Part shown: one piece after another, positions 1-64,000 of the stretch
Layout: every line of letters starts with the position of its first letter
How positions within the stretch are numbered: position 1 is the stretch's first letter
Assembly: GCA_963836185.1 (NCBI GenBank)
Contig: CAWIIQ010000004.1
Span: 32,001-96,000, forward strand
DNA length: 64,000 nt
Direction of reading: 5' to 3'
Origin: Candidatus Krumholzibacteriia bacterium
Lineage (GTDB): Bacteria > Krumholzibacteriota > Krumholzibacteriia > Krumholzibacteriales > Krumholzibacteriaceae
The notes under the pieces: model-generated
Databases searched by the model: none
The model's input: the letters and a program-made list of their open reading frames with translations, nothing else
What the model was told of the DNA's origin: nothing
Translations under genes and position numbers: made by a program

Positions 1-731
1 TGGCGAGGCCTCGACGAGGGGAGGATGATACTGATCCTGAGCCCCGTAGTCAGCGCTTTCCTCACTGTCTACAGCCAGAGCGCCATGCGCAGCGGCAGGT
101 ACCCTGTCCTCCTTCTCGCTTTCTTCGTGGGGATACTGATAATCGCATACAAGCGAAGGGAGAAGATATTCCAGAGCATACTCCTTGTCGCTGTGAACCT
201 GTCGGTAATGCTCGTGATCCCGACTCTTATAGAGCGCCTGAAGCCATACCAGCAGAGAAGGATACTGGCTTTTCTCAGGCCGGAATCGGATATCCTCGGG
301 TCGGGATGGCAGGTATACCAGTCGAAGGTGGCTGTCGGCTCGGGCGGTTTCCTCGGAAAGGGATTCCTGAGCGGGTCACAGAAACTTCTCGCCTTTCTGC
401 CGGAGCGGCACAGTGATTTCGTCTACTCGGTCCTGTCGGAAGAGGCGGGATTTATCGGCGCGATAGCGTATTGCTTCTCTTTTCAATTATCATCGTACGG
501 GGCCTCTATCTTGCCACAAAGGTAAAAAGCAGGTTCGCATCCCTCGCGATAATAGGGATCTGTTCATATTTTACCTTTCACGTCGCGGTCAATATCGGCA
601 TGACGATCGGGCTCGCCCCCGTTACCGGGCTTCCTATTCCTTTTCTGAGCTACGGCGGCAGCTCGATGCTCGTCAGCTGTTTCATGATCGGAGTGCTTCT
701 GAATTTCGGATCGAGTTTTTACGAGTATTGA
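1..731 (+). CDS. rodA: Rod shape-determining protein RodA (SEDS family), 5'-truncated by the window, frameshift near 470
   Basis: LKPYQxxRI, GWQVYQSKVAVGSGG, FLPERHSDFVYSVLSEE in ORF 25-525; continues in ORF 471-731 with GLAPVTGLPIPFLSYGGSS. Confidence 0.9.
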
Positions 732-743
732 GGAGGATCGAAC

Positions 744-2070
744 CTGAAGAATATCGTCGAGAAGGTCCTCGAACTCGCCTCGGGCAGGTCGGTCGAGTGT
801 GAGATATACGGCGAAGAAACCGAGAGCTTCCAGGTGGAGGTATTCGGCGGTGAGATCGAGTCAGTCGACAGGTCGAAAGAGGCCGGCCTCGGGCTGAGGG
901 TCGTCAGTGAAGGAAGGGTCGGGTTCGCATGGACATGCGACCTTACGGATGAAGGCCTGAGGGCCGTTATCGCCGAAGCAGAATCGAATGCTCTCTCCTG
1001 CGATGAGATCGATGCCGACGTACTGGCCGGCCCAGATGGTGAGGAGGATCCCGCGGAGAAGAGGCTGAATTCTCACGAGATGCCGGCGGAGAAGAAGATA
1101 GAAGGAGCCCTCGAGATGGAAGCCGCCGCGCTCTCTAGCGACAGGAGCGTCAGGAGCAGTGAAGGGGCGTCATATTCCGAGGCTGCGTATGAAGTATGCG
1201 TAGCGGGGACGAGAGGTTTTATCAGGACCAGGCGCGGCGGCTATTGCGCCTGCTCGATCGGGGCGGCGGCATCTTCGAACGGGGAGGTCCGGTCGGGATG
1301 GTCGTATGCCCAGGCGCTCATGCCGGAGATGCTCGATTTTCGAGGAACCGGTGCCGAGGCAGGCACCAGGGCGGCGGGGCTGCTGGGAGGGAAACCCCTT
1401 CCTACAGGAAGGTACTCTGTACTGTTCGATCCGTTCGCCTTCTCCGAGATAGTCTCCCTGCTAGGTGAGGTGCTTTCCGCAGAGATGGTGGTAAAGGGGT
1501 CCTCGGTCTTCAGGGGCAGGCTGGGAGAGAAGGTGGCGTCGGGACTTTTCAGCCTCGTCGATGACCCGTCTCTCTCAGGCGCTTGTTTCAACGCTTCGTT
1601 CGATGATGAAGGTGTGCCCACCGTCAAGAAGGGAACTCATATCGTCAGGCATGCTGGAGGGATTCCTGCACAACAGCTATTCGGTCAGCAAATCGGGGCA
1701 GGGGAAGGCGGGTAACGCTTTCCGCGGCTCGTTCAAAGGGGTTCCTGTTCCGGGGCCGACGAACCTTATGGTGATGCCGGGCCTGTCGGGCACAGAGGAA
1801 CTTGTCGAATCTTTCGGCAAAGGGATATATATTCAGGATGTGATGGGCATGCATACCGCCGACCCGATCTCCGGTGACTTTTCCGTCGGGATAACCGGAT
1901 TCGAGGTGCAGGGCGGAAGGAAGGAAAGGGCGGTCTGCGAGATGACGATAAGCGGAAACGTCCTGTCTCTTCTCGACGGGATCGCGGCTGTGGGCAGCGC
2001 GATGCGCTTCGCCGGCCAGGCAGGGTCGCCTCCGGTGCTGGTCGACGGGCTCAGTGTGAGCGGAAGATAG
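744..2070 (+). CDS. pmbA: TldD/PmbA family protein (PmbA/TldE-like), probable CTG start at 744, frameshift near 1630
   Basis: GLGLRVV..GRVGFA, FDDEGVP, GMHTADPISGDFSVG, CEMTISGN; ORFs 834-1715 and 1561-2070 are two halves; AGGAGG at 731-736 precedes an in-frame CTG. Confidence 0.85.
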
Positions 2071-2079
2071 GAGAGGGCG

Positions 2080-2854
2080 ATGCATCCTGTTCTGATAGAC
2101 TTCGGGATACTTCAAGATATACTCGTACGGGTTCATGCTCGCGCTGAGTTTTCTGGTAGGCATATTCCTCGCTGTAAAGCGGGGCGGCAGGCGCGGAATA
2201 GACCCCGGGATAATCTACGATATGAGCATCATCCTCGTCCTCGGAGCAGTGATCGGTTCGAGGGGCCTCTATATACTGACGCACAGGGAAAATTTCAAGA
2301 ACGTCCTCGATATATTCGCGATATGGCAGGGGGGCGCGACATATTACGGCGGCCTCATCCTCGCAGTCGCCGGAGCAGTCGTATTCCTCAGGAAAAAGAA
2401 GATACCGTTTTTCCGGGTGGCCGACATCACCGCCCCCTCGATCGCGGCCGGTGTCTTCATCACGAGGATGGGATGTTTTCTCAGTGGATGCTGTTTCGGC
2501 AATCCGACTTCCTGCCCGACGGGTGTCGTCTTTCCCGCCGCATCACCGGCGGGGCACTATCATGCGGGCGTCGCGATACATCCGACACAGATATACTCGT
2601 CGCTGTACGGACTGGGCATATTCCTGATCCTTATCCTGCTCGACAGGAAGAAGCACTTCGACGGATTCCTCTTCTCGTGGCTCTGCATCCTGTACGGGAT
2701 AGCGAGGTTTATCGTCGATTTCTTCCGCTATTACGAGACCTCGGCCAGAGTCGCAGGTAACTTTACGGACAACCAGTTGATAAGCATCGCTCTGATACTG
2801 TTCGGGGCCGTGTATCTCATCGCGTGCCGGGCAAAAGAGGCGCGCCGGGTCTGA
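2080..2854 (+). CDS. lgt: Prolipoprotein diacylglyceryl transferase, frameshift near 2110
   Basis: N-terminal MHPVLIDFG, then IYSYGFMLAL in the second frame; IWQGGATYYGG, RMGCFLSGCCFG, HPTQIY, RFIVDFFR. Confidence 0.93.
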
Positions 2855-2890
2855 CCGCGGCGACCTTCCGGAGGGCCGGGAGGTGGAGGT

Positions 2891-3559
2891 GTGGTGGTGA
2901 AGGGGTTCTGCCTGTTTCTGCTGGACTGTATTTTCCCGCGCAGATGTGTTTCATGCGGCCGCTTCACCGGCGGCAGTATTTTCTGCGGCGAGTGCCGCCT
3001 GAGGCTGGTGCCTGCGGAATCGGGGGGTCGCCTGCCCGGTCCGGGATCCAGGCAGGTCCTTTCACCCTTCCTGACTTCCAGCGCGCTTCTTGATCTTGTC
3101 AGGTTCCTGAAGTTCGAAGGCGGGGCCGTGGCGGCGGGGTGGCTGGGACGAGAGATGTCAGCGGTCCTGCGGCCTTACGCCGTAAGATTCGATGACCCGG
3201 TGATCGTCCCGGTGCCGCTGCACTGGACAAGGCTGGTGCGCAGGGGGTATGACCAGGCCGGGCTGCTCGCCCGGGAGGTGTCGCGCGGCACGGGTATACC
3301 CCTTCGCCGCCGGGCGCTTGGAAGGAAGAAGAGGACGAAGGCGCAGTCGAGCCTCGGACAGGAGGAAAGGAAAGGCAACATCGCCGGCGCGTTTCGTCTC
3401 AGGGCCGCGGACTTTCTCCGGGGGAGGGATATCATCCTCGTCGACGACCTCGTGACCACCGGTGAGACAGCTTCCGCCTGCTGCCGGATCCTCGAAGGCG
3501 CCGGACCCTCCTCGATCACCATTCTATGCGCCGGCCGTAAAAGGACGGGAAAAATATAG
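2891..3559 (+). CDS. comF: ComF family protein (zinc ribbon plus phosphoribosyltransferase)
   Basis: CxxC..CxxC, VPVPLH, RGYDQA, ILVDDLVTTGET. Confidence 0.88.
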   Translation: MVVKGFCLFLLDCIFPRRCVSCGRFTGGSIFCGECRLRLVPAESGGRLPGPGSRQVLSPFLTSSALLDLVRFLKFEGGAVAAGWLGREMSAVLRPYAVRFDDPVIVPVPLHWTRLVRRGYDQAGLLAREVSRGTGIPLRRRALGRKKRTKAQSSLGQEERKGNIAGAFRLRAADFLRGRDIILVDDLVTTGETASACCRILEGAGPSSITILCAGRKRTGKI

Positions 3560-3650
3560 GTTGAACGCTCCGATTGCCATATGTTTGAATAAGTCGGAAT
3601 GACCGTTTCACGGTCGAGGCGACCGGTTTTCACGCGCACGGGAGGGCAAA

Positions 3651-4580
3651 TTGCTCGTTACAAACAAGATCCTGCTCGATAAGGCGAAGGCGGGATCGTA
3701 TGCCGTTGGAGCCTTCAATATCAATAACCTCGAATTTGTCCAGGCAATAACTTCGGCAGCCGCGGAACTGAACAGCCCCGCGATACTCGCGGTCTCACAG
3801 GGAGCGATCAAGTATGCCGGATTCGAGAATCTCGTTTCGATGGTCAGGACAATATCGGACAACATGAATATCGAGATATCCCTTCACCTCGATCACGGGC
3901 AGGATATGGCGATCATCGACCAATGTATAAAGGGGGGCTTCACCTCGGTAATGATCGACGGTTCGCACCTGCCGTTCGAGGAGAATATAGCGGTGACCCG
4001 TGAGGTAGTCGAAAAGGCGGGACCGGCAGGCGTATCTGTCGAGGGTGAGCTGGGCAGGCTCGCGGGGATAGAGGACAACGTATCTGTGGCGGAGCAGGAT
4101 GCGAGCTTCACCGACCCGGGAGAGGCGGCCGAGTTTGTCGAGAAGACGGGGGTCGATTCCCTGGCAGTAGCGGTAGGCACGTCGCACGGGGCCTACAAGT
4201 TCAAGGGTGAGGCAAAGCTCGCGATGGACAGGCTCAGCGAGATCGCTTCCGTAGTAACCGTTCCCCTCGTCCTGCACGGCGCCTCGGGCGTAAACCCGGA
4301 GCACGTGGCGATAGCGAACGAGTTCGGCGCGAAGATAGGCGCGGCGAAGGGTGTCCCCAACGATGCGATATCGGAGGCTGTCAGGAGAGGCGCGGCAAAG
4401 GTCAATATCGATACCGATATGAGGATCGCCTTCACCGCGTACATAAGAAAATCATTCGCGGAAAAGCCGGAAAACATAGATCCGCGCAAGTACCTCGGAG
4501 CGGCGAGAGACGCTGTGTTCGAGGTGGTCAAAACGAAGATGAATCTGTTCGGAAGCGTCGGCAGGGCGTTCGGAGACTGA
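3651..4580 (+). CDS. fba: Class II fructose-1,6-bisphosphate aldolase
   Basis: YAVGAFN, LHLDHG, SVMIDGSH, VEGELG, GTSHGAYK, LVLHGAS, KVNIDTD. Confidence 0.96.
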   Translation: MLVTNKILLDKAKAGSYAVGAFNINNLEFVQAITSAAAELNSPAILAVSQGAIKYAGFENLVSMVRTISDNMNIEISLHLDHGQDMAIIDQCIKGGFTSVMIDGSHLPFEENIAVTREVVEKAGPAGVSVEGELGRLAGIEDNVSVAEQDASFTDPGEAAEFVEKTGVDSLAVAVGTSHGAYKFKGEAKLAMDRLSEIASVVTVPLVLHGASGVNPEHVAIANEFGAKIGAAKGVPNDAISEAVRRGAAKVNIDTDMRIAFTAYIRKSFAEKPENIDPRKYLGAARDAVFEVVKTKMNLFGSVGRAFGD

Positions 4581-4631
4581 CGCACGTTAACGGATAACCA
4601 AACCAGGAAACTGTCAATAAGGAGGAGAGAA

Positions 4632-5633
4632 ATGGCTATCAACGTAGCTATCAACGGATTCGGCAGGATAGGAAGGCTCGTGTTCCGCGGCGCTCACAAG
4701 GACCGCCGGTTTAACATCGTCGCGGTCAACGACCTGACAGATTCCAGGACGCTCGGCCATCTTCTGAAATACGACTCGGTCCACGGGCGCTATCCGGGGA
4801 AGGTCAATGTCCTCAAAAGCGGAGACCTCTCGGTCGACGGCAAGAGGGTCAAGGTGCTTACCGAGCGCGATCCGGCCGCTCTCCCCTGGGAAAAACTCGG
4901 AGTGGACGTGGTCATCGAATCGACCGGGTTCTTCCGCAAACGCAAGGATGCCGCGAAGCATATCGAGGCGGGTGCGAAGAAGGTCATCATATCCGCGCCT
5001 TCACCCGACCCGGACATCATGATCGTCATGGGCGTCAATCATACGAAGTATCGAAAGAGCAGGCATCACATCATCTCTACCGCCTCGTGCACGACGAATT
5101 GTCTCGCGCCGGTCGTAAAGGTGCTGGATGACAGGTTCGGTCTTGCCCATGGCCTGATGACGACGATTCATGCCGTCACGAACGACCAGGTCATTCTCGA
5201 CATGCCGCACAAGGACCTGCGGAGGGCGCGCGCCAGCAGCGTATCGATGATCCCGACGACAACCGGGGCGGCCGCGGCGGTCGGCAAGGTGCTGCCGAAG
5301 CTCAACGGCAAGCTCAACGGTATGGCGGTGCGCGTGCCTGTTCCTGACGGCTCGCTCGTCGATCTCACCGTCACACTGAAGAAAGCGACCACGGTAGAGA
5401 AGATCAATGCCGCGATGATGAAGGCCTCGGAAGGCAAGCTCAAAGGCATACTCGAATACACCGAGGACCCGATCGTATCGGTTGACGTCATAGGCAACCC
5501 GCACTCGTCGATATTCGACGGACTGGCGACTATGGGCATCACCGCGAAGGTCTTCAAGATCCTCTCGTGGTACGATAACGAGTACGGATACGCGATGCGC
5601 ATGGTCGACATGATGAAGATGCTGTTGAAGTAA
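4632..5633 (+). CDS. gap: Type I glyceraldehyde-3-phosphate dehydrogenase
   Basis: INGFGRIGR, ASCTTNCLAP, WYDNEYGY; AGGAG RBS. Confidence 0.98.
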   Translation: MAINVAINGFGRIGRLVFRGAHKDRRFNIVAVNDLTDSRTLGHLLKYDSVHGRYPGKVNVLKSGDLSVDGKRVKVLTERDPAALPWEKLGVDVVIESTGFFRKRKDAAKHIEAGAKKVIISAPSPDPDIMIVMGVNHTKYRKSRHHIISTASCTTNCLAPVVKVLDDRFGLAHGLMTTIHAVTNDQVILDMPHKDLRRARASSVSMIPTTTGAAAAVGKVLPKLNGKLNGMAVRVPVPDGSLVDLTVTLKKATTVEKINAAMMKASEGKLKGILEYTEDPIVSVDVIGNPHSSIFDGLATMGITAKVFKILSWYDNEYGYAMRMVDMMKMLLK

Positions 5634-5659
5634 AGCGCAGGCAAGACTGGAGGAGACAG

Positions 5660-6859
5660 TTGAGAAAGAAGACCCTGAGGGACGTTGGACTCGAGGGGAA
5701 AAAGGTGCTGATGCGCGTCGATTTCAACACGCCGCTGACGAAAGACGGCGATGTCGATGACGATACCCGCATCAGGGCTGCTCTGCCGAGCATCAACTAC
5801 ATAGCTGAGCACGGGGCATCCCTTGTCCTGATGTCTCATCTCGGAAGGCCGAAGGGGAAACGAGTTCCGTCGATGAGCCTCAAGGTCGTGGCATACAGGC
5901 TGGCCGAACTCGTGCACCATCCGATCAGGTTCGCCGAGGACTGTACCGGCGACCAGGCCCTCGAGATGGCCTCGGCTCTTGCCCCCGGGGAGATACTCCT
6001 GCTCGAGAACCTCCGTTTCTACGATGAGGAGACCTCGAACGACCCTGAATTCGCCCGTAAGCTCTCGATGTTCGGCGACATCTATGTGAACGACGCGTTC
6101 GGGACCGCTCACAGAGCGCACGCGTCGACGGAGGGTGTTACGCACTATTTCGACGAGCGGGTGGCGGGGATGCTGATGGAGAAGGAGCTCGAGACCCTCG
6201 ATCGCATGCGGACCGATCCTGAAAGGCCGTTCGTTGCCGTACTCGGCGGAGCGAAGGTCTCGGGGAAGATCGGGCTTATCAGGAACCTGCTCGACAAGGT
6301 CGACCGGATCCTCGTCGGCGGCGGGATGGCGTTTACTTTTTTCAAGGCGCTTGGTCTCGAGATTGGCGACTCCCTTCTCGACGAATCGTATATGGGTATG
6401 TGCCGTGAGACGATGGAGAAAGCGGGGAGCGGCAGCGAGAAGAGGATCTTCCTTCCCGTCGACTGTATCGTGGCAAAAGAGATCGACAACGACGCCGAGC
6501 ACAAGACAGTTTCGACCGGTGATATCCCCGAAGGATGGGCCGGAGTCGACATAGGGAGGAAGACGATCGATGTCTTCCGCGATGAGATAATTAAGGCTAA
6601 AACGATCTTCTGGAACGGCCCTATGGGTATCTTCGAGATGCCAAATTATGCTGAGGGGACCAAAGGCATAGCGCGCGCGATCGTCGACGCTACCGCCGAT
6701 GGAGCCGTTTCGATCGTGGGCGGAGGCGACAGCGTCTCCGCGCTGGGGAGGCTGCATCTCAAGGACAGGGTGACGCATGTCTCGACAGGGGGAGGAGCGT
6801 CGCTTGAGCTCCTCGAGGGGAAGACCCTCCCGGGAGTAGAGGCCCTGAGCGACTTATGA
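5660..6859 (+). CDS. pgk: Phosphoglycerate kinase
   Basis: RVDFNTP, SHLGRP, NDAFGTAHRAHAS, GGGDS, STGGGASLE. Confidence 0.98.
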   Translation: MRKKTLRDVGLEGKKVLMRVDFNTPLTKDGDVDDDTRIRAALPSINYIAEHGASLVLMSHLGRPKGKRVPSMSLKVVAYRLAELVHHPIRFAEDCTGDQALEMASALAPGEILLLENLRFYDEETSNDPEFARKLSMFGDIYVNDAFGTAHRAHASTEGVTHYFDERVAGMLMEKELETLDRMRTDPERPFVAVLGGAKVSGKIGLIRNLLDKVDRILVGGGMAFTFFKALGLEIGDSLLDESYMGMCRETMEKAGSGSEKRIFLPVDCIVAKEIDNDAEHKTVSTGDIPEGWAGVDIGRKTIDVFRDEIIKAKTIFWNGPMGIFEMPNYAEGTKGIARAIVDATADGAVSIVGGGDSVSALGRLHLKDRVTHVSTGGGASLELLEGKTLPGVEALSDL

Positions 6860-6890
6860 GCCGCGAGGCGGCCTGAAAGGGATGATCGTT

Positions 6891-7646
6891 GTGAGAAGGA
6901 CTATCGTAGCGGGCAACTGGAAGATGAACATGGACCATATCGAGGGCGCCGCCCTCGCCGGAGATATCGTTGCCGGCCTCAAAGGCAGGGAACCATCGTG
7001 CGAGATAGTCATAATACCCCCTTTTACCACCCTTCCCGCCGTAATCAGCGCGATCGGGGGCAGCCCGGTGGCCGCCGGAGCGCAGGATCTCTGGTACGAG
7101 GAAAATGGAGCATTTACCGGTGAGATCTCGGCCGGGATGATCTCGAGCCTCGGATGCAGGTATGTCCTGGTAGGGCACTCGGAGCGGCGCCATGTGATCG
7201 GCGAAGGATCTGAGATCCTCTCCAGAAAGCTGCGTGCGGCACTCTCAGGCGGGCTTTCACCGATCTACTGTGTCGGGGAGACCCTCGGCGAGAGGGAGAG
7301 CGGCAGCGCTTCGGAGATCGTCACAGAGCAGATAGGAGAGGCCCTCACGGGCCTTTCCAGTGAAGATATGGCAAGGACCGTGGTCGCCTACGAGCCCGTC
7401 TGGGCCATCGGAACGGGAAAGACCGCGACCCCAGGCGACGCGGGATCGATGCACCAGGTCATCCGCGGCGTCCTCTCGGATATATTCGGAGCTCAGACCG
7501 CTGAAAAGACCCCGATCCTCTATGGCGGGAGCGTAAAGCCGGGCAATGCCGCCGAGTTGCTCGCGATGGAGGATATCGATGGAGCGCTCGTCGGAGGGGC
7601 CTCCCTGGACGCCGGGTCGTTCCTCGGTATCGTATTTCCTGCCTGA
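6891..7646 (+). CDS. tpiA: Triosephosphate isomerase
   Basis: AGNWKMN, GHSERR, AYEPVWAIGTG, LYGGSV, LVGGASL. Confidence 0.98.
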   Translation: MRRTIVAGNWKMNMDHIEGAALAGDIVAGLKGREPSCEIVIIPPFTTLPAVISAIGGSPVAAGAQDLWYEENGAFTGEISAGMISSLGCRYVLVGHSERRHVIGEGSEILSRKLRAALSGGLSPIYCVGETLGERESGSASEIVTEQIGEALTGLSSEDMARTVVAYEPVWAIGTGKTATPGDAGSMHQVIRGVLSDIFGAQTAEKTPILYGGSVKPGNAAELLAMEDIDGALVGGASLDAGSFLGIVFPA

Positions 7647-7684
7647 CAGGGGGCGGGAGAGACCCTGCCGGCGGCACAAATCAT

Positions 7685-7713
7685 TTGACTGACACCGACT
7701 TATTTATTACACT
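7685..7713 (+). promoter_or_regulatory. sigma70-type promoter for secG-tRNA
   Basis: TTGACT-17 nt-TACACT. Confidence 0.6.
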
Positions 7714-7740
7714 ACTTTTTTAAAAAGGCTGGTGTATTCA

Positions 7741-8154
7741 ATGCTGTTTAACGTTTTTGTGATAATACACGTTGTTACCTGCGCGCTGCTGATCATCGCG
7801 GTGCTGATGCAGTCGAGCAAGGGCGGCGGGCTTTCCGGCGCCTTCGGCGGCGGAGGAGGCCAGGCCATTCTAGGCGGGCGTGAGACAGCGTCCTTCCTGA
7901 GCAAGGCAACGACGTATCTGGCTGTCATATTCATGTGCACCTCCCTGTCGCTCGCTTTCCTGTCCGCTGGAAGGGGAAGCCAGGAGTCGGAGAGCGCGCT
8001 CAGAAAAGCCGCTCAGCAGCAGCAGTGGGGCGGAATGGTTCCCGAGGAGCGCAAGGACATCGATGATGTCATCGGAAACGTTCCCGCGACGGACCAGCAG
8101 CAGGAGACGGTGCCGGAAGGAGAGCCTGCCGAGGAGCAGGATCCCCAGGAGTAG
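7741..8154 (+). CDS. secG: Preprotein translocase subunit SecG with acidic tail
   Basis: VLMQSSKGGGLSGAFGGG, FLSKAT; conserved tpiA-secG-tRNA-Leu order. Confidence 0.93.
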   Translation: MLFNVFVIIHVVTCALLIIAVLMQSSKGGGLSGAFGGGGGQAILGGRETASFLSKATTYLAVIFMCTSLSLAFLSAGRGSQESESALRKAAQQQQWGGMVPEERKDIDDVIGNVPATDQQQETVPEGEPAEEQDPQE

Positions 8155-8171
8155 AGAAATTCTGAAATATT

Positions 8172-8255
8172 GCCGAGGTGGTGGAACTGGTAGACACGCT
8201 ACTTTGAGGGGGTAGTGGGTGAAAACCTGTGCGGGTTCGAGTCCCGCCCTCGGCA
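8172..8255 (+). tRNA. tRNA-Leu(GAG), CCA not encoded
   Basis: Acceptor stem GCCGAGG/CCTCGGC+A, D-loop GGAACTGGTAGAC, anticodon arm CTACT-TTGAGGG-GGTAG, long variable arm, GGTTCGAGTCC. Confidence 0.96.
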
Positions 8256-8266
8256 TTTTAAAAAGC

Positions 8267-8293
8267 AGGAGGCCGCATGGGCCTCCTTTTTTT
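8267..8293 (+). terminator. Rho-independent terminator after tRNA-Leu
   Basis: AGGAGGCC-gcatg-GGCCTCCT followed by a T run. Confidence 0.85.
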
Positions 8294-8383
8294 CAGGGCA
8301 CAACGGGCGCCGGGAGTTAATAATCCTTTACACATTCAGGAGAGCTGTTTTACGCTCTCCATTCCTGAAACACAGTCGCGGAG

Positions 8384-8896
8384 GTGGATACCGGTATCAT
8401 GAACGCATTGATTGAGGCAAACACCAGCATACTCCTGCCGGCAGCCCTGGTCCTGGGCCTTGTCGTCGCCGCGGCAGTGATCGTCCTTGCCATCCAGATC
8501 CAGCGTATGAGGAAACCGTTCAGCGAGATGGCCGGACTGTACGATGATTTAGGCACCGAGAAATCGCTCGAGATCCTTCTCAAGGGAGTCGACGAGAACC
8601 GCGAATTCATCAGGGGACATGGAGAGGACCTGAAGCTGATCCTGGCGAAGCTCGACCGATGCTTCAAGGGGATAGGGATGGTCAAGTACAATGCCTTCGA
8701 GGATATCGGCGGCAATCAGAGCTACTCGATATGCATACTGACCCGAGAGAAGAACGGGTTCATGCTGACAAATCTTGTTGGAAGGAACTCGACGCGGGGT
8801 TATGCGATCGAGGTCAAGAACGGTGAAGCGGAGAGGGAGCTCGGCTCCGAAGAGACCGAGGCGCTTGCGTACTCTCTCAAGTCTCTCGAAGAATAG
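8384..8896 (+). CDS. DUF4446 family membrane-anchored protein (start uncertain, possibly 8399)
   Basis: N-terminal TM; GMVKYNAFEDIGGNQSYS, NGFMLTNLVGRNSTRGYA. Confidence 0.75.
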   Translation: MDTGIMNALIEANTSILLPAALVLGLVVAAAVIVLAIQIQRMRKPFSEMAGLYDDLGTEKSLEILLKGVDENREFIRGHGEDLKLILAKLDRCFKGIGMVKYNAFEDIGGNQSYSICILTREKNGFMLTNLVGRNSTRGYAIEVKNGEAERELGSEETEALAYSLKSLEE

Positions 8897-8912
8897 ATAG
8901 ATAGATAGATAG
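8893..8912 (+). repeat. (ATAG)5 tetranucleotide microsatellite overlapping the stop codon
   Basis: atagatagatagatagatag. Confidence 0.8.
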
Positions 8913-9105
8913 TGCCGGCATTACCTTTCGAATCCCCGGAGGAACCGAGGGATTCTCCAGGTAAAGCCGGCACTTTAAATATCCCCCGGCACCCCACCGA
9001 AATAACCACGCCCCTTCTCATCAGAGCCTCGCAGGTAAACCCATAATAAATAAAGAGATAGGTAAGAAAAGAGAAGGAAGAATAGAAAGAATGGGAAAGA
9101 GGGGG

Positions 9106-9969
9106 TCAGTGGATCGTTTCGGAGTCGTCGTCGCCGCTGTTTTCGCGCTCCTGCTCAGAGTATCTCTCGAGGATGCGCCGTTCGGTCTCGGAGAGGTTCT
9201 CGTATCCCTTGTCTGATATCGTGTCGAGGATCGAGTCGATCTTGTCCATGTCGGATTCCTGCCTGCCTGTCGATGGCTTACCGCTTTCCCCGTCCCTGCT
9301 GTCTCCATCGAAGCTGACCTTCACGGGGATCTTCGAGAGCTTGCCGCTGATGTAATTGCGGAAACGCCGGAACTGGTATTCGCCCCGCATCATGATCAGG
9401 GCCGCTGCCATGCCGCCGAGGTGGGCGAAATGAGCTATATTGCCGCCGCCCCGTATTCCCAGCACGAGAGAGAGTACCGCCAGCCCTATCGCGAGATTAC
9501 GGGCTTTCACGGGGATCACGAACCATAGAAGAAGCCGCTGGTTGGGGAACATCACGGCGAATGCCAGCAGGATCCCGTACGCCGCGGCTGAGGCTCCGAT
9601 CACGGGCGTGTTGTAGGCGAAGAGAAAGCTGAATACGGCGCCGCCGAGACCGCAGGCAATGTAGAACTTCAGGAAGCGTGTCCCCCCCCAGATCTGCTCG
9701 AGGGTCCTTCCGAACATCCAGATGACGAACATGTTCAGGGTGATGTGCCAGAAGTCGGCGTGGAGGAACATGTATGTGACCATCTGCCAGACATAGCCGC
9801 GAGTAAGCACCAGTTTCGGTGTCAGTGCGAGATATCCCATTAAAGAGCGGCTTATCGGCATCCACGACAGTATGAACATGACCGCGTTTGCTATGATAAT
9901 ACGGACTATCACACTGTCGAGCGGGCTGCCCTGTTTTCTGAATCCCGAATAATTCCCGTTGCCGTACAT
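9106..9969 (-). CDS. Rhomboid family intramembrane serine protease with C-terminal DUF6576-like domain
   Basis: WQMVTYMFLH, HITLNM, IGASAA (catalytic Ser), AHFAHLGG (His); tail IDSILDTISDKGYENLSETERRIL. Confidence 0.9.
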   Translation of the reverse strand: MYGNGNYSGFRKQGSPLDSVIVRIIIANAVMFILSWMPISRSLMGYLALTPKLVLTRGYVWQMVTYMFLHADFWHITLNMFVIWMFGRTLEQIWGGTRFLKFYIACGLGGAVFSFLFAYNTPVIGASAAAYGILLAFAVMFPNQRLLLWFVIPVKARNLAIGLAVLSLVLGIRGGGNIAHFAHLGGMAAALIMMRGEYQFRRFRNYISGKLSKIPVKVSFDGDSRDGESGKPSTGRQESDMDKIDSILDTISDKGYENLSETERRILERYSEQERENSGDDDSETIH

Positions 9970-10057
9970 TATGCTTCCTTGCGGTTCGAATCTTGCAAGC
10001 TTCTCAATGGATAATAACGAAAAGGCCCACTATGGGCAAGGCACCATGCGCCTGATT

Positions 10058-10086
10058 TTGACTCGACCGGATATAGCCGATATGCT
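10058..10086 (+). promoter_or_regulatory. sigma70-type promoter for the beta-helix protein gene
   Basis: TTGACT-17 nt-TATGCT. Confidence 0.55.
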
Positions 10087-10100
10087 AGCTTTTCTGCGAG

Positions 10101-11000
10101 GTGAACAAGGTGATCAGATATTTAACGATTGTCCTGTCTGCATCGATCTTCCTGCACGGCGCTGCCGAGGCGCAGACTGACTGGATCGTCAAGGCTGACG
10201 GGAGCGGTGACGCTCCGACGATCCAGTCAGCTATAGACCTTGCCGTCACAGGTGACGGCATCGTCGTCTGGGGCGGCTACTACCACGAGGACGACCTTAT
10301 TGTCGAGAACAAGGATATCTATTTCCAGTACCAGTACGGCACTCCGGTGATAATATCCTCCAGCTACCGGCAGGGGACCGGTATCACATTCAGGAATGTC
10401 GGGATGGGCACGAACCTGCTCGGATTCGAATTCAGGGAGTTCGCCACGGGGATCTCTGTCGACAACGGCTCCGGAATGTACTGGTACTGCAATATCATCG
10501 ATTGCGGCACGGGGATAGAGATATCAGGCGCTTCATCGTCCCCCGGCGTCATGTTCAGTCTGGTCGATTCGTGCGGTACGGGGATCAGCGTTCTCGATGG
10601 ATCGGGGATCTCGATGAGGAACATGACTGTCGTCAACGCTGATACAGGTATCGAGTCTCTCGGCGGCTCGACCACCTTCACCAGGAGCATCATAAACAGC
10701 TGTGACACCGGCGTGTTCTGCTCGGGAGGCGCCATCGCCCTGAGCTGCAACAACTTCCATCTCAACATGGCCGACTACAGCGGCTGCGCGGCCGGCGCAG
10801 ACGATTTCTACGGCCTGACACGATTCTGTTATGCCGCCGGCGGATCACCCGGCCTTTATTTTCTTCACGTCGATTCTCCCTGCTGGGCGGAGAACAACGC
10901 CTGCGGCGTCGACGTGGGAACCTACACCCAGTCGCCCGGATGCACGGGCACCGCAATAGAGGAGACGAGCTGGGGCGCCATCAAGAAGATGCATCGCTGA
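10101..11000 (+). CDS. Secreted parallel beta-helix repeat protein with C-terminal SWGxIK motif
   Basis: Signal peptide (AEA-Q), VKADGSGDAPTIQSAID start typical of beta-helix proteins, repeated (C)xTGIx motifs, DSPC..NNACG, ends EETSWGAIKKMHR. Confidence 0.75.
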   Translation: MNKVIRYLTIVLSASIFLHGAAEAQTDWIVKADGSGDAPTIQSAIDLAVTGDGIVVWGGYYHEDDLIVENKDIYFQYQYGTPVIISSSYRQGTGITFRNVGMGTNLLGFEFREFATGISVDNGSGMYWYCNIIDCGTGIEISGASSSPGVMFSLVDSCGTGISVLDGSGISMRNMTVVNADTGIESLGGSTTFTRSIINSCDTGVFCSGGAIALSCNNFHLNMADYSGCAAGADDFYGLTRFCYAAGGSPGLYFLHVDSPCWAENNACGVDVGTYTQSPGCTGTAIEETSWGAIKKMHR

Positions 11001-11052
11001 CGCTGAGTCTGTCACGCGATCTCATCAACTCCGGAAAGAGAAGGAGAGAATC

Positions 11053-12762
11053 ATGCGCAGAGGCATCGCCGCGCTCGCGGCGTCTGTTCTTGTCGTATCA
11101 GTATCGGTCCTTGTCCTCCAGGGGGGCGTTGTGAAAGGGCACAGGCCCGACTCGTCCGAAACGCTCTTTTACAACTGCCAGGTATATACGATGAACGAGG
11201 ATCATCCGGTCGCCGAAGCGGTCATGGTCCAGGGCGACAGTATACTCTTTGTCGGCACCAGCGAAGAGGCGCTGGCCACAGCGAGCGCCGGGGCGATGAA
11301 GCTCGACATGAAAGGGTTGACCATCATCCCGGGGCTGGTCGACGCCCACGCGCATTTCACCGGGTTCGCGGCCAGCCGGGCGGCGCTCGACCTGAACGGG
11401 ACCGTCTCGGTCGGGCAGGTCCGCGACAGGCTGGCGGCCAGGTCGGCAGCAGCCCACAGGGGCCACTGGATCACCGGCAGGGGATGGGATCAGAACGATT
11501 GGGATATCAAGGAATTTCCCGACAGGACCGATATCGATCCGGTAAGCCCCGAGAATCCAGTGCTGCTCACGAGGGTCTGCGGCCATGCCGCGGTCGCCAA
11601 TTCGATGGCTCTCGAAGCTGCCGGTATCGGAGCGGGCACACCCGACCCGGACGGGGGGAAGATCGAAAAGGATGCCTCCGGAGAGCCCACAGGTATTCTT
11701 CTCGATGAGGCGATCTCGCTCGTGCGGGAAGTCATCCCCAAGCACACCCGCGAGATGAAGATGAGTCTCATGATATGCGCCGCGCAGGAATGCCTCGCAG
11801 CCGGACTGACCGGGACGCACGAGATGGGCATAGGCAGCGAGACAGCCGGCATCTACCGCGAGCTCTACGAGACAGAGGAGCTTCCGTTCAGGATAACTGC
11901 CTATTATGATGGTGACGCGGAAGACCTCGACTCCGTTCTTGCCGTGGGACCGGTAGATGATTTTGCCGGCGGCATGTTCTCGCTTGCCGGCGTGAAGTTC
12001 TACGGGGACGGTTCTCTCGGGGCGAGGAGCGCCGCGATGCTCGAGGATTACTCGGACGACCCTGGAAACAGGGGGATAATAGTCACCGATCCCGAAGTGC
12101 TGTATAAAAAGGTGCTCGCCTGCCACAGGGCGGGGTTCCAGGTGGCGACCCACGCGATCGGGGACCGGACCAACCGTGTCGTACTCGATACCTACGAGAA
12201 GGTGCTCGAGCAGGAGCCGGGCAGCGGCCTGCGGCACCGCATCGAGCATGCGCAGATACTGTCCCCTGAGGATATCGGACGGTTCGCCTCTCTCGGCGTC
12301 ATCCCCTCGATGCAGTTCACCCATTGTACATCTGACATGCCGTGGGCGGGCGACAGGGTAGGGGAGAGCCGCCTCAAGGGAGCTTATGCCTGGAGATCTC
12401 TTATGGACGCGGGCTCGAGGATACCGGGAGGCTCCGACTACCCGGTCGAATCGATCGATCCGCTCCTGGGAATATACGCCGCCGTGACGAGAGAGGATCT
12501 CGATGGGAACCCGGCTGGGGGCTGGATGCCGGGCCAGCGGCTCACGATCGAGGAAGCGGTCAGGGCCTTTACCCTCGACGCGGCATGGGCTGCGGGCCAG
12601 GAGGATGAGAGGGGCTCGATCGTGAAGGGGAAGAAGGCCGATCTGACCATCCTTGGTGCCGATATCATGAAGATAGATCCGGGTGAGATCCCGGGGATAA
12701 AGATCATCGCAACCGTCGTCGGGGGGAGGATGAGATACAGGGCCGAGGGGGCGTCTTTCTGA
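11053..12762 (+). CDS. Exported amidohydrolase (YtcJ-like, amidohydrolase_3)
   Basis: PGLVDAHAH, GRGWDQNDW, KFYGDGSLGARSA, HAIGDR, RHRIEHAQ, GSDYPVE. Confidence 0.92.
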   Translation: MRRGIAALAASVLVVSVSVLVLQGGVVKGHRPDSSETLFYNCQVYTMNEDHPVAEAVMVQGDSILFVGTSEEALATASAGAMKLDMKGLTIIPGLVDAHAHFTGFAASRAALDLNGTVSVGQVRDRLAARSAAAHRGHWITGRGWDQNDWDIKEFPDRTDIDPVSPENPVLLTRVCGHAAVANSMALEAAGIGAGTPDPDGGKIEKDASGEPTGILLDEAISLVREVIPKHTREMKMSLMICAAQECLAAGLTGTHEMGIGSETAGIYRELYETEELPFRITAYYDGDAEDLDSVLAVGPVDDFAGGMFSLAGVKFYGDGSLGARSAAMLEDYSDDPGNRGIIVTDPEVLYKKVLACHRAGFQVATHAIGDRTNRVVLDTYEKVLEQEPGSGLRHRIEHAQILSPEDIGRFASLGVIPSMQFTHCTSDMPWAGDRVGESRLKGAYAWRSLMDAGSRIPGGSDYPVESIDPLLGIYAAVTREDLDGNPAGGWMPGQRLTIEEAVRAFTLDAAWAAGQEDERGSIVKGKKADLTILGADIMKIDPGEIPGIKIIATVVGGRMRYRAEGASF

Positions 12763-12808
12763 TCGAATGACATCCCGCCGGCCCCGTATCCTGAGTCGGC
12801 CTCGCGGA

Positions 12809-13810
12809 CTACTTTATCTCACGGAGCATTACCGATCCGTCACCGGTGCGGATCCTGATATTGCCTTTTCCTTTTCCAAGTTTTCCTGACATCCAGCTGT
12901 TTCCGCTCTGGACGTCTTTTGCCGAGGACAGTTCTGTACGGATCCTGCCGTCGTCTACATCGATCGAGAAAGAGGCGGATATCCCGCTCTGCAGGCTCAG
13001 ATCGATGTCTCCATCGTCGGTCCTGATCTCGAGGTCAAGGCTGCCGGTCTTCAGAAGCTCGATATCGATATCCCCGTCCTGTGCCTTTAGATCCATCACG
13101 GTCGTCTTGACTCGAAGGAACTCCATGTCGCCGTCGTCGACCTCGACATAGAAATCACCCTCAGAGTCGCGGACCCGGACGCCGCCGTCCTCGGCCTGGA
13201 TGCGGCAGTCACTGAATTTTCCGCGGTTGATATCGATCCGTCCGTCGTCCCCGACGATATCGAGGGAGCCGGAGTGCCCGTCCAGCGATATGTCGCCGTC
13301 CGCGGCCCTGATCTTCGTCCTGTCCGGTTCGCATCCATAGAGGTTGATCTCACCATCGTCCAGATTGATCTCGATCTTGCCGGTCCACTTCTCTACATCG
13401 ATATTCCCGTCATCTCCATGCAGATCGAGTTCGATGTATCGAGGCGCCGAGATCGTGTAGGTGTATTCCTTGAGGATATATACCTGCAGACCCATGAATC
13501 CGCTTCTCGATTCCTTGCCCGACACCTCGATCACCCCGTTTTTCTCCTCGAACTCAACGGTGAAATCGTTTTCAGAGTCGTCGCCGAAGCCCTTGCGCTC
13601 CGCGTGGTAGTGAACATTGATCTCTATGATGTCCTTGTCCCATGGGATGATCGTGACGTCCCCGTCGCCGTGTCTCAGCCTGAGCGCCCATCCGCGTTCG
13701 ACTTCGAAGCTCTCGTTGAAATCACGCTCTATCTCTCCGCCCGCGGCGGGGACGGCCGTCAAGAGAAGCAGCGCCGCCGCGGCAGCGCAGAAGATCCTGG
13801 TTCGATTCAT
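12809..13810 (-). CDS. Secreted DUF4097 beta-strand repeat protein
   Basis: Signal peptide; repeated xDDGdI motifs; ends with G-x-I-x-I-RTGDGSV. Confidence 0.8.
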   Translation of the reverse strand: MNRTRIFCAAAAALLLLTAVPAAGGEIERDFNESFEVERGWALRLRHGDGDVTIIPWDKDIIEINVHYHAERKGFGDDSENDFTVEFEEKNGVIEVSGKESRSGFMGLQVYILKEYTYTISAPRYIELDLHGDDGNIDVEKWTGKIEINLDDGEINLYGCEPDRTKIRAADGDISLDGHSGSLDIVGDDGRIDINRGKFSDCRIQAEDGGVRVRDSEGDFYVEVDDGDMEFLRVKTTVMDLKAQDGDIDIELLKTGSLDLEIRTDDGDIDLSLQSGISASFSIDVDDGRIRTELSSAKDVQSGNSWMSGKLGKGKGNIRIRTGDGSVMLREIK

Positions 13811-13849
13811 CGTACACCTCCGTATATATGCTTCTTAGATATGTAATAG

Positions 13850-13875
13850 TACGCAACTGCGCCGGTAATGTTTCA
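13850..13875 (-). promoter_or_regulatory. ECF sigma (SigW-like) promoter of the DUF4097 gene
   Basis: Minus strand TGAAAC-N16-CGTA, an exact match to the B. subtilis SigW consensus. Confidence 0.6.
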
Positions 13876-15534
13876 GGAGGGCATCCTCATCATCAGGAGA
13901 TAGGGGGGCATGCCCACGGAGTCGAATAGGAGTTCCCTGACACGCTCCCTCGGCTTGCCTCCGGTCCGGTCCACCGTTGCCTTCTTCACCATCGATTCGA
14001 CGGTCATCGTCGCTATTCCCTCTAAACCAGCTGCGGGGGAGACCGAGGCCCGGATGACTTCTATCTCTATCGTGGCCTCATCGAGCGGGGTGATCTCCCT
14101 GAGGTATTCCCTTGCCGCTTCCGCCGTATACTTTCCCGAATGCAGCCGGAACACGAGTACCATCCTTGCGAGGGCGGCCACACGTTCTCTGGAATGGAAC
14201 CTGTTCAGCTGCATCCTCTGTTCGGGGAAAAGGCCCGTCAGGTCGCCCGAATTGTGGGACTGCCACGCGTATCGATATGTCTCCGAACCGAATATCCTTC
14301 TGACGGGTGACTCGTTCCCGCACGCCATCCTGTCGGGGGATGACATCAACGATGAAGAGAGGAGCAGATCGTAGATGAGCCGGTCGACAGTATATTCCCG
14401 CCCTGCCGGGATAAATATCGCTGGCACGCATTCGCGGAGCTCACCGGGACCGAATACCCACCGTATATCTCTCTTCGGTATGACCGGGAGGGTAAGGTAT
14501 GGATTCACGGGGACCCTCAGAGGGATCCATGTATCTTCATGTTCTTTCACCGGAGAACGCGGGTTCTTTTTCATTCCGAAGGTCCGTCTCGAGGAGATCC
14601 CGTCCTCGATCTCCTTGAGGAGGGAATCTGCCAGTCCGGCCGACAGAGTGATTTTTTCTTTACCGGGGTCGGTCACGGCTGCTCCGGGGGGCGCGATCTG
14701 CCTCGAGAGCCGCCTCGCGATCTTCTCGGCCTCGGCGATCATCTTTCCAGGGTCGAAATCGAGATGCTCGGAGTACTGGAGGATCCGCGAGAGTTCCTCC
14801 ATCCCCATTATCAGCCTGCTCCGGGTCCGCAGCGCGAGACAGGAATCGATCGTCTCCCTGTACGTCTCTATCGCAAGGCTGGCCTCTTCGAGCCCGGGGG
14901 CAGGCTCGCCGTAACGCTCCCCGGCCAGGCGGGCCAGGCGCGGCATATTTCCAGAGAGCGACTCGAGTCGTCTGGCCGTCTCTTCGAGATGAATGCCTCC
15001 GGGCTTTTCGAGCAGGGCTGACGCGTTCTCCACCAGCGCGGGAATGCGGCTGATGCGTGCGGTCCACGCCCGCCGCTCGCCGTCGCCTGCCGGCCAGTCC
15101 CTTGCGGGCAGTCCCAGCAGCGCCTCCTCGATCATCCAGCAGAAAAGCAATGGATTGTCGAGGCAGGTGCGCGACTGCGTGAACACGAAACGCTCGCCTT
15201 TCATCCAGTCGCTGAGCAGGATCGACTGGTCCACCCTGTCGTCGTCGAGATCATCGGCAGGGAGGGACGAGATGGCGTCCATAAGTGTGTCGATCGTCGC
15301 CAGAGCATGCTCTATCTCATCTTGAGAAAATGTGAAGAGAAGTGAATCGGCCCCTTCTAGGCAGAGCCTCGAGGAACGCAGCGGATGCATGGTGATGTAC
15401 AGGGAAGCGGCATCTTCCGCTATCGCGTCGAAAGCTTCCCTTGAGATATCCATGGGCGAACGCTCTCCGCATCCGGCGATGAACGGGACAAGGCTGAGCG
15501 AGACTGCCGCGGTCCTGATGAACTGGTTCTTCAT
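13873..15534 (-). CDS. DUF885-like lipoprotein (divergent)
   Basis: Lipobox FIAGC after MKNQF...; ARISRIPALVENA, RMVLVFRLHSGKYTAEAAREYL and EVIRASVSP resemble DUF885 segments. Confidence 0.6.
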   Translation of the reverse strand: MKNQFIRTAAVSLSLVPFIAGCGERSPMDISREAFDAIAEDAASLYITMHPLRSSRLCLEGADSLLFTFSQDEIEHALATIDTLMDAISSLPADDLDDDRVDQSILLSDWMKGERFVFTQSRTCLDNPLLFCWMIEEALLGLPARDWPAGDGERRAWTARISRIPALVENASALLEKPGGIHLEETARRLESLSGNMPRLARLAGERYGEPAPGLEEASLAIETYRETIDSCLALRTRSRLIMGMEELSRILQYSEHLDFDPGKMIAEAEKIARRLSRQIAPPGAAVTDPGKEKITLSAGLADSLLKEIEDGISSRRTFGMKKNPRSPVKEHEDTWIPLRVPVNPYLTLPVIPKRDIRWVFGPGELRECVPAIFIPAGREYTVDRLIYDLLLSSSLMSSPDRMACGNESPVRRIFGSETYRYAWQSHNSGDLTGLFPEQRMQLNRFHSRERVAALARMVLVFRLHSGKYTAEAAREYLREITPLDEATIEIEVIRASVSPAAGLEGIATMTVESMVKKATVDRTGGKPRERVRELLFDSVGMPPYLLMMRMPS

Positions 15535-15634
15535 GACAATGATTATATACCTTCGCGGCCTGCCGTTAGTAAACCTCTTTCGCCTGCCACTTAAGATGCT
15601 GACAAGGAATGATTCTTCGCTTACAATGAGACGC

Positions 15635-17113
15635 ATGACAAAAGAAACTGGAAAGAGATCCGGGAAAAAACGCGGCAGGGGTCACCTGATAAGTCAGAAG
15701 ACCGCCGTCGTGACGATCTCCATCCTGCTCGGCGCGTGCGCGGCGGGATGGCTGATGACCGAGTTCTTTCCTCCCGATCTGCAGTACCGGCGGGAGTTCT
15801 TCAGGCAGCGCTGGGGTGATACGGCCCTCTCGGCGGTGGAGGCTCTCAAGCTTTACGATCCATTCCATTCATTCTGGTTCAGCGGTGTGCTCGCTCTTTT
15901 CTTCGTGGTCCTTTTCCTCTGCCTCGCGACGAGGTGGAAAGGGATGATAACGAAGAGTTTCCGTGTGACGGTCCCGCGGCAGCCGGCGAAGGGAAGCAAT
16001 GGCGGCCCCGGCTTTACGATACCGCTCGGAGAGGCGGCCGCCTGGAAGGATGAGAAGGACCCCGTGGCTCATTACGGGAAGCAGTTCGGCCGCCCCGGTG
16101 AGATATCGAAAGAATCGGCCGGGCGGATACTCGGGAGCGTCGGGAGGATATTCAGATCGAGGGGCTACAGTTTTGCGTCCCGCGATGACGACGGCTCGGT
16201 GGTATTCGCCGCCTCGTCGGGACGCTGGCGTCACCTGGGCAACTTCATCTTCCATATCGGGCTTCTTGTCATCACAGTCGGCGGAGTCATCGGAAGCAGG
16301 ATGGGGAGCAGCGAGATGCTCTACGGGCGCAGAGGGGATATACTTCCTGTCAGAGGCACCAATGCGACGCTGAGGGTCGACGATTTCAGGATCCTTATGA
16401 CCGGAAAGATGCAGGTCAGCGACTATGTTACATCGGTCACTGTCTTCGATGCTTCCGGAGCCGGCGTCGACTCGGCCGTGATCGAGGTCAACCATCCTCT
16501 CAGCTACGGCGGTACGAGTATATTCCAGAGCTCGTACTATCTCGCCGAGGACGAGTTCGAATGGGCGCGAATAAGGGTATCAGCGCCAGGTTCCCAGCCG
16601 CCGGCCACGATGACCCTGAGACAAGGTGCGGCCGAGCCGGTTCCGGGGACTGAACTGGCCATAACACCGGGCAGGTTCCTGCCCGATTTCCGGATGACCA
16701 AAAGCGGGCCGAGATCTGTCAGCGGTAATATGAACAACCCCGCCCTCGAGATCATACTCGACGGCCCTGACGGGCGTACGGCGGGCTGGACCTTTCTTCT
16801 GTATCCTGATTTCGGGACGAAGTTCGATCGTCTCGACACTGTCCTCTTCGAGGATGTCGAACCTGTCTATTACACGGGGCTCGAGATGTCGAGGAATCCC
16901 GGGGCCTCTCTCTTCATGGCGGGGATGATACTCGGCTCGGCCGGCCTGCTTCTGCTCTACATGTTCGATTACAGGGTCGTGCACGGCCGCATAGACGGGA
17001 CGGCTCTTTCTGTGACAGGAGTAACGGCCAGGTGGAAGGTCGCTTTCGGCGATCAGCTTACCGGGATAGAAAAAGAGATAAGAGCAGCGATCGAGAAGGA
17101 GAGTGCGACTTGA
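15635..17113 (+). CDS. resB: Cytochrome c biogenesis protein ResB/CcsB (system II)
   Basis: LYDPFHSFWF, FIFHIGLLVI, IEVNHPLSYGG..IFQSSY, YTGLEMSRNPG. Confidence 0.88.
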   Translation: MTKETGKRSGKKRGRGHLISQKTAVVTISILLGACAAGWLMTEFFPPDLQYRREFFRQRWGDTALSAVEALKLYDPFHSFWFSGVLALFFVVLFLCLATRWKGMITKSFRVTVPRQPAKGSNGGPGFTIPLGEAAAWKDEKDPVAHYGKQFGRPGEISKESAGRILGSVGRIFRSRGYSFASRDDDGSVVFAASSGRWRHLGNFIFHIGLLVITVGGVIGSRMGSSEMLYGRRGDILPVRGTNATLRVDDFRILMTGKMQVSDYVTSVTVFDASGAGVDSAVIEVNHPLSYGGTSIFQSSYYLAEDEFEWARIRVSAPGSQPPATMTLRQGAAEPVPGTELAITPGRFLPDFRMTKSGPRSVSGNMNNPALEIILDGPDGRTAGWTFLLYPDFGTKFDRLDTVLFEDVEPVYYTGLEMSRNPGASLFMAGMILGSAGLLLLYMFDYRVVHGRIDGTALSVTGVTARWKVAFGDQLTGIEKEIRAAIEKESAT

Positions 17114-17922
17114 GCCCAACAGCAGACATCACCCTTTTCTGGGCCGCATTCTGGCTCTACCTCGGTTCGTTCATCCTGTTCGCCGTGCATGCATCCTCGG
17201 GAAACCGGCAGACGGGGATAATAGCTTCGGTCCTCTTTGCCGCCGGACTCGTCTTCAACACCGGCGGGCTCGCGGCGAGATGGTGGATAACGACGCATCC
17301 CCCGTTCGCGACGATGTACGAGTATTCGGTGACGATGGCATGGGTGATCGCCCTTTCGTTCGTCATATTCCTCGCCCGCTACCGCAAGATGTCTATCGGC
17401 GTCTTCGTCGCGCCGATATTGATAATAGTCATGGTGATCGCTTCGATGCTCCCGAAGGAGGCGTCGAAACAGCTTATGCCGGCACTTCAGTCGTACTGGT
17501 TCTATATTCACGTGACTATTGCCGCCATCTCCGAAGGGGCATTTCTCGTAGCTGCCGGCGCGGGAGCGATGTACCTGATAAGGGGAGAGAACGAGAGGGG
17601 CGGCAGGGCGCTGCCATCGAGGGAAGTGCTCGAGGAACTGATATCTAGGGCGATCCGTTTCGGTTATCCGCTCTTCTTTATCGGGGCAATATTCGCCGGG
17701 GCGATCTGGGCGAGAAACGCGTGGGGCAGGTTCTGGAGCTGGGATCCCAAGGAGACCGGGGCGCTTGTGATAGCCCTCTATTATACCCTTGTCCTTCACC
17801 AGAACGCTCGGGGCAGATGGAAGGGGAACAGACTCGCCGTCGCCTCGATAGTAGGGCTCGTCATCATACTTTTCAGTTTCCTGGGGAATCTTTTCCTCGG
17901 CGGCCTTCACGCCTATATCTGA
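17110..17922 (+). CDS. ccsA: Cytochrome c biogenesis protein CcsA/ResC
   Basis: WWD motif AWGRFWSWDPKETG, PALQSYWFYIHV, GLHAY; TTG start overlaps the resB stop. Confidence 0.93.
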   Translation: MSPTADITLFWAAFWLYLGSFILFAVHASSGNRQTGIIASVLFAAGLVFNTGGLAARWWITTHPPFATMYEYSVTMAWVIALSFVIFLARYRKMSIGVFVAPILIIVMVIASMLPKEASKQLMPALQSYWFYIHVTIAAISEGAFLVAAGAGAMYLIRGENERGGRALPSREVLEELISRAIRFGYPLFFIGAIFAGAIWARNAWGRFWSWDPKETGALVIALYYTLVLHQNARGRWKGNRLAVASIVGLVIILFSFLGNLFLGGLHAYI

Positions 17923-17960
17923 CCGCCGGTCGATCTTTTTTACTGGAAGGAGGGCTTCTG

Positions 17961-18509
17961 ATGGATGTAAAGGAAGCCATAGAATCACGCAGGGCCTGGC
18001 GTTCGCTCGTGCCTGTCTCGATAGAGAGGGATACGATCGAGGAACTGGCCAGATGCGCCTCACTCTCGGCCTCCTGCTATAACAAGCAGCCCTGGAGGTA
18101 CGATTTCGTAGCGGGCGGAGAAAAACTCGAAGGGATGCGCGCTGCGCTGGCGAAGGGAAACGAGTGGGCCTTGAAAGGTTCGATGATAATCGCCGTCCAC
18201 TCGAAGGTGGAGGATGACTGCCTCGTCGCGGGGAGGGAGTACTACCTCTTCGATACGGGAATGGCCACGGCGTTGCTCATACTCAGGGCGGTGGAGCTCG
18301 GCCTCGTCGCCCATCCGATCGCCGGATTCGACGAGGAGAAGGTCAGGGAAGTGCTCGGCCTCGGCGGTGAGGAGACGGTCATAACCCTCATCATCGTTGG
18401 AAAGAGGGCCGATGGTATCGATCCCGGACTCACTCCATGGCAGAAGGAATCGGAGGAAGAGCGGCCTCCGAGGATGTCCCGGGAAGAGTTCATGCGCATA
18501 TTCGACTGA
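17961..18509 (+). CDS. Nitroreductase family protein
   Basis: AIESRRAWR, SASCYNKQPW, AVELGLVAHPIAGFD. Confidence 0.9.
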   Translation: MDVKEAIESRRAWRSLVPVSIERDTIEELARCASLSASCYNKQPWRYDFVAGGEKLEGMRAALAKGNEWALKGSMIIAVHSKVEDDCLVAGREYYLFDTGMATALLILRAVELGLVAHPIAGFDEEKVREVLGLGGEETVITLIIVGKRADGIDPGLTPWQKESEEERPPRMSREEFMRIFD

Positions 18510-18519
18510 CGATCCCCAG

Positions 18520-18535
18520 TGGCATGCTAAATGCA
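18520..18535 (+). promoter_or_regulatory. sigma54 (-24/-12) promoter upstream of the ABC/beta-CASP operon
   Basis: TGGCATG-CTAA-ATGCA with GG-N10-GC spacing. Confidence 0.6.
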
Positions 18536-18618
18536 ATAAAATCTTCCGGATAACTCTGTCTGACGGGCCGGGCGGGCTCAGGAACAGGTAAAAGCAGTCG
18601 TTCCGGAAGGAGAACGGT

Positions 18619-20290
18619 ATGCCGCGCATGCGGAAAGCGATCGCTTCGGTCGTGATAACAGCTTTATTTATAACTATTTGTGGTTGCGGTGGCCAGGAGG
18701 GCGGCAGCGGGCAGGACAGCTCCGATGGCGGCGGGAAGCTCGTCATCGGGATGCAGCAGGAGCCCGAGATCCTCAACGAGGCCGTTAACAGCATGGTCGC
18801 CGTCGTCTACGTCTGCAACCTGATATTCAGCAAGTTCGTCAAGCACGACGATGCGATGAGGCTCGTGCCCGACCTGATAACCGAGGTCCCCACGATCGAG
18901 AATGGAGGCATCTCGGCCGACCATCTCGTTTACACCTATCATCTCAGGCAGGACGCCTTCTGGCACGACGGAGTGCCTGTGACATCGAAGGACGTCGAGT
19001 TCTCGTACCGGGTGATGACCCATCCCGACATCAATGTCGAGACGAGGCAGGGCTGGGATATCGTCGAGAGTGTGGAGACTCCCGACGAGCACACGGTGAT
19101 CTTTACACTCTCCGAGGTATACGCGAATTTCGCGGGTGACTGCTTCTACGACGAGTCGGTCCTTCCCGAGCATCTTCTCTCCGATGCGCTCGGCGACCGG
19201 TTCCAGTCGCACCCCTTTCACACGGCGCCTGTCGGCTCGGGCCCCTTCGTATTCGGCGAATGGATTTCCGGATCGCATATCACCGTCAGGGCCAACGAAG
19301 CTTACTATGGGGAGGGCCCCTTCCTCGCCGAGATAACGATAAAGTTTGTACCGGACGGAAACGCTCTGCTGATGCAGCTCGAGACCGGATCGGTCATGGG
19401 GATAGACAACGCGCCAGACGAACTTCTCGCGCTGTCAGAAGATCTGGCCGGGACCACGGTCTACAGGAACCCCGCCCTTTTCAACGAACACCTCGACGTC
19501 AACTGCGAGGACCCTGTCCTCTCCGACAGGAGGGTCCGCAGGGCGATCGCCATAGCGATCGACAGGAAAGAGATATCGGAGAAGATATACAACGGTGTGT
19601 GGATACCGGCGTACAGCGACGAGCATCCTGGGTCGCCGTATCACAACGGATACGGGGCGGAGAAGCTGCGCTACGACCCGCAGGAGGCGCGGCAGCTTCT
19701 CGCCGAGGCGGGCTGGAAAGATTCAGACGGTGACGGCATCAGGGAACGCGATGGTAAAAAGCTCGAGCTCGAGATAACCTCCACCGCTGGAAGGGCGAGC
19801 AGGGAGAGGACACAGGTCGTCCTGCAGAAGCAGCTCTCCGGCGTCGGTATCGATCTGAAGATAAGGAACTATCATCCGACCGTCCTGTTTGCCAGCTGGG
19901 ACGACCGCGGGATACTGAAGAGAGGGGATTTCGACCTCGCACTCTACGCTTTCCTGACTCCGCCCGATCCATCGACCAAGGAGGGGAGCTACTCGGCCGA
20001 TTTTTTCCCTCCGAAGGGACAGAACAACTCGAGGTTCAGGAACGATGAGCTGACCCGACTGCTCTCCGCGGGTAGCGCGACGGTCGGTTTTGACGAGAGA
20101 AAGAAGATATATGACAAGGTCGCGCGCATACTCGCCGAAGAGCTGCCCATCATCCCCCTTCTATGGGTGACACAACTCGACGCGATGCCTGCGGCACTCG
20201 AGAATTACAGGCCGAACCCGACGCAGTCGGGTGATACGTGGAACGCGGCGCATGTGGAGGCTCATGGCAAGGGAGGACGAAGGGCGATGA
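18619..20290 (+). CDS. Peptide/nickel ABC transporter substrate-binding lipoprotein (family 5); appears fused to the next gene by a probable 1-nt insertion near 20254
   Basis: Lipobox ICGC, WHDGVPVTSKDV, PVGSGPF, DRRVRRAIAIAIDR; removing one base near 20254 gives WNAAHWRLMAREDEGR* with TGA overlapping the next ATG (ATGA at 20287-20290). Confidence 0.85.
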
Positions 20291-21735
20291 AGGGCGCACG
20301 CAGGTTGATAACCGTCATAGCCGTGATCGCCATGGCGGCCGCGGCCCTCTACCTTCTGCGGCCCCGTGGTCAGGATGAGGGAGTCAGCGTGACCTTCCTC
20401 GGCGGAGCCCGGGAAGTGGGCGGCTCCTGCACCCTCGTCTCGGGAGGCGGGACCTCGTTTCTCGTCGACTGCGGAGCCTTCGGCGATGCCGGCAACGATA
20501 TCATACCGGACGATCCTGCCGCAGTCTCGTTCATGATACTCACACACGCTCACACCGATCATTGCGGGAAGATACCGCAGCTCTTCGCTTCCGGGTTCGA
20601 CGGCGAGATATACTGCACTCCCGAGACAGCGGAGCTCGCCCCGATCATGATGAAGATGTCGAGGAGCTTCGACCGAGGCAGGGTAAGCAAAGAGGACTTC
20701 GACAGGTCTATCGCCGCGATGAGACCCGTTCCATTCGGGGAGAAGATGACAGCCGGCCCGGTGAGCTTCGTGTTCAGGCAGGCGCAGCACCTGCTCGGAG
20801 CGGCATTCGCCGAGATCGAGATAGATACGGGGCACAGGACGGCACATGTGATCTTCTCGGGCGACCTCGGTTCCGGAGGGGCGATACTCCTCCCGCCGAT
20901 CGAGGACCCGGCGCCGGCGGATTTTGTGATAGTCGAGTCTACATACGGGGGCCGCATAAGGGATATCGAGGATAGGAGCCTGCAGGCGAGGTACGGGGAG
21001 TTCGGCAGTGCGGTCAGCTCGGCTCTCAGGAGCGGCGGCGACGTCCTCATCCCCGCCTTCACACTCGGAAGGACGCAGGAGGTGATCGCCGCCCTCGACC
21101 TTTTCATCGAGGACGGGACGATCCCGGCCGGAACGGAGATCTACTCCGACAGCCCGACGGCGAAAAAGGTAAGCGTTGTCTTCAGGAATCACCCGGAGAG
21201 CCTTTCGGCTGCCGCGGTATCGATATACGGAAACGACATCCTGAAAAAGTCCTGGCACAGGGAAGTAAGGAGCAAGACCTCGATGAAGGTCCACGGCCGC
21301 GACCACAGGCCGACAGTATTCATATCCTCGAGCGGCGATCTCTCATTCGCCAACTCGCCGCGCCATCTCGCGAGGATGGCCGGTGACGAGAGAAACCTCC
21401 TCTGCATAGTGGGATGGCAGTCGTACGGCTCGGTCGGCCGCAGGCTGGTCGAGGGGGACAGTACCGTTTCCGTCCGGTACAGGGAGGACGGCGAGACAAA
21501 GAAGGTCTGGCTCTCTCCCGCGATGAAGATAAAAAAGTTCGACGCCTTCTCGAGCCATGCCGACCAGGATGACCTGCTGCGGTGGACAAGCGCCATCGAC
21601 GGGCTCAAGGGAGCCTTCATCGTCCACGGCGAGTTGAAACAGGCGCAGGCGCTGTCAGAGAGACTCGAGGCGGATCTCGGCATAGAGACAAGGATACCTG
21701 AAGCGGGAGAGACGGTCTTTCTCCCGTCGAGATAG
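20287..21735 (+). CDS. MBL-fold beta-CASP nuclease-like protein with N-terminal signal anchor
   Basis: FLGGAREVGGSC, LVDCG, THAHTDHCG, HLLGAA, FSGDLG, ESTYG, PAFTLGRTQE, FSSHAD, VHGE; N-terminus MKGARRLITVIAVIAMAAAALYLL. Confidence 0.85.
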   Translation: MKGARRLITVIAVIAMAAAALYLLRPRGQDEGVSVTFLGGAREVGGSCTLVSGGGTSFLVDCGAFGDAGNDIIPDDPAAVSFMILTHAHTDHCGKIPQLFASGFDGEIYCTPETAELAPIMMKMSRSFDRGRVSKEDFDRSIAAMRPVPFGEKMTAGPVSFVFRQAQHLLGAAFAEIEIDTGHRTAHVIFSGDLGSGGAILLPPIEDPAPADFVIVESTYGGRIRDIEDRSLQARYGEFGSAVSSALRSGGDVLIPAFTLGRTQEVIAALDLFIEDGTIPAGTEIYSDSPTAKKVSVVFRNHPESLSAAAVSIYGNDILKKSWHREVRSKTSMKVHGRDHRPTVFISSSGDLSFANSPRHLARMAGDERNLLCIVGWQSYGSVGRRLVEGDSTVSVRYREDGETKKVWLSPAMKIKKFDAFSSHADQDDLLRWTSAIDGLKGAFIVHGELKQAQALSERLEADLGIETRIPEAGETVFLPSR

Positions 21736-21744
21736 AGGAGAACG

Positions 21745-22728
21745 ATGGGATCGAGCATCATAAAGAGACTCGCGCTGGCCGTGCCGCTCGTCGTGCTCGT
21801 CTCGGTAGTGACCTTCGCGCTGCTGCATCTGGCCCCCGGCGGGCCGGCGGGAGTCGTGTCGGGCAACCCGAAGATGACAGGCGAGGATGTGGCGCGGCTC
21901 AGGGAGAACTATGGGCTCGACCAGTCCCTGCCGGTGCAGTACCTCATGTGGTTCAGGCAGGTCTTTCTCAGGCTCGATTTCGGGACAAGCTATGTGACCG
22001 GCCGGCCCGTCACGGTGATGATTGCCGAGCGGGTACCCGCCACACTCGAACTGATGGGAGCGGCGCTTCTCCTCGCCGTTCTGGCCGGAGGCCTGCTTGC
22101 CGTGCTCACCGCCATACGCGGGAGCGAAAGGGCCGACGGGATATTCACCGTCGTCACGACGGCGGGCATATCGGTCCCCGTCTTCTGGCTGGGGCTGATC
22201 GCGATCTACATCTTCTCGATAAGGCTCGGCCTTCTGCCTGCCGGCGGAAGGGCGGCGGGCGAGGGTGTCACCCTGGCCGAAAGGCTGCGGCATCTCGCGC
22301 TTCCCGCTTCGGTCCTGTCGATCGCCTGGCTCGCCACCTGGAGCAGGTACCTCAGGTCGGGGCTGATCGATTCGCTAGGCGGCAGGTACATACGGACAGC
22401 GAGGGCGAAGGGGCTCGATGAGAGAACGGTCGTCCTCAAGCACGCCCTGCGCGGCGCGGTCCTTCCCGCGGTGACGGTCCTCGCGATGCAGATCCCCGCC
22501 CTCTTTACAGGGGCGGTCATAACGGAGACAGTCTTCGCCTGGCCCGGCATGGGAAGGCTCTTCTACGAGGGGCTGCAGAGGCAGGATTACACGAGGGTGC
22601 TCGGGATAGTGGTGATAGCTTCGATACTGATAATACTGATGAACACGGCGGGCGACCTGCTCAACATGATCCTCGACCCGAGGACGCGGCCCGTGGACGG
22701 GGAGGTGAGACAGGGTGGCACAGGTTGA
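21745..22728 (+). CDS. ABC transporter permease (OppB/DppB-like)
   Basis: YGLDQSLPVQY, YIRTARAKGL (EAA loop), TETVFAWPGMG, LDPR. Confidence 0.93.
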   Translation: MGSSIIKRLALAVPLVVLVSVVTFALLHLAPGGPAGVVSGNPKMTGEDVARLRENYGLDQSLPVQYLMWFRQVFLRLDFGTSYVTGRPVTVMIAERVPATLELMGAALLLAVLAGGLLAVLTAIRGSERADGIFTVVTTAGISVPVFWLGLIAIYIFSIRLGLLPAGGRAAGEGVTLAERLRHLALPASVLSIAWLATWSRYLRSGLIDSLGGRYIRTARAKGLDERTVVLKHALRGAVLPAVTVLAMQIPALFTGAVITETVFAWPGMGRLFYEGLQRQDYTRVLGIVVIASILIILMNTAGDLLNMILDPRTRPVDGEVRQGGTG

Positions 22729-23572
22729 TTCGATCGAAACGGCCCCGGTCATGAGACGCTCACGGACCCGCCGTTTGATATTCTGGCCGGCGACGATGCT
22801 GGTACTGATCATCACGGTCTCGGCGCTCGCTCCCCTGCTCGGCCCCTGGGACAGGGACGCGATAGACCTCGACAGCATCTCGGCTCCGCCATCGGCATCC
22901 CATCCCCTCGGAACGGACGAGCTGGGCAGGGATGTACTGACGAGGCTTCTTCACGGTGGAAGGTTCACCCTGATGGTATCCTTCCTCTCCGTAGCGGTCG
23001 CGCTCGCAGCCGGGGTGATCCTCGGAGGAGTCGCGGGCTGGCTCGGAGGTATCGCCGACAGGACGGTATCTCTGATCATCGACCTTTTCCTTTCCGTGCC
23101 GGTATTCCTGGTGATGCTCCTCGCCGCATCGGCCGCCGGAGGAAAGATCTGGCTTATCCCCCTGCTGATAGGCGGCACATCATGGATGGAGACGGCGAGG
23201 ATCGTACGCTCGAGGTTCAGGCAGATAAGGGAAGAGGGGTTTGTAGAGGCTGCCAGGGCAGCAGGAGCGACGGGACCGTGGATCGTATTTCGGCACATGC
23301 TTCCCCAGGCCTCCGGCGCCGTCCTGGTAGCGGCCACAGCAGGCCTGGCAGGCGCGATGCTCGTAGAGAGCGCCCTGAGCTTCCTCGGATTCGGTGTCCA
23401 GCCCCCCGTGCCGACCTGGGGCAACATGATGCACGGCGCCTGGGCGACGCTGCGAGTCTCTCCACTGGCTGCCTTCGCGCCCGGACTGATGATATTTATC
23501 ACATGCCTCGGATTCAACCTGCTGTGCGAGGGATACAGGCGCGCCCTTGCAAAAGAGGACGAATCGGTATAA
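22715..23572 (+). CDS. ABC transporter permease (OppC/DppC-like)
   Basis: HPLGTDELGRD, FVEAARAAGA, ESALSFLGFGVQPPVPTWG. Confidence 0.93.
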   Translation: MAQVDSIETAPVMRRSRTRRLIFWPATMLVLIITVSALAPLLGPWDRDAIDLDSISAPPSASHPLGTDELGRDVLTRLLHGGRFTLMVSFLSVAVALAAGVILGGVAGWLGGIADRTVSLIIDLFLSVPVFLVMLLAASAAGGKIWLIPLLIGGTSWMETARIVRSRFRQIREEGFVEAARAAGATGPWIVFRHMLPQASGAVLVAATAGLAGAMLVESALSFLGFGVQPPVPTWGNMMHGAWATLRVSPLAAFAPGLMIFITCLGFNLLCEGYRRALAKEDESV

Positions 23573-23582
23573 CTTCCCTTAC

Positions 23583-24614
23583 ATGGAAAAGAAAACAAGA
23601 GCGCTCGGGATGATATCGGGCGGGCTAGACAGCCTGCTCGCCGTAGCCGTGCTTAAAAATCTGGGCGTCGATATAACGGGCCTGCATTTTCTCAACGGTT
23701 TCGGCGCCGGTTCGCTGAGAAAACGGGTCTGCGAGAAGATGTCCTTCGAGGAGATCGCCGCGGACAAGAAGGAACGGCTCGAGGAGAAACTCGGCGTTCC
23801 GGTCCGTGTCATCGATGTCTCCGAAGAGTTCCTCGGAGTGCTCAGCTCCCCGCGCTTCGGGTACGGCAAGAATATCAATCCCTGTATAGACTGCCGTATC
23901 TTCCTGCTGGAAAAGGCGAGGGAGATAATGGAAGCGGAAGGATTCGATTTTATCTTCACCGGCGAGGTCCTCGGCCAGCGGCCCATGTCGCAGCACCTCC
24001 GCGCGATGAAGCAGGTCGAGAAGCAGAGCGGCCTGTCGGGAAAACTCCTTAGGCCCCTCTGCGCTAAGCTCCTCGCCGCCACAGGGCCTGAGAAAGAGGG
24101 CCTGGTCGACAGGGAGAAGCTCCTCGACATACAGGGGAGATCGAGGAAGAGGCAGATGGCTCTCGCCGATGAGCTCGGCATCGAGGACTACGCCACCCCG
24201 GCCGGCGGATGCACGCTGACAGACGAGAATTACGCGCGCAAGTATAACGACCTTGCAGGACACATGGATGAGATCACGTGCGAGGATACGGTCATCCTTT
24301 CGATGGGGAGGCACCTGCGTCTTTCCGACGGTGTGAAGCTCGTCGTTGGAAGGCGCGAGCTCGAGAACGACTACCTCGAATCGGCCTGGGGCGCAAATAT
24401 CCTCCTGACGACACTCGACCACCCCGGTCCGGTCACCGTGATGATAGGAGATCCGTCGGAAGAAGAGATCCTCCAGGCAGCCGCTGTGACGGCGAGATAC
24501 AGCGACGGCAAGCGGGAAGATTCAGTGAGGGTGTCCGTGACGAGCGGCGAGGATGTGCGTGAGTTGGAGGTCGCTCCGGCATCGGACGACGACCTAGACA
24601 GGTGGCGGATCTAG
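23583..24614 (+). CDS. PP-loop tRNA sulfurtransferase-like protein (ThiI/MnmA-related, DUF814-type C-terminus)
   Basis: SGGLDS, NPCIDC, TGEVLGQRPMSQ, PAGGC, GRHLRL, ARYSD. Confidence 0.8.
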   Translation: MEKKTRALGMISGGLDSLLAVAVLKNLGVDITGLHFLNGFGAGSLRKRVCEKMSFEEIAADKKERLEEKLGVPVRVIDVSEEFLGVLSSPRFGYGKNINPCIDCRIFLLEKAREIMEAEGFDFIFTGEVLGQRPMSQHLRAMKQVEKQSGLSGKLLRPLCAKLLAATGPEKEGLVDREKLLDIQGRSRKRQMALADELGIEDYATPAGGCTLTDENYARKYNDLAGHMDEITCEDTVILSMGRHLRLSDGVKLVVGRRELENDYLESAWGANILLTTLDHPGPVTVMIGDPSEEEILQAAAVTARYSDGKREDSVRVSVTSGEDVRELEVAPASDDDLDRWRI

Positions 24615-25117
24615 GACTTGCGCTTAAGGGCCTTCATCGCGATGACCCGGTGACTTTCGAAAGCGAGCTGAGGAAGCTCGTCGACAGGAAAGAATCTCGC
24701 GTCATCCGCGTCGTCTCCGGCTACGATATCACCCGAAAATCCATCGAACAGGTATCCGATGATCAGCAGACAGGTCCCGTAGAAGACGCTCTCCTGGTAT
24801 ATGACGTCTATAAGAGTCGGGCCACAGGCGGAAAGCCCTGTTTCCTCCACCAGCTCTCTCTTCGCCGCGTCCTCGGGACTCTCCCCGTTCTCGACGAATC
24901 CGCCGGGCAGCGACCACTCGCCGGCGCCGGGTTCACGGTTGCGCAGGACGAGAAGGATCCTTCCCTCATCGTCGAACAGGACAGCGGTAGAGGCGGGTAC
25001 CGGGTTCTCGTAGAGGTAGCGCTCCTCGGCCTCGCAGTAGAGGCGCACACGGCCGTCCTCTCTCTTCGTCGTGAGCGGTTTCCCGCACCAGGTACAGTAT
25101 TTCTTTCCGGCGTCCAT
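24611..25117 (-). CDS. NUDIX hydrolase with N-terminal zinc ribbon
   Basis: YCTWCG, YENPVP, Nudix box GGFVENGESPEDAAKRELVEETG. Confidence 0.92.
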   Translation of the reverse strand: MDAGKKYCTWCGKPLTTKREDGRVRLYCEAEERYLYENPVPASTAVLFDDEGRILLVLRNREPGAGEWSLPGGFVENGESPEDAAKRELVEETGLSACGPTLIDVIYQESVFYGTCLLIIGYLFDGFSGDIVAGDDADDARFFPVDELPQLAFESHRVIAMKALKRKS

Positions 25118-25224
25118 ATACCTAGAATATGCCACCGGGGGTGGAGAGGCAAGTATTCGCTAAGCAAATGGGGTTGTCCGCGGGTGTGCCGTTGGAGTAA
25201 CATCGCCGGGAGGAGGATCAGCAG

Positions 25225-26910
25225 ATGAACGCCCTTACGATAGCACTTATAACACTAGCAGCCTACATAGTTGCCTACATGGTCTACGCCCGATTCTTCG
25301 GCCGCAGGGTGCTTGGCCTCGACCCGCACAGGAAGACTCCGGCGAATTCATTCGAGGACGGAGTAGACTTCGTGCCGACCTCCCCGATAGTCCTTTTCGG
25401 CCATCATTTCGCCTCGATCGCCGGTCTCGGCCCGATACTGGGGCCCGCAATCGCCGTCATCTGGGGCTGGCTACCCGCGGTGCTCTGGATACTCTTCGGC
25501 TCGATACTGATCGGCGGCATCCACGACCTCGCATCACTCTTTGTCTCCCTGAGAAACCGTGGGCGTTCGATTGGCGATGTGACAAGGTCGCTTGTCGGGC
25601 GCAGGGCGCATATTTTATTTCTCGTCCTGATATTCTTTACGTTGTCGCTCTGCATGGGGACATTCGTCAGGGTGATCGCGACCCTTTTCTCAGATACGTT
25701 CTATCCAGAGGCGGTCATACCCGTATTCACTCTGATACTGCTTGCCGTCATGGTCGGCCTGCTCGTCTACAGGAGGGGAGTGAAGCTGGCGCCGGCGACA
25801 CTGATCGCCCTCGTCCTGATGTTCCTCTCTATCTGGATAGGCCTGCGCAGCCCCGTGACAGGGGTGGCCACTCCGGTCTGGGTCTACCTGCTGATAGCGT
25901 ACGCCTTCGTAGCCTCTGTCCTGCCTGTATGGCTCCTTTTGCAGCCGCGCGATTATCTGAACGCATACCAGCTCGTCATCGGGATGGTCCTGATGTATAT
26001 AGGGCTCTTTCTCGGCCGCCCGCAGATCTCGGCTCCGGCCCTGAATACTTCATCGACGGGACTTCCATCCCTTTTCCCGTTTCTATTCATAACGATAGCC
26101 TGCGGCGCGATCTCCGGCTTTCACAGCCTCGTAGCGACGGGCACGACCTCGAAGCAGCTCAGCCGCGAGACACATGCCGTGCCGATCGGTTACGGGGGCA
26201 TGCTTGCCGAGGGACTGCTCGCGATGATCGTAGTGCTGGCCTGCGTATCAGGCGTCTCGAGGGCAGAGTGGTTCGAGCACTACGGTTCCTGGCAGGGGGC
26301 GGCCGGGCTGCCGGCAAAGATGGACGCCTTCGTTAAGGGCGCAGGGACCTTCATCTCGAATGTCGGGATACCTGTCGGGATAGCCCGGAGCTTCATCGTC
26401 GTGATGGCAGTCGGGTTCGCGATGACGACTCTGGACTCCGGAACGAGGCTGCTCAGGTACAATCTCGAGGAACTCGGCGAAGGCCTCAATATCAAGCCCC
26501 TTCGAAACAGGTTCATCGCCGCGCTGGCCGCCGTCGTCGGGATAGGATACTTCAGCCTGATGACGGTCGACGGCAGGCCGGTCGGGCTGCTTCTATGGGA
26601 GCTGTTCGGCACGACGAACCAGATCCTCGCCGCGCTCGGCCTTCTGACCGTATCGCTCTTTCTTTACAGGCTCGGCAAACCGATAATATATACGCTTGTC
26701 CCGATGGCCGGCATGCTTGTCATGACGGTCACGGCGATGGCGATAAGGCTCAAGACAAACTACAAGGCGGGTCACTGGCCGCTGCTGATAGTCGGCGGCG
26801 TGATCCTGCTCCTCGTGCTCTGGCTCGTGATAGAATCGCTGCTCGCCTTCGCGCGGCACAGGGGTGAGGGTTTCACGCAGGAAGAGGAGAGCGGTGAGCA
26901 TGCAGTTTGA
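25225..26910 (+). CDS. cstA: Carbon starvation protein A (peptide/pyruvate transporter family)
   Basis: LFGHHFASIAGLGPILGP, LPVWLLLQPRDYLN, ITIACGAISGFHS, LFGTTNQ. Confidence 0.95.
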   Translation: MNALTIALITLAAYIVAYMVYARFFGRRVLGLDPHRKTPANSFEDGVDFVPTSPIVLFGHHFASIAGLGPILGPAIAVIWGWLPAVLWILFGSILIGGIHDLASLFVSLRNRGRSIGDVTRSLVGRRAHILFLVLIFFTLSLCMGTFVRVIATLFSDTFYPEAVIPVFTLILLAVMVGLLVYRRGVKLAPATLIALVLMFLSIWIGLRSPVTGVATPVWVYLLIAYAFVASVLPVWLLLQPRDYLNAYQLVIGMVLMYIGLFLGRPQISAPALNTSSTGLPSLFPFLFITIACGAISGFHSLVATGTTSKQLSRETHAVPIGYGGMLAEGLLAMIVVLACVSGVSRAEWFEHYGSWQGAAGLPAKMDAFVKGAGTFISNVGIPVGIARSFIVVMAVGFAMTTLDSGTRLLRYNLEELGEGLNIKPLRNRFIAALAAVVGIGYFSLMTVDGRPVGLLLWELFGTTNQILAALGLLTVSLFLYRLGKPIIYTLVPMAGMLVMTVTAMAIRLKTNYKAGHWPLLIVGGVILLLVLWLVIESLLAFARHRGEGFTQEEESGEHAV

Positions 26911-27820
26911 CGTAACGGGAGTCGGTTATACGGCGATAGACTATCTCGGGGTGATCCCCCGTTTTCCCGAAGAGAACCTCAAACTCGAGCTCGAGACCCT
27001 CGAGATCCAGGGGGGAGGCCCGGCGGCAACGGCAACAGTGACCGCGGCGAGGCTCGGCCTTTCAACAGCATTTATAGGCAAGGTAGGCGGGGATGACCGG
27101 GGCGCGCTGATGCTGATGAAATTAAACGGCGAGGGAGTCGACGTCTCGTCGGCCGTCCTTGAGCCGGATGCCCTCTCCCAGTTCGCCTTCATCATGGTCG
27201 ACTCGGAGACGGGGAAAAGGACGATACTCTGGACCCGCGGCACCCTCTCGCCGCTAAGGCCCGAAGAGCTCGACCTCGAGAAGGTCACATCATGCAGGGG
27301 GCTGCTTGTCGATACTCTGGAACCGGGGGCAGCGGCAGCCGCGGCGAAGCAGGCGGCGGACGCCGGCGCGAAGGTGCTGATCGATGCCGGGACCCTGCGT
27401 GACGGGGTAAGGGATATCCTTCCGCACTGTCACTACATCGTCGCGAGCGAGACATTCTCCGGCCAGATCTCCGATGGCCGCGGGCCGGAAGCGGCGCTGG
27501 AGGAGATGATGAAGTACGGCCCTGCCGCCGCGGTGGTGACCCTCGGCGAGCGTGGATGCGTCGCCCTGTCGGATGAAGGGTATTGTCGGGTCAAGGGATT
27601 CGAGGTAGACGCCGTCGATACGACAGGGGCGGGGGACGTCTTCCACGGGGCCTTTCTCTACGCAGCGCTGAGGGAATGGGATGTCAGGCGCTGCTGCGTA
27701 TTCGCCAATGCCGTCGCCGCGATGAAATGCCGAAGGCTCGGAGGCAGGACAGGCATCCCGACACTTAATGCGGCTCTCGAGTTCCTCGGTGAGCGGGCGC
27801 CCGACCTCGATTTCACCTGA
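26900..27820 (+). CDS. PfkB family carbohydrate kinase
   Basis: GGGPAATA, VTLGERG, DTTGAGDVFHG. Confidence 0.92.
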   Translation: MQFDVTGVGYTAIDYLGVIPRFPEENLKLELETLEIQGGGPAATATVTAARLGLSTAFIGKVGGDDRGALMLMKLNGEGVDVSSAVLEPDALSQFAFIMVDSETGKRTILWTRGTLSPLRPEELDLEKVTSCRGLLVDTLEPGAAAAAAKQAADAGAKVLIDAGTLRDGVRDILPHCHYIVASETFSGQISDGRGPEAALEEMMKYGPAAAVVTLGERGCVALSDEGYCRVKGFEVDAVDTTGAGDVFHGAFLYAALREWDVRRCCVFANAVAAMKCRRLGGRTGIPTLNAALEFLGERAPDLDFT

Positions 27821-28309
27821 TCAGATCTCCACGGTCTCCGATTCACCACTCTCCAGATCGAACATCACGAATCCGGGACGTTCCAGGAGCCCCATGACTT
27901 CCCCTGGATTGACATGCGGCGTGTCGCTTACGACCTCGGCCCTCTTGAGATGCGTGTGTCCCGAGAAGACGGCAGCGTAATTGCCGGTAGCGGCGAGACC
28001 CTTTCCGTGCTCGGGATAGTGGGTGATCGCGACAAGCCCCTTATCCGTCTCGATCACTCCGGTGTGATGGTGGACGGTGATGTTGGAGAACTTCCCGGCG
28101 ACCCTTGTGATCGTCATCGGGTCGCCGTCGTTGTTCCCGAAGACGACGTGGACCGGCCCCTCAAAGGGAGCGAGCCTGTCCATGACAAATGGTGAGCAGA
28201 TATCGCCGCAGTGCAGCAGCATCTCCGCGTCTTTCTCGACCGCCAGGGCAACGACCCTTTCGATATTCTCCAGGTGATCGTGTGAATCGCTCATAACCGC
28301 GATCTTCAT
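27821..28309 (-). CDS. YfcE-family metallophosphoesterase
   Basis: SDSHD, HCGD, FGNND, SGHTH, NPG. Confidence 0.9.
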   Translation of the reverse strand: MKIAVMSDSHDHLENIERVVALAVEKDAEMLLHCGDICSPFVMDRLAPFEGPVHVVFGNNDGDPMTITRVAGKFSNITVHHHTGVIETDKGLVAITHYPEHGKGLAATGNYAAVFSGHTHLKRAEVVSDTPHVNPGEVMGLLERPGFVMFDLESGESETVEI

Positions 28310-28471
28310 CTCAGTACGTCCTTTCGTGATTGCTGCCGGTCATATTCTACTTCAGTTGATCTGCGGCGGAAACCGTCTTTTTAGATTCCTGTCGTTACTT
28401 TGTGGTATTATAATGGGAGTCAGTTGCAGGGTGGGTATATACTGTTCTGTGCAATGGTCAAAAGGATAGCT

Positions 28472-28966
28472 ATGGCAAATAAATCAGCATTGATCATTGT
28501 CCTGTTAATCTGTACGAGCCTGTTTGTCAATTCTTGTGAGGATTCACAAACCCCGGGCGGATGCCCTACCTATACGCATATTGTTGATGATGTGCTCTTC
28601 CTGCACGTCGACTACGACTCGGTAACACTATATTTTGCCGCGGATGAACATTACAGTGCACCGATCAGTTGCGTGACTGAAATCCATGAAGAGTTGATTG
28701 ATTCATTGATTGTGATCATTCATGGATATGGACAGTCGAGTAAGCCTGAACCTGATCCGTATCTTGATTATGTCTGGGATTCGGATACTCTGGCTATCTG
28801 GTACTCTGGCAATCCGACAGGTCTGGAACCGATCATGGATAAAATCAGGCCGATCGACGGCTCGACACCATGCATACCGGCAAACTATAAAATCGACTAT
28901 ATCATTATAAGGCACTCTGATGATCTTGTGGTGGATGTCGATTGTACGGTCAGGACAATTTACTGA
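28472..28966 (+). CDS. Hypothetical lipoprotein
   Basis: MANKSALIIVLLICTSLFVNSC lipoprotein-like signal; lower GC. Confidence 0.55.
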   Translation: MANKSALIIVLLICTSLFVNSCEDSQTPGGCPTYTHIVDDVLFLHVDYDSVTLYFAADEHYSAPISCVTEIHEELIDSLIVIIHGYGQSSKPEPDPYLDYVWDSDTLAIWYSGNPTGLEPIMDKIRPIDGSTPCIPANYKIDYIIIRHSDDLVVDVDCTVRTIY

Positions 28967-29013
28967 ACGGGGCCACTGTGCATAATTACTGTTATCCGCC
29001 TGGCCAGAGATGA

Positions 29014-29538
29014 ATGACAATGAAGTTGAACAATAAAAAATCCTTGATAGTTTCATGGATACTGCTGTTCCTGACATTATCCGCCTGCACGGAAGATTCA
29101 CCAGTCAATCCGAGCTACCCGGAGGGTGAACTGATCCTCGACTCGGTATCCGTTTACGTTGTACGTGGTGCTCATCCGTACTACGGCACTCCCGCTGGTC
29201 ACTTTTTCATGGACGTATATTTTCATTTACGTGGAGCCACCGGATCCATGTTTCGTGTCGAGCTTGCTCCATCTCCTCCAGGGACTGCCTCTATAGGTAT
29301 TGAGCATCCCGGCTACGCGCTTGGTGATCCTCTTCCCGTCGATACTCCATTTGAGCGGCACTACGAATTTTGGCTCGGATACGATTTCACAGACTGTGAC
29401 AGTATCGGGACATATTTTTCGGCAACGGTGAAATTCTGGGGCGAATATGAATCCCAGGTGCGTGACGAACCACTTTATATCCCCCTGGGAGAGGATAAAA
29501 AGTGGCTGGTCATGATGGTCGATGTGCGGGACGAATAG
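29014..29538 (+). CDS. Hypothetical lipoprotein
   Basis: KKSLIVSWILLFLTLSAC lipobox followed by TEDSPVNP. Confidence 0.6.
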   Translation: MTMKLNNKKSLIVSWILLFLTLSACTEDSPVNPSYPEGELILDSVSVYVVRGAHPYYGTPAGHFFMDVYFHLRGATGSMFRVELAPSPPGTASIGIEHPGYALGDPLPVDTPFERHYEFWLGYDFTDCDSIGTYFSATVKFWGEYESQVRDEPLYIPLGEDKKWLVMMVDVRDE

Positions 29539-29578
29539 GATCATCGATCCTGGTGGACCGGTCTGGAGGTGAAAGATC

Positions 29579-29896
29579 ATGAGCGAGTTCAGGATAGTCC
29601 TTGTCACTGTTTCCGGGACGGAAGAGGCTGAACGCATTGCCAACCTGCTTATCGGCGCGGGACTGTCGCCGTGTGTGAACATCATCCCTTCCGTCATCTC
29701 CGTCTACCAGTGGAAGAACAAGATGAACAGGGACGAGGAGGCGCTGATGATCATCAAGACATCGGAGTCCGCGTTTGAAGAAGTCAGGGAACTGGTCGAG
29801 AAGAACCACTCATACGACGTACCCGAGATCATATCTGTCGAGATCTCGCAGCTCTCTCCCGCGTACGCTGCATTCCTGGGAGAATTTCTCAAGTAG
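29579..29896 (+). CDS. cutA: Divalent-cation tolerance protein CutA
   Basis: PCVNIIP, SVYQWK, IIKT, HSYDVPEII. Confidence 0.93.
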   Translation: MSEFRIVLVTVSGTEEAERIANLLIGAGLSPCVNIIPSVISVYQWKNKMNRDEEALMIIKTSESAFEEVRELVEKNHSYDVPEIISVEISQLSPAYAAFLGEFLK

Positions 29897-30039
29897 GAAG
29901 CAGTTCGGATATAGTCGGAAATCATCTTAATCCCCTTGCTGTGTAACAAATACTCCATTTTGCCCGTATCACTACCCGAAGCGACATTGCAGCATCCAGT
30001 CTCAGGGATGATCACGACTGGATCGGAGAAAGGATTTGA

Positions 30040-31299
30040 ATGTCACCAGCAACAACCCCTTCTTTTCGACAGGTAATAAGGACACTCTCTCTTCTGATTC
30101 TCACCTTGGTTATTTTCAATACTTTCATAAATCCAGTGGATGCACGTGCCGATGCCGGTGCTTTGAAACCAGGTGCACCTAATCCTCCGGAAACTATGAC
30201 CCTTGAATCATCGGTCCTGGGTGAGACGCGTCATGTGTATATCCAGCTGCCTGAGGGGTATGCTTTTTCGACGAAACACTATCCTGTGCTGGTCGTTCTG
30301 GATGGCGAATGGCTTTTCGAACTTGCACGTGCAAACGTGCGTTTCTTCTCCGAGTACGATGCGATGGACGTCGCCCTTCCACGGATGATCGTTGTCGGGA
30401 TAGAGAATACGGACCGGGACCGCGATTATGTTCCGACAAAAGATCCCAGTGACGATCCGGACTTCCCCACGGCCGGTGAGGCGGACCGGTTCGTGGAGTT
30501 CCTCTCCACAGAAGTTCTGCCTGTGGTTGACAGGGAATACCGAACTGTGGGAAGCAGAGCGGTTGTCGGTTGGTCGTTCAGTGGACTATTCGCCATGTAC
30601 TCTGCCTATACCGCACCGGACCTGTTCGATGCCTACCTGTGTATCGGTCCGGCAATATGGTGGGACGACGAGATGGTCGTGAAAGCCTTTCAGGATGTTT
30701 CGTTTGACAGGACGAAACGCATGGTTATAACCCTGGGATCAGGTGAGCAGGGAGGCCTGGTCCATACTGCCTCAACAAATTTTCTGAAGCAGACAGAGGA
30801 GCATCCTGTCGCAGGCTTGACGGTCTCACATCTGGAATTCGAGGGTGTAGGGCACAGCTGGGGGATGCCCTCAGCGATGGACAGGGGTATGCGCGAGCTG
30901 TTCTCAGGGTTCATAGCGCCCGACAGTGTATGTGGTAATTCGCAGGAAGCGATCGATGCGTACTACAGGGAGTTATCAGAAAGGTGGCATTTCAGGGTCC
31001 TTCCGCCTCCTCCGGTGATGCAGGGACTGGCACTTCGGCAGTGGTACGATGATGACAAGGCAGGGGGGCTGGCCACCATAGAAAGGCTGATCGAATATGA
31101 TCCCAATGACGCAAAGGCACATTTTTACAGGGGTGCTTTCCTGGCCCGCCAGGGACAAAAAGAGCAGGCACTGACCAGTTATAAAGAAGCGCTGGCCACG
31201 GAACTTCGCAGATCCGTACCCATAGGAATCAATGTTCTCCATTATCAGGGATACGTCGAAAGAACAGAGAAAGAGCTGGAAGAGGAATCCGGACAGTAG
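30040..31299 (+). CDS. Exported alpha/beta hydrolase (IroE/esterase-like) with C-terminal TPR
   Basis: YPVLVVLDG, IVVGIENTDRDRDY, GWSFSG nucleophile elbow; TPR-like DPNDAKAHFYRG. Confidence 0.85.
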   Translation: MSPATTPSFRQVIRTLSLLILTLVIFNTFINPVDARADAGALKPGAPNPPETMTLESSVLGETRHVYIQLPEGYAFSTKHYPVLVVLDGEWLFELARANVRFFSEYDAMDVALPRMIVVGIENTDRDRDYVPTKDPSDDPDFPTAGEADRFVEFLSTEVLPVVDREYRTVGSRAVVGWSFSGLFAMYSAYTAPDLFDAYLCIGPAIWWDDEMVVKAFQDVSFDRTKRMVITLGSGEQGGLVHTASTNFLKQTEEHPVAGLTVSHLEFEGVGHSWGMPSAMDRGMRELFSGFIAPDSVCGNSQEAIDAYYRELSERWHFRVLPPPPVMQGLALRQWYDDDKAGGLATIERLIEYDPNDAKAHFYRGAFLARQGQKEQALTSYKEALATELRRSVPIGINVLHYQGYVERTEKELEEESGQ

Positions 31300-31311
31300 A
31301 GGGGTAATTCA

Positions 31312-33118
31312 ATGGGCAGACGGATAGTGATTGCGTTACTTGTTGTCATTCTTGCCGCAGGTTCACTCCAGGCTGGAAGCAACACGGAAAAACGTATCGA
31401 GCGGGTCGAGAACGGCCTGTTCACGTCGGTGCTGATAACGGGTGAGCCGACATGGAACATCCTTGAGCGGATGGAACATTACGGTGTGCCTGGAATGAGC
31501 GTCGCTGTGATACACGACTTTCAGGTCGTGTGGACAAAGGCTTATGGCGTAAAGGATACCGAAACAGGGGACCTGGTCACTGAAAATACGATATTCCAGG
31601 CCGCGTCTATCAGCAAGCCGCTCAATGCCACCGCTGTCATGCGAAAGGTGCAAGACGGCGTGTTGTCACTCGACGAAGATGTGAACTCCTATCTGGAGTC
31701 ATGGAAACTTCCCGACAACGAATTTACCGCCGAACATAAAGTCACTGTAGCCAATCTTCTGAGCCATACAGGCGGAACGACCGTGGGAGGATTCCCAGGA
31801 TACAGGATGGGGACCCCGCTGCCGACAGTTCAGCAGATACTGAGCGGCGAAGCGCCTGCGAATACTCAGCCGATAGTCGTCGACATCGTGCCCGGGCAGA
31901 AATACCGCTATTCCGGGGGAGGCACGACGATACTGCAGCTTCTGCTGATCGAGCTGGAAGGCAAGCCGTATCCCGAGATAATGAAGGAAATGATCCTCGA
32001 TCCGTTTCAGATGACAGGCAGCAGTTACAGCCAGCCCCTGACGCCAGAGCTGCAGGCCCTGGCGGCGTCCGCTCATGGCAGAGACGGCAGGCCGATCGAG
32101 GGCAGGTGCCACGTCTATCCCGAGCTGGCCGCCGCCGGGCTGTGGACGACACCCGCGGACCTCGCAAGGTTCGCGATCGAGCACCAGCTTGTCGATGCAG
32201 TCAAGGTCGAACAGGATCCTCTCGGCGGAGATGGAAGAGAAGATGACCACGCCTTATATCGGTGAGACATATGGCCTGGGGTTCGTGATCCGGAATCTGG
32301 AGGATGAGATCTACTTCGGTCACAGCGGGGGGAACATGGGATTCAACTGCCTGTTGATAGCGCACGTACAGGCTGGGTATGGCGCTGTGGTAATGGTTAA
32401 CACCAACGGCATGGACCTGATCGGTGAAGTCGTCAGGTCGATTGCCAGGGAGTATTCATGGGCAGGATATGTCAAGGGACCGTATGATCTCTATTCAGTG
32501 TCACCTGATACACTGAGGCGATATACCGGACGGTATAGAATCGATACCGACGAGGTGGCGATCGTCTCCCTTGAAGACAGCCTGTTGAATGTCGATGTCA
32601 TCGGTGAAAGACCATTCAAACTCTACCCGATCTCCGGAAATGAATTTATCAGGAAGGATAGCGAAAGCCGGGCGATGTTCGTTATCGGCTCCAACCCTGA
32701 CCTTGATGTAGTCAAGCTTTTCGGTGATGGGCCGGAGATGACATTTTCGAGAATGGGTGAAGACGAGACTATACCGTTCGAATTCATGTCGTCCGGCAGG
32801 ATCGATGAAGGCGTCAGCGGCTACCGGGATATATGGAACGAGGATCGATCTGATGAAGCAGTAACCGAACGGAGACTCAACATACTTGGTTACGATCTGC
32901 TGGGCAGGGGACTGACAAAAGAAGCGATAGCACTCTTTGCATTGAACGTGGAGTTTTATCCGACATCCTCGAATGTTTATGACAGCCTTGGTGAAGCTTA
33001 TCTCAAGAACGGTGACAAGGAACTCGCGATAAAGAACTATAAGAAATCTATTGAGCTCAATCCCGAAAACTCGAACGCAGTGAAAGTGCTTGAGGAAATC
33101 AATAAAACGGACAAGTGA
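31312..33118 (+). CDS. Exported serine hydrolase (beta-lactamase/AmpC-like) with C-terminal TPR, frameshift near 32191
   Basis: SISK, LLSHTGG, YRYSGGG, HSGG; TPR segment NVYDSLGEAY..AIKNYKKSIELNP; ORFs 31312-32265 plus 32075-33118. Confidence 0.88.
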
Positions 33119-33275
33119 TCCCACCCGTCCGGCGATTGCGCCGGACGGACAGGATCATCGGGTGGGGTCTATTCTGCGTCTCTTACTGACCTGACACAGT
33201 TGTATATCCTGATGGCGTCACCCTGGGGGCCGTTGGCCAGCATTTACGCGCTCTGGATAGACTCTGTTCTCGTGG

Positions 33276-34205
33276 CTATGCCGATGTTTCCTGGTCTGAA
33301 TCCAGTGCCGGGATGACCACATCTTCCTCGGGTACAAGAACAGTGACCGCGCCGGGCAGAATCTCGACATCCAGCGGGGTCGTCCCGATCATATCTCCGT
33401 CGGCCTGCACCGGCAGGGGGACATTGCTCCGGATTGTGACGCGCCTCTGCACCTTTATAAAACGCGAGATAATATCCGGGGAGCGGCCGGCCAATATTCC
33501 GAAGATGTAAAGAGGAAAGTCACGAAAGGGTTTCGTGCCAAGGATGAGAACATCGAGGTATCCATCATCGATATGAATCTCCGGTGCTTTCGGATAGAGC
33601 ATCTTCGCCAGAATGCCACAGTTCATGATAGCGACCTCGATCGCCCGGTACTCCTGCCCACTGCCGTCGACTGTGACTACGAGCTGTCGGCGCTTCAAGG
33701 TGAACATTTTTGGAATGGTGTTCCAGAAATAGGCGATGCGGCCAAAGTAGTGTTTACTTTTTCTCGTCGTGTCGCTGATGACGGCGGCGCTGATGCCGAC
33801 ACTGGCGTTGAGAACGAACATCCGGTCACCGATCTTCATCACGTCGATCTTTCGCAATCGTGGCGTACCGGCAATAAGCGTGACCGCATCATCAACATCC
33901 TCGGGAATACCGAGTTCACGTGCAATAAGATTTCCAGTCCCGGTAGGGATAATGCCGAGTGGGATCGGGCTTCCGGCTATACCGTCGATGACCGCAGAGA
34001 CTGTTCCATCCCCACCAGCAGTCACAGCGAGATCGAATCCGTGGCGCATACGCTCCCGTACGATCTCACTGAGGTTCTCTCCCCTTTGAGTCTCATGGAT
34101 CTCATAAGGGATCCGGGATGAACCGAAGTGGCTGTCCAGCGCCCCGCGTACTCGCTCACGCACACTTTGTCCGGACGTCCGGTTCAAGACCACGAATACC
34201 TTCAT
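33276..34205 (-). CDS. Diacylglycerol/lipid kinase family protein (YegS/DAGK)
   Basis: VLNRTSG, AGGDGT, IPTGTGN, QADGD. Confidence 0.9.
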   Translation of the reverse strand: MKVFVVLNRTSGQSVRERVRGALDSHFGSSRIPYEIHETQRGENLSEIVRERMRHGFDLAVTAGGDGTVSAVIDGIAGSPIPLGIIPTGTGNLIARELGIPEDVDDAVTLIAGTPRLRKIDVMKIGDRMFVLNASVGISAAVISDTTRKSKHYFGRIAYFWNTIPKMFTLKRRQLVVTVDGSGQEYRAIEVAIMNCGILAKMLYPKAPEIHIDDGYLDVLILGTKPFRDFPLYIFGILAGRSPDIISRFIKVQRRVTIRSNVPLPVQADGDMIGTTPLDVEILPGAVTVLVPEEDVVIPALDSDQETSA

Positions 34206-34571
34206 GACACCCCATTCTTCCTGTAATCTTTCGGCGACCGATTCTTCCATCCTTGGCCCGCCATAGAATGTGATCCTGATCATTCTGACGGCAAGAATGC
34301 CCCGCAGCAAAGCGCATTGCAAAGCATTTATTAAAGAATTGAGTCCCCATAGTAAACTTTATTAGAACTGCTTATATGTAGAATTGGAATTACATGCGAT
34401 TCTCACTATGATAGAGTGCATTTACTGTCAGCCTGTCTTATGAAGTTGATCGAGGGTGAATTCGTAACTTAAGTATTTACATGAATATGACAGCTATTAA
34501 TTGATTTTGGAATATTGGATACGCTGCCATCTTCGCCGCTATATCTGATATGGTAGTTCAAGATACATTAC

Positions 34572-34902
34572 GTTAGCCAGACGTTGAGGGTACAGGGATT
34601 ATCGAGGAGGAGATATGAGATCCGTGTTGGCGATCATCGTCGCGTATATAGGCTCCCGAGCGATATTCGCAGCATTCGATTTCAATTACGCCGTTTTTCG
34701 TGAGCCGTTCAACGTTGGCAAACTGATCGTTGATTTTGGCGTGTTCGCGGTTCTGTTTGGAGGATGCTATTGGCTTCTCGGGCTCAAGGGGGCGCCAAAA
34801 TCGAAGGACACTGGCTAAATGACCGCTCCTGTCGACGAGCCACGGGCCAACCGCTGGCGGGCCCTGACGTCGTGGCTCGCGGCGGAGTGTCCCCAGATAG
34901 AA
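34572..34902 (+). mobile_element. Degenerate integron-like gene cassette (core site, ORF, attC-like hairpin)
   Basis: GTTAGCCAG at 34572 is complementary to CTGGCTAA(A) at 34811, which contains the ORF stop; followed by GCTCCTGTCGACGAGCCACG...CGTGGCTCGCGGCGGAGT imperfect palindrome. Confidence 0.5.
34615..34818 (+). CDS. Small two-TM membrane protein (cassette cargo)
   Basis: Strong GAGGAGG RBS, 67 aa, two hydrophobic segments. Confidence 0.65.
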   Translation: MRSVLAIIVAYIGSRAIFAAFDFNYAVFREPFNVGKLIVDFGVFAVLFGGCYWLLGLKGAPKSKDTG

Positions 34903-35131
34903 TTTGAACTGGTCAGAATCCAGCACCACCGGTCCGCCTGTTTCCAGGTGGAACCGTTTCAGGAAGAATAATTGAAGATTTGATCTTATGCCGGAGTGCA
35001 TGAGTCTGCTCATCCGCATGTGTACAAAGAGCGGGTTCTGGCTTTCATCCGTCTATAATACAATAAGTTAACGGCTCCGCTCCGCCTTCCGTTACACCAA
35101 CTCCCGGACGAAATCCCATTGTTAGGGCTGA

Positions 35132-35146
35132 TGGCACATCTCTTGT
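35132..35146 (+). promoter_or_regulatory. Possible sigma54 promoter upstream of the TPR gene
   Basis: TGGCAC-ATCTC-TTGT (GG-N10-GT variant). Confidence 0.4.
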
Positions 35147-35196
35147 ATTGACCACACCTTACAGGGCCGGATAACGCCCTGTGAAAGGTGTGTGGA

Positions 35197-36339
35197 ATGA
35201 GCGGAAAGATAATCAAAATGCGCCGCACCGGCGGCGGAGAGGCAGGCGCGAGCCTGCTGGATAGAGCTTCGACACTCGTGGCGCAGGGGAAGCTGTTGGA
35301 GGCGGAAGGGTTTATCCTGGAAGGCAGGCAGCTCGAACCTGTCAACGCCGACTTTGCCAATCTCGACGGGCTGCTGCACCTGCGAAGAGGCAATTGCGAC
35401 GCTGCCGCTGAAAAGTTCGCTGAAGCTGCCCTGATGGATGAGGGCAGGGCCGACCTTCGCAACAATCTCGGCACGGCGCTGCTCGAAGCTGGAAGAGTAA
35501 AGGAAGCTGCCGACGCGATAGCCGGCGGCCTGGCGATAGATGAAAACAATGTCAATCTCCTCAGAAACGCGGCGACAGCGGCGATAATCCTCGGTGACAG
35601 CGACCGTGCGGTTGAGCTGGCATGCAAGGCCGTCAAGGAAGAGCCTCACGAGGCGGGAAGTCATGTCGTCCTGGCCGAGACCCTTCTGCGGTCCGGTGAC
35701 AACAGGGCGGCCGCGGATGCCCTCGCATGTCTCAAGTTCCTCGAAGGGACGCCTATTAAGGTGATCCTCAAGGCCGTCCATCTCTATATCAGGATGGATA
35801 TGCTCGAAGAGGCGCAGGGTATGGTATACGCCGCGGTGGAAAGCGACCCGTCAAACTGCAAACTGATGCTTCTGCTCGGCAAGGTCCTCGAGATGCGCGA
35901 CGATCTCGACGGGGCGAAACATGTATACGTCACGATCCTCTCTTACGATGCAGATAACGTTGACGCGAGAAACGGTCTCGGCTGCGTCCTCGAGAGAAAG
36001 GGCGAGTATATGGAGGCCCTCGAGCACTTCATGGAGGCTCACAGGCTTTCGCCGCTTAACGAGCAGATCGAGGTCAATCTCGGGATAGTCCTCGACAAGC
36101 TCGACATGGACGATGAGGCCGAGCGTCATCTCTCTCTCGTCATGGAAAGGGCTCCCGGTTTCGGGGTCGCGTTCAACGCGATGGGATGCTTTCTGTCGAG
36201 AAGGGGTAAGTACATAGAGGCAGCGGATATCTTCATGACTGCCATAGACCTCGAGCCCGACAACGACAGATATCGCCGCAACCTCGAGCTCGCGCAGAGC
36301 ATGATCGCGGCGACGGGACTTCAGGAGAGCAGGCTCTAA
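35197..36339 (+). CDS. Tetratricopeptide repeat protein
   Basis: Multiple TPRs (NNLGTALL, ARNGLGCVL, VNLGIVL, FNAMGCFL). Confidence 0.88.
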   Translation: MSGKIIKMRRTGGGEAGASLLDRASTLVAQGKLLEAEGFILEGRQLEPVNADFANLDGLLHLRRGNCDAAAEKFAEAALMDEGRADLRNNLGTALLEAGRVKEAADAIAGGLAIDENNVNLLRNAATAAIILGDSDRAVELACKAVKEEPHEAGSHVVLAETLLRSGDNRAAADALACLKFLEGTPIKVILKAVHLYIRMDMLEEAQGMVYAAVESDPSNCKLMLLLGKVLEMRDDLDGAKHVYVTILSYDADNVDARNGLGCVLERKGEYMEALEHFMEAHRLSPLNEQIEVNLGIVLDKLDMDDEAERHLSLVMERAPGFGVAFNAMGCFLSRRGKYIEAADIFMTAIDLEPDNDRYRRNLELAQSMIAATGLQESRL

Positions 36340-36434
36340 AAAAGATTTCCATACTGAGATGTCTCGATTATAATCCGCCTTGAGGGACAGTCGCGGAAGG
36401 GCGCGGCCGTACCCCTGAAAGGCGGCCTGCGGAT

Positions 36435-37286
36435 ATGGGTGTCAAAAAGAAGGCACGCTCCCACACGATAGCGCTTCTGACAGATTTCAGCTGGCACAAC
36501 TGGTATCTCGGCGTCATGAAAGGCGTGATACTCGGGATCAATCCCGAGGTCAGGCTCGTTGACCTGTGTCACGACGTCTCGAGCCAGGATGTGCGCGAGG
36601 GAAGCTTCGTGCTGGGAAACAGCTTCGAGTATTTTCCCCCTGGGACTGTGTTCCTCTGTGTCGTCGATCCGGGAGTCGGAGGCGACAGGCGTAACCTGAT
36701 CATCGAGACGGATAAATATTTCTTCGTGGGCCCCGATAACGGGATACTCAGCTGCGTATTCGAGAAAGGGATAGTCAGAAAGGTATACGCCGTCAAACAG
36801 GGCAAGTACACGCTGCCCCTTCATGGCAGGACCTTTCTCGGCAGGGATATCTTCGCTCCGATCGCTACCCATCTCACGCTGGGAGTGCTTCCCTCCGAGA
36901 TGGGTGAGACGGTCGATTCCGTTCTGACCGTTCCAGCCCTCAAGCCGTTCGTGAACAAGAAGGATGAGGTGTCGGGAAGGGCCGTCTATGTCGATACATT
37001 CGGAAACATCATTACGAATATCAGCGAGCAGTTTCTCCTCGAGCAGTTCGGCAAGAAGACCGACTGGGACGAGGTGACGGTCCGGATCGGGAAAAGACGG
37101 CTCAAGGGGATGAAACGGTATTACGAGCAGGGCAAGCTCGGGAAGCTGATGGCGCTCTTTGATTCCTGGGGATACCTCGAGCTGGCGGTCAACATGGGGA
37201 ACGCTTTCAACCTCCTCGGCCTGACCGAGAAGAAATCGCTCGAAATATTCGTATCCGGCCCCGCGCCAGCTCCGAAAAGGAAATAA
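36435..37286 (+). CDS. SAM hydrolase / SAM-dependent halogenase family protein (DUF62)
   Basis: LLTDF, YLGVMKGVI, VVDPGVG, GPDNG, TFLGRDIFAP, DTFGNIITN, GYLELAVNMG. Confidence 0.9.
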   Translation: MGVKKKARSHTIALLTDFSWHNWYLGVMKGVILGINPEVRLVDLCHDVSSQDVREGSFVLGNSFEYFPPGTVFLCVVDPGVGGDRRNLIIETDKYFFVGPDNGILSCVFEKGIVRKVYAVKQGKYTLPLHGRTFLGRDIFAPIATHLTLGVLPSEMGETVDSVLTVPALKPFVNKKDEVSGRAVYVDTFGNIITNISEQFLLEQFGKKTDWDEVTVRIGKRRLKGMKRYYEQGKLGKLMALFDSWGYLELAVNMGNAFNLLGLTEKKSLEIFVSGPAPAPKRK

Positions 37287-38047
37287 TGGCCCTGCGACTG
37301 ACAGTTCTCGGATCGGGCACGATAGTGCCCTCGCAGGTAAGGCACGCCACGACGCTTTTCGTCGAGGGCGGCGGCGAGGACATACTTATCGATTGCGGTC
37401 CGGGAGCCCTGCAGGCTCTCGAGGACGCGGGAAGATCGTATCGAGGCGTTCACAGGATACTCCTGACACATTTTCATCCCGACCATACCCTCGGCCTGGG
37501 CAGGCTCTTTTCCGCCGTAAAGAACGATACGGCGATGACCGGACGTCACTGGATCGTCATATACGGGCCGGCGGGCCTGGAGAAGTTCATCTCCGGGTGG
37601 AACGATCTCTACGGCAATATCGTGCCGGACGATGATACGCTCAATCTAGTGACGATGGAACCGGGATACGAGATCGATATCGGTGATATGATGATAACGG
37701 CCGGACCGGCCGATCACGGCGGGAGGCCCGCTCTCGCATACAGGATCGATATGGAGGGAAGAAGCATCGTCTACACGGGAGACACGTCTCGTTCGGACAG
37801 GCTCGACCTGTTTGTCTCCGGCGCCGATCTTCTCGTCTCCGAATGCTCCTTTCCGGACGAATCTCCCGCCGAGGGGCACATGACCCCCGCGACGGTCGGA
37901 GAGATGGCCGCCGCGGCGGGGGCGGGCGAGGTGCTGCTCGTACACATGTATCCGTTTTTCGGTGAGACCGATCCGGCGGCCGAGGTAAGAAGAAGATTCA
38001 AGGGAAAGGTCACGACCGGCAGGGACGGCCTTGTGATCGAACTCTGA
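37286..38047 (+). CDS. MBL-fold metallohydrolase (RNase Z/BN-like)
   Basis: VLGSGT, IDCGPG, THFHPDH, YTGDT, ECS, GHMT, LVHMYP. Confidence 0.85.
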   Translation: MALRLTVLGSGTIVPSQVRHATTLFVEGGGEDILIDCGPGALQALEDAGRSYRGVHRILLTHFHPDHTLGLGRLFSAVKNDTAMTGRHWIVIYGPAGLEKFISGWNDLYGNIVPDDDTLNLVTMEPGYEIDIGDMMITAGPADHGGRPALAYRIDMEGRSIVYTGDTSRSDRLDLFVSGADLLVSECSFPDESPAEGHMTPATVGEMAAAAGAGEVLLVHMYPFFGETDPAAEVRRRFKGKVTTGRDGLVIEL

Positions 38048-38055
38048 GGCCAGAG

Positions 38056-38862
38056 ATGCAAAGTGAGGGAAAATTGAGAAGAACAGCGTCAGTCATACTC
38101 ATTGCCGCACTGGTATTGGCCGCTTCTTTCGAAGGAGCGGACGCGTACAGGCTCATCGAGCACAAGGAATGGAACATTGCCGCCGAGGGCCGAACGGCCT
38201 TCAAGGTCAAAAATGTGCGGGGCGCTATCGAGGTCATAGGCTGGGACCGCGGCGAGATAGAGATCTCAGCGACGATCAGGGTCAGGGCGGCCAGCAAGGA
38301 CAAGGCGGAGAAGATCTACGGGAAGATCGGGTTCGAGATCGGACAGGAACCGGGGAACATCTCGGTCAGGGCGCACGTACCAGGGTACAGGAAGGACACC
38401 ATGTCCGGCGAGGGCAATACGACCGTGTGGGTGGATTATTCGATCAGGGTCCCTTATGAGACCGATCTCGATATCAGGTCGGTCACCGGCGATATCGCGG
38501 TCGTGCAGGTCGGAGGCAGGTTCCGGGTGACAAGCGAGCAGGGTGCTATCGATATGCTTTCGAGAGGGGGCGAGGGCCTCCTGAAAACGGGGAACGGCGA
38601 CATAGGATGCGAGCTCGCTTTTCTCCCGGCCGGCGGTAAGCTTCGGCTCAAGACTGACAACGGCGACCTGTCGCTCGGTCTCCCGGACGGGACGAGCGCG
38701 ACGCTGAAGGCGAGGACGCATGCCGGAAAGGTGAGGGTCCGGATTCCTATGACCGCGGTGGAAAAGGAGAAGCGCAAGGTGAAAAAGGGCGTTCTCGGAG
38801 CCGGCGATGGAGAGATCGTTATGGAAACGGCGAATGGAGATGTTACAATAGGAGAGTTATAA
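38056..38862 (+). CDS. Secreted DUF4097 beta-strand repeat protein
   Basis: Signal peptide; NVRGAIEVIGWD, SVTGDI, TGNGDI, TDNGDL, TANGDV. Confidence 0.8.
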   Translation: MQSEGKLRRTASVILIAALVLAASFEGADAYRLIEHKEWNIAAEGRTAFKVKNVRGAIEVIGWDRGEIEISATIRVRAASKDKAEKIYGKIGFEIGQEPGNISVRAHVPGYRKDTMSGEGNTTVWVDYSIRVPYETDLDIRSVTGDIAVVQVGGRFRVTSEQGAIDMLSRGGEGLLKTGNGDIGCELAFLPAGGKLRLKTDNGDLSLGLPDGTSATLKARTHAGKVRVRIPMTAVEKEKRKVKKGVLGAGDGEIVMETANGDVTIGEL

Positions 38863-38881
38863 CCGGATGGAGGTTCCCGAT

Positions 38882-39262
38882 ATGGAAGGCGAAAAGAAAC
38901 ACACTTCGATACCGCCCGGCATTGCGGCGGCCGCGGCCTACTTCTTCCCGTTCATCGGTGGGCTGGTCATGCTCGCTGTCGAGAAGGAGGACCGTTTCGT
39001 GAGATTTCACGCGGCCCAGTCGATCGTTTTCTGGGCCTGCGCTTCCGCGGTGGCGTTGCTGCTCTTCTGGATACCGCTGATAAAGGATGTCTACGCACTG
39101 GTACTGCTCGCCGCGTGGCTGTTCCTCATCTACCAGGCATGGACGAACAGGGAGTTCGAGATACCGTATCTCGGGGCGATAGCGAGGAAACAGGTCTTCG
39201 GAAACGAGGATACGGCAGCCGCGCCGGAGGACGATAACGAGGGTGAAGGCCCTCAGGTATAA
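38882..39262 (+). CDS. DUF4870-type small membrane protein
   Basis: AAAAYFF, EKEDRFVRFHAAQS, FEIPYLG. Confidence 0.75.
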   Translation: MEGEKKHTSIPPGIAAAAAYFFPFIGGLVMLAVEKEDRFVRFHAAQSIVFWACASAVALLLFWIPLIKDVYALVLLAAWLFLIYQAWTNREFEIPYLGAIARKQVFGNEDTAAAPEDDNEGEGPQV

Positions 39263-39325
39263 CAAGTTACGTTCCGCAGGCGTTATTATTCCATTTACCG
39301 TTGGAAACAGACGGATTATATTATC

Positions 39326-39348
39326 TGCACCCTCCAGGGTGCATTTTT
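39326..39348 (+). terminator. Possible terminator or operator palindrome
   Basis: TGCACCC-tcca-GGGTGCA followed by TTTTT. Confidence 0.45.
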
Positions 39349-39383
39349 ATCTGAATATTCATATAGCCGGAGTTGTATGACTC

Positions 39384-39977
39384 ATGACGGTAACGGACGG
39401 GACGACGGACATTTCGAAGGAGACGCTGCAAGCCTGGAAAGACGGCAGCGTCAAGGCGTTTGAAGAGGTCGTCAGGACCGCCATGAGGCGGGCCTACTCG
39501 GTCGCGGTCGGCATCGTAGGAAATGCCGAGGACGCGCACGACCTCTCGCAGGAGGCGTTCATGGCAGCGCACAGAGCTAGAGCCACATTCGATGTCGAAC
39601 GTCCTTTCTTCCCCTGGTTTTACCGTATCCTGAGGAACAGATGTCTGAACTTCCTCAGGAAGAAAGCCGGCAGAAGGGAGGTCTCGATCGATGTGTTGAT
39701 CGAGAAGCCCGGCCGGTCGGAATCCCCCGAGAAGGGTGTGATGAGAAAGGAGCGGGCCGAAGCCCTCTGGCAGGCGATCCAGGACCTTACTCCCGAGCAC
39801 AGGGAGATAATAATCCTCAGATCGTTCCAGGAGCTCGCGTACAGGGAGATAGCCGAGACTCTCGGCATATCGGAAGGGACCGTGATGTCCCGCCTGTACT
39901 ATGCCCGCAAATCACTGTACGGGAAACTGAAGGATATCTGCGACGACCTGTACAGAGAAGGGGATGATCAGCCGTGA
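39384..39977 (+). CDS. ECF RNA polymerase sigma factor
   Basis: DAHDLSQEAF, FFPWFYRILRN, YREIAETLGISEGTVMSRL. Confidence 0.93.
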   Translation: MTVTDGTTDISKETLQAWKDGSVKAFEEVVRTAMRRAYSVAVGIVGNAEDAHDLSQEAFMAAHRARATFDVERPFFPWFYRILRNRCLNFLRKKAGRREVSIDVLIEKPGRSESPEKGVMRKERAEALWQAIQDLTPEHREIIILRSFQELAYREIAETLGISEGTVMSRLYYARKSLYGKLKDICDDLYREGDDQP

Positions 39978-40410
39978 GCTGCAACAGGATGGAGACCGAC
40001 GGCATGAGATACCTCGACGGCGAGATGTCAGCCGCCGAGAGGGCCGCGTTCGAGGAGCATCTCTCCTCGTGCGGCGAGTGCAGGCAGTCGATCGGATGAA
40101 CTCGGCAGTGTCGAGAGACTGACCGGCATGATGAAGATCCGCGATCCGCAGGACGATTTCTGGGAAGCGTACTGGAAGAAGCCTTTTCAGGAGGCTCGAG
40201 CGGAAGACCGGCTGGCTTCTTATGATAGCCGGCGCGGCTCTGATAGTGCTGTACGCACTCTGGAAGGGTGTGACCGATTTCGGCGAGATAACCTTCGTAA
40301 AGGTCGTCGCCGTTATCCTCGCGGCCGGATTCGTCATACTGCTGATATCGGTCATAAGGGAACGTATTCACCAGTACGGCTCCGACCGGTACAAAGACAT
40401 CGAGAGATAG
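39974..40410 (+). CDS. Zinc-finger (zf-HC2) transmembrane anti-sigma factor, two frameshifts (~40090, ~40180)
   Basis: GTG overlaps the sigma stop: MSCNRMETDGMRYLDGEMSAAERAAFEEHLSSCGEC (HxxxCxxC), then DDFWEAYW and two TMs ending DRYKDIER. Confidence 0.8.
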
Positions 40411-40440
40411 GCGGAACAGCTGAAAGGGGAGTGGTCGGAG

Positions 40441-40762
40441 ATGATAATCACGACTACGGATACGATACCCGGGAAGAAGAATAGCGAAGGTAGTCGGCCT
40501 GGTCAGGGGAAACACGATCAGGGCGAGGCATATCGGGCGCGACATACTTGCCGGCCTGCGCAACATCGCCGGCGGCGAGATCGTCGAGTACACGAAGATG
40601 GTCGCCGAATCGCGCGAGCAGTCGCTCGACAGGATGATCGCCGAGGCCGAGGCCAAGGGCGCCAACGCGATCGTGTGCCTGAGGTTTACGACAAACTCGA
40701 TGATGGACGGCGCGGCTGAGCTTCTCGCGTACGGCACCGGCGTCGTGGTGGAGGATGAATGA
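40441..40762 (+). CDS. YbjQ/UPF0145 family protein, frameshift near 40480
   Basis: MIITTTDTIPGKK, then in the shifted frame GLVRGNTIRARHIGRDILAGLRNIAGGE...GANAIVCLRF...LAYGTGV. Confidence 0.88.
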
Positions 40763-41610
40763 TAAGAGCGGGAGAGTTCGAGATAAGGGCCGTCGATACG
40801 GGCAGGTTCAGGCTCGACGGCGGCGCGATGTTCGGCGTGGTGCCGAAGGCGCTCTGGCAGAAGACCGATCCTGCCGATGACAGGAACAGGATCGATATGC
40901 ACATGAGGGCCCTCTACGCTGAAGGGGCGGGGCGCAGGATCCTCGTCGACAGCGGGGCCGGAACGAAGCTCGACGACAAGATGGTCGATATCTACGAGAT
41001 GAAGTGCGATCCGTTGAGGGAAGTGCTCGAGGACCACGGGATAGATCCCGATTCGATCACCGACGCTGTCGCCACGCATCTGCATTTCGATCACGGCGGC
41101 GGATATACATACTACGACGAGTCCGGGAGAACTGGCCCTGGCGCTTCCCAACGCTACGCACCACGTGCAGCGGAGGCAGTGGGAGGCGGCTACCGGCCCG
41201 AACGAGAAGGACCGGGCGAGCTTCTATTCCCGAGAATTTCCTGCCGGTCGAGAAGGCGGGAAAGCTGAACCTGATCGACGGGGAGAGCGAGATAATTCCC
41301 GGGGTCCGCGTCGTTCCGACTGAAGGGCATACGCCGGGGCACCAGGTAGTGCTCTTCGGCGAAGGGCGAGGGAACGGTCATGTACTGCGGCGATCTGATC
41401 CCGCTCGCGTCCCATGTCAATCTTCCCTGGATAATGGCATACGACCATTTTCCGCTCAGCACCCTCGAGGAGAAAAGAAAACTTCTCGGAGAGGCGGCCG
41501 ACGGGGAGTGGATCCTCTTCTTCGAGCACGATCCGGCGATCGCCGCCTGCCGAGTCATCAGGAACGACAAGGGCAGGTTCGAGATCTCCGGTACCGTCGA
41601 GACAGGATAA
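40759..41610 (+). CDS. YtnP-like MBL-fold hydrolase (lactonase family), three frameshifts
   Basis: FRLDGGAMFGVVPKALW, THLHFDHGGG, GHTPGHQ, GDLIP, WIMAYD, FFEHD spread over three frames. Confidence 0.85.
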
Positions 41611-41615
41611 CCCGT

Positions 41616-42178
41616 TTGGTAGACGACATTCTCATGAAGCGGGTCAAGGAGGGCGACACCGATGCCTTCCGTCAGCTCGTCGAGAGATACAAGGGCGAGA
41701 TATACAACTACTTCATCAGGTCCACCGGATCCGATAGAGGATTCGGAGGACCTGACACAGCAGTGCTTTGTCAATCTATACAACAGCCTCGAAACATATC
41801 GCAGGAAGCGCCTCGATCAGGACATTTCTCTACCGTATCGCCACTAATCTGGCGATCAGTTTCTCGAGAAAACGGAAATCGCCACTTTCCCTCGATATCC
41901 TCGTCGAGGGGGGGTACGATCCGGCCTCCCAGTCATCGACCGATAGCCCGGAGGATCTAGCGTATGCGAGAGAGCTTCAGAAGGCATACCTCGACGCCCT
42001 GGCGAAGCTGCCGGCGGAATGGTCCCTGATCCTCGACCTGAGGATCGGGAAGGAACTATCTTACAAGGAAATAGCTGATTCCGTGGGCCGGAGCACATCT
42101 TCGGTAGAGTCGATCCTCTTCCGGGCGCGCGAAAGACTATCCGAGGAGATGGCACCGTACATCGGAGGCGAAGAATAA
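41616..42178 (+). CDS. ECF RNA polymerase sigma factor, two frameshifts (~41733, ~41805)
   Basis: GDTDAFRQLVERY, EDLTQQCF, RTFLYRIATN, LSYKEIADSVG..SVESILFRAR. Confidence 0.85.
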
Positions 42179-42203
42179 TTATTAGTAATATGGTCAGATA
42201 TTG

Positions 42204-42229
42204 TGCAAGAAAAAGACTTTTGATGCGTT
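42204..42229 (+). promoter_or_regulatory. Candidate ECF promoter for the anti-sigma/sensor/Spy-like genes
   Basis: TGCAAG-N16-CGTT in an AT-rich gap downstream of the sigma gene. Confidence 0.4.
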
Positions 42230-42253
42230 AATATATTCAGGAAAGGGAGTTCT

Positions 42254-42589
42254 ATGGATCGCAAGGATTTCGATACGATCACCCGGATACATTCCGGGCT
42301 GCCGCAGCTCGAACCGGCGCCGGATCTTACCGACAGGATCATGGCCGGTATCGAAGCGGGCGGGACAGGACGTACAGGCTGGATGTGGCGTGTGCTTGTT
42401 CCTGCCGCTGCCGCCCTGTTTGTGCTGCTCGGCATCAGGATCGGTACGCAGCTGATGGATGCGTATTTCGAAGAGCCGGAGGTAAGGCACGCCGAGGTCA
42501 CCGGACTGGAGTATCTCGAGGCTTATCCTCCCGATTCGTTCGGCGAAGCCATGGAACTTGCCGCTGAGGGAGGGGATGATGATGAGTAA
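42254..42589 (+). CDS. Single-TM putative anti-sigma factor
   Basis: PxPDLTDRIMA motif, one TM, short acidic periplasmic tail; follows an ECF sigma gene. Confidence 0.6.
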   Translation: MDRKDFDTITRIHSGLPQLEPAPDLTDRIMAGIEAGGTGRTGWMWRVLVPAAAALFVLLGIRIGTQLMDAYFEEPEVRHAEVTGLEYLEAYPPDSFGEAMELAAEGGDDDE

Positions 42590-43097
42590 GAGGACACTGA
42601 AAGCAATACTCGTCGTTTCGCTCGCGTTCAATCTGGCTGTAGTCGCCACCGTGGCAGTCGGCTACGCTATCCGCGAGGCGGATACCGCAGGCCAGGCCGA
42701 CGGCGGGAAGATCCCGATCGACGATCACGGAAAGGCTCTTTCGAAGTGCATCGGCCTCTCTGGAAAACAGGCCAAGTGCTTCGAGGATGTCATGACCGGG
42801 ACGAGCGAAGAAGCCGGTTTGATCAAGACGGAGCTGGAAAAGGAGAGGGACGACCTCTTCCATCTGCTCCAGGCCAGGGAGCCCGACGAGCAGGCGATAA
42901 TGGTGAAGGTCGAGTCGATAGCGGCCCTGCAGGGCCAGCTCGAAAAGCTCCTCGTAAAGAGACTGCTCGATTCAAGGGAAGTGCTGTCGCCCGAGGAGGA
43001 CGAAAGACTCCTCTACCTGATTCGCTGCAGCATGAGGCCCGGTTGTGTTGGTAAAGCAAATTGTCCGTACCAGAATGGAAAGGAAGGATCCGAATGA
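42582..43097 (+). CDS. Periplasmic heavy-metal sensor (CnrX/ZraP/Spy-CpxP-like)
   Basis: LVVSLAFNLAV anchor, helical body PDEQAIMVKVESI, VLSPEE, Cys cluster at the C-terminus. Confidence 0.75.
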   Translation: MSKRTLKAILVVSLAFNLAVVATVAVGYAIREADTAGQADGGKIPIDDHGKALSKCIGLSGKQAKCFEDVMTGTSEEAGLIKTELEKERDDLFHLLQAREPDEQAIMVKVESIAALQGQLEKLLVKRLLDSREVLSPEEDERLLYLIRCSMRPGCVGKANCPYQNGKEGSE

Positions 43098-43657
43098 AGA
43101 AGTTCGCAGCTTTGTTTATCGTAGCGATTCTCGTCGTCTCTTTCGCGTCGGTTTCGGCGCAGGAGAAGAAGGCATGTGCGAGTTCATGCAAGAGCACAGC
43201 ACTCGACTCGGAGACAAAGGTCAAGGTCGAGAAGCTCAAGCTTCAGTACGAACTCGATATGGTCGACGTAGATGCCGAGAAGGGCAAGCTTCACGAGGCC
43301 CTGATGGCAGAACTCATGAAGGAAGACGCCTCCTCCAAGTCGATCGACAAGATCGCCAAGTCGATAAATACGAACCGCAGCAAGGCGCTCAGCCTCAAGA
43401 TGGACTACCTGCTTAAGGTCAAGAAGACTGTTCCGCCCGAGTATTTCAACAAGTTCATCACGAAGGGCCACGGCTGCGCACCCGGCTGCACGAAGCCATG
43501 CTGTGCGAAGAAGAGCTCCGGCTGCAAGTCGTCATGCTCCTCGAAGGGCGCTTCGAAATGCTCCAAGGCCGGCACCGAGGGCCACACCTGCACATCGGCC
43601 TGCACGACAGCTTCTGCGGGCTGCTCGACACCCTGCAGTGTCAAGGTCAAGAAGTAG
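43094..43657 (+). CDS. Exported Spy/CpxP/ZraP-like helical protein with Cys-rich metallothionein-like tail
   Basis: Signal peptide (VSA-Q), helical core, KKTVPPEYF, then 11 Cys and 2 His in the last ~63 aa. Confidence 0.7.
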   Translation: MKKFAALFIVAILVVSFASVSAQEKKACASSCKSTALDSETKVKVEKLKLQYELDMVDVDAEKGKLHEALMAELMKEDASSKSIDKIAKSINTNRSKALSLKMDYLLKVKKTVPPEYFNKFITKGHGCAPGCTKPCCAKKSSGCKSSCSSKGASKCSKAGTEGHTCTSACTTASAGCSTPCSVKVKK

Positions 43658-43683
43658 GGCCGTCTGAAAATTGAGATGATCCG

Positions 43684-43713
43684 GGAGGAGGCTTCAGGCC
43701 TCCTCCTTTTTTT
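43684..43713 (+). terminator. Rho-independent terminator
   Basis: GGAGGAGGC-ttcag-GCCTCCTCC plus T7. Confidence 0.88.
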
Positions 43714-43721
43714 GTCCTGGT

Positions 43722-45050
43722 CTATGTTGTCAGCAGGTAGCGTACGAGCAGGTATCCGCTCGCGAGGACGATCGACAAGATCATCATGGGAAATCCGTAG
43801 CGGAAATAATTACGGAAGTTGAGCGGGCTCTTCGTCTTCTCGCTGAACCCGGCTATTACTACGTTCGCCGAGGCGCCGACCAGCGTGCCGTTCCCTCCGA
43901 GGCATGCTCCCAGCGCAAGGCTCCACCAGAGCGGCATCGCCTGTTTCATCAGCCAGAGATGGTACGCAGCCTCGTCCAGGCCCTCGGTGTTCGGGAAGAG
44001 GGCCGTACTGATCCTCATCATAAGGGGGATCATCGCCGCGACAAACGGGATGTTATCGAGGAAGGCCGACGCGATCGCCGAGACCCAGAGGATGGCGAGG
44101 CAGAGGAGGGTGAGGTTGCTCGTCATGGCGAGGACCCTGCCTGCGAGAAACTCGAGGACCCCGGTCTTTTCCAGGCCGCCGACGAGAACGAAGAGGCCCA
44201 TGAAGAAGAACAGGGTCGTCCACTCGATCTCACCGAGTCTCTTCTCTATATCCGTTTCGCTCCAGATCAGCAGAATCCCGCCTCCGGCCAGAGCGATAGT
44301 CGCGGGCTCCAGGTGCAGCCATCCGTGAACGAGAAATCCTGCTATTGTCATCCCGAGCACTATGAGGCTCCGCTTAAGAAGGATGGGATCTTTTATTACC
44401 TTCGTCTCGTCCATCCCGGCGATCGTCTGGCGCATCGATTCTCCCCCCGTGGTGAGCTGTTTCCTGAAGATGATCTTCAGAAGCAGGAGGGTCACGATGA
44501 GCACGACGATCGAGATCGGGCCGAGGTGGACCACGAAATCGAGAAATGAGAGGCCGGTGGCAGAGCCGATCAGGATGTTGGGAGGATCGCCGATAAGGGT
44601 CGCGGTCCCGCCGATGTTGGCTGCCAGTATCTCCGCGATGAGGAAGGGGAAGGGAGTGATATCGAGCATCTCGGCGATCAGTATCGTGATAGGAGCTATC
44701 AGGAGGACCGTCGTGACATTGTCGAGAAGGGCGGAGGCGATCGCAGTAAAGACCGCGAACCAGAGCAGTATCTTCCATGCGTTTCCGCCAGACTTCTTCG
44801 CTATCGTGATGGCGAACCAGGTGAAGACACCCGTCTCCTTCAGGACGCTGATAAGGAGCATCATCCCGGTGAGGAGGCCTATCGTGTTGAAGTCGATGAA
44901 ATCGAAGGCTTCATGCTGCGTGAGGATATGGAAGACGATAAGGAGGACGCCTCCCATGAGGGCTATCTTCGTCCTGTGTATCTTCTCTGAGATGATGAAA
45001 AGGTAGGCCAGGAGAAAGATCGCGATCGCTGCTATAGTTCCGGGAGCCAC
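43722..45050 (-). CDS. ArsB/NhaD (P-protein-like) ion transporter
   Basis: SALLDNVTTVL, ANIGGTATLIGDPPNILI, SAFLDNIPF, LGGNGTLVGASANV. Confidence 0.92.
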   Translation of the reverse strand: MAPGTIAAIAIFLLAYLFIISEKIHRTKIALMGGVLLIVFHILTQHEAFDFIDFNTIGLLTGMMLLISVLKETGVFTWFAITIAKKSGGNAWKILLWFAVFTAIASALLDNVTTVLLIAPITILIAEMLDITPFPFLIAEILAANIGGTATLIGDPPNILIGSATGLSFLDFVVHLGPISIVVLIVTLLLLKIIFRKQLTTGGESMRQTIAGMDETKVIKDPILLKRSLIVLGMTIAGFLVHGWLHLEPATIALAGGGILLIWSETDIEKRLGEIEWTTLFFFMGLFVLVGGLEKTGVLEFLAGRVLAMTSNLTLLCLAILWVSAIASAFLDNIPFVAAMIPLMMRISTALFPNTEGLDEAAYHLWLMKQAMPLWWSLALGACLGGNGTLVGASANVVIAGFSEKTKSPLNFRNYFRYGFPMMILSIVLASGYLLVRYLLTT

Positions 45051-45502
45051 TAACTGCCTTCCATGTCGTAGATCGCCCGGCACACGTCGCCCAGACTTAT
45101 CATCCCGACGAGCCGCTGACTGCTCACTACAGGTAATCGGCGCAGCTGTATCTTGTGAAGAGCCGCTGCCGCCTTCATCACGCTCTCGGTCTCCTCGAGG
45201 GGCGTAACGTCCTCGCGCATCAGGTCCTCGGCGACGAGCAGCCTCTCCTCTACAGAGTAGGTGCTTCTCTCGAGGGCGCCGAAATCATGCAGGAAATCGA
45301 CGTTTCTTATCAGGTCGATATAATCGGGAAGAAAGATCAGGATGAAATCGTCTATCGTGATGATGCCCAAGAGGGTGCCGTCCTCGCCCGTTACGGGAAG
45401 GACCGATTCTCCCGTCTCGAAGAAGAGGCGCGCGATCTCACGCATCGGAGTATGAGGAGCGACGGTCCGGAAGTCCCTCTTCATATATTTGCTGATCTCC
45501 AT
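45050..45502 (-). CDS. CBS domain pair protein
   Basis: LPVTGEDGTLLGIIT, AEDLM, RRLPVV..LVGMIS. Confidence 0.9.
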   Translation of the reverse strand: MEISKYMKRDFRTVAPHTPMREIARLFFETGESVLPVTGEDGTLLGIITIDDFILIFLPDYIDLIRNVDFLHDFGALERSTYSVEERLLVAEDLMREDVTPLEETESVMKAAAALHKIQLRRLPVVSSQRLVGMISLGDVCRAIYDMEGS

Positions 45503-45514
45503 GAGCGGTTCCCG

Positions 45515-45979
45515 TCACAGGTACTTCTTCTCGGCCGATTCAACGAATGACTGGAATTCTTTCGCGTCGCGGCAGGCCATCATCCCTGTCCTCACCTCTT
45601 CGTGCTTGATCAGGCGGGAGATTCCGGCGAGAGCCTGGATATGAGGCCCGCACCGGTCCTTCGCCGATACCATTATGAAGAAGAGGTGTGAATCCTCGCC
45701 TTCGACGGACTCGAAATCTATCCCTTCGCGGGAGAGCCCGAAGGCCACGTACAGTTTGTCAACAGCTGAGGTCTTGGCGTGAGGTACGGCAAGACCCATC
45801 CCTATACCCGTGCTGGCCGTCGCCTCGCGGTTGCGGATCGCTTCGAGGATAGTATCTCGTTCCTTCAGGCGGTAGGCGGAACAGAGGAGGTCGACGAGTT
45901 CTTCGATCGCCTCGTCCTTTCCGGTCGACTTCATCTCCATCAGGATCGCTGATTTTTTTATCTCGGAAGACAGCTTCAT
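45515..45979 (-). CDS. PTS EIIA domain protein (PtsN/fructose-type)
   Basis: REATASTGIGMGLAVPHA (phospho-His), GIDFES, HIQALAGISRL. Confidence 0.9.
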   Translation of the reverse strand: MKLSSEIKKSAILMEMKSTGKDEAIEELVDLLCSAYRLKERDTILEAIRNREATASTGIGMGLAVPHAKTSAVDKLYVAFGLSREGIDFESVEGEDSHLFFIMVSAKDRCGPHIQALAGISRLIKHEEVRTGMMACRDAKEFQSFVESAEKKYL

Positions 45980-46024
45980 CTTGGATTTCCAGTCGCTTTC
46001 GGGGCCTGTTCCCCGAAGGCAGTA

Positions 46025-46053
46025 AAGTTAGTCGACGGTGCCATTAAAGTCAA
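46025..46053 (-). promoter_or_regulatory. sigma70-type promoter for EIIA-CBS-transporter
   Basis: Minus strand TTGACT-17 nt-TAACTT. Confidence 0.5.
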
Positions 46054-46057
46054 CGCA

Positions 46058-46729
46058 TTACCAGATCGCTACGCCGGCGGTGAAGTAGAAATACATCCCG
46101 CTGTAGTCCAGGACGACCGGCTCGCCCGTTCCCGTGAACTCGGGCGTGTTGCCGTACTTGTCCTCGAAGCCGTCGACCTTGAGGCTTCTGTATCCGAGAG
46201 TGAATCCGACCTGGACCGGATTGAGGAAGTTCGTGTTGATCTCCCCGTAGATATCCCATCCGTAATCGTTGGATTTGTACTCGATGTACCTGCCGTCCTG
46301 GTCAGTGCCGTAGACTACCTTGGCGAAGTCTCCCTTCAAGCCGGCATTGATATCTATGACCTTGGGGACCCTGTAGATATGCAGGACCCCGCCGAGCGAG
46401 AGTATATCGGCGGGCATCTTGTATGTGACATAGTTCGTTGAGCCGATAGGCATATTGTAATCGGCCCACAGATGCTCGTACCCGACTGACGCGGCGAAAC
46501 GTCCGAACATCCAGACCCTTCCATCGAGCATGACATTGAACTCGCTGTCGAAATCATCGAATTCGAGACCGTATTGCTCGCGTATAGCCTGGACATGCGC
46601 GTCGAACTCCGACATCGAATAGTAGCCGATGCCGACGCCGCCCTTGACCTCGAACCCGATCGGAAATGCCGCCGCTGCCGATGGTACGAGTATCACCACT
46701 GCCAGCGCCGCGGCTATCAGTCGCTTCAT
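46058..46729 (-). CDS. Putative outer-membrane beta-barrel protein
   Basis: Signal peptide, alternating amphipathic strands, C-terminal aromatic residue (FTAGVAIW). Confidence 0.65.
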   Translation of the reverse strand: MKRLIAAALAVVILVPSAAAAFPIGFEVKGGVGIGYYSMSEFDAHVQAIREQYGLEFDDFDSEFNVMLDGRVWMFGRFAASVGYEHLWADYNMPIGSTNYVTYKMPADILSLGGVLHIYRVPKVIDINAGLKGDFAKVVYGTDQDGRYIEYKSNDYGWDIYGEINTNFLNPVQVGFTLGYRSLKVDGFEDKYGNTPEFTGTGEPVVLDYSGMYFYFTAGVAIW

Positions 46730-47878
46730 CCCTGGCCCCTTTCCTTGAGATAGTTCTCCAGCCTGTCCATTCCTTCTTTTATGTTTTCCAGCGAGTTGGC
46801 GTATGATATCCGCAGATGTCCCTCGCCTCTTTCACCGAAATCGATTCCCGGCGTCAGCGCTACCCCGGCCCTTTCCAGGATATCGAAAGCGAGGCGGAAC
46901 GAGTCGGGATCGATGTGGTCGGTCCTGACGAAAATATAGAACGCTCCCTTCGGCTCGACGGCGTACTCGAGACCCAGTGCGGGGAGCCTTTCGAGAAGGT
47001 ATCGCCTTCTCCGGTCATATTTTTCTATCATCGCCGGGAATCTCGGGATGCTCTGTGTCGAGGGCGGTGACCGCGGCCTTCTGCACGAACGAGCTGGGCG
47101 ATATGAAGAAATTCTGCTGGAGGATCTGCATCTGCCGGATCCTCTCTTCCGGCATTATGACATATCCGAGTCTCCAGCCCGTCATGGCGAACAGTTTCGA
47201 AAAGCCGTTGAGCACCCATGCCTCTTTCGTAAACTCGAGAGCGCTGTGTTCCTTCTCGCCATAGACGAGGCCATGATATATCTCGTCGCTTACTACCGGC
47301 AGCCCGAGCCGGCAGATCTCCTCGAGATCGCCCGGCGCGATGAGTGTGCCCATAGGATTGGCGGGAGAGTTTATCACTACAGCTCTCGTAGCCGGCCCGA
47401 TCGCGGCCCTGACATCGTCCGGCCTGAGCTGGAAGCCGTCCTCTTCCCTGGTCGCGATGAAGCGGGGGGTCCCGCCGAGGTACCTTACGAAATTGGGATA
47501 GCACGGATAGCAGGGATTGCCGAGGATCACCTCGTCGCCGGGCCCGTCGACCATGCAGGACAGGACGAGGAGCAGTGCGGGAGAGACGCCCATCGTCACG
47601 AGGACCTGTGAGGGAGTCACACCGCAATCGTAGCGGCCGTTGTACCAGCGGGCAACCGCTTCGCGCAGCTCGGGGATCCCCCTGCTGTCGGTGTAGTGAG
47701 TGTCCCCGCTGTCGAGCGATCTCTTCGCCGCTTCAATGACGGCGGCAGGTGTATCGAAGTCAGGCTCGCCGATCTCCATGTGAATGATCGACCTGCCCTC
47801 GCGCTCGAGCTCCAGTGCCCTCTCGAGCACTTCCATGACTATGAACGGTTTTATCTCTCCGCACGCTGCACGGGTCAT
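46726..47878 (-). CDS. PLP-dependent aminotransferase class I/II, frameshift near 47035
   Basis: IGEPDF, NSPANPMG, SDEIY, GFSKLFAMTGWRLG; C-terminal half PKGAFY, TPGIDFG, LRISYA. Confidence 0.92.
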
Positions 47879-47970
47879 CGGCGCGGTCCTTTCACATTCA
47901 GACTATACTGGAGAATATAGCCTAAGCCGTGATAAAGTCAAACATATCACGGGTATGGAAGGAGTCTGAG

Positions 47971-48276
47971 ATGGCAGTGTGTTCCGTGACCGTCGTACCG
48001 GTCGGAACCGGCTCGACAAGCGTCAGTTCTTATGTCGCAAGGTGCCACGAGATACTGGCCGGCACCGGAGGGATCAAGTACAGGCTGACCCCGATGTCCA
48101 CGGTGATCGAAGGAGAGCTCGAGACTGTCCTGTCCACGGTAGCGAGGCTTCATGAGGTGCCGTTCGAGAAAGGCGCCATGAGGGTGCTGACCACGATGAT
48201 GATAGATGACCGCCGGGACAGGGAACTGACGATGGACGGCAAGATCTCGTCTGTAGAGGAAAAGCTCGGCGGATGA
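47971..48276 (+). CDS. MTH1187 family thiamine-binding protein
   Basis: VVPVGTGSTSVSSYV, YRLTPMSTVIEG, IDDRRD. Confidence 0.88.
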   Translation: MAVCSVTVVPVGTGSTSVSSYVARCHEILAGTGGIKYRLTPMSTVIEGELETVLSTVARLHEVPFEKGAMRVLTTMMIDDRRDRELTMDGKISSVEEKLGG

Positions 48277-48281
48277 TCCGG

Positions 48282-49049
48282 TCAGCGGCGGACCATCATC
48301 GCGAGGGTCCAGTTGCGTCCCGTTCTTCCACCATCGCGCCTGTACGAGAAAAGGCTGCTCTCACACGAGGTGCAGATGCCGGAGTCGAAGAAGTTGGCAG
48401 GGCTCACGCCTGCCCGCTCCGTCTCCGCCCGTATGAACCGGGGCAGGTCGAGGTGCCAGCTCTTCTTGCGGCGGATCCTCGCGTGCGCGGGAAGGCTCAT
48501 CGCCACGTCGCGGCCGACCTCGTAGCAGGCCGGGCATATCCCCGGGCCGCATATCGCCACGGTATTTCCCGCATCGATGCTGTACCTGTCGTACAGGATG
48601 CTGAAAGCCTTTTCGACTATTCCTTCCGCCGCTCCTGAGCGTCCGACGTGGAGCGCTGCGAGCACCATCTCGGACGGTGAATGTATTACCAGCGGGAAAC
48701 AGTCGGCGGAGTTTATCGCCAGTGAGAGATCTCTCGAAGTGGTGATGAAGCCGTCCGTATCATCGTACTTTCCGCCCCTTGCCACCGTCGCTATCCCTGT
48801 GCCGTGCACCTGTCCGCCTCTCGCGACACGGTTCGGTCCGATACCGAGAGCCTTTTTCAACCTGTTCCTGTTTTCGAGAACATCTCTCCGCATGTCGCCG
48901 ACATGGCTGCCCAGGTTGAGGGAATCGAAAGGCGGCATGCTAACGCCTCCGCTTCTCGTGGTGAACCAGACGCGCAGGGCGGGAGCAAGAGCCTCGAGCG
49001 CGGGGAAGGTGCCGACGCGGAGGCCGTTCTTTTCGTTCCATGCTATCAT
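48282..49049 (-). CDS. pgeF: YfiH/PgeF family (purine nucleoside phosphorylase/laccase-domain) protein
   Basis: FTTRSGGVS, SLNLG, QVHG, ADCFP, HVG, CYEVG, FSYRR. Confidence 0.88.
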   Translation of the reverse strand: MIAWNEKNGLRVGTFPALEALAPALRVWFTTRSGGVSMPPFDSLNLGSHVGDMRRDVLENRNRLKKALGIGPNRVARGGQVHGTGIATVARGGKYDDTDGFITTSRDLSLAINSADCFPLVIHSPSEMVLAALHVGRSGAAEGIVEKAFSILYDRYSIDAGNTVAICGPGICPACYEVGRDVAMSLPAHARIRRKKSWHLDLPRFIRAETERAGVSPANFFDSGICTSCESSLFSYRRDGGRTGRNWTLAMMVRR

Positions 49050-49139
49050 AGGTGATAAGTTCTGTTGACATGCCACCGCAGGTCAAGGAAAACTTGAGCG
49101 CCGGTCCGGTTCCGGCAACATCGAAAGGGAAGGATCGCT

Positions 49140-50303
49140 GTGAGATATTTGGAGGGATACAGATGCGGCAACTGCGAGAGGGTAGTGCCGGCAGGGTCCG
49201 CGGCCGGTGAGTGCCCCTCGTGCTCGGGCCCGCTTCTGGCTGTCTACGACCTCGGTCTGCTGGGCAGAAATGTGACCAGGGAGGAGTTCTACGGTCCGGG
49301 CGAAGGGATCTGGCGGTTCAGGGATCTTCTTCCGGTCTTTTCACGGGAGATATCGCTTGGTGAGGGGAATACGCCGATGCTCGAGGCACCGGTGCTTGCC
49401 GCCTCGGCAGGATGCGGGCATCTCTACATCAAGAACGAGGCGTTCAATCCGACCGGGTCGTTCAAGGCGCGCGGGATGGCAGCCGCTGTCTCGCGTCTCA
49501 TCGATCTGGGCGCCCGCACCGGGGTCATCCCCTCGGCGGGCAACGCCGGCCTGGCCCTGGCCGCCTATGGCGCAGCGGCAGGACTGGGAGCGAGGATATA
49601 CATACCGTCAGTCACTCCGGAAGGAGTGGAGGAGGAGTGCGCCGCGTACGGGGCCGATGTCAGGAGGATAGAGGGTATCCTCCCCGATGCCGGCAGGGCG
49701 ATGGCGGACGACGGGCTCGAGGAGGGCGAGTTCGCCATCAGCACGTTCAGGGAGCCTGGCAGGGTCGAGGGGAAGAAGACGATGGCCTTCGAGATAGAGG
49801 ACCGGCTCGACGGGCAGTCTCCACGCTGGATAATCTTTCCGACCGGCGGCGGCACCGGTGTCGTCGCTTTCTGGAAGGCATATCTCGAACTCGAGGAACT
49901 CGGTTGGCTCTCGGGAGAGAAACCGCGGATCGTCGCCGTCCAGTCCGAAGGATGCGCTCCTGTTGTGAAGGCATTCGAGGCTGGAGCGGAGATTATGGAG
50001 ACCTGGGCCGATCCGGTCACGATCGCCTCGGGGATCAGGGTGCCCGGTTCGAGGGCCGACCGGCAGGTGCTCCGTGCGCTGCGTGAGACCGGGGGGACGG
50101 CGGTAGCCGTTTCAGATGAAGCGATCCTCTATGCCGGGCGAGTAATGGCACGCCTTGCGGGGATATTCCCGGCGCCGGAGGGCGCGGCTACGCTGGCGGG
50201 GCTGATTAAGCTTACAGCCGCTGGAACGATCGGGCCTGAAGATACGGTCGTAATAGTCAACACCGCAGACTGGACAAGATACAGGTTCCTGCTCGATGGC
50301 TGA
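49140..50303 (+). CDS. thrC: Threonine synthase (zinc-ribbon type)
   Basis: CxxC..CxxC, SLGEGNTP, NPTGSFKARG, SAGNAG, EGKKT, PTGGGTG. Confidence 0.8.
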   Translation: MRYLEGYRCGNCERVVPAGSAAGECPSCSGPLLAVYDLGLLGRNVTREEFYGPGEGIWRFRDLLPVFSREISLGEGNTPMLEAPVLAASAGCGHLYIKNEAFNPTGSFKARGMAAAVSRLIDLGARTGVIPSAGNAGLALAAYGAAAGLGARIYIPSVTPEGVEEECAAYGADVRRIEGILPDAGRAMADDGLEEGEFAISTFREPGRVEGKKTMAFEIEDRLDGQSPRWIIFPTGGGTGVVAFWKAYLELEELGWLSGEKPRIVAVQSEGCAPVVKAFEAGAEIMETWADPVTIASGIRVPGSRADRQVLRALRETGGTAVAVSDEAILYAGRVMARLAGIFPAPEGAATLAGLIKLTAAGTIGPEDTVVIVNTADWTRYRFLLDG

Positions 50304-50335
50304 AAAAAAGCCCCCGGACCTTTCGATCCGGGGGC
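50303..50335 (-). terminator. Terminator between convergent genes (U tract on the minus strand)
   Basis: A7-GCCCCCGGA..TCCGGGGGC. Confidence 0.75.
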
Positions 50336-50362
50336 CGTATCATATCTGTTTTTCGAAGGGGA

Positions 50363-52363
50363 TCAGCGTTTGCGCCCGGTGCTCCTGCTTCCCGAGGACC
50401 TGCTGCCGGAAGACCTGCTCCCCGAGGACTTACTCCCTGAGGACTTGCTTCCCGATGACCTGGTCGAGCTGCTTTTCGTCGTCGTCCTGCTGCTCGATCC
50501 GGATGAGCTGCTGCTTTTCCTTACTCCGCTGTTTTTCGTCGAACTCTTGCTCGTATTGCTCTTTGTCGAACTGTTGTCGCTCTTTCCGGAATCTTTTGTC
50601 GAGCGCGCCGACGTTCCTGAGCGTGTCGTGGACTTTTTCCTGGCGGAAGACTTTGTGCGGCTGCCGCTCGTATCTCTCTGCTTTGCTTTTCTTTCTTCCT
50701 CCCGGGCCCGGACACGCCTCTCGAGCTCCGAACCGATGTCCTTCCGGCTGGTGCCGCGCTGGTTCGCGGTACCAGTCGAGCCGCGTTCAAAACTCCTGTT
50801 GCTCTTGTCCGTCTTGATAGTGGCCTCACTGGAGGAACCGCGTTCCTTCGTACTTGTCGACCTTGTCGAGCTCTGGTTTGCCGTTCTGGCGCTGCGGGTC
50901 GCCCCGTAGTTGCCGTAGACGCCCCGTTCGTAACGGCTCGCCCTGCCCGTGTTGTACCTGCTCGACTCGAAGGATCTGAATCCCGTCGAGGCCCTTTCCC
51001 TCGTGACCTGCTTTGCCAGGCGTGAACGCTGGTAGCTCCGCACCGTCGCGGCCTGCGTCCTGTCCCTGACAAGCCTGCTGGAGGCCAGGGTCTCGCTGCG
51101 GTTCGCCTTTACCATCGTCGAGGTGTAGTCGAGCGTGCCCCGCTTTGTGAAATCACGGGAGCTCGCTGCGGTAGTGCTCGTCTTCACCCTCGTCGTGGTA
51201 TTGTCAGCCGTGCTGCGTTTCGTGAAACTGCGTCCGGCATAGAGGGACCTGCTGTCGGCAGGGTAGGAATACCCCGGGTAGTATCCGCCGCTCCCGTAAT
51301 ATCCATTCCAGTACCCGTTATTGTAACCGTGCCAGTAGGCATGATACGAATATGGGTGCCAGGAGTAGAACGGGTAATGGTGGTAGTAGGATCCGCCGCC
51401 CCATCCCCAGCCGATCCCCCAGGAGACCCCGTACCAGTTGGAGTAACAGCTGCCATACCAGGGCCAGTATCCCGGCCAGTAGTATGAGTAGGGATAATAG
51501 CCGCTGGAGTAGTAGACGGAGAGGTAGACCTTCTGCTGGTCGTACTCGTAATCGTCATCTCCGAGGGAGAGGTTGTCAGTGTAATATGTGTACGATTCGT
51601 ATTCGTCCTCGGGAGCGCTGCTGCCTGCCTGCACTATGGCGTAGAGCTGCGGGTAGGGGTAGCCGGCATCCTCGTTGATGGCGATAAACTCGATGTCGAC
51701 CTCCGGGCACTCCATCGCGTACGGATCGGGGATCTTGGAGGGCGAGTGGCACTTGTAGCAGAGATAGCCCGGGTAATCGACCTTGTGGTTGATGTAGAAA
51801 AAGGTGTAGTCGGTAGCCGGAGTCATACGCTCCGCGTCAGAGATCAGCTCCTCGTCTATCATGTTGAAGGCGAGGAAAGGATCCATGTCGATCCTCAGCC
51901 TCCTCTCCTCCGGCATAGTGCTGTTCTGCGCGAGGTAGTAGAGCTCGTCACGGTCGATCCGCGATGGATCGTTGACCGCGATGGCATGGATGTACTCGAC
52001 GCCTGTATCTCCTCCGACCTCCCAGGTTATTCCGGCTCCCTGTTCGGGCAGGAAGTATACCTTCCTGCCGCTAACCATCTCTGGCCGACCGTCGGCGGGA
52101 TAGAGCAGGTGCACGTATCCTTCGCTGTCGATGTTGTAGATGATCACATAGGCGTCCGAGCTTGTCTGAAAAGTCAGGTTGATGTCCCGCCCCGGCATCA
52201 GTACCGCGCCTCTTCCGCCGATCAGGCGGAGCGAGACATCGACATCGCTCGCGACGGCGGGCTTCAAGGCAGGTGAACTGTTTATCTCCACCGGTGCGGT
52301 CAAAGCTGCCGCGGGCAATATGACGATTACAGCGAGAAGGAAGAGCAGTAGCGAACGTTTCAT
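50363..52363 (-). CDS. Secreted DUF4384 domain protein with CxxCH, Y/W/G-rich region and S/R/K/T-rich tail
   Basis: Signal peptide MKRSLLLFLL; DAYVIIYNIDSEGYVHLLYP, GVEYIHAIA (DUF4384-like); CYKCH. Confidence 0.75.
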   Translation of the reverse strand: MKRSLLLFLLAVIVILPAAALTAPVEINSSPALKPAVASDVDVSLRLIGGRGAVLMPGRDINLTFQTSSDAYVIIYNIDSEGYVHLLYPADGRPEMVSGRKVYFLPEQGAGITWEVGGDTGVEYIHAIAVNDPSRIDRDELYYLAQNSTMPEERRLRIDMDPFLAFNMIDEELISDAERMTPATDYTFFYINHKVDYPGYLCYKCHSPSKIPDPYAMECPEVDIEFIAINEDAGYPYPQLYAIVQAGSSAPEDEYESYTYYTDNLSLGDDDYEYDQQKVYLSVYYSSGYYPYSYYWPGYWPWYGSCYSNWYGVSWGIGWGWGGGSYYHHYPFYSWHPYSYHAYWHGYNNGYWNGYYGSGGYYPGYSYPADSRSLYAGRSFTKRSTADNTTTRVKTSTTAASSRDFTKRGTLDYTSTMVKANRSETLASSRLVRDRTQAATVRSYQRSRLAKQVTRERASTGFRSFESSRYNTGRASRYERGVYGNYGATRSARTANQSSTRSTSTKERGSSSEATIKTDKSNRSFERGSTGTANQRGTSRKDIGSELERRVRAREEERKAKQRDTSGSRTKSSARKKSTTRSGTSARSTKDSGKSDNSSTKSNTSKSSTKNSGVRKSSSSSGSSSRTTTKSSSTRSSGSKSSGSKSSGSRSSGSRSSGSRSTGRKR
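50388..50462 (-). repeat. Five degenerate 15-nt tandem repeats encoding (R/K)SSGS
   Basis: RSSGS KSSGS KSSGS RSSGS RSSGS at the protein C-terminus. Confidence 0.8.
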
Positions 52364-52479
52364 GGCCAGGACTCCCTTCCAGGGGATACGACTGACGCCG
52401 GTATCGGTGAGGCTGGCACCTCGCCAGAGCGCCATTACACTACTATAACAGTATAGTAGCTTTGTCATCTTATTACAAG

Positions 52480-52494
52480 GCAAAGACCGTTCCA
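52480..52494 (-). promoter_or_regulatory. sigma54 promoter of the DUF4384 gene
   Basis: Minus strand TGGAACG-GTCT-TTGC (GG-N10-GC). Confidence 0.55.
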
Positions 52495-52625
52495 AAAGGC
52501 TTTTCGCCCATTTCCCGGACCATTTCGGGAAACGATGGGGGACAACTGGGATTGGCGTCCGGGACGATCTTCCATTATCTTATACAAACTCTGACAGGGG
52601 GCCGTTCCGGCCTTTTGAAACAAAC

Positions 52626-52654
52626 TTGACCGTCCAGGGGTATAATGATAGATT
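52626..52654 (+). promoter_or_regulatory. sigma70-type promoter of the tol-pal operon
   Basis: TTGACC-17 nt-TAGATT with an extended TGn. Confidence 0.5.
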
Positions 52655-52684
52655 GCCCGGTGAAGCTGGAAAAGGAGGATGAAT

Positions 52685-53359
52685 ATGGGGTTTGCGGGGC
52701 TACCGGTCTTTATGCAGGTGGCGGAGAGCTTTACTGAACTGATAGCGGGGTCAGGCAGCCTGGCCAAGGCTATCCTGGTGCTGCTGCTCGTCCTGTCCGT
52801 CGTTTCGTGGACAATAATGGTTGAAAAAATCAGGTATTTCAAACGGTCGGCGAAACAGAGCGCGGGCTTCCGGAAAGTGTTCGAAAAGGAGTTTTCCCTG
52901 TCCTCTCTAGCGGACAAGGCGGCCGGATATCCGGACAGTCCGGAGGCCTCGATGGTCCTTATGGTCAAGGGAGAGATCGACCGCGGAGAACTTCGCGAAA
53001 TGGAGCATCTCGACGGCTTTCTCGACTCGTCTATGGACGCTATCGTGGCCGAGTGGGAATCGTACCTCATCTTCCTGTCGACTACGGCGACAGTCTCGCC
53101 GTTCCTCGGCCTTCTCGGAACGGTCTGGGGAATCATGAGCTCGTTTCTCAGCATGGGCGTGCGCGGTTCGGCCAATCTCTACGTCGTGGGGCCGGGAATC
53201 GCTGACGCGCTTATCACGACTGTCTTCGGCCTCGGCGCGGCCATACCGGCGGTGATAGGCTATAACTATATCGTTCGCGTAATCAGGCGCCGTGAGGAGA
53301 AGGTAGGATTGTTCGCGGTGCGGTTCAGGACGAGGCTTCTCGAGAAGAGATACTCATGA
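52685..53359 (+). CDS. tolQ: TolQ (MotA/TolQ/ExbB family)
   Basis: SPFLGLLGTVWGIM, GPGIADALITTVFGLGAAIPAVIGYN. Confidence 0.9.
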   Translation: MGFAGLPVFMQVAESFTELIAGSGSLAKAILVLLLVLSVVSWTIMVEKIRYFKRSAKQSAGFRKVFEKEFSLSSLADKAAGYPDSPEASMVLMVKGEIDRGELREMEHLDGFLDSSMDAIVAEWESYLIFLSTTATVSPFLGLLGTVWGIMSSFLSMGVRGSANLYVVGPGIADALITTVFGLGAAIPAVIGYNYIVRVIRRREEKVGLFAVRFRTRLLEKRYS

Positions 53360-53760
53360 AGAAGAGGAACAAAGAGAGATATTCCTCGCTGGCCGAGATA
53401 AACATCACCAATCTCGTCGATGTGATCATGGTGCTTCTGATCGCCTTCATGCTGACCGCGCCATTCCTCCAGGCGGGCGTGAAGCTTCAGCTGCCCAAGG
53501 CTGAAGCGAAAGTCATCGAGGAGCAGGACGGGATAACTGTCTCGATCAACGAGGATGGAGACGTTTTCATAGACAAGCGGAAGATCGAGTGGAGGGAGTT
53601 CTCGGCGGAGCTGCGAAAGGCTCTCGATGAGAATCCTCCAAGGGTATTCCTGCGCGCCGACAAGGAAACGCGTTACGGCCATGTCATGAGGGTGATCGCC
53701 CGGATCAAGATGATGGGCATCGAAGACCTCGGGCTGATCGCCGAGCAGGAAGACAGATGA
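53356..53760 (+). CDS. tolR: TolR (ExbD/TolR family)
   Basis: EINITNLVDVIMVLLIAFM, LRADK..YG. Confidence 0.9.
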   Translation: MKKRNKERYSSLAEINITNLVDVIMVLLIAFMLTAPFLQAGVKLQLPKAEAKVIEEQDGITVSINEDGDVFIDKRKIEWREFSAELRKALDENPPRVFLRADKETRYGHVMRVIARIKMMGIEDLGLIAEQEDR

Positions 53761-53786
53761 TCGGATCCGCATCGAGGGCGGGCGGG

Positions 53787-54414
53787 ATGAGGTTTTCCCT
53801 GCTTATATCGATCCTCGTTCACGTGGTCATCCTGTGGGCGCTGTTGACCCTTTTCGACGTTGTGCCCCAGATGAAGGTGCCGAAGAACATATACAACGTA
53901 AAGATATTCAGGCCCTTTGTCGCCCCGAAGGTCGAGGCGCCGAAGGAGGAGCCGAAGGCGAAGGTCGAGGTCAAAAAGCCCGAGGTCACCACGCCTAAAC
54001 CCAAGCCGAAGGAAAAGAGAGCCCGAGAAGAAGCCGGAGCAGAAACCCGCCGAGACAAAGCCGGAGGACAAGCCGATGGATGTCTCGATGCAGGAGGGCA
54101 GCCAGACCGAGGTCGCGGTCGATGCACCGAAGTTCCCCTTTTCATACTATCTCTCCGCTATCGAGCGGAAGGTGTCGGAGAACTGGCTGTCGGCGCAGGG
54201 GGGAAGGGACGGTGGGGTCGCGTGCGTCGTGTACTTCAAGCTCTCGCGCAACGGCCGGGTCAGCGACCTGAGGGTCGAGACCTCTTCGGGGAACTCCCAT
54301 TTCGACCGTTCTGCGCTGAGAGCGATAAGGAGCGCCGATCCGTTTCCGCCCCTGCCAAGGGCGTTCGGTGAATCGTGGCTCGGGATACATTTTACATTTA
54401 CGCAGAAGAAATAG
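53787..54414 (+). CDS. tolA: TolA/TonB-like protein, frameshift near 54015
   Basis: TM SILVHVV, P/K/E-rich linker, C-domain YYLSAIERKVSENW..SSGNSHFDRSALRAI..PFPPLP. Confidence 0.8.
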
Positions 54415-54458
54415 CCGGCGAAAGATAGCGGCCGGCTGGAGAAAGGAACTGCTGCCTG

Positions 54459-55709
54459 ATGAGACGATACGGGATCCTTGCTGCGCTGCTCATCGTTGTC
54501 ATGACTCCGCCAGGGGCCAGGGCCCAGATGGACGTGCACCTCAGCTCCAACAAAGCGGGCGGGGGCCAGATCCCCATAGTCGTCAATGATCTCGAGATCG
54601 AAAGGGATGATCTTCGCGCGGCCTCTGATTACCTGATATCGATCCTGCGGCAGGACCTGAAGTACACATCCGTTTTCGACCCACTCGAGTTCGCCGCCGG
54701 CACGGATACCCTTCCGGATGGCGGGACCGCCTCGGCGATAGTCGAGGGAAGGCTCTCGTGGGACGGGGAGAAATACTCTCTCGATGCCAGCCTGATCGAC
54801 TTTGTCAGCCGCGAGATGATCTTCGGCAAGAGGTACAGGTTCAAGCATTCCGCTCTCAGGACAGTCGCACACGAGCTTTGCGACGAGATCCTCTTCTTCC
54901 TCATCGGAGAGGCCGGCGTCGCCAGGACCCGTCTGCTGTTTACCAGGCGGGAGGGCGATGTAAAGAACCTTCACGTCATCGACTACGACGGGTACGGGGA
55001 GAAGAAGGTCACTACCGGTGAACTGGTCGTCTCACCTCTCTGGATCGATGATCACAGGTTTGTTTTCACGTCGTACCGCAGGGACAATCCCGACCTGTAC
55101 ATGATCGACCTGTCGAAAGGTTCGCGGAAGATGATATCCCACAGGAAGGGCCTCAATATCGCCGGGGGCTACAATCCTTCCAGCAACGAGCTCGTAGTGA
55201 CGCTCAGCCTGAAGGGAAACAGCGAGATCTACCTGATGGGCCTCGACGGCAAGCTCGGAAGGCGCCTGACAAAGAACCGCTCGATAGACGTATCTCCGGT
55301 CTGGGCCCCGAACGGGAGGGAGATCGTGTTCGTTTCGGACCGCACGAGAGTGCCTCAGCTATACATCATGGACAGGTACGGCGGAAATGTCAGGCGGCTG
55401 ACCACAGAGGGAAATTACAATACCTCTCCAGACTGGTCGCCTAGGGGAGACCTGATCGCTTATTCGTCCCGCGAAGGGGGGCTGTACAGGATGAAGCTGA
55501 TCTCTCCCGACGGCCTGTGGCTCGAGACGGTCTTCGACGATTATCTCAGTTATGAGGACGCCTGCTGGGCTCCGGACGGCAGGCATCTGGCCGCTGTAGT
55601 AAGGTACTCGGGGGAGCCGTGGATCGTGATAATCGATATCGATTCAGGGACCAGAAGAAGGCTTGCAAAGGGAGAGTCGCCGTCCTGGTCCCCCCTGAGA
55701 TCGAGGTGA
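54459..55709 (+). CDS. tolB: TolB beta-propeller protein
   Basis: AHELCDEI, DYDG, repeated SPxWxPxG (PD40) motifs. Confidence 0.9.
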   Translation: MRRYGILAALLIVVMTPPGARAQMDVHLSSNKAGGGQIPIVVNDLEIERDDLRAASDYLISILRQDLKYTSVFDPLEFAAGTDTLPDGGTASAIVEGRLSWDGEKYSLDASLIDFVSREMIFGKRYRFKHSALRTVAHELCDEILFFLIGEAGVARTRLLFTRREGDVKNLHVIDYDGYGEKKVTTGELVVSPLWIDDHRFVFTSYRRDNPDLYMIDLSKGSRKMISHRKGLNIAGGYNPSSNELVVTLSLKGNSEIYLMGLDGKLGRRLTKNRSIDVSPVWAPNGREIVFVSDRTRVPQLYIMDRYGGNVRRLTTEGNYNTSPDWSPRGDLIAYSSREGGLYRMKLISPDGLWLETVFDDYLSYEDACWAPDGRHLAAVVRYSGEPWIVIIDIDSGTRRRLAKGESPSWSPLRSR

Positions 55710-55841
55710 GCTCATTTTTTTAAGGGAAAATCAGTAAAATAATCGTTTTCAATTTCAAGGGCTGAAGGTATGATTGCCGCGATATAGAGAATCGTGGTGG
55801 GTCTGATTGAAACTGTTCCTGAATACAGGAGGTTCGTCGAT

Positions 55842-56363
55842 ATGAAGCGTTATCTTGTACTGTTCCTCGTTCTGATGCTTGCCGCGCTTATGGTGCTGCC
55901 GGCATGTTCGAAGAAAGAGGCTCCTCCGGTAGAAGAGGATATTACTCCCGCCGAGGAAGTACCGCCGCCTCCGCCGCCGCCGGTGGAAGAGGAAGAGCTT
56001 GATGCGATCGAGGAAGAGGAGCTTGAGACTCTGGTCCTCGAGGACATTTTCTTCGATTACGACAAGTACAGCATCAAGGGCGAGTTCAAGATCGTGCTCG
56101 AGGCTAACGCCGATCTTCTGATGCTGCGTGAAGACGCGGTCCTCGTAATCGAGGGGCACTGCGATGAGCGAGGCACATCAGAGTACAATCTCGCGCTTGG
56201 TGAGAAAAGGGCCAAAGCAGTCATGGACTTCTACATCGCTTTCGGCATCGGCGCCGACAGGCTTTCGATGATCAGCTACGGTGAGGAAAGGCCGTTCGAG
56301 TACGGGCACGATGAAGAAGCCTGGGCGATGAACCGCCGCGCTCACATGCTGATAAAGGAATAG
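55842..56363 (+). CDS. pal: Peptidoglycan-associated lipoprotein Pal
   Basis: Lipobox LPAC, IFFDYDK, IEGHCDERGTSEYNLALGEKRA, SYGEERP, NRRA. Confidence 0.95.
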   Translation: MKRYLVLFLVLMLAALMVLPACSKKEAPPVEEDITPAEEVPPPPPPPVEEEELDAIEEEELETLVLEDIFFDYDKYSIKGEFKIVLEANADLLMLREDAVLVIEGHCDERGTSEYNLALGEKRAKAVMDFYIAFGIGADRLSMISYGEERPFEYGHDEEAWAMNRRAHMLIKE

Positions 56364-56373
56364 ACGGGATCTG

Positions 56374-57201
56374 ATGAAAAGACCGGTCAACCGTTTACTG
56401 ATAGTAGTGTCGGTCGCCGCAGCTGCCCTCGTCTTCGGGGGATGCTGGGGCAAGAACTTCTGGAATGCCCAGGAGGCTACTCTGGCGATCGACGCCAAGG
56501 TCGATTCCCTGCTGGGGGAGAATGCCATCCTCCAGAGAAGGATATATCATCTCGAGACTATACTGGAGGGCCAGCAGGAACAGCTTCGCAGAAGCGGGGC
56601 GAGGTCCAGCATGGATCTCGAGGAGATAAAGGACCAGATCGACGCGCTCTACGTGCTGCTCGAAGAGGAGCAGCAGGCTCCCGTGCAGAGATCGGTCCGC
56701 CATCCATCTATCCAGACACCGGTAATACCAGATACAGCCTCGTCGCCGGATTCTCTTCATGAGACCGGCGACGGGGCCGTCTCCTTTCCCGATTCGGGCC
56801 AGGATTCCGGATCCATACCCGGCCCGGAGGAGATGTACCGCCAGATATACCTCGATTTCAGCCGCATGGAGTACGAGATAGCCATCGAGGAATCAGAGGA
56901 GTTCCTTAATGAGTATCCCGGCGATCCGATGACTGAGGATGTCAGGTACGTCAGGGGCGAGTGTTATCTCGAGCTCGACAAGGACCATGATGCCCTGAGG
57001 GAATTCTCGACGATCCTCCAGGACTACCCGCGCGGCAAAAAGACGCCGGCAGTCCTTCTGCGGATGGCGATCACTTACGAAAAGACAGGGGATTCGGAAC
57101 TCGCGCAGGGAGTCGCCGGCAGGCTGATGAGGGAATACCCCGACAGCGAGGAAGCAGCGGAAGCGAGGGAACGGTTCGGCGAATCGCCGGATGAGCAGTG
57201 A
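56374..57201 (+). CDS. cpoB: CpoB/YbgF-like TPR lipoprotein
   Basis: Lipobox FGGC, coiled coil, TPRs with YP turns; follows pal. Confidence 0.8.
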   Translation: MKRPVNRLLIVVSVAAAALVFGGCWGKNFWNAQEATLAIDAKVDSLLGENAILQRRIYHLETILEGQQEQLRRSGARSSMDLEEIKDQIDALYVLLEEEQQAPVQRSVRHPSIQTPVIPDTASSPDSLHETGDGAVSFPDSGQDSGSIPGPEEMYRQIYLDFSRMEYEIAIEESEEFLNEYPGDPMTEDVRYVRGECYLELDKDHDALREFSTILQDYPRGKKTPAVLLRMAITYEKTGDSELAQGVAGRLMREYPDSEEAAEARERFGESPDEQ

Positions 57202-58482
57202 TGCAATCGCCCCCAGTCACGTCTCCCGGAGTACATCTCCCCCTGATAATAGCGGTCATAGTGCTTCTTGTCTTCTCGGCCTTTTTCTCAGGGTCGGAAA
57301 CGGCAATGTTCTCTCTTCAGCGCTCGAATGTGCACGGGATGTCGTCCGGGTCGAAAAAACAGAGGCGGGTAGCCTCTCTGCTCGCGAGGCCGAGGAAGCT
57401 TCTCGTGACCCTTCTTTTCGGCAACCTGCTCGTCAATATCGCCAACACGAGCGTCGTGACCGTTCTAGCCATAAAGCTCTATCGGCGAACGCGGCGTGGG
57501 CTATGCGATGATCCTGATGACCCTTCTTATCCTGATGTTCGGCGAGATCCTTCCCAAGAGCATAGCGATCAAGAGGGCAAACCGGTTCTCGATTCTCGCC
57601 GCGGTACCGATCGGGATGCTCATGTATCTTTTCTATCCGGTTACCATGATCCTGGGAAAGATAGCTGACTCATCGGTGGAGATCTGCCGGAAGCTGTTCG
57701 GTGAGACCAGGGTGGAGTATGCGTCGAGGGAACTGGCCACAGCTGTCGAGATGGGTTACAGGGATGGACTGTTCGACGATTTCGAAAAGGAGATCCTTAC
57801 GAACCTCTTCCTGTTAGCTGAGACGGCCGTTCACGAGATCCTCACACCCCGTGTCGAGGTCTTCGCCCTCGATGTTGATACGACGTTTCAGGATGCCGTA
57901 GCTCAGGTCAGGGGAAAGGGATTTACGAGGGTCCCTCTGTATGAGGGCGATCCTGACAAGATCGTGGGGATACTGCATACAAAGGATCTTCTGCTGTATT
58001 CGAGGAACGAGAGGATAACCCTTCGCGAGATTGTCAGGCCGGTCACTTTTGTGCCTGAGACGAAACCTATCAGAGACCTGCTGGGGGAGCTGACATCCTC
58101 GCACAAGCATGTCGTCATCGTAGTCGATGAGCACGGTTCGTACGAGGGGATCGTGACACTCGAGGATATCCTCGAGGAGATAATCGGAGAGATCCGCGAC
58201 AGGAGAGAGCCTCGCGTAGAGGATTACAACCTGATAGATAATGATCACATCGTAGTCATGGGATCGATGCATCTGGAGGATCTCAACGAAGTATTCGGCA
58301 CGATGCTTGAGTCAAAAGGCGTTGATACTATAAATGGATTCCTCTGCGAATTGACCGGCAGGATCCCGGCTGACGGAGAGTCCTTTACATATGAAGGAAT
58401 ACGGTTTCTTGTGCTGTCAGCGGGAAAGACTAAGATCGAGAAGATCAAGATCGAGCGGCTCGGCGAGGAGGTGGAGGGATGA
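57198..58482 (+). CDS. CNNM/HlyC-CorC family protein (DUF21, CBS, CorC), frameshift near 57480
   Basis: SAFFSGSETA, LLFGNLLVN, FGEILPKS, TRVPLY, VVDEHG, TLEDILEEIIGEI. Confidence 0.9.
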
Positions 58483-59456
58483 GCACAGGTGCGTCCCTGT
58501 CGCTGATCATCCTCGCTATGCTCCTGGCCGCTTTCTTTGCCGGATCCGAGACGGCGATAGTCTCGTGCAGCAAGGTGAAGCTGCACAGCAGGTCCAGGCA
58601 CGGCTCATGGAGAGCCAGGCTGCTCGAGAGGCTTCTTCGTGTACCGGAGTACTTTTTCAGTATCGTGCTAGTCGGCACGAACCTGGCGGTGATCAGCTGC
58701 ACCGCACTGGCGACGGGCCTTGCCGTCAAGCATTTCGGGGATTCAGGAAGCCTCGTGGCGACTGTAGTCATCACACCGGTTCTGCTTATATTCGGGGAGG
58801 TCATACCGAAGTCAGCTTTCCTGTATCACGCGGACGATGTATCGATAAAGGTCGCGCCTGTCCTTCGGGTGATGTCGATAATCCTCTTTCCGCTCGTTTT
58901 TCCCGCCACAATGCTCGCTAGGATGATCTCAAGGCTCACCGGCGCGGGAGAGGGTAAGCTCGACATGCTCGGTTCGCGTGAGGACCTTATATTTCTCTAC
59001 AGGAGGGGCAAGGTCGAGGGAGATCTCGAGGAACGCGATAAACAGATGATAGACGGTGTATTCAGCTTCGGGACTAGGCTGGCGCGTGAGCTCATGATCC
59101 CGATGGACGGTGTCGTGTCCTTCCCCGTCAACGCCTCGGTGGACGAGGTGATAGAGGAAGCCAACAAGCACACATATTCGAGGTTCCCGCTCGTCTCGCC
59201 GAACGACGGGAGCATCGTAGGCATTATCTCACTGTTCGATCTGCTCGGACTCGACGGTGGCGAGAGACTTGCTACTGTCATGCACGAACCGCTCATGGTG
59301 AGCGAGGATGAGTCCGCGGAACGTCTTCTGATCAGGATGAAGGACGAGCCGCTCCATTTCGCCGTTGTCACAAATGGCGAAATGGCAATGGGTATCATAA
59401 CCCTGGAAAACATCCTCGAGAGCATAGTGGGCGACATATCCAACGAGTACGAGTAG
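58479..59456 (+). CDS. Second CNNM family protein (DUF21 plus CBS, no CorC domain)
   Basis: AFFAGSETA, LVGTNL, FGEVIPKS, YSRFP, TLENILESIVGDI. Confidence 0.9.
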   Translation: MSTGASLSLIILAMLLAAFFAGSETAIVSCSKVKLHSRSRHGSWRARLLERLLRVPEYFFSIVLVGTNLAVISCTALATGLAVKHFGDSGSLVATVVITPVLLIFGEVIPKSAFLYHADDVSIKVAPVLRVMSIILFPLVFPATMLARMISRLTGAGEGKLDMLGSREDLIFLYRRGKVEGDLEERDKQMIDGVFSFGTRLARELMIPMDGVVSFPVNASVDEVIEEANKHTYSRFPLVSPNDGSIVGIISLFDLLGLDGGERLATVMHEPLMVSEDESAERLLIRMKDEPLHFAVVTNGEMAMGIITLENILESIVGDISNEYE

Positions 59457-59472
59457 AAGGGAGCAGTGCGGA

Positions 59473-59823
59473 ATGCAACAGTGCGTGGACATGCTGCTGC
59501 AGGGGCTCGAGAAATTCGATGAACCGGCAGCTTTCTATAAGGGCAACAGGATAGTACAGGCCAACCAGAAGTTCGCAGAACTCTTTGAGCGCGATATAGC
59601 GGAATTCAACGACCTGCCGATCATCGATATCTGTCACAACGAATCGATCGAGATGATCCAGGACTTCATAAGGCGACGCGCGCACCACGATGTCGATGTG
59701 CCGATGCATTACGAAGCGGCGTTCAGGACGACCAACCGGCCGAGAGTCGTGATGACTGTCAACGTCCTCAAGCTTCACAACACCGAGGGAGCCGTGCTGG
59801 CGATCCTTCACGAGAAGGGTTGA
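59473..59823 (+). CDS. Stand-alone PAS domain protein
   Basis: IVQANQKFAELF, IIDICH. Confidence 0.65.
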   Translation: MQQCVDMLLQGLEKFDEPAAFYKGNRIVQANQKFAELFERDIAEFNDLPIIDICHNESIEMIQDFIRRRAHHDVDVPMHYEAAFRTTNRPRVVMTVNVLKLHNTEGAVLAILHEKG

Positions 59824-59853
59824 TCTCCGGCGGCTCCGAATAAATCTGGAATA

Positions 59854-59891
59854 TAAAAAGGGCGGGAAGCTTCGCAGCCCCCGCCCTTTTT
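59854..59891. terminator. Bidirectional terminator
   Basis: AAAAAGGGCGG...CCGCCCTTTTT. Confidence 0.8.
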
Positions 59892-59912
59892 CTGCCCGAA
59901 TCACGCGGACCG

Positions 59913-61443
59913 CTATTCGGGTCTGATACTTCCGATCTCCTTCTCGACCTCTTCGAGGATCTCACACGATCTCACGAGTTCCTTCATTACGGTATGATCG
60001 GGATAAAGGGGACGGTCTGATGTCGAGGAAATCGACGTGGCGCCTGATGACTTCCTTCGCCTTCGTGACGCCCTTGCCGAAACTGTACTCCCTGAAATCG
60101 AGAGCCTGCGCCGCGGCCATCAGCTCGATACCGAGGATGCCGCATGCGTTGTCGAATATCTGGAAGTTCTTGATCGCCGTATTCATCCCCATGGAGACGA
60201 AATCCTCCTGGTCGGCCGCCGCCGGTATCGACTGGATCGAGGCGGGCACCGAGAGGATCCTCTGCTCGACGATCTGCATGTCTGCTGTGTACTGGCTGAG
60301 CATCAGTCCCGAAAACATGCCTGCGCCCTTCGTGAGGAAGGCGGGCAGGCCTACGTTCAGCGCGGGGTGATTGAGCCTGTTCATCCTCCGCTCCGACATG
60401 ACGCTGACCATCGTGACGGCAATGCCTACCATGTCCATCGGAAGGCTGACGGGCGAGCCCTGGAAGTTGGCGCCCGAGAGAGCGAGGTCCTCGTCGGGGA
60501 AGAATATCGGGTTGTCCCCGACGCCGTTCAGCTCGATCTCGACCTGGGAGCGGGCGTAATCGATCGCGTCGTGCGCCGCGCCGATCACCTGAGGGGTCGA
60601 GCGCATCGAGTAGGCGTCCTGGACCTTGACCTTCTGGCGTCCCTCGACGAGGTCGCCGCCGGCAACGCATTTGCGTATCGCCGCGGCTGTGCGCTGTGCG
60701 CCCTTGAACCCGCGGATCGCGTGCAGCTGCGGGCTGTAAGGCTTCATGTTTGCCATCAGCGCCTCGAGCGACATCGAGGCGGCGATCTCCGCCTGGCGGA
60801 GCCATCTCTCCGTGTCGTAAAGCATGATCGCGCTCATCGCTGTCAGGAGGTTCGAGCCGTTGATAGTGGCGAGGCCGTCGCGCGCCATCAGGCCCGGAAC
60901 GGGGATGCCGGCCTTGTCCAGCGCCTCTTTCCCGTCGAGCAGCTCGCCCTTGTAATACGCCTTGCCCTCACCGAGCATCAGCAGGGCGATCTGGGACATG
61001 GGGGCCAGGTCGCCGCATGCTCCGACCGAGCCCTTCTGGCAGACGAACGGGGTGACGCCCTTGTTGAGCATCGCCACGAGCGTCAGCGGGATCTCGGGGC
61101 GGCAGCCTGAATTGCCGTGGGCGAGGACGTTGATCCTCCCGGCCATCGCTCCGCGCACGTACTCGATGGGGGCGGGATCGCCGATCCCGGCAGCGTGGTT
61201 GTATATGAGATATTTCTGGAAATCCTGAATCTGATCGTCGTCGAGCACCACTTCGGAGAACTCGCCGATCCCCGTGTTGACGCCGTACATGATCTCGTGG
61301 GCGTCGATCTTCTTCTCGAGCATCGCGCGGCACTTTTTGATCGCCGCGAGGGCATGCTCGGGGATCTCTACTTCTTCACCGTGCCGGGCTATCCGGACGA
61401 CCTTCTCGACTGTCAGTCCCGACCCGTCTAACGCTATAGCCAC
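59913..61443 (-). CDS. MIO-family aromatic amino acid ammonia-lyase (HutH-like), frameshift near 60018
   Basis: YGVNTGIG, GSVGACGDLAP, RDGLATING, QDAYSMRSTPQ, DNP, GANFQG, QEDFVSMG; GTG start with AGGAGG; shifted tail DRPLYPDH..IRPE*. Confidence 0.88.
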
Positions 61444-61536
61444 AATGACCTCCTGGTGGAATTGTTTTATATTGGTGATGTGTCTTATAACATCATGAGG
61501 GGCCGGGTTCAAGAGACAAAGCGGCCCCACCGGGAC

Positions 61537-61578
61537 AAAAATAGTAAGGGCAGCGCTTAAGTTCAAGCACTACCCTTA
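61537..61578 (-). terminator. Terminator after the M56-TonB gene
   Basis: Minus strand 14-bp stem with G-U pairs, TAAGGGTAGTGCTT/AAGCGCTGCCCTTA, then CTATTTTT. Confidence 0.65.
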
Positions 61579-61614
61579 AAAATTGACAGGATATATATTT
61601 CTCCGGACGGACCG

Positions 61615-62969
61615 CTACTGGAGCTTGAATTCGACCGGCACCTTGACTTCCATCTCGACAGGCTTGCCGTCCCTTGTGCCCGGTTTGAACTCCCACTGGT
61701 ATATGGCCTTGAGGGCCGACTTCTGGAAATGCTTTCCCAGCTCCACCGCGGCCTCGTCAGCATCCTCGCCCGATCCTTTTTCTCATCGGTGTATATCTCT
61801 ATGGTCGTTACTTTCGCCTCTTTGACAGCGCCCTTCTCGTCGACTGCCACGAGCATCATCAGCCTGCCCGCATAACCGGCTTTCAGGCACTCCTTTGGAT
61901 ACTCGGGATCGACGGACTTCAGCACCAGGGGCATTACCTCTTCGCTTTCGGCCGCTGACGATTCCGGGATCAGGAATCCGGCGACCAGGACAACGACGGC
62001 GAGCGCGATTATCGATCTGCTTCTCAGTGACATCTCGTACCTCCTCGATTCGAACAATCTTTTAAGTCTTATTTTCAGGAGCGATCCATTTCTGCCCGCC
62101 GCGGCGTAGTGCATCCCTCCCGGCAGAAGGCCGATGCGAAGCGTTTTCGTAAAGGCCCTGGCGTATGTCGCCGGGTTGATTCCCCGGCGCAGCGCTCCAT
62201 CGTCACAGGCATATTCCGCCGTCATGTGCAGGCGCCGCAGTACGGGGTAGATCAGCGGGTAGAAGTGGAAAAGGGCCAGTCCCAGTCTAGCGATCAGCGA
62301 ACGGAGCGGGTCCATCCGGTATCTGTGGTTCTCTTCGTGCAGCATGATCGCCGTGAGCTCATCGTCGCCCAGAGATCGTACGAGTTCGAAGGGGATGACG
62401 ATCCTCGGCCTGAAGATCCCGGTGACGCCGGGCATCAATCTCTCTTCCGTCAGAGAAACATGGTCCATATCGATCCCGCACGAGACGCAGATCCTCCTGA
62501 GCCTTCCCGCGTCGGCTCCGCCTAGAGACGTCAGCTGCCCGGCCGATCCTGTTGCCGATCGTCGAAGATCGTGGATCATCCGGAAAAGGAATATCAGCAC
62601 GGCCGCCGCCCACAGGATAGTGGCGGCAGCTAAAACCGCCCCCGGGACGAGGGAAGCTCCACGGTCGAATCCCCTGAATCCGACGGCAGGGTCCACCACG
62701 GGCCCGAGCGCAGATATTCCGGGGATGCTTGCCGTCTCCATAGCCCCTGCTCCTGGGCTTATCCATCGATAAAGGCCCGAAGCCGCCGCTCTGACCAGGG
62801 AGAGAGGGAGGAATATCCTGATCAGCCCGGTCATCCAGAGAGTGTTCCTGACACGGGCGGGAGCCTTTTTCAGGCCCCTGTCGAGCAGGAAGATGACTCC
62901 AAGAAAGAGGGTGACCTGCCAGAGGTGCAGAAGCATCCCTTTCCAGAAAATGGTAAAGAGGTCGATCAT
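61615..62969 (-). CDS. BlaR1/M56 metallopeptidase with TonB C-terminal domain, frameshift near 61775
   Basis: GIFRPRIVIP, HEENH, AEYACD; PEYP..AVDEKG and, in the shifted frame, QWEFKPGTRDGKPVEMEVKVPVEFKLQ*. Confidence 0.85.
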
Positions 62970-63349
62970 TTCTTCCCCTTTTCCTGTTCGTCGAGGATAT
63001 TCTCGAGTTCCCTGACATCCTCGATAGAGACAGCGTCCATATCGGCAAGATGAGCGACCAGCGGAGCGGCCGATCCATCGAAGAAGGTATCGAGGAGCCT
63101 GCGGATCTCCCGCTGGATCATATCCGAGGCGGGAACGGTCGATCTGTAGACCCACGCCTTTCCCGAAAGCCTGACCTTCTCGACGGCGCCCTTCTCCTCG
63201 AGCCTCTCCAATATTTTCCTGATCGTCGAGTATCCGTGGTCGCCATCGATCTCATCCTGAAGCTCCCTCGCGGTAGCTTCACCGAGACTCCACAGCTTTC
63301 TGAGGTTGATCATTTCGAGCCGGGAGAGATCGGGGAGAGAATCCTTCAT
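62966..63349 (-). CDS. BlaI/MecI/CopY family repressor
   Basis: LSRLEM..LW, YSTIRKILERLEEKG, FFDGSAAPLVAHL; stop overlaps the M56 start. Confidence 0.92.
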   Translation of the reverse strand: MKDSLPDLSRLEMINLRKLWSLGEATARELQDEIDGDHGYSTIRKILERLEEKGAVEKVRLSGKAWVYRSTVPASDMIQREIRRLLDTFFDGSAAPLVAHLADMDAVSIEDVRELENILDEQEKGKK

Positions 63350-63392
63350 CGTGCCTCCATCCATGCTCGCCACGACTAAGTTTGGGTATTGT

Positions 63393-63441
63393 CTGTGACA
63401 GATGTCGCATATAATATGCGACATCTGTCGCAGTGTGTCAA
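63393..63441 (-). promoter_or_regulatory. Double BlaI-type operator overlapping the promoter
   Basis: Two TG(C/T)GACA-nn-TGTCGCA palindromes forming a 20-bp inverted repeat; TTGACA at 63441-63436. Confidence 0.8.
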
Positions 63442-63449
63442 GGGGGAAT

Positions 63450-63761
63450 CTATCCGAGGTAGGCGACTGCTATCGATACGACCAGTATGGCCAGTCCGGT
63501 GACATTGAGGATATTCGCGATCCTAATGACAAGCGGGAGCCTCTCCACGTTTCCAGCGACGGCCAGGGCGATCTTCGGGAATTTGAGGAAATTGGCTATC
63601 CCTATGGCGAAGAGGCAGATGCCCCATACCGGGACTCCAGCGATGACATACATGCCGCGGCTCAGCTCCACGAAAGCCAGGGCTGTGAATATGATCCCCC
63701 AGAAGAGATTCATGCCTGAGCCGCCTGAATGTTCCTGGTCCATGCCGCTGTTTTCCTCCAT
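63450..63761 (-). CDS. Hypothetical membrane protein (three TM)
   Basis: GGAGG RBS, ATG overlapping the upstream stop, hydrophobic segments. Confidence 0.55.
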   Translation of the reverse strand: MEENSGMDQEHSGGSGMNLFWGIIFTALAFVELSRGMYVIAGVPVWGICLFAIGIANFLKFPKIALAVAGNVERLPLVIRIANILNVTGLAILVVSIAVAYLG

Positions 63762-64000
63762 CAACCGCCCGCCTCCTTGAGCACGCTGGATCTCCTGTCG
63801 ATCCGCCACGCGCTTATCAGAAGAACACCTGCCGAAAGAGGAGGCAGGCCGAGTGCGGCCATTATGATCGCTTTCGCCGAAACGGGAAATAGTCCCGCAA
63901 TCAGCGGGTACCCGGCAAATACGGCCGCGGCCGCCAGTGGCAGGGCTATCCTTCCGATCCTCACCCATCTCCACGCGGTAAGAGCGAGGAGGAGAAGAAG
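63761..64000 (-). CDS. 3' end of a membrane protein gene running off the window
   Basis: Frame open to the window edge (LLLLLALTAWRWVRIGRIALPL...). Confidence 0.55.
   Translation of the reverse strand, partial: LLLLLALTAWRWVRIGRIALPLAAAAVFAGYPLIAGLFPVSAKAIIMAALGLPPLSAGVLLISAWRIDRRSSVLKEAGG

Follow-up and report, generated by a model that had tools for sequence, protein, structure and literature searches.

A beta-CASP nuclease gene with a predicted export-type anchor in an ATPase-less Opp-type importer cluster of an uncultured Krumholzibacteriota bacterium

The beta-CASP enzymes, among them CPSF73, IntS11, RNase J, TTHA0252 and Cas14, are textbook intracellular nucleases of RNA and DNA processing. 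In the available portions of the full-text literature on beta-CASP export or membrane helices and on extracellular MBL nucleases, no description of an exported member was found. The present locus, from an uncultured Krumholzibacteriota bacterium, raises the question of where such an enzyme would act when its gene encodes a hydrophobic N-terminal segment and lies inside the gene cluster of a peptide-type ABC importer, with the binding-protein gene before it and the permease genes behind it, and whether that importer has any part in its work. If the reading favored below is true, a catalytically intact member that is present throughout a lineage and keeps its export-type anchor would extend the beta-CASP family to the cell envelope, and a new enzyme class would join those by which microbes in sediments use extracellular nucleic acids. 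The locus is informative, too, about the organization of Opp-type systems in an uncultured phylum.

Layout of the locus and its putative promoter

In the window, meaning the whole 64,000-nt stretch of DNA analyzed, a sigma54-type motif is followed on the plus strand by the gene for a family-5 solute-binding lipoprotein (18619..20290; Pfam SBP_bac_5, E 6.4e-79, with a lipobox), the gene for a 482-aa beta-CASP metallo-nuclease (P0001; 20287..21735; Pfam Lactamase_B, Beta-Casp and RMMBL) and the genes for an OppB-like permease (21745..22728; BPD_transp_1, E 3.3e-35, and BPD_transp_1_N; EAA-type loop IRTARAKGL) and an OppC-like permease (22715..23572; BPD_transp_1, E 1.3e-22, and OppC_N; EAA loop VEAARAAGA). 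Each element named in a first-pass annotation of this DNA is present where that annotation had placed it, and the tight coupling that it described is likewise seen: the nuclease stop is separated from the OppB start by 9 bases, and the two permease genes share 14 bases. A ribosome-binding site for the nuclease, AGGGAGGA, can be read at 20270..20277 (plus strand), 9 bases before the ATG at 20287. A terminator scan revealed no terminator-like site above chance between the operon genes, and a sigma70-type promoter scan gave matches at chance level.

The sigma54-type motif, TGGCAT-N5-ATGCA (TGGCATGCTAAATGCA; 18520..18535, plus strand), lies 84 bases 5' of the binding-protein start, upstream of the first gene. 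The flanks of its GG (-24) and GC (-12) and the spacing of the two follow the consensus. The window has this one match, against 0.07 expected from dinucleotide shuffles, and at least one match arose in 6 of 100 such shuffles. Across the genome, the strict motif occurs 14 times against approximately 12 occurrences expected from base composition, and the promoter call consequently rests on conservation rather than enrichment: the strict motif precedes the binding-protein gene at 16 of 24 loci, and a further 7 have it with one mismatch (23/24 in total). The genome contains rpoN and 23 Sigma54_activat matches; none of the latter lies on contig C4, and no activator site was recognized. From spacing and conservation only, we infer that the nuclease would be co-transcribed with the importer cluster under sigma54 control.

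At 24 of 24 loci of one Krumholzibacteriota order, the genes follow one another as binding protein, nuclease, OppB and OppC (as far as OppB, this succession was counted in 3/3 close and 20/20 distant loci), in agreement with the syntenic arrangement that the first-pass annotation had proposed to look for. Neither of the outcomes that the annotation had named as refuting its reading was observed. The conserved succession is nevertheless a weak sign of a functional link, because collinearity within the order extends over the full neighborhood, from ResB as far as PfkB. Downstream lies a conserved neighbor encoding a ThiI/MnmA-like PP-loop protein with an NFACT-R_2 domain (23547..24614, plus strand; Pfam), found 3' of OppC at 9 of 12 sister-family loci and, within the order, at 19 of the 19 loci with enough downstream sequence. 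It probably has no role in transport.

Catalytic core and predicted orientation of the nuclease

The nuclease consists of a beta-CASP domain inserted in an MBL fold and followed by a C-terminal RMMBL segment, with the Beta-Casp (1.3e-17) and RMMBL (2.6e-13) domains above the Pfam cut-offs and Lactamase_B also matched. Its closest solved protein is the ribonuclease TTHA0252 (E 1.5e-51), and its structure model (mean pLDDT 90.6) superposes on that enzyme in Foldseek with a target-normalized TM of 0.91 and an rmsd of 2.7-2.9 A, the top Foldseek matches all being beta-CASP nucleases. The metal motifs reported as intact are borne out, as all 41 relatives in alignment A2 share H87, H89, D91, H92, H168, D193, E217, H424 and H447, including the whole HxHxDH motif (H87-H92; 20545..20562, plus strand), and both the metal motifs and beta-CASP motifs A, B and C align with those of TTHA0252. 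The remodeled CASP motif is also present in the translation: the stretch SSSGDLSFANSPRHL (residues 347-361; 21325..21369, plus strand) stands, in a pairwise alignment, where TTHA0252 reads AGSGMLAGGRILHHL, and within it the nuclease family shows no variation at S349, G350, A355, P358 or H360. The models of RNase J and of the aCPSF1 and Cas14 equivalogs all stayed below their cut-offs. For RNase J, TIGR00649 reached 25.9 bits where 400 are required and matched only residues 34-123, and the aCPSF1/Cas14 NCBIfam equivalogs gave 229.6 bits against 580.2 and 230.5 against 800; no KH region is present, the NCBIfam match beginning at profile position 171. The gene at 20287-21735 is predicted to encode a TTHA0252-type beta-CASP zinc nuclease with intact catalytic residues. 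To our knowledge, every characterized beta-CASP enzyme is a nuclease acting on intracellular RNA or DNA, and the PDB matches of the present protein are all enzymes of this kind.

Ahead of this core lies a hydrophobic anchor (residues 7-24; 20305..20358, plus strand), preceded by K2, R5 and R6 and modeled as a helix over residues 2-24 with a low-confidence linker at 25-29. The N-terminus quoted in the first-pass annotation is found in the translation, and a segment of this type, defined as a 17-residue window that precedes the core and has a mean hydropathy of 1.9 or more, occurs in 96 of 105 full-length relatives. The genome's own beta-CASP paralog, by comparison, begins directly at the core and has no anchor. 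A scan with alignment A2 provided a metagenome control: 80 loci were kept and 74 screened, the other six having short upstream sequence or being fragments, and a single one of the 74 ordinary beta-CASP genes had the segment, in a weak form. No new anchored relative in another gene context was seen among these 74 loci.

The residues flanking the anchor bear on its orientation. The N-terminal flank carries on average 3.0 K+R and 0.4 D+E, the C-terminal flank 2.1 K+R and 1.9 D+E, and uncharged runs have a median length of 18 residues. Because the net charge of the N-terminal flank exceeds that of the C-terminal flank in 92 of 105 relatives, an N-in/C-out orientation is predicted, that is, a type II signal-anchor by a charge rule of thumb rather than a trained predictor, and by this simple rule the catalytic domain would face the periplasm. 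In some relatives, the hydrophobic stretch is followed by signal-peptidase-like A-x-A sites (e.g., GSASA) typical of exported proteins. An RR pair occurs near the N-terminus of the present protein and in 49 of the 105 relatives, a fuller Tat motif in 26 of 105, and TatC is found in the genome. Basic residues also follow the anchor (RPR here); residues so placed can hinder Sec export.

The first-pass annotation had left two topologies side by side, a periplasmic enzyme and a membrane-tethered cytoplasmic RNase comparable to RNase Y, in which one N-terminal helix tethers the nuclease to the membrane in Firmicutes. Under the latter, the protein would turn over RNA at the membrane and its position in an importer operon would be incidental. 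Such an arrangement would accord with the intracellular location of all characterized beta-CASP enzymes and of the PDB matches, with the basic residues behind the anchor, with a linker of only approximately 7 residues, and with the RNA-binding PP-loop gene in the same gene string. However, the flanking charges that point to N-in/C-out in 92 of 105 relatives run against it, as do the A-x-A sites of some relatives and the separate anchor-less paralog that these genomes keep for cytoplasmic work. Of the two topologies, the periplasmic one is therefore favored by the charge rule, and the cytoplasmic one appears unlikely.

The importer and its relation to the nuclease

With a family-5 binding protein and two BPD_transp_1 permeases bearing EAA loops, the remainder of the cluster has the make-up of an Opp/Dpp-type importer. 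The nearest solved relative of the binding protein is the oligopeptide binder AppA of B. subtilis (4.4e-63), and its lipobox Cys is kept in relatives. As the first-pass annotation had claimed, the operon contains no ATPase gene: no ABC ATPase gene is present at the locus, and the flanks of 20 related loci, followed for approximately 7 kb in both directions, gave no ATPase match in any case (20/20), so that the ATPases usual for this importer type are not co-encoded. The same annotation had suggested locating an orphan oppDF, and a single pair was found, the genome's sole two oligo_HPY matches, on another contig (G000:C2:379206-381142) and within an OppBCDF cluster that lacks a binding-protein gene. 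There are two ATPase-less clusters of binding protein and permeases together with one ATPase-bearing cluster that has no binding protein, which points to shared ATPases, and the present importer likely borrows the genome's only OppDF pair.

The distribution of these genes suggests a history for the cluster. Nuclease matches of at least 44% identity are confined to families f1-f3, and orthologs of the binding protein also occur in f8 (23/23) and f9 (11/13). At all 12 loci examined (f8, f9 and one f4 genome), the binding protein stands directly before OppB-OppC with no nuclease between them. Since two sister families carry these importer genes but not the nuclease (12/12 loci), the nuclease gene is read as an insertion into an older binding protein-OppB-OppC cluster that we infer was already ATPase-less. 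The absence of ATPase genes would then be older than the insertion and not a special feature of the nuclease system. Binding proteins from lineages with and without the nuclease show 7 fixed, mostly conservative differences, located at 142, 144, 170, 174, 175, 288 and 515, and share 102 invariant columns.

Taken as a whole, the observations may be accommodated by a model that joins an exported, anchored beta-CASP nuclease for nucleic-acid scavenging to a peptide-type importer into whose cluster its gene was inserted and with which it is co-expressed, a joint reading to which we assign about an even chance of being correct. In this model, the nuclease would be held in the inner membrane by its N-terminal signal-anchor with the catalytic domain in the periplasm, where it would likely degrade foreign nucleic acids, RNA or single-stranded DNA, as a nutrient. 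The importer, probably powered by the OppD/OppF pair encoded on the other contig, would carry peptides or a similar old substrate rather than the products of the nuclease. The nuclease gene would have entered the older cluster of binding protein, OppB and OppC and come to share its sigma54-controlled transcript.

A closer partnership had been proposed in the first-pass annotation, whereby the importer would take up oligonucleotides or nucleotide-peptides. In its fullest form, the periplasmic nuclease would make short oligonucleotides or nucleotides that are captured by the family-5 protein and brought in by OppBC acting as an oligonucleotide ABC importer. The gene does lie exactly between those for the binding protein and the permeases at 24 of 24 loci, its start originally overlapped the stop of the binding-protein gene (ATGA), and family-5 proteins are known for non-peptide ligands such as agrocinopine, nickel and sugars, proteins of this kind appearing among the weaker PDB matches. 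However, the same binding protein and permeases do without the nuclease at every sister-family locus examined, the few, mostly conservative differences between the two sets of binding proteins are set against far more invariant columns, and the best solved relative is an oligopeptide binder. Import of nuclease products by this importer is thus unsupported, and coupled scavenging of this kind is improbable. The compound claim that the locus represents the first extracytoplasmic beta-CASP nuclease, forming with the lipoprotein and permeases a scavenging module whose RNA or DNA fragments are taken up by an Opp-type ABC system, is to be viewed with considerable doubt.

Substrate, reading frame and comparison with known systems

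Two further departures from the favored reading, an exported nuclease beside a peptide-type importer, concern the substrate and the reading frame. An exported enzyme could instead cleave a phosphodiester or other ester that does not belong to a nucleic acid, such as a dinucleotide signal, whether cyclic or linear, or a polymer joined by phosphodiester bonds, by way of the remodeled SSSGDLSFANSPRHL. The TTHA0252 stretch AGSGMLAGGRILHHL is altered here, the altered version is itself conserved, and the MBL fold is established to serve many hydrolytic chemistries. However, the beta-CASP and RMMBL modules are complete, motifs A, B and C are all retained, the fold is nearly identical to that of RNA-bound TTHA0252, and the characterized beta-CASP enzymes are all nucleases, which together make such a substrate very improbable.

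The first-pass annotation described the binding protein and nuclease as two separate genes, which agrees with the relatives but not with the window as given, where both form a single open frame of 1038 aa (18619-21735). The two frames are joined by one extra base (20251..20253, plus strand) that appears as a one-column gap in the alignment with the close relatives L003, L004 and L005, none of which carries it. A read-derived, near-identical contig from run X1, covering 19974-20273, has one letter fewer at 20251. In relatives, the binding-protein TGA overlaps the nuclease ATG, and all distant relatives with a readable junction have the binding-protein stop there, a count from which L038 and L054 are excluded as their binding-protein matches change frame. 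The assembly also contains two other split genes. Because no relative carries the extra base and the read-derived contig lacks it as well, the base and the 1038-aa frame are probably an assembly error, an indel artifact. That the frame is real in this strain, with a lipoprotein binding domain fused through a hydrophobic helix to a cytoplasmic nuclease, would fit the lack of a stop codon between the two parts in the window but is scarcely credible against the missing base in 3/3 close relatives and the X1 contig, the stop in every readable distant relative, the nuclease's retention of its own ribosome-binding site and ATG, and the other split genes of the assembly. Separately, long frames upstream of the nuclease in G064, G040, G057 and G069 were considered as fusions and rejected on L051, L052 and L055, the loci that the check covered (G064 lying outside it), where the upstream open frame differs from that of the binding protein, which ends at a stop of its own.

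Among known systems, TTHA0252 of Thermus thermophilus, a CPSF73-type bacterial ribonuclease, shares the MBL, beta-CASP and RMMBL build at approximately 31% identity. However, it has no N-terminal hydrophobic segment, the alignment beginning at its residue 6 and at residue 38 here, and it differs both in the AGSGMLAGGRILHHL stretch and in gene context. Archaeal aCPSF1/FttA, eukaryotic CPSF73 and IntS11, and the type VII CRISPR nuclease Cas14 have a homologous catalytic core (E 1e-29 to 1e-46); they are all intracellular, and the present nuclease lacks the KH and partner-binding C-terminal domains of that group. RNase Y belongs to an unrelated catalytic family (HD/KH), and the charges of the present nuclease predict the opposite orientation. 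The importer has in common with Opp/App/Dpp-type (PepT family) systems, such as the AppA system of B. subtilis, a family-5 lipoprotein and two EAA-loop permeases, and it departs from them in having no ATPase genes at the locus and an inserted nuclease gene. According to two reports, the C-terminal domain of ComEC is an MBL-fold nuclease situated outside the cytoplasmic membrane (PMC12455585; PMC8579336), and on that footing it offers the closest parallel to the site predicted for the present enzyme. However, the ComEC domain has no beta-CASP insert, forms part of a polytopic DNA channel and serves transformation, whereas the Krumholzibacteriota nuclease is encoded within an importer operon.

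A beta-CASP nuclease within a probably older importer unit

The first-pass annotation had described a beta-CASP gene embedded in a sigma54-type, ATPase-less Opp-like operon, and this gene order is borne out at 18520-23572 of the window, all on the forward strand. The motif TGGCATGCTAAATGCA (18520-18535, a motif match) precedes a family-5 binding-protein gene starting at 18619 (SBP_bac_5, E 6.4e-79), which is followed by the nuclease P0001 (ATG 20287 to 21735; Lactamase_B, Beta-Casp and RMMBL domains), whose ribosome-binding site AGGGAGGA ends 9 bases before its ATG, and by genes assigned by domain match to an OppB-like (21745-22728) and an OppC-like permease (22715-23572). The next gene after OppC (23547-24614) encodes a ThiI/MnmA-like PP-loop protein with an NFACT-R_2 domain, and no ABC ATPase gene follows OppC at the locus, as had been claimed. 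Relatives of the window's proteins belong to Krumholzibacteriota according to their source names. Nuclease matches of at least 44% identity occur only in genomes of the three families (f1-f3) of the window's order; genomes of other families hold only 31-39% matches, mostly starting near query residue 30. Binding protein, nuclease and OppB lie in order on one strand in all 20 loci fetched from different genera of f1-f3 (nuclease identity 46-55%), and OppC and the ThiI-like gene are also present in the 19 that extend further; the stretches retrieved contain no match to OppD or OppF of this genome. With three close loci and the window itself, the order binding protein, nuclease, OppB is kept in 24 of 24, so that the proposed synteny holds. 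The wider neighbourhood is also collinear across the order (ResB, CcsA ... NUDIX, CstA, PfkB), however, and gene order by itself therefore argues only weakly for a functional link.

The sigma54-type motif ahead of the operon likewise stands: of 24 loci, 16 show the strict motif upstream of the binding-protein gene, and 7 of the remaining 8 show it with a single mismatch. The promoter call rests on this conservation and not on genome-wide enrichment, as 14 strict motifs were seen where base composition predicts roughly 12. The genome encodes rpoN and has 23 Sigma54_activat matches, none of them on contig C4, of which the window spans 32001-96000. One of the 14 strict motifs, at C1:2005908 outside the window, stands ahead of a type IV pilin-like ORF; since sigma54 classically drives pilin genes, this suggests that the motif is read in this organism.

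The importer genes extend beyond the families that hold the nuclease. Family f8 has binding-protein orthologues (51-56% identity, E <= 1e-120) in 23 of 23 genomes and f9 in 11 of 13; one f4 genome has a relative at 43% identity, and f5 (0/12), f6 (0/10) and f7 (0/91) have none. OppB and OppC come immediately after the binding protein in all 12 fetched f8, f9 and f4 loci, with neither nuclease nor OppD/F matches. These loci indicate that the ATPase-less unit of three genes existed before the nuclease, which we infer to have joined it in the f1-f3 ancestor, between binding protein and OppB; loss in the sister families is the less parsimonious alternative. The PP-loop gene, with its RNA-binding NFACT-R_2 domain, follows OppC in 9 of the 12 sister-family loci as well as in the 19 of the order, and this linkage already existed before the nuclease entered the locus. 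Comparison of 22 binding proteins from the order with 11 from f8/f9 gives 102 invariant columns with the same residue in both groups and only 7 that are fixed differently (T/S, Q/E, N/D, D/E, C/T, F/M, L/F). These columns, drawn from the whole sequence rather than from mapped pocket residues, hint weakly at an absence of re-tuning when the nuclease arrived.

Both permeases carry EAA-type loops and hence need ATPases. The first-pass annotation had looked to an orphan oppDF for these, and the only two oligo_HPY matches in the 3.5-Mb genome (6 contigs) are OppD and OppF at C2:379206-381142, after an OppB and OppC; this OppB-OppC-OppD-OppF cluster (C2:377232-381142, outside the window) has no binding protein, and none of the genome's five SBP_bac_5 matches is on C2. 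A second cluster of binding protein, OppB and OppC without ATPases lies at C4:19023-22424, also outside the window. There is thus one ATPase pair for three permease pairs, and on the simplest inference the permeases of the locus would share it, although at 92.5% genome completeness a further OppDF pair may have been missed.

The junction of binding protein and nuclease

All elements of the original observation were confirmed, but in the window the binding protein and the nuclease do not form two frames: the ORF listing gives one open frame of 1038 aa (18619-21735), with no stop codon between the two parts. Alignment with the loci of three close relatives (L003, L004 and L005; 78-81% protein identity) reveals a single additional base at 20251-20253 (GCGCA[T]GTGG), which accounts for the shared frame. 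In all three relatives the binding-protein sequence finishes in ...NAAQW(R/K)..., its TGA overlapping the nuclease ATG (ATGA), and a stop likewise precedes the nuclease start in the readable loci of more distant relatives, L038 and L054 being left out of the junction count owing to a frame misread by script. Among read-derived contigs from public sequencing runs, that of X1 over 19974-20273 lacks one letter at 20251 and differs at 4 other letters in 299, and those of X3 and X4, from less similar relatives, break at 20252 and resume GTGGAAG..., again without the T. The nuclease gene in the window also retains its own AGGGAGGA site. A genuine 1038-aa fusion protein in this strain, for all that its frame is uninterrupted, is therefore most improbable; we read the fusion as an assembly indel, a strain-specific frameshift being less likely.

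Other genes in the same assembly are also split. A PF00144 (serine beta-lactamase/esterase family) gene with a TPR tail occupies two overlapping frames at 31312-33118 (profile positions 7-233 and 253-312), broken at about 32.1-32.3 kb in an apparent further assembly frameshift, and a third family-5 binding-protein gene (C6:34377-35442, outside the window) is in two frames; together with the other cases, the latter suggests assembly indel errors or several pseudogenes. G+C falls to 0.50-0.54 over 28001-36000, against 0.58-0.62 on either side, in a stretch that includes an esterase-TPR protein, the split PF00144 gene, a DAGK/YegS-like kinase and a TPR protein.

Fold, catalytic residues and N-terminal anchor

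The N-terminus and motifs quoted for the beta-CASP protein are all found in the translation. The best match of P0001 (482 aa) is the ribonuclease TTHA0252 (E 1.5e-51), followed by archaeal CPSF1-type proteins, Cas14 of type VII CRISPR, IntS11 and CPSF73. NCBIfam scores rule out RNase J (a weak match), aCPSF1 and Cas14 as its identity, at about 230 bits against equivalog cut-offs of 580 (aCPSF1) and 800 (Cas14). An AlphaFold2 model built from a 41-row alignment (mean pLDDT 90.6) puts residues 2-24 in a helix and 25-29 in a linker of low confidence, ahead of the first core strand at residue 32, and superposes on TTHA0252 in Foldseek with a target-normalised TM of 0.91 (rmsd 2.7-2.9 A, identity 31-32%). 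H87, H89, D91, H92, H168, D193, E217, H424 and H447 are invariant in the 41 aligned sequences and line up with TTHA0252's metal and A/B/C motifs. With every sequence and fold feature of the beta-CASP family present, P0001 is a member, closest to TTHA0252, with which it shares motifs and fold; it differs in having SSSGDLSFANSPRHL where TTHA0252 has AGSGMLAGGRILHHL, a stretch itself conserved (S349, G350, A355, P358 and H360 invariant). Given the retained catalytic residues and the modelled fold, the enzyme is very probably active.

The N-terminal anchor, another claim of the first reading, was borne out in a survey of 121 proteins (the query and its best 120 hits), of which 105 have at least 25 residues before the core, 2 are short at the N-terminus and the other 14 are fragments whose first 140 residues contain no core motif. 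Of the 105 (median uncharged run, 18 residues), 96 contain a 17-residue window averaging at least 1.9 in hydropathy, and the remaining nine, one of them seemingly truncated, score 0.15-1.86; as a control, only 1 of 74 ordinary beta-CASP genes from metagenomes (27-33% identity) has such a segment. In the genome's own paralogue (C2:107505-108905, 33% identity) the core begins directly, without an anchor. Across the 105, the flank before the segment averages 3.0 K+R and 0.4 D+E and the 15 residues after it 2.1 K+R and 1.9 D+E, with net charge higher on the N side in 92. Under the positive-inside rule the more positive flank stays in the cytoplasm, so this simple rule-based count, as distinct from a trained predictor, predicts an N-in/C-out protein with a periplasmic catalytic domain, with the caveat that basic residues also follow the segment (RPR in P0001). 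A twin arginine precedes the segment in P0001 and 49 of 105 relatives (a fuller motif in 26), and the genome encodes TatC, so that the folded metalloenzyme may be exported by the Tat route in P0001's clade, though not across the family.

Proposed role and known relatives

The evidence thus shows an intact beta-CASP gene, its hydrophobic N-terminus conserved, that forms part of a conserved run of genes downstream of a likewise conserved sigma54-type motif. In the model we propose, the helix would act as a signal-anchor that keeps the nuclease at the inner membrane on its periplasmic side, a sigma54 activator would switch on a transcript that the nuclease gene shares with the importer genes, and the enzyme would degrade RNA or single-stranded DNA reaching the periplasm, while the importer would move its older substrate, probably peptides, powered by OppDF from elsewhere. 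This joint reading we consider evenly balanced. A tethered RNase facing the cytoplasm, to which the basic residues behind the segment may be a pointer and against which the flanking charges run, is unlikely. The first-pass annotation had favoured coupling of nuclease to importer; the anchor, and by charge the predicted periplasmic orientation, survive from that interpretation, but a true nuclease-to-importer pathway, despite the shared gene string, is decidedly unlikely, as the same binding protein and permeases occur without the nuclease in 12 of 12 sister-family loci and AppA of B. subtilis, which binds oligopeptides, is the closest solved relative of the binding protein (4.4e-63). Action on a non-nucleic-acid substrate, the conserved SSSGDLSFANSPRHL stretch set beside a ribonuclease as best match, is very improbable.

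Another MBL-fold protein in the window (37286-38047, Lactamase_B_2) gives a sub-threshold match to anti-Pycsar Apyc1 (32 bits against a cut-off of 50), and its gene adjoins one for a SAM hydroxide adenosyltransferase. In the passages returned by a full-text literature search, no exported beta-CASP enzyme was found, and the conserved anchor with its predicted location, together with the position inside an Opp-type operon, is new. The ComEC C-terminal domain, an MBL nuclease outside the membrane (PMC12455585), is without the beta-CASP insert but offers the nearest precedent for such a location.
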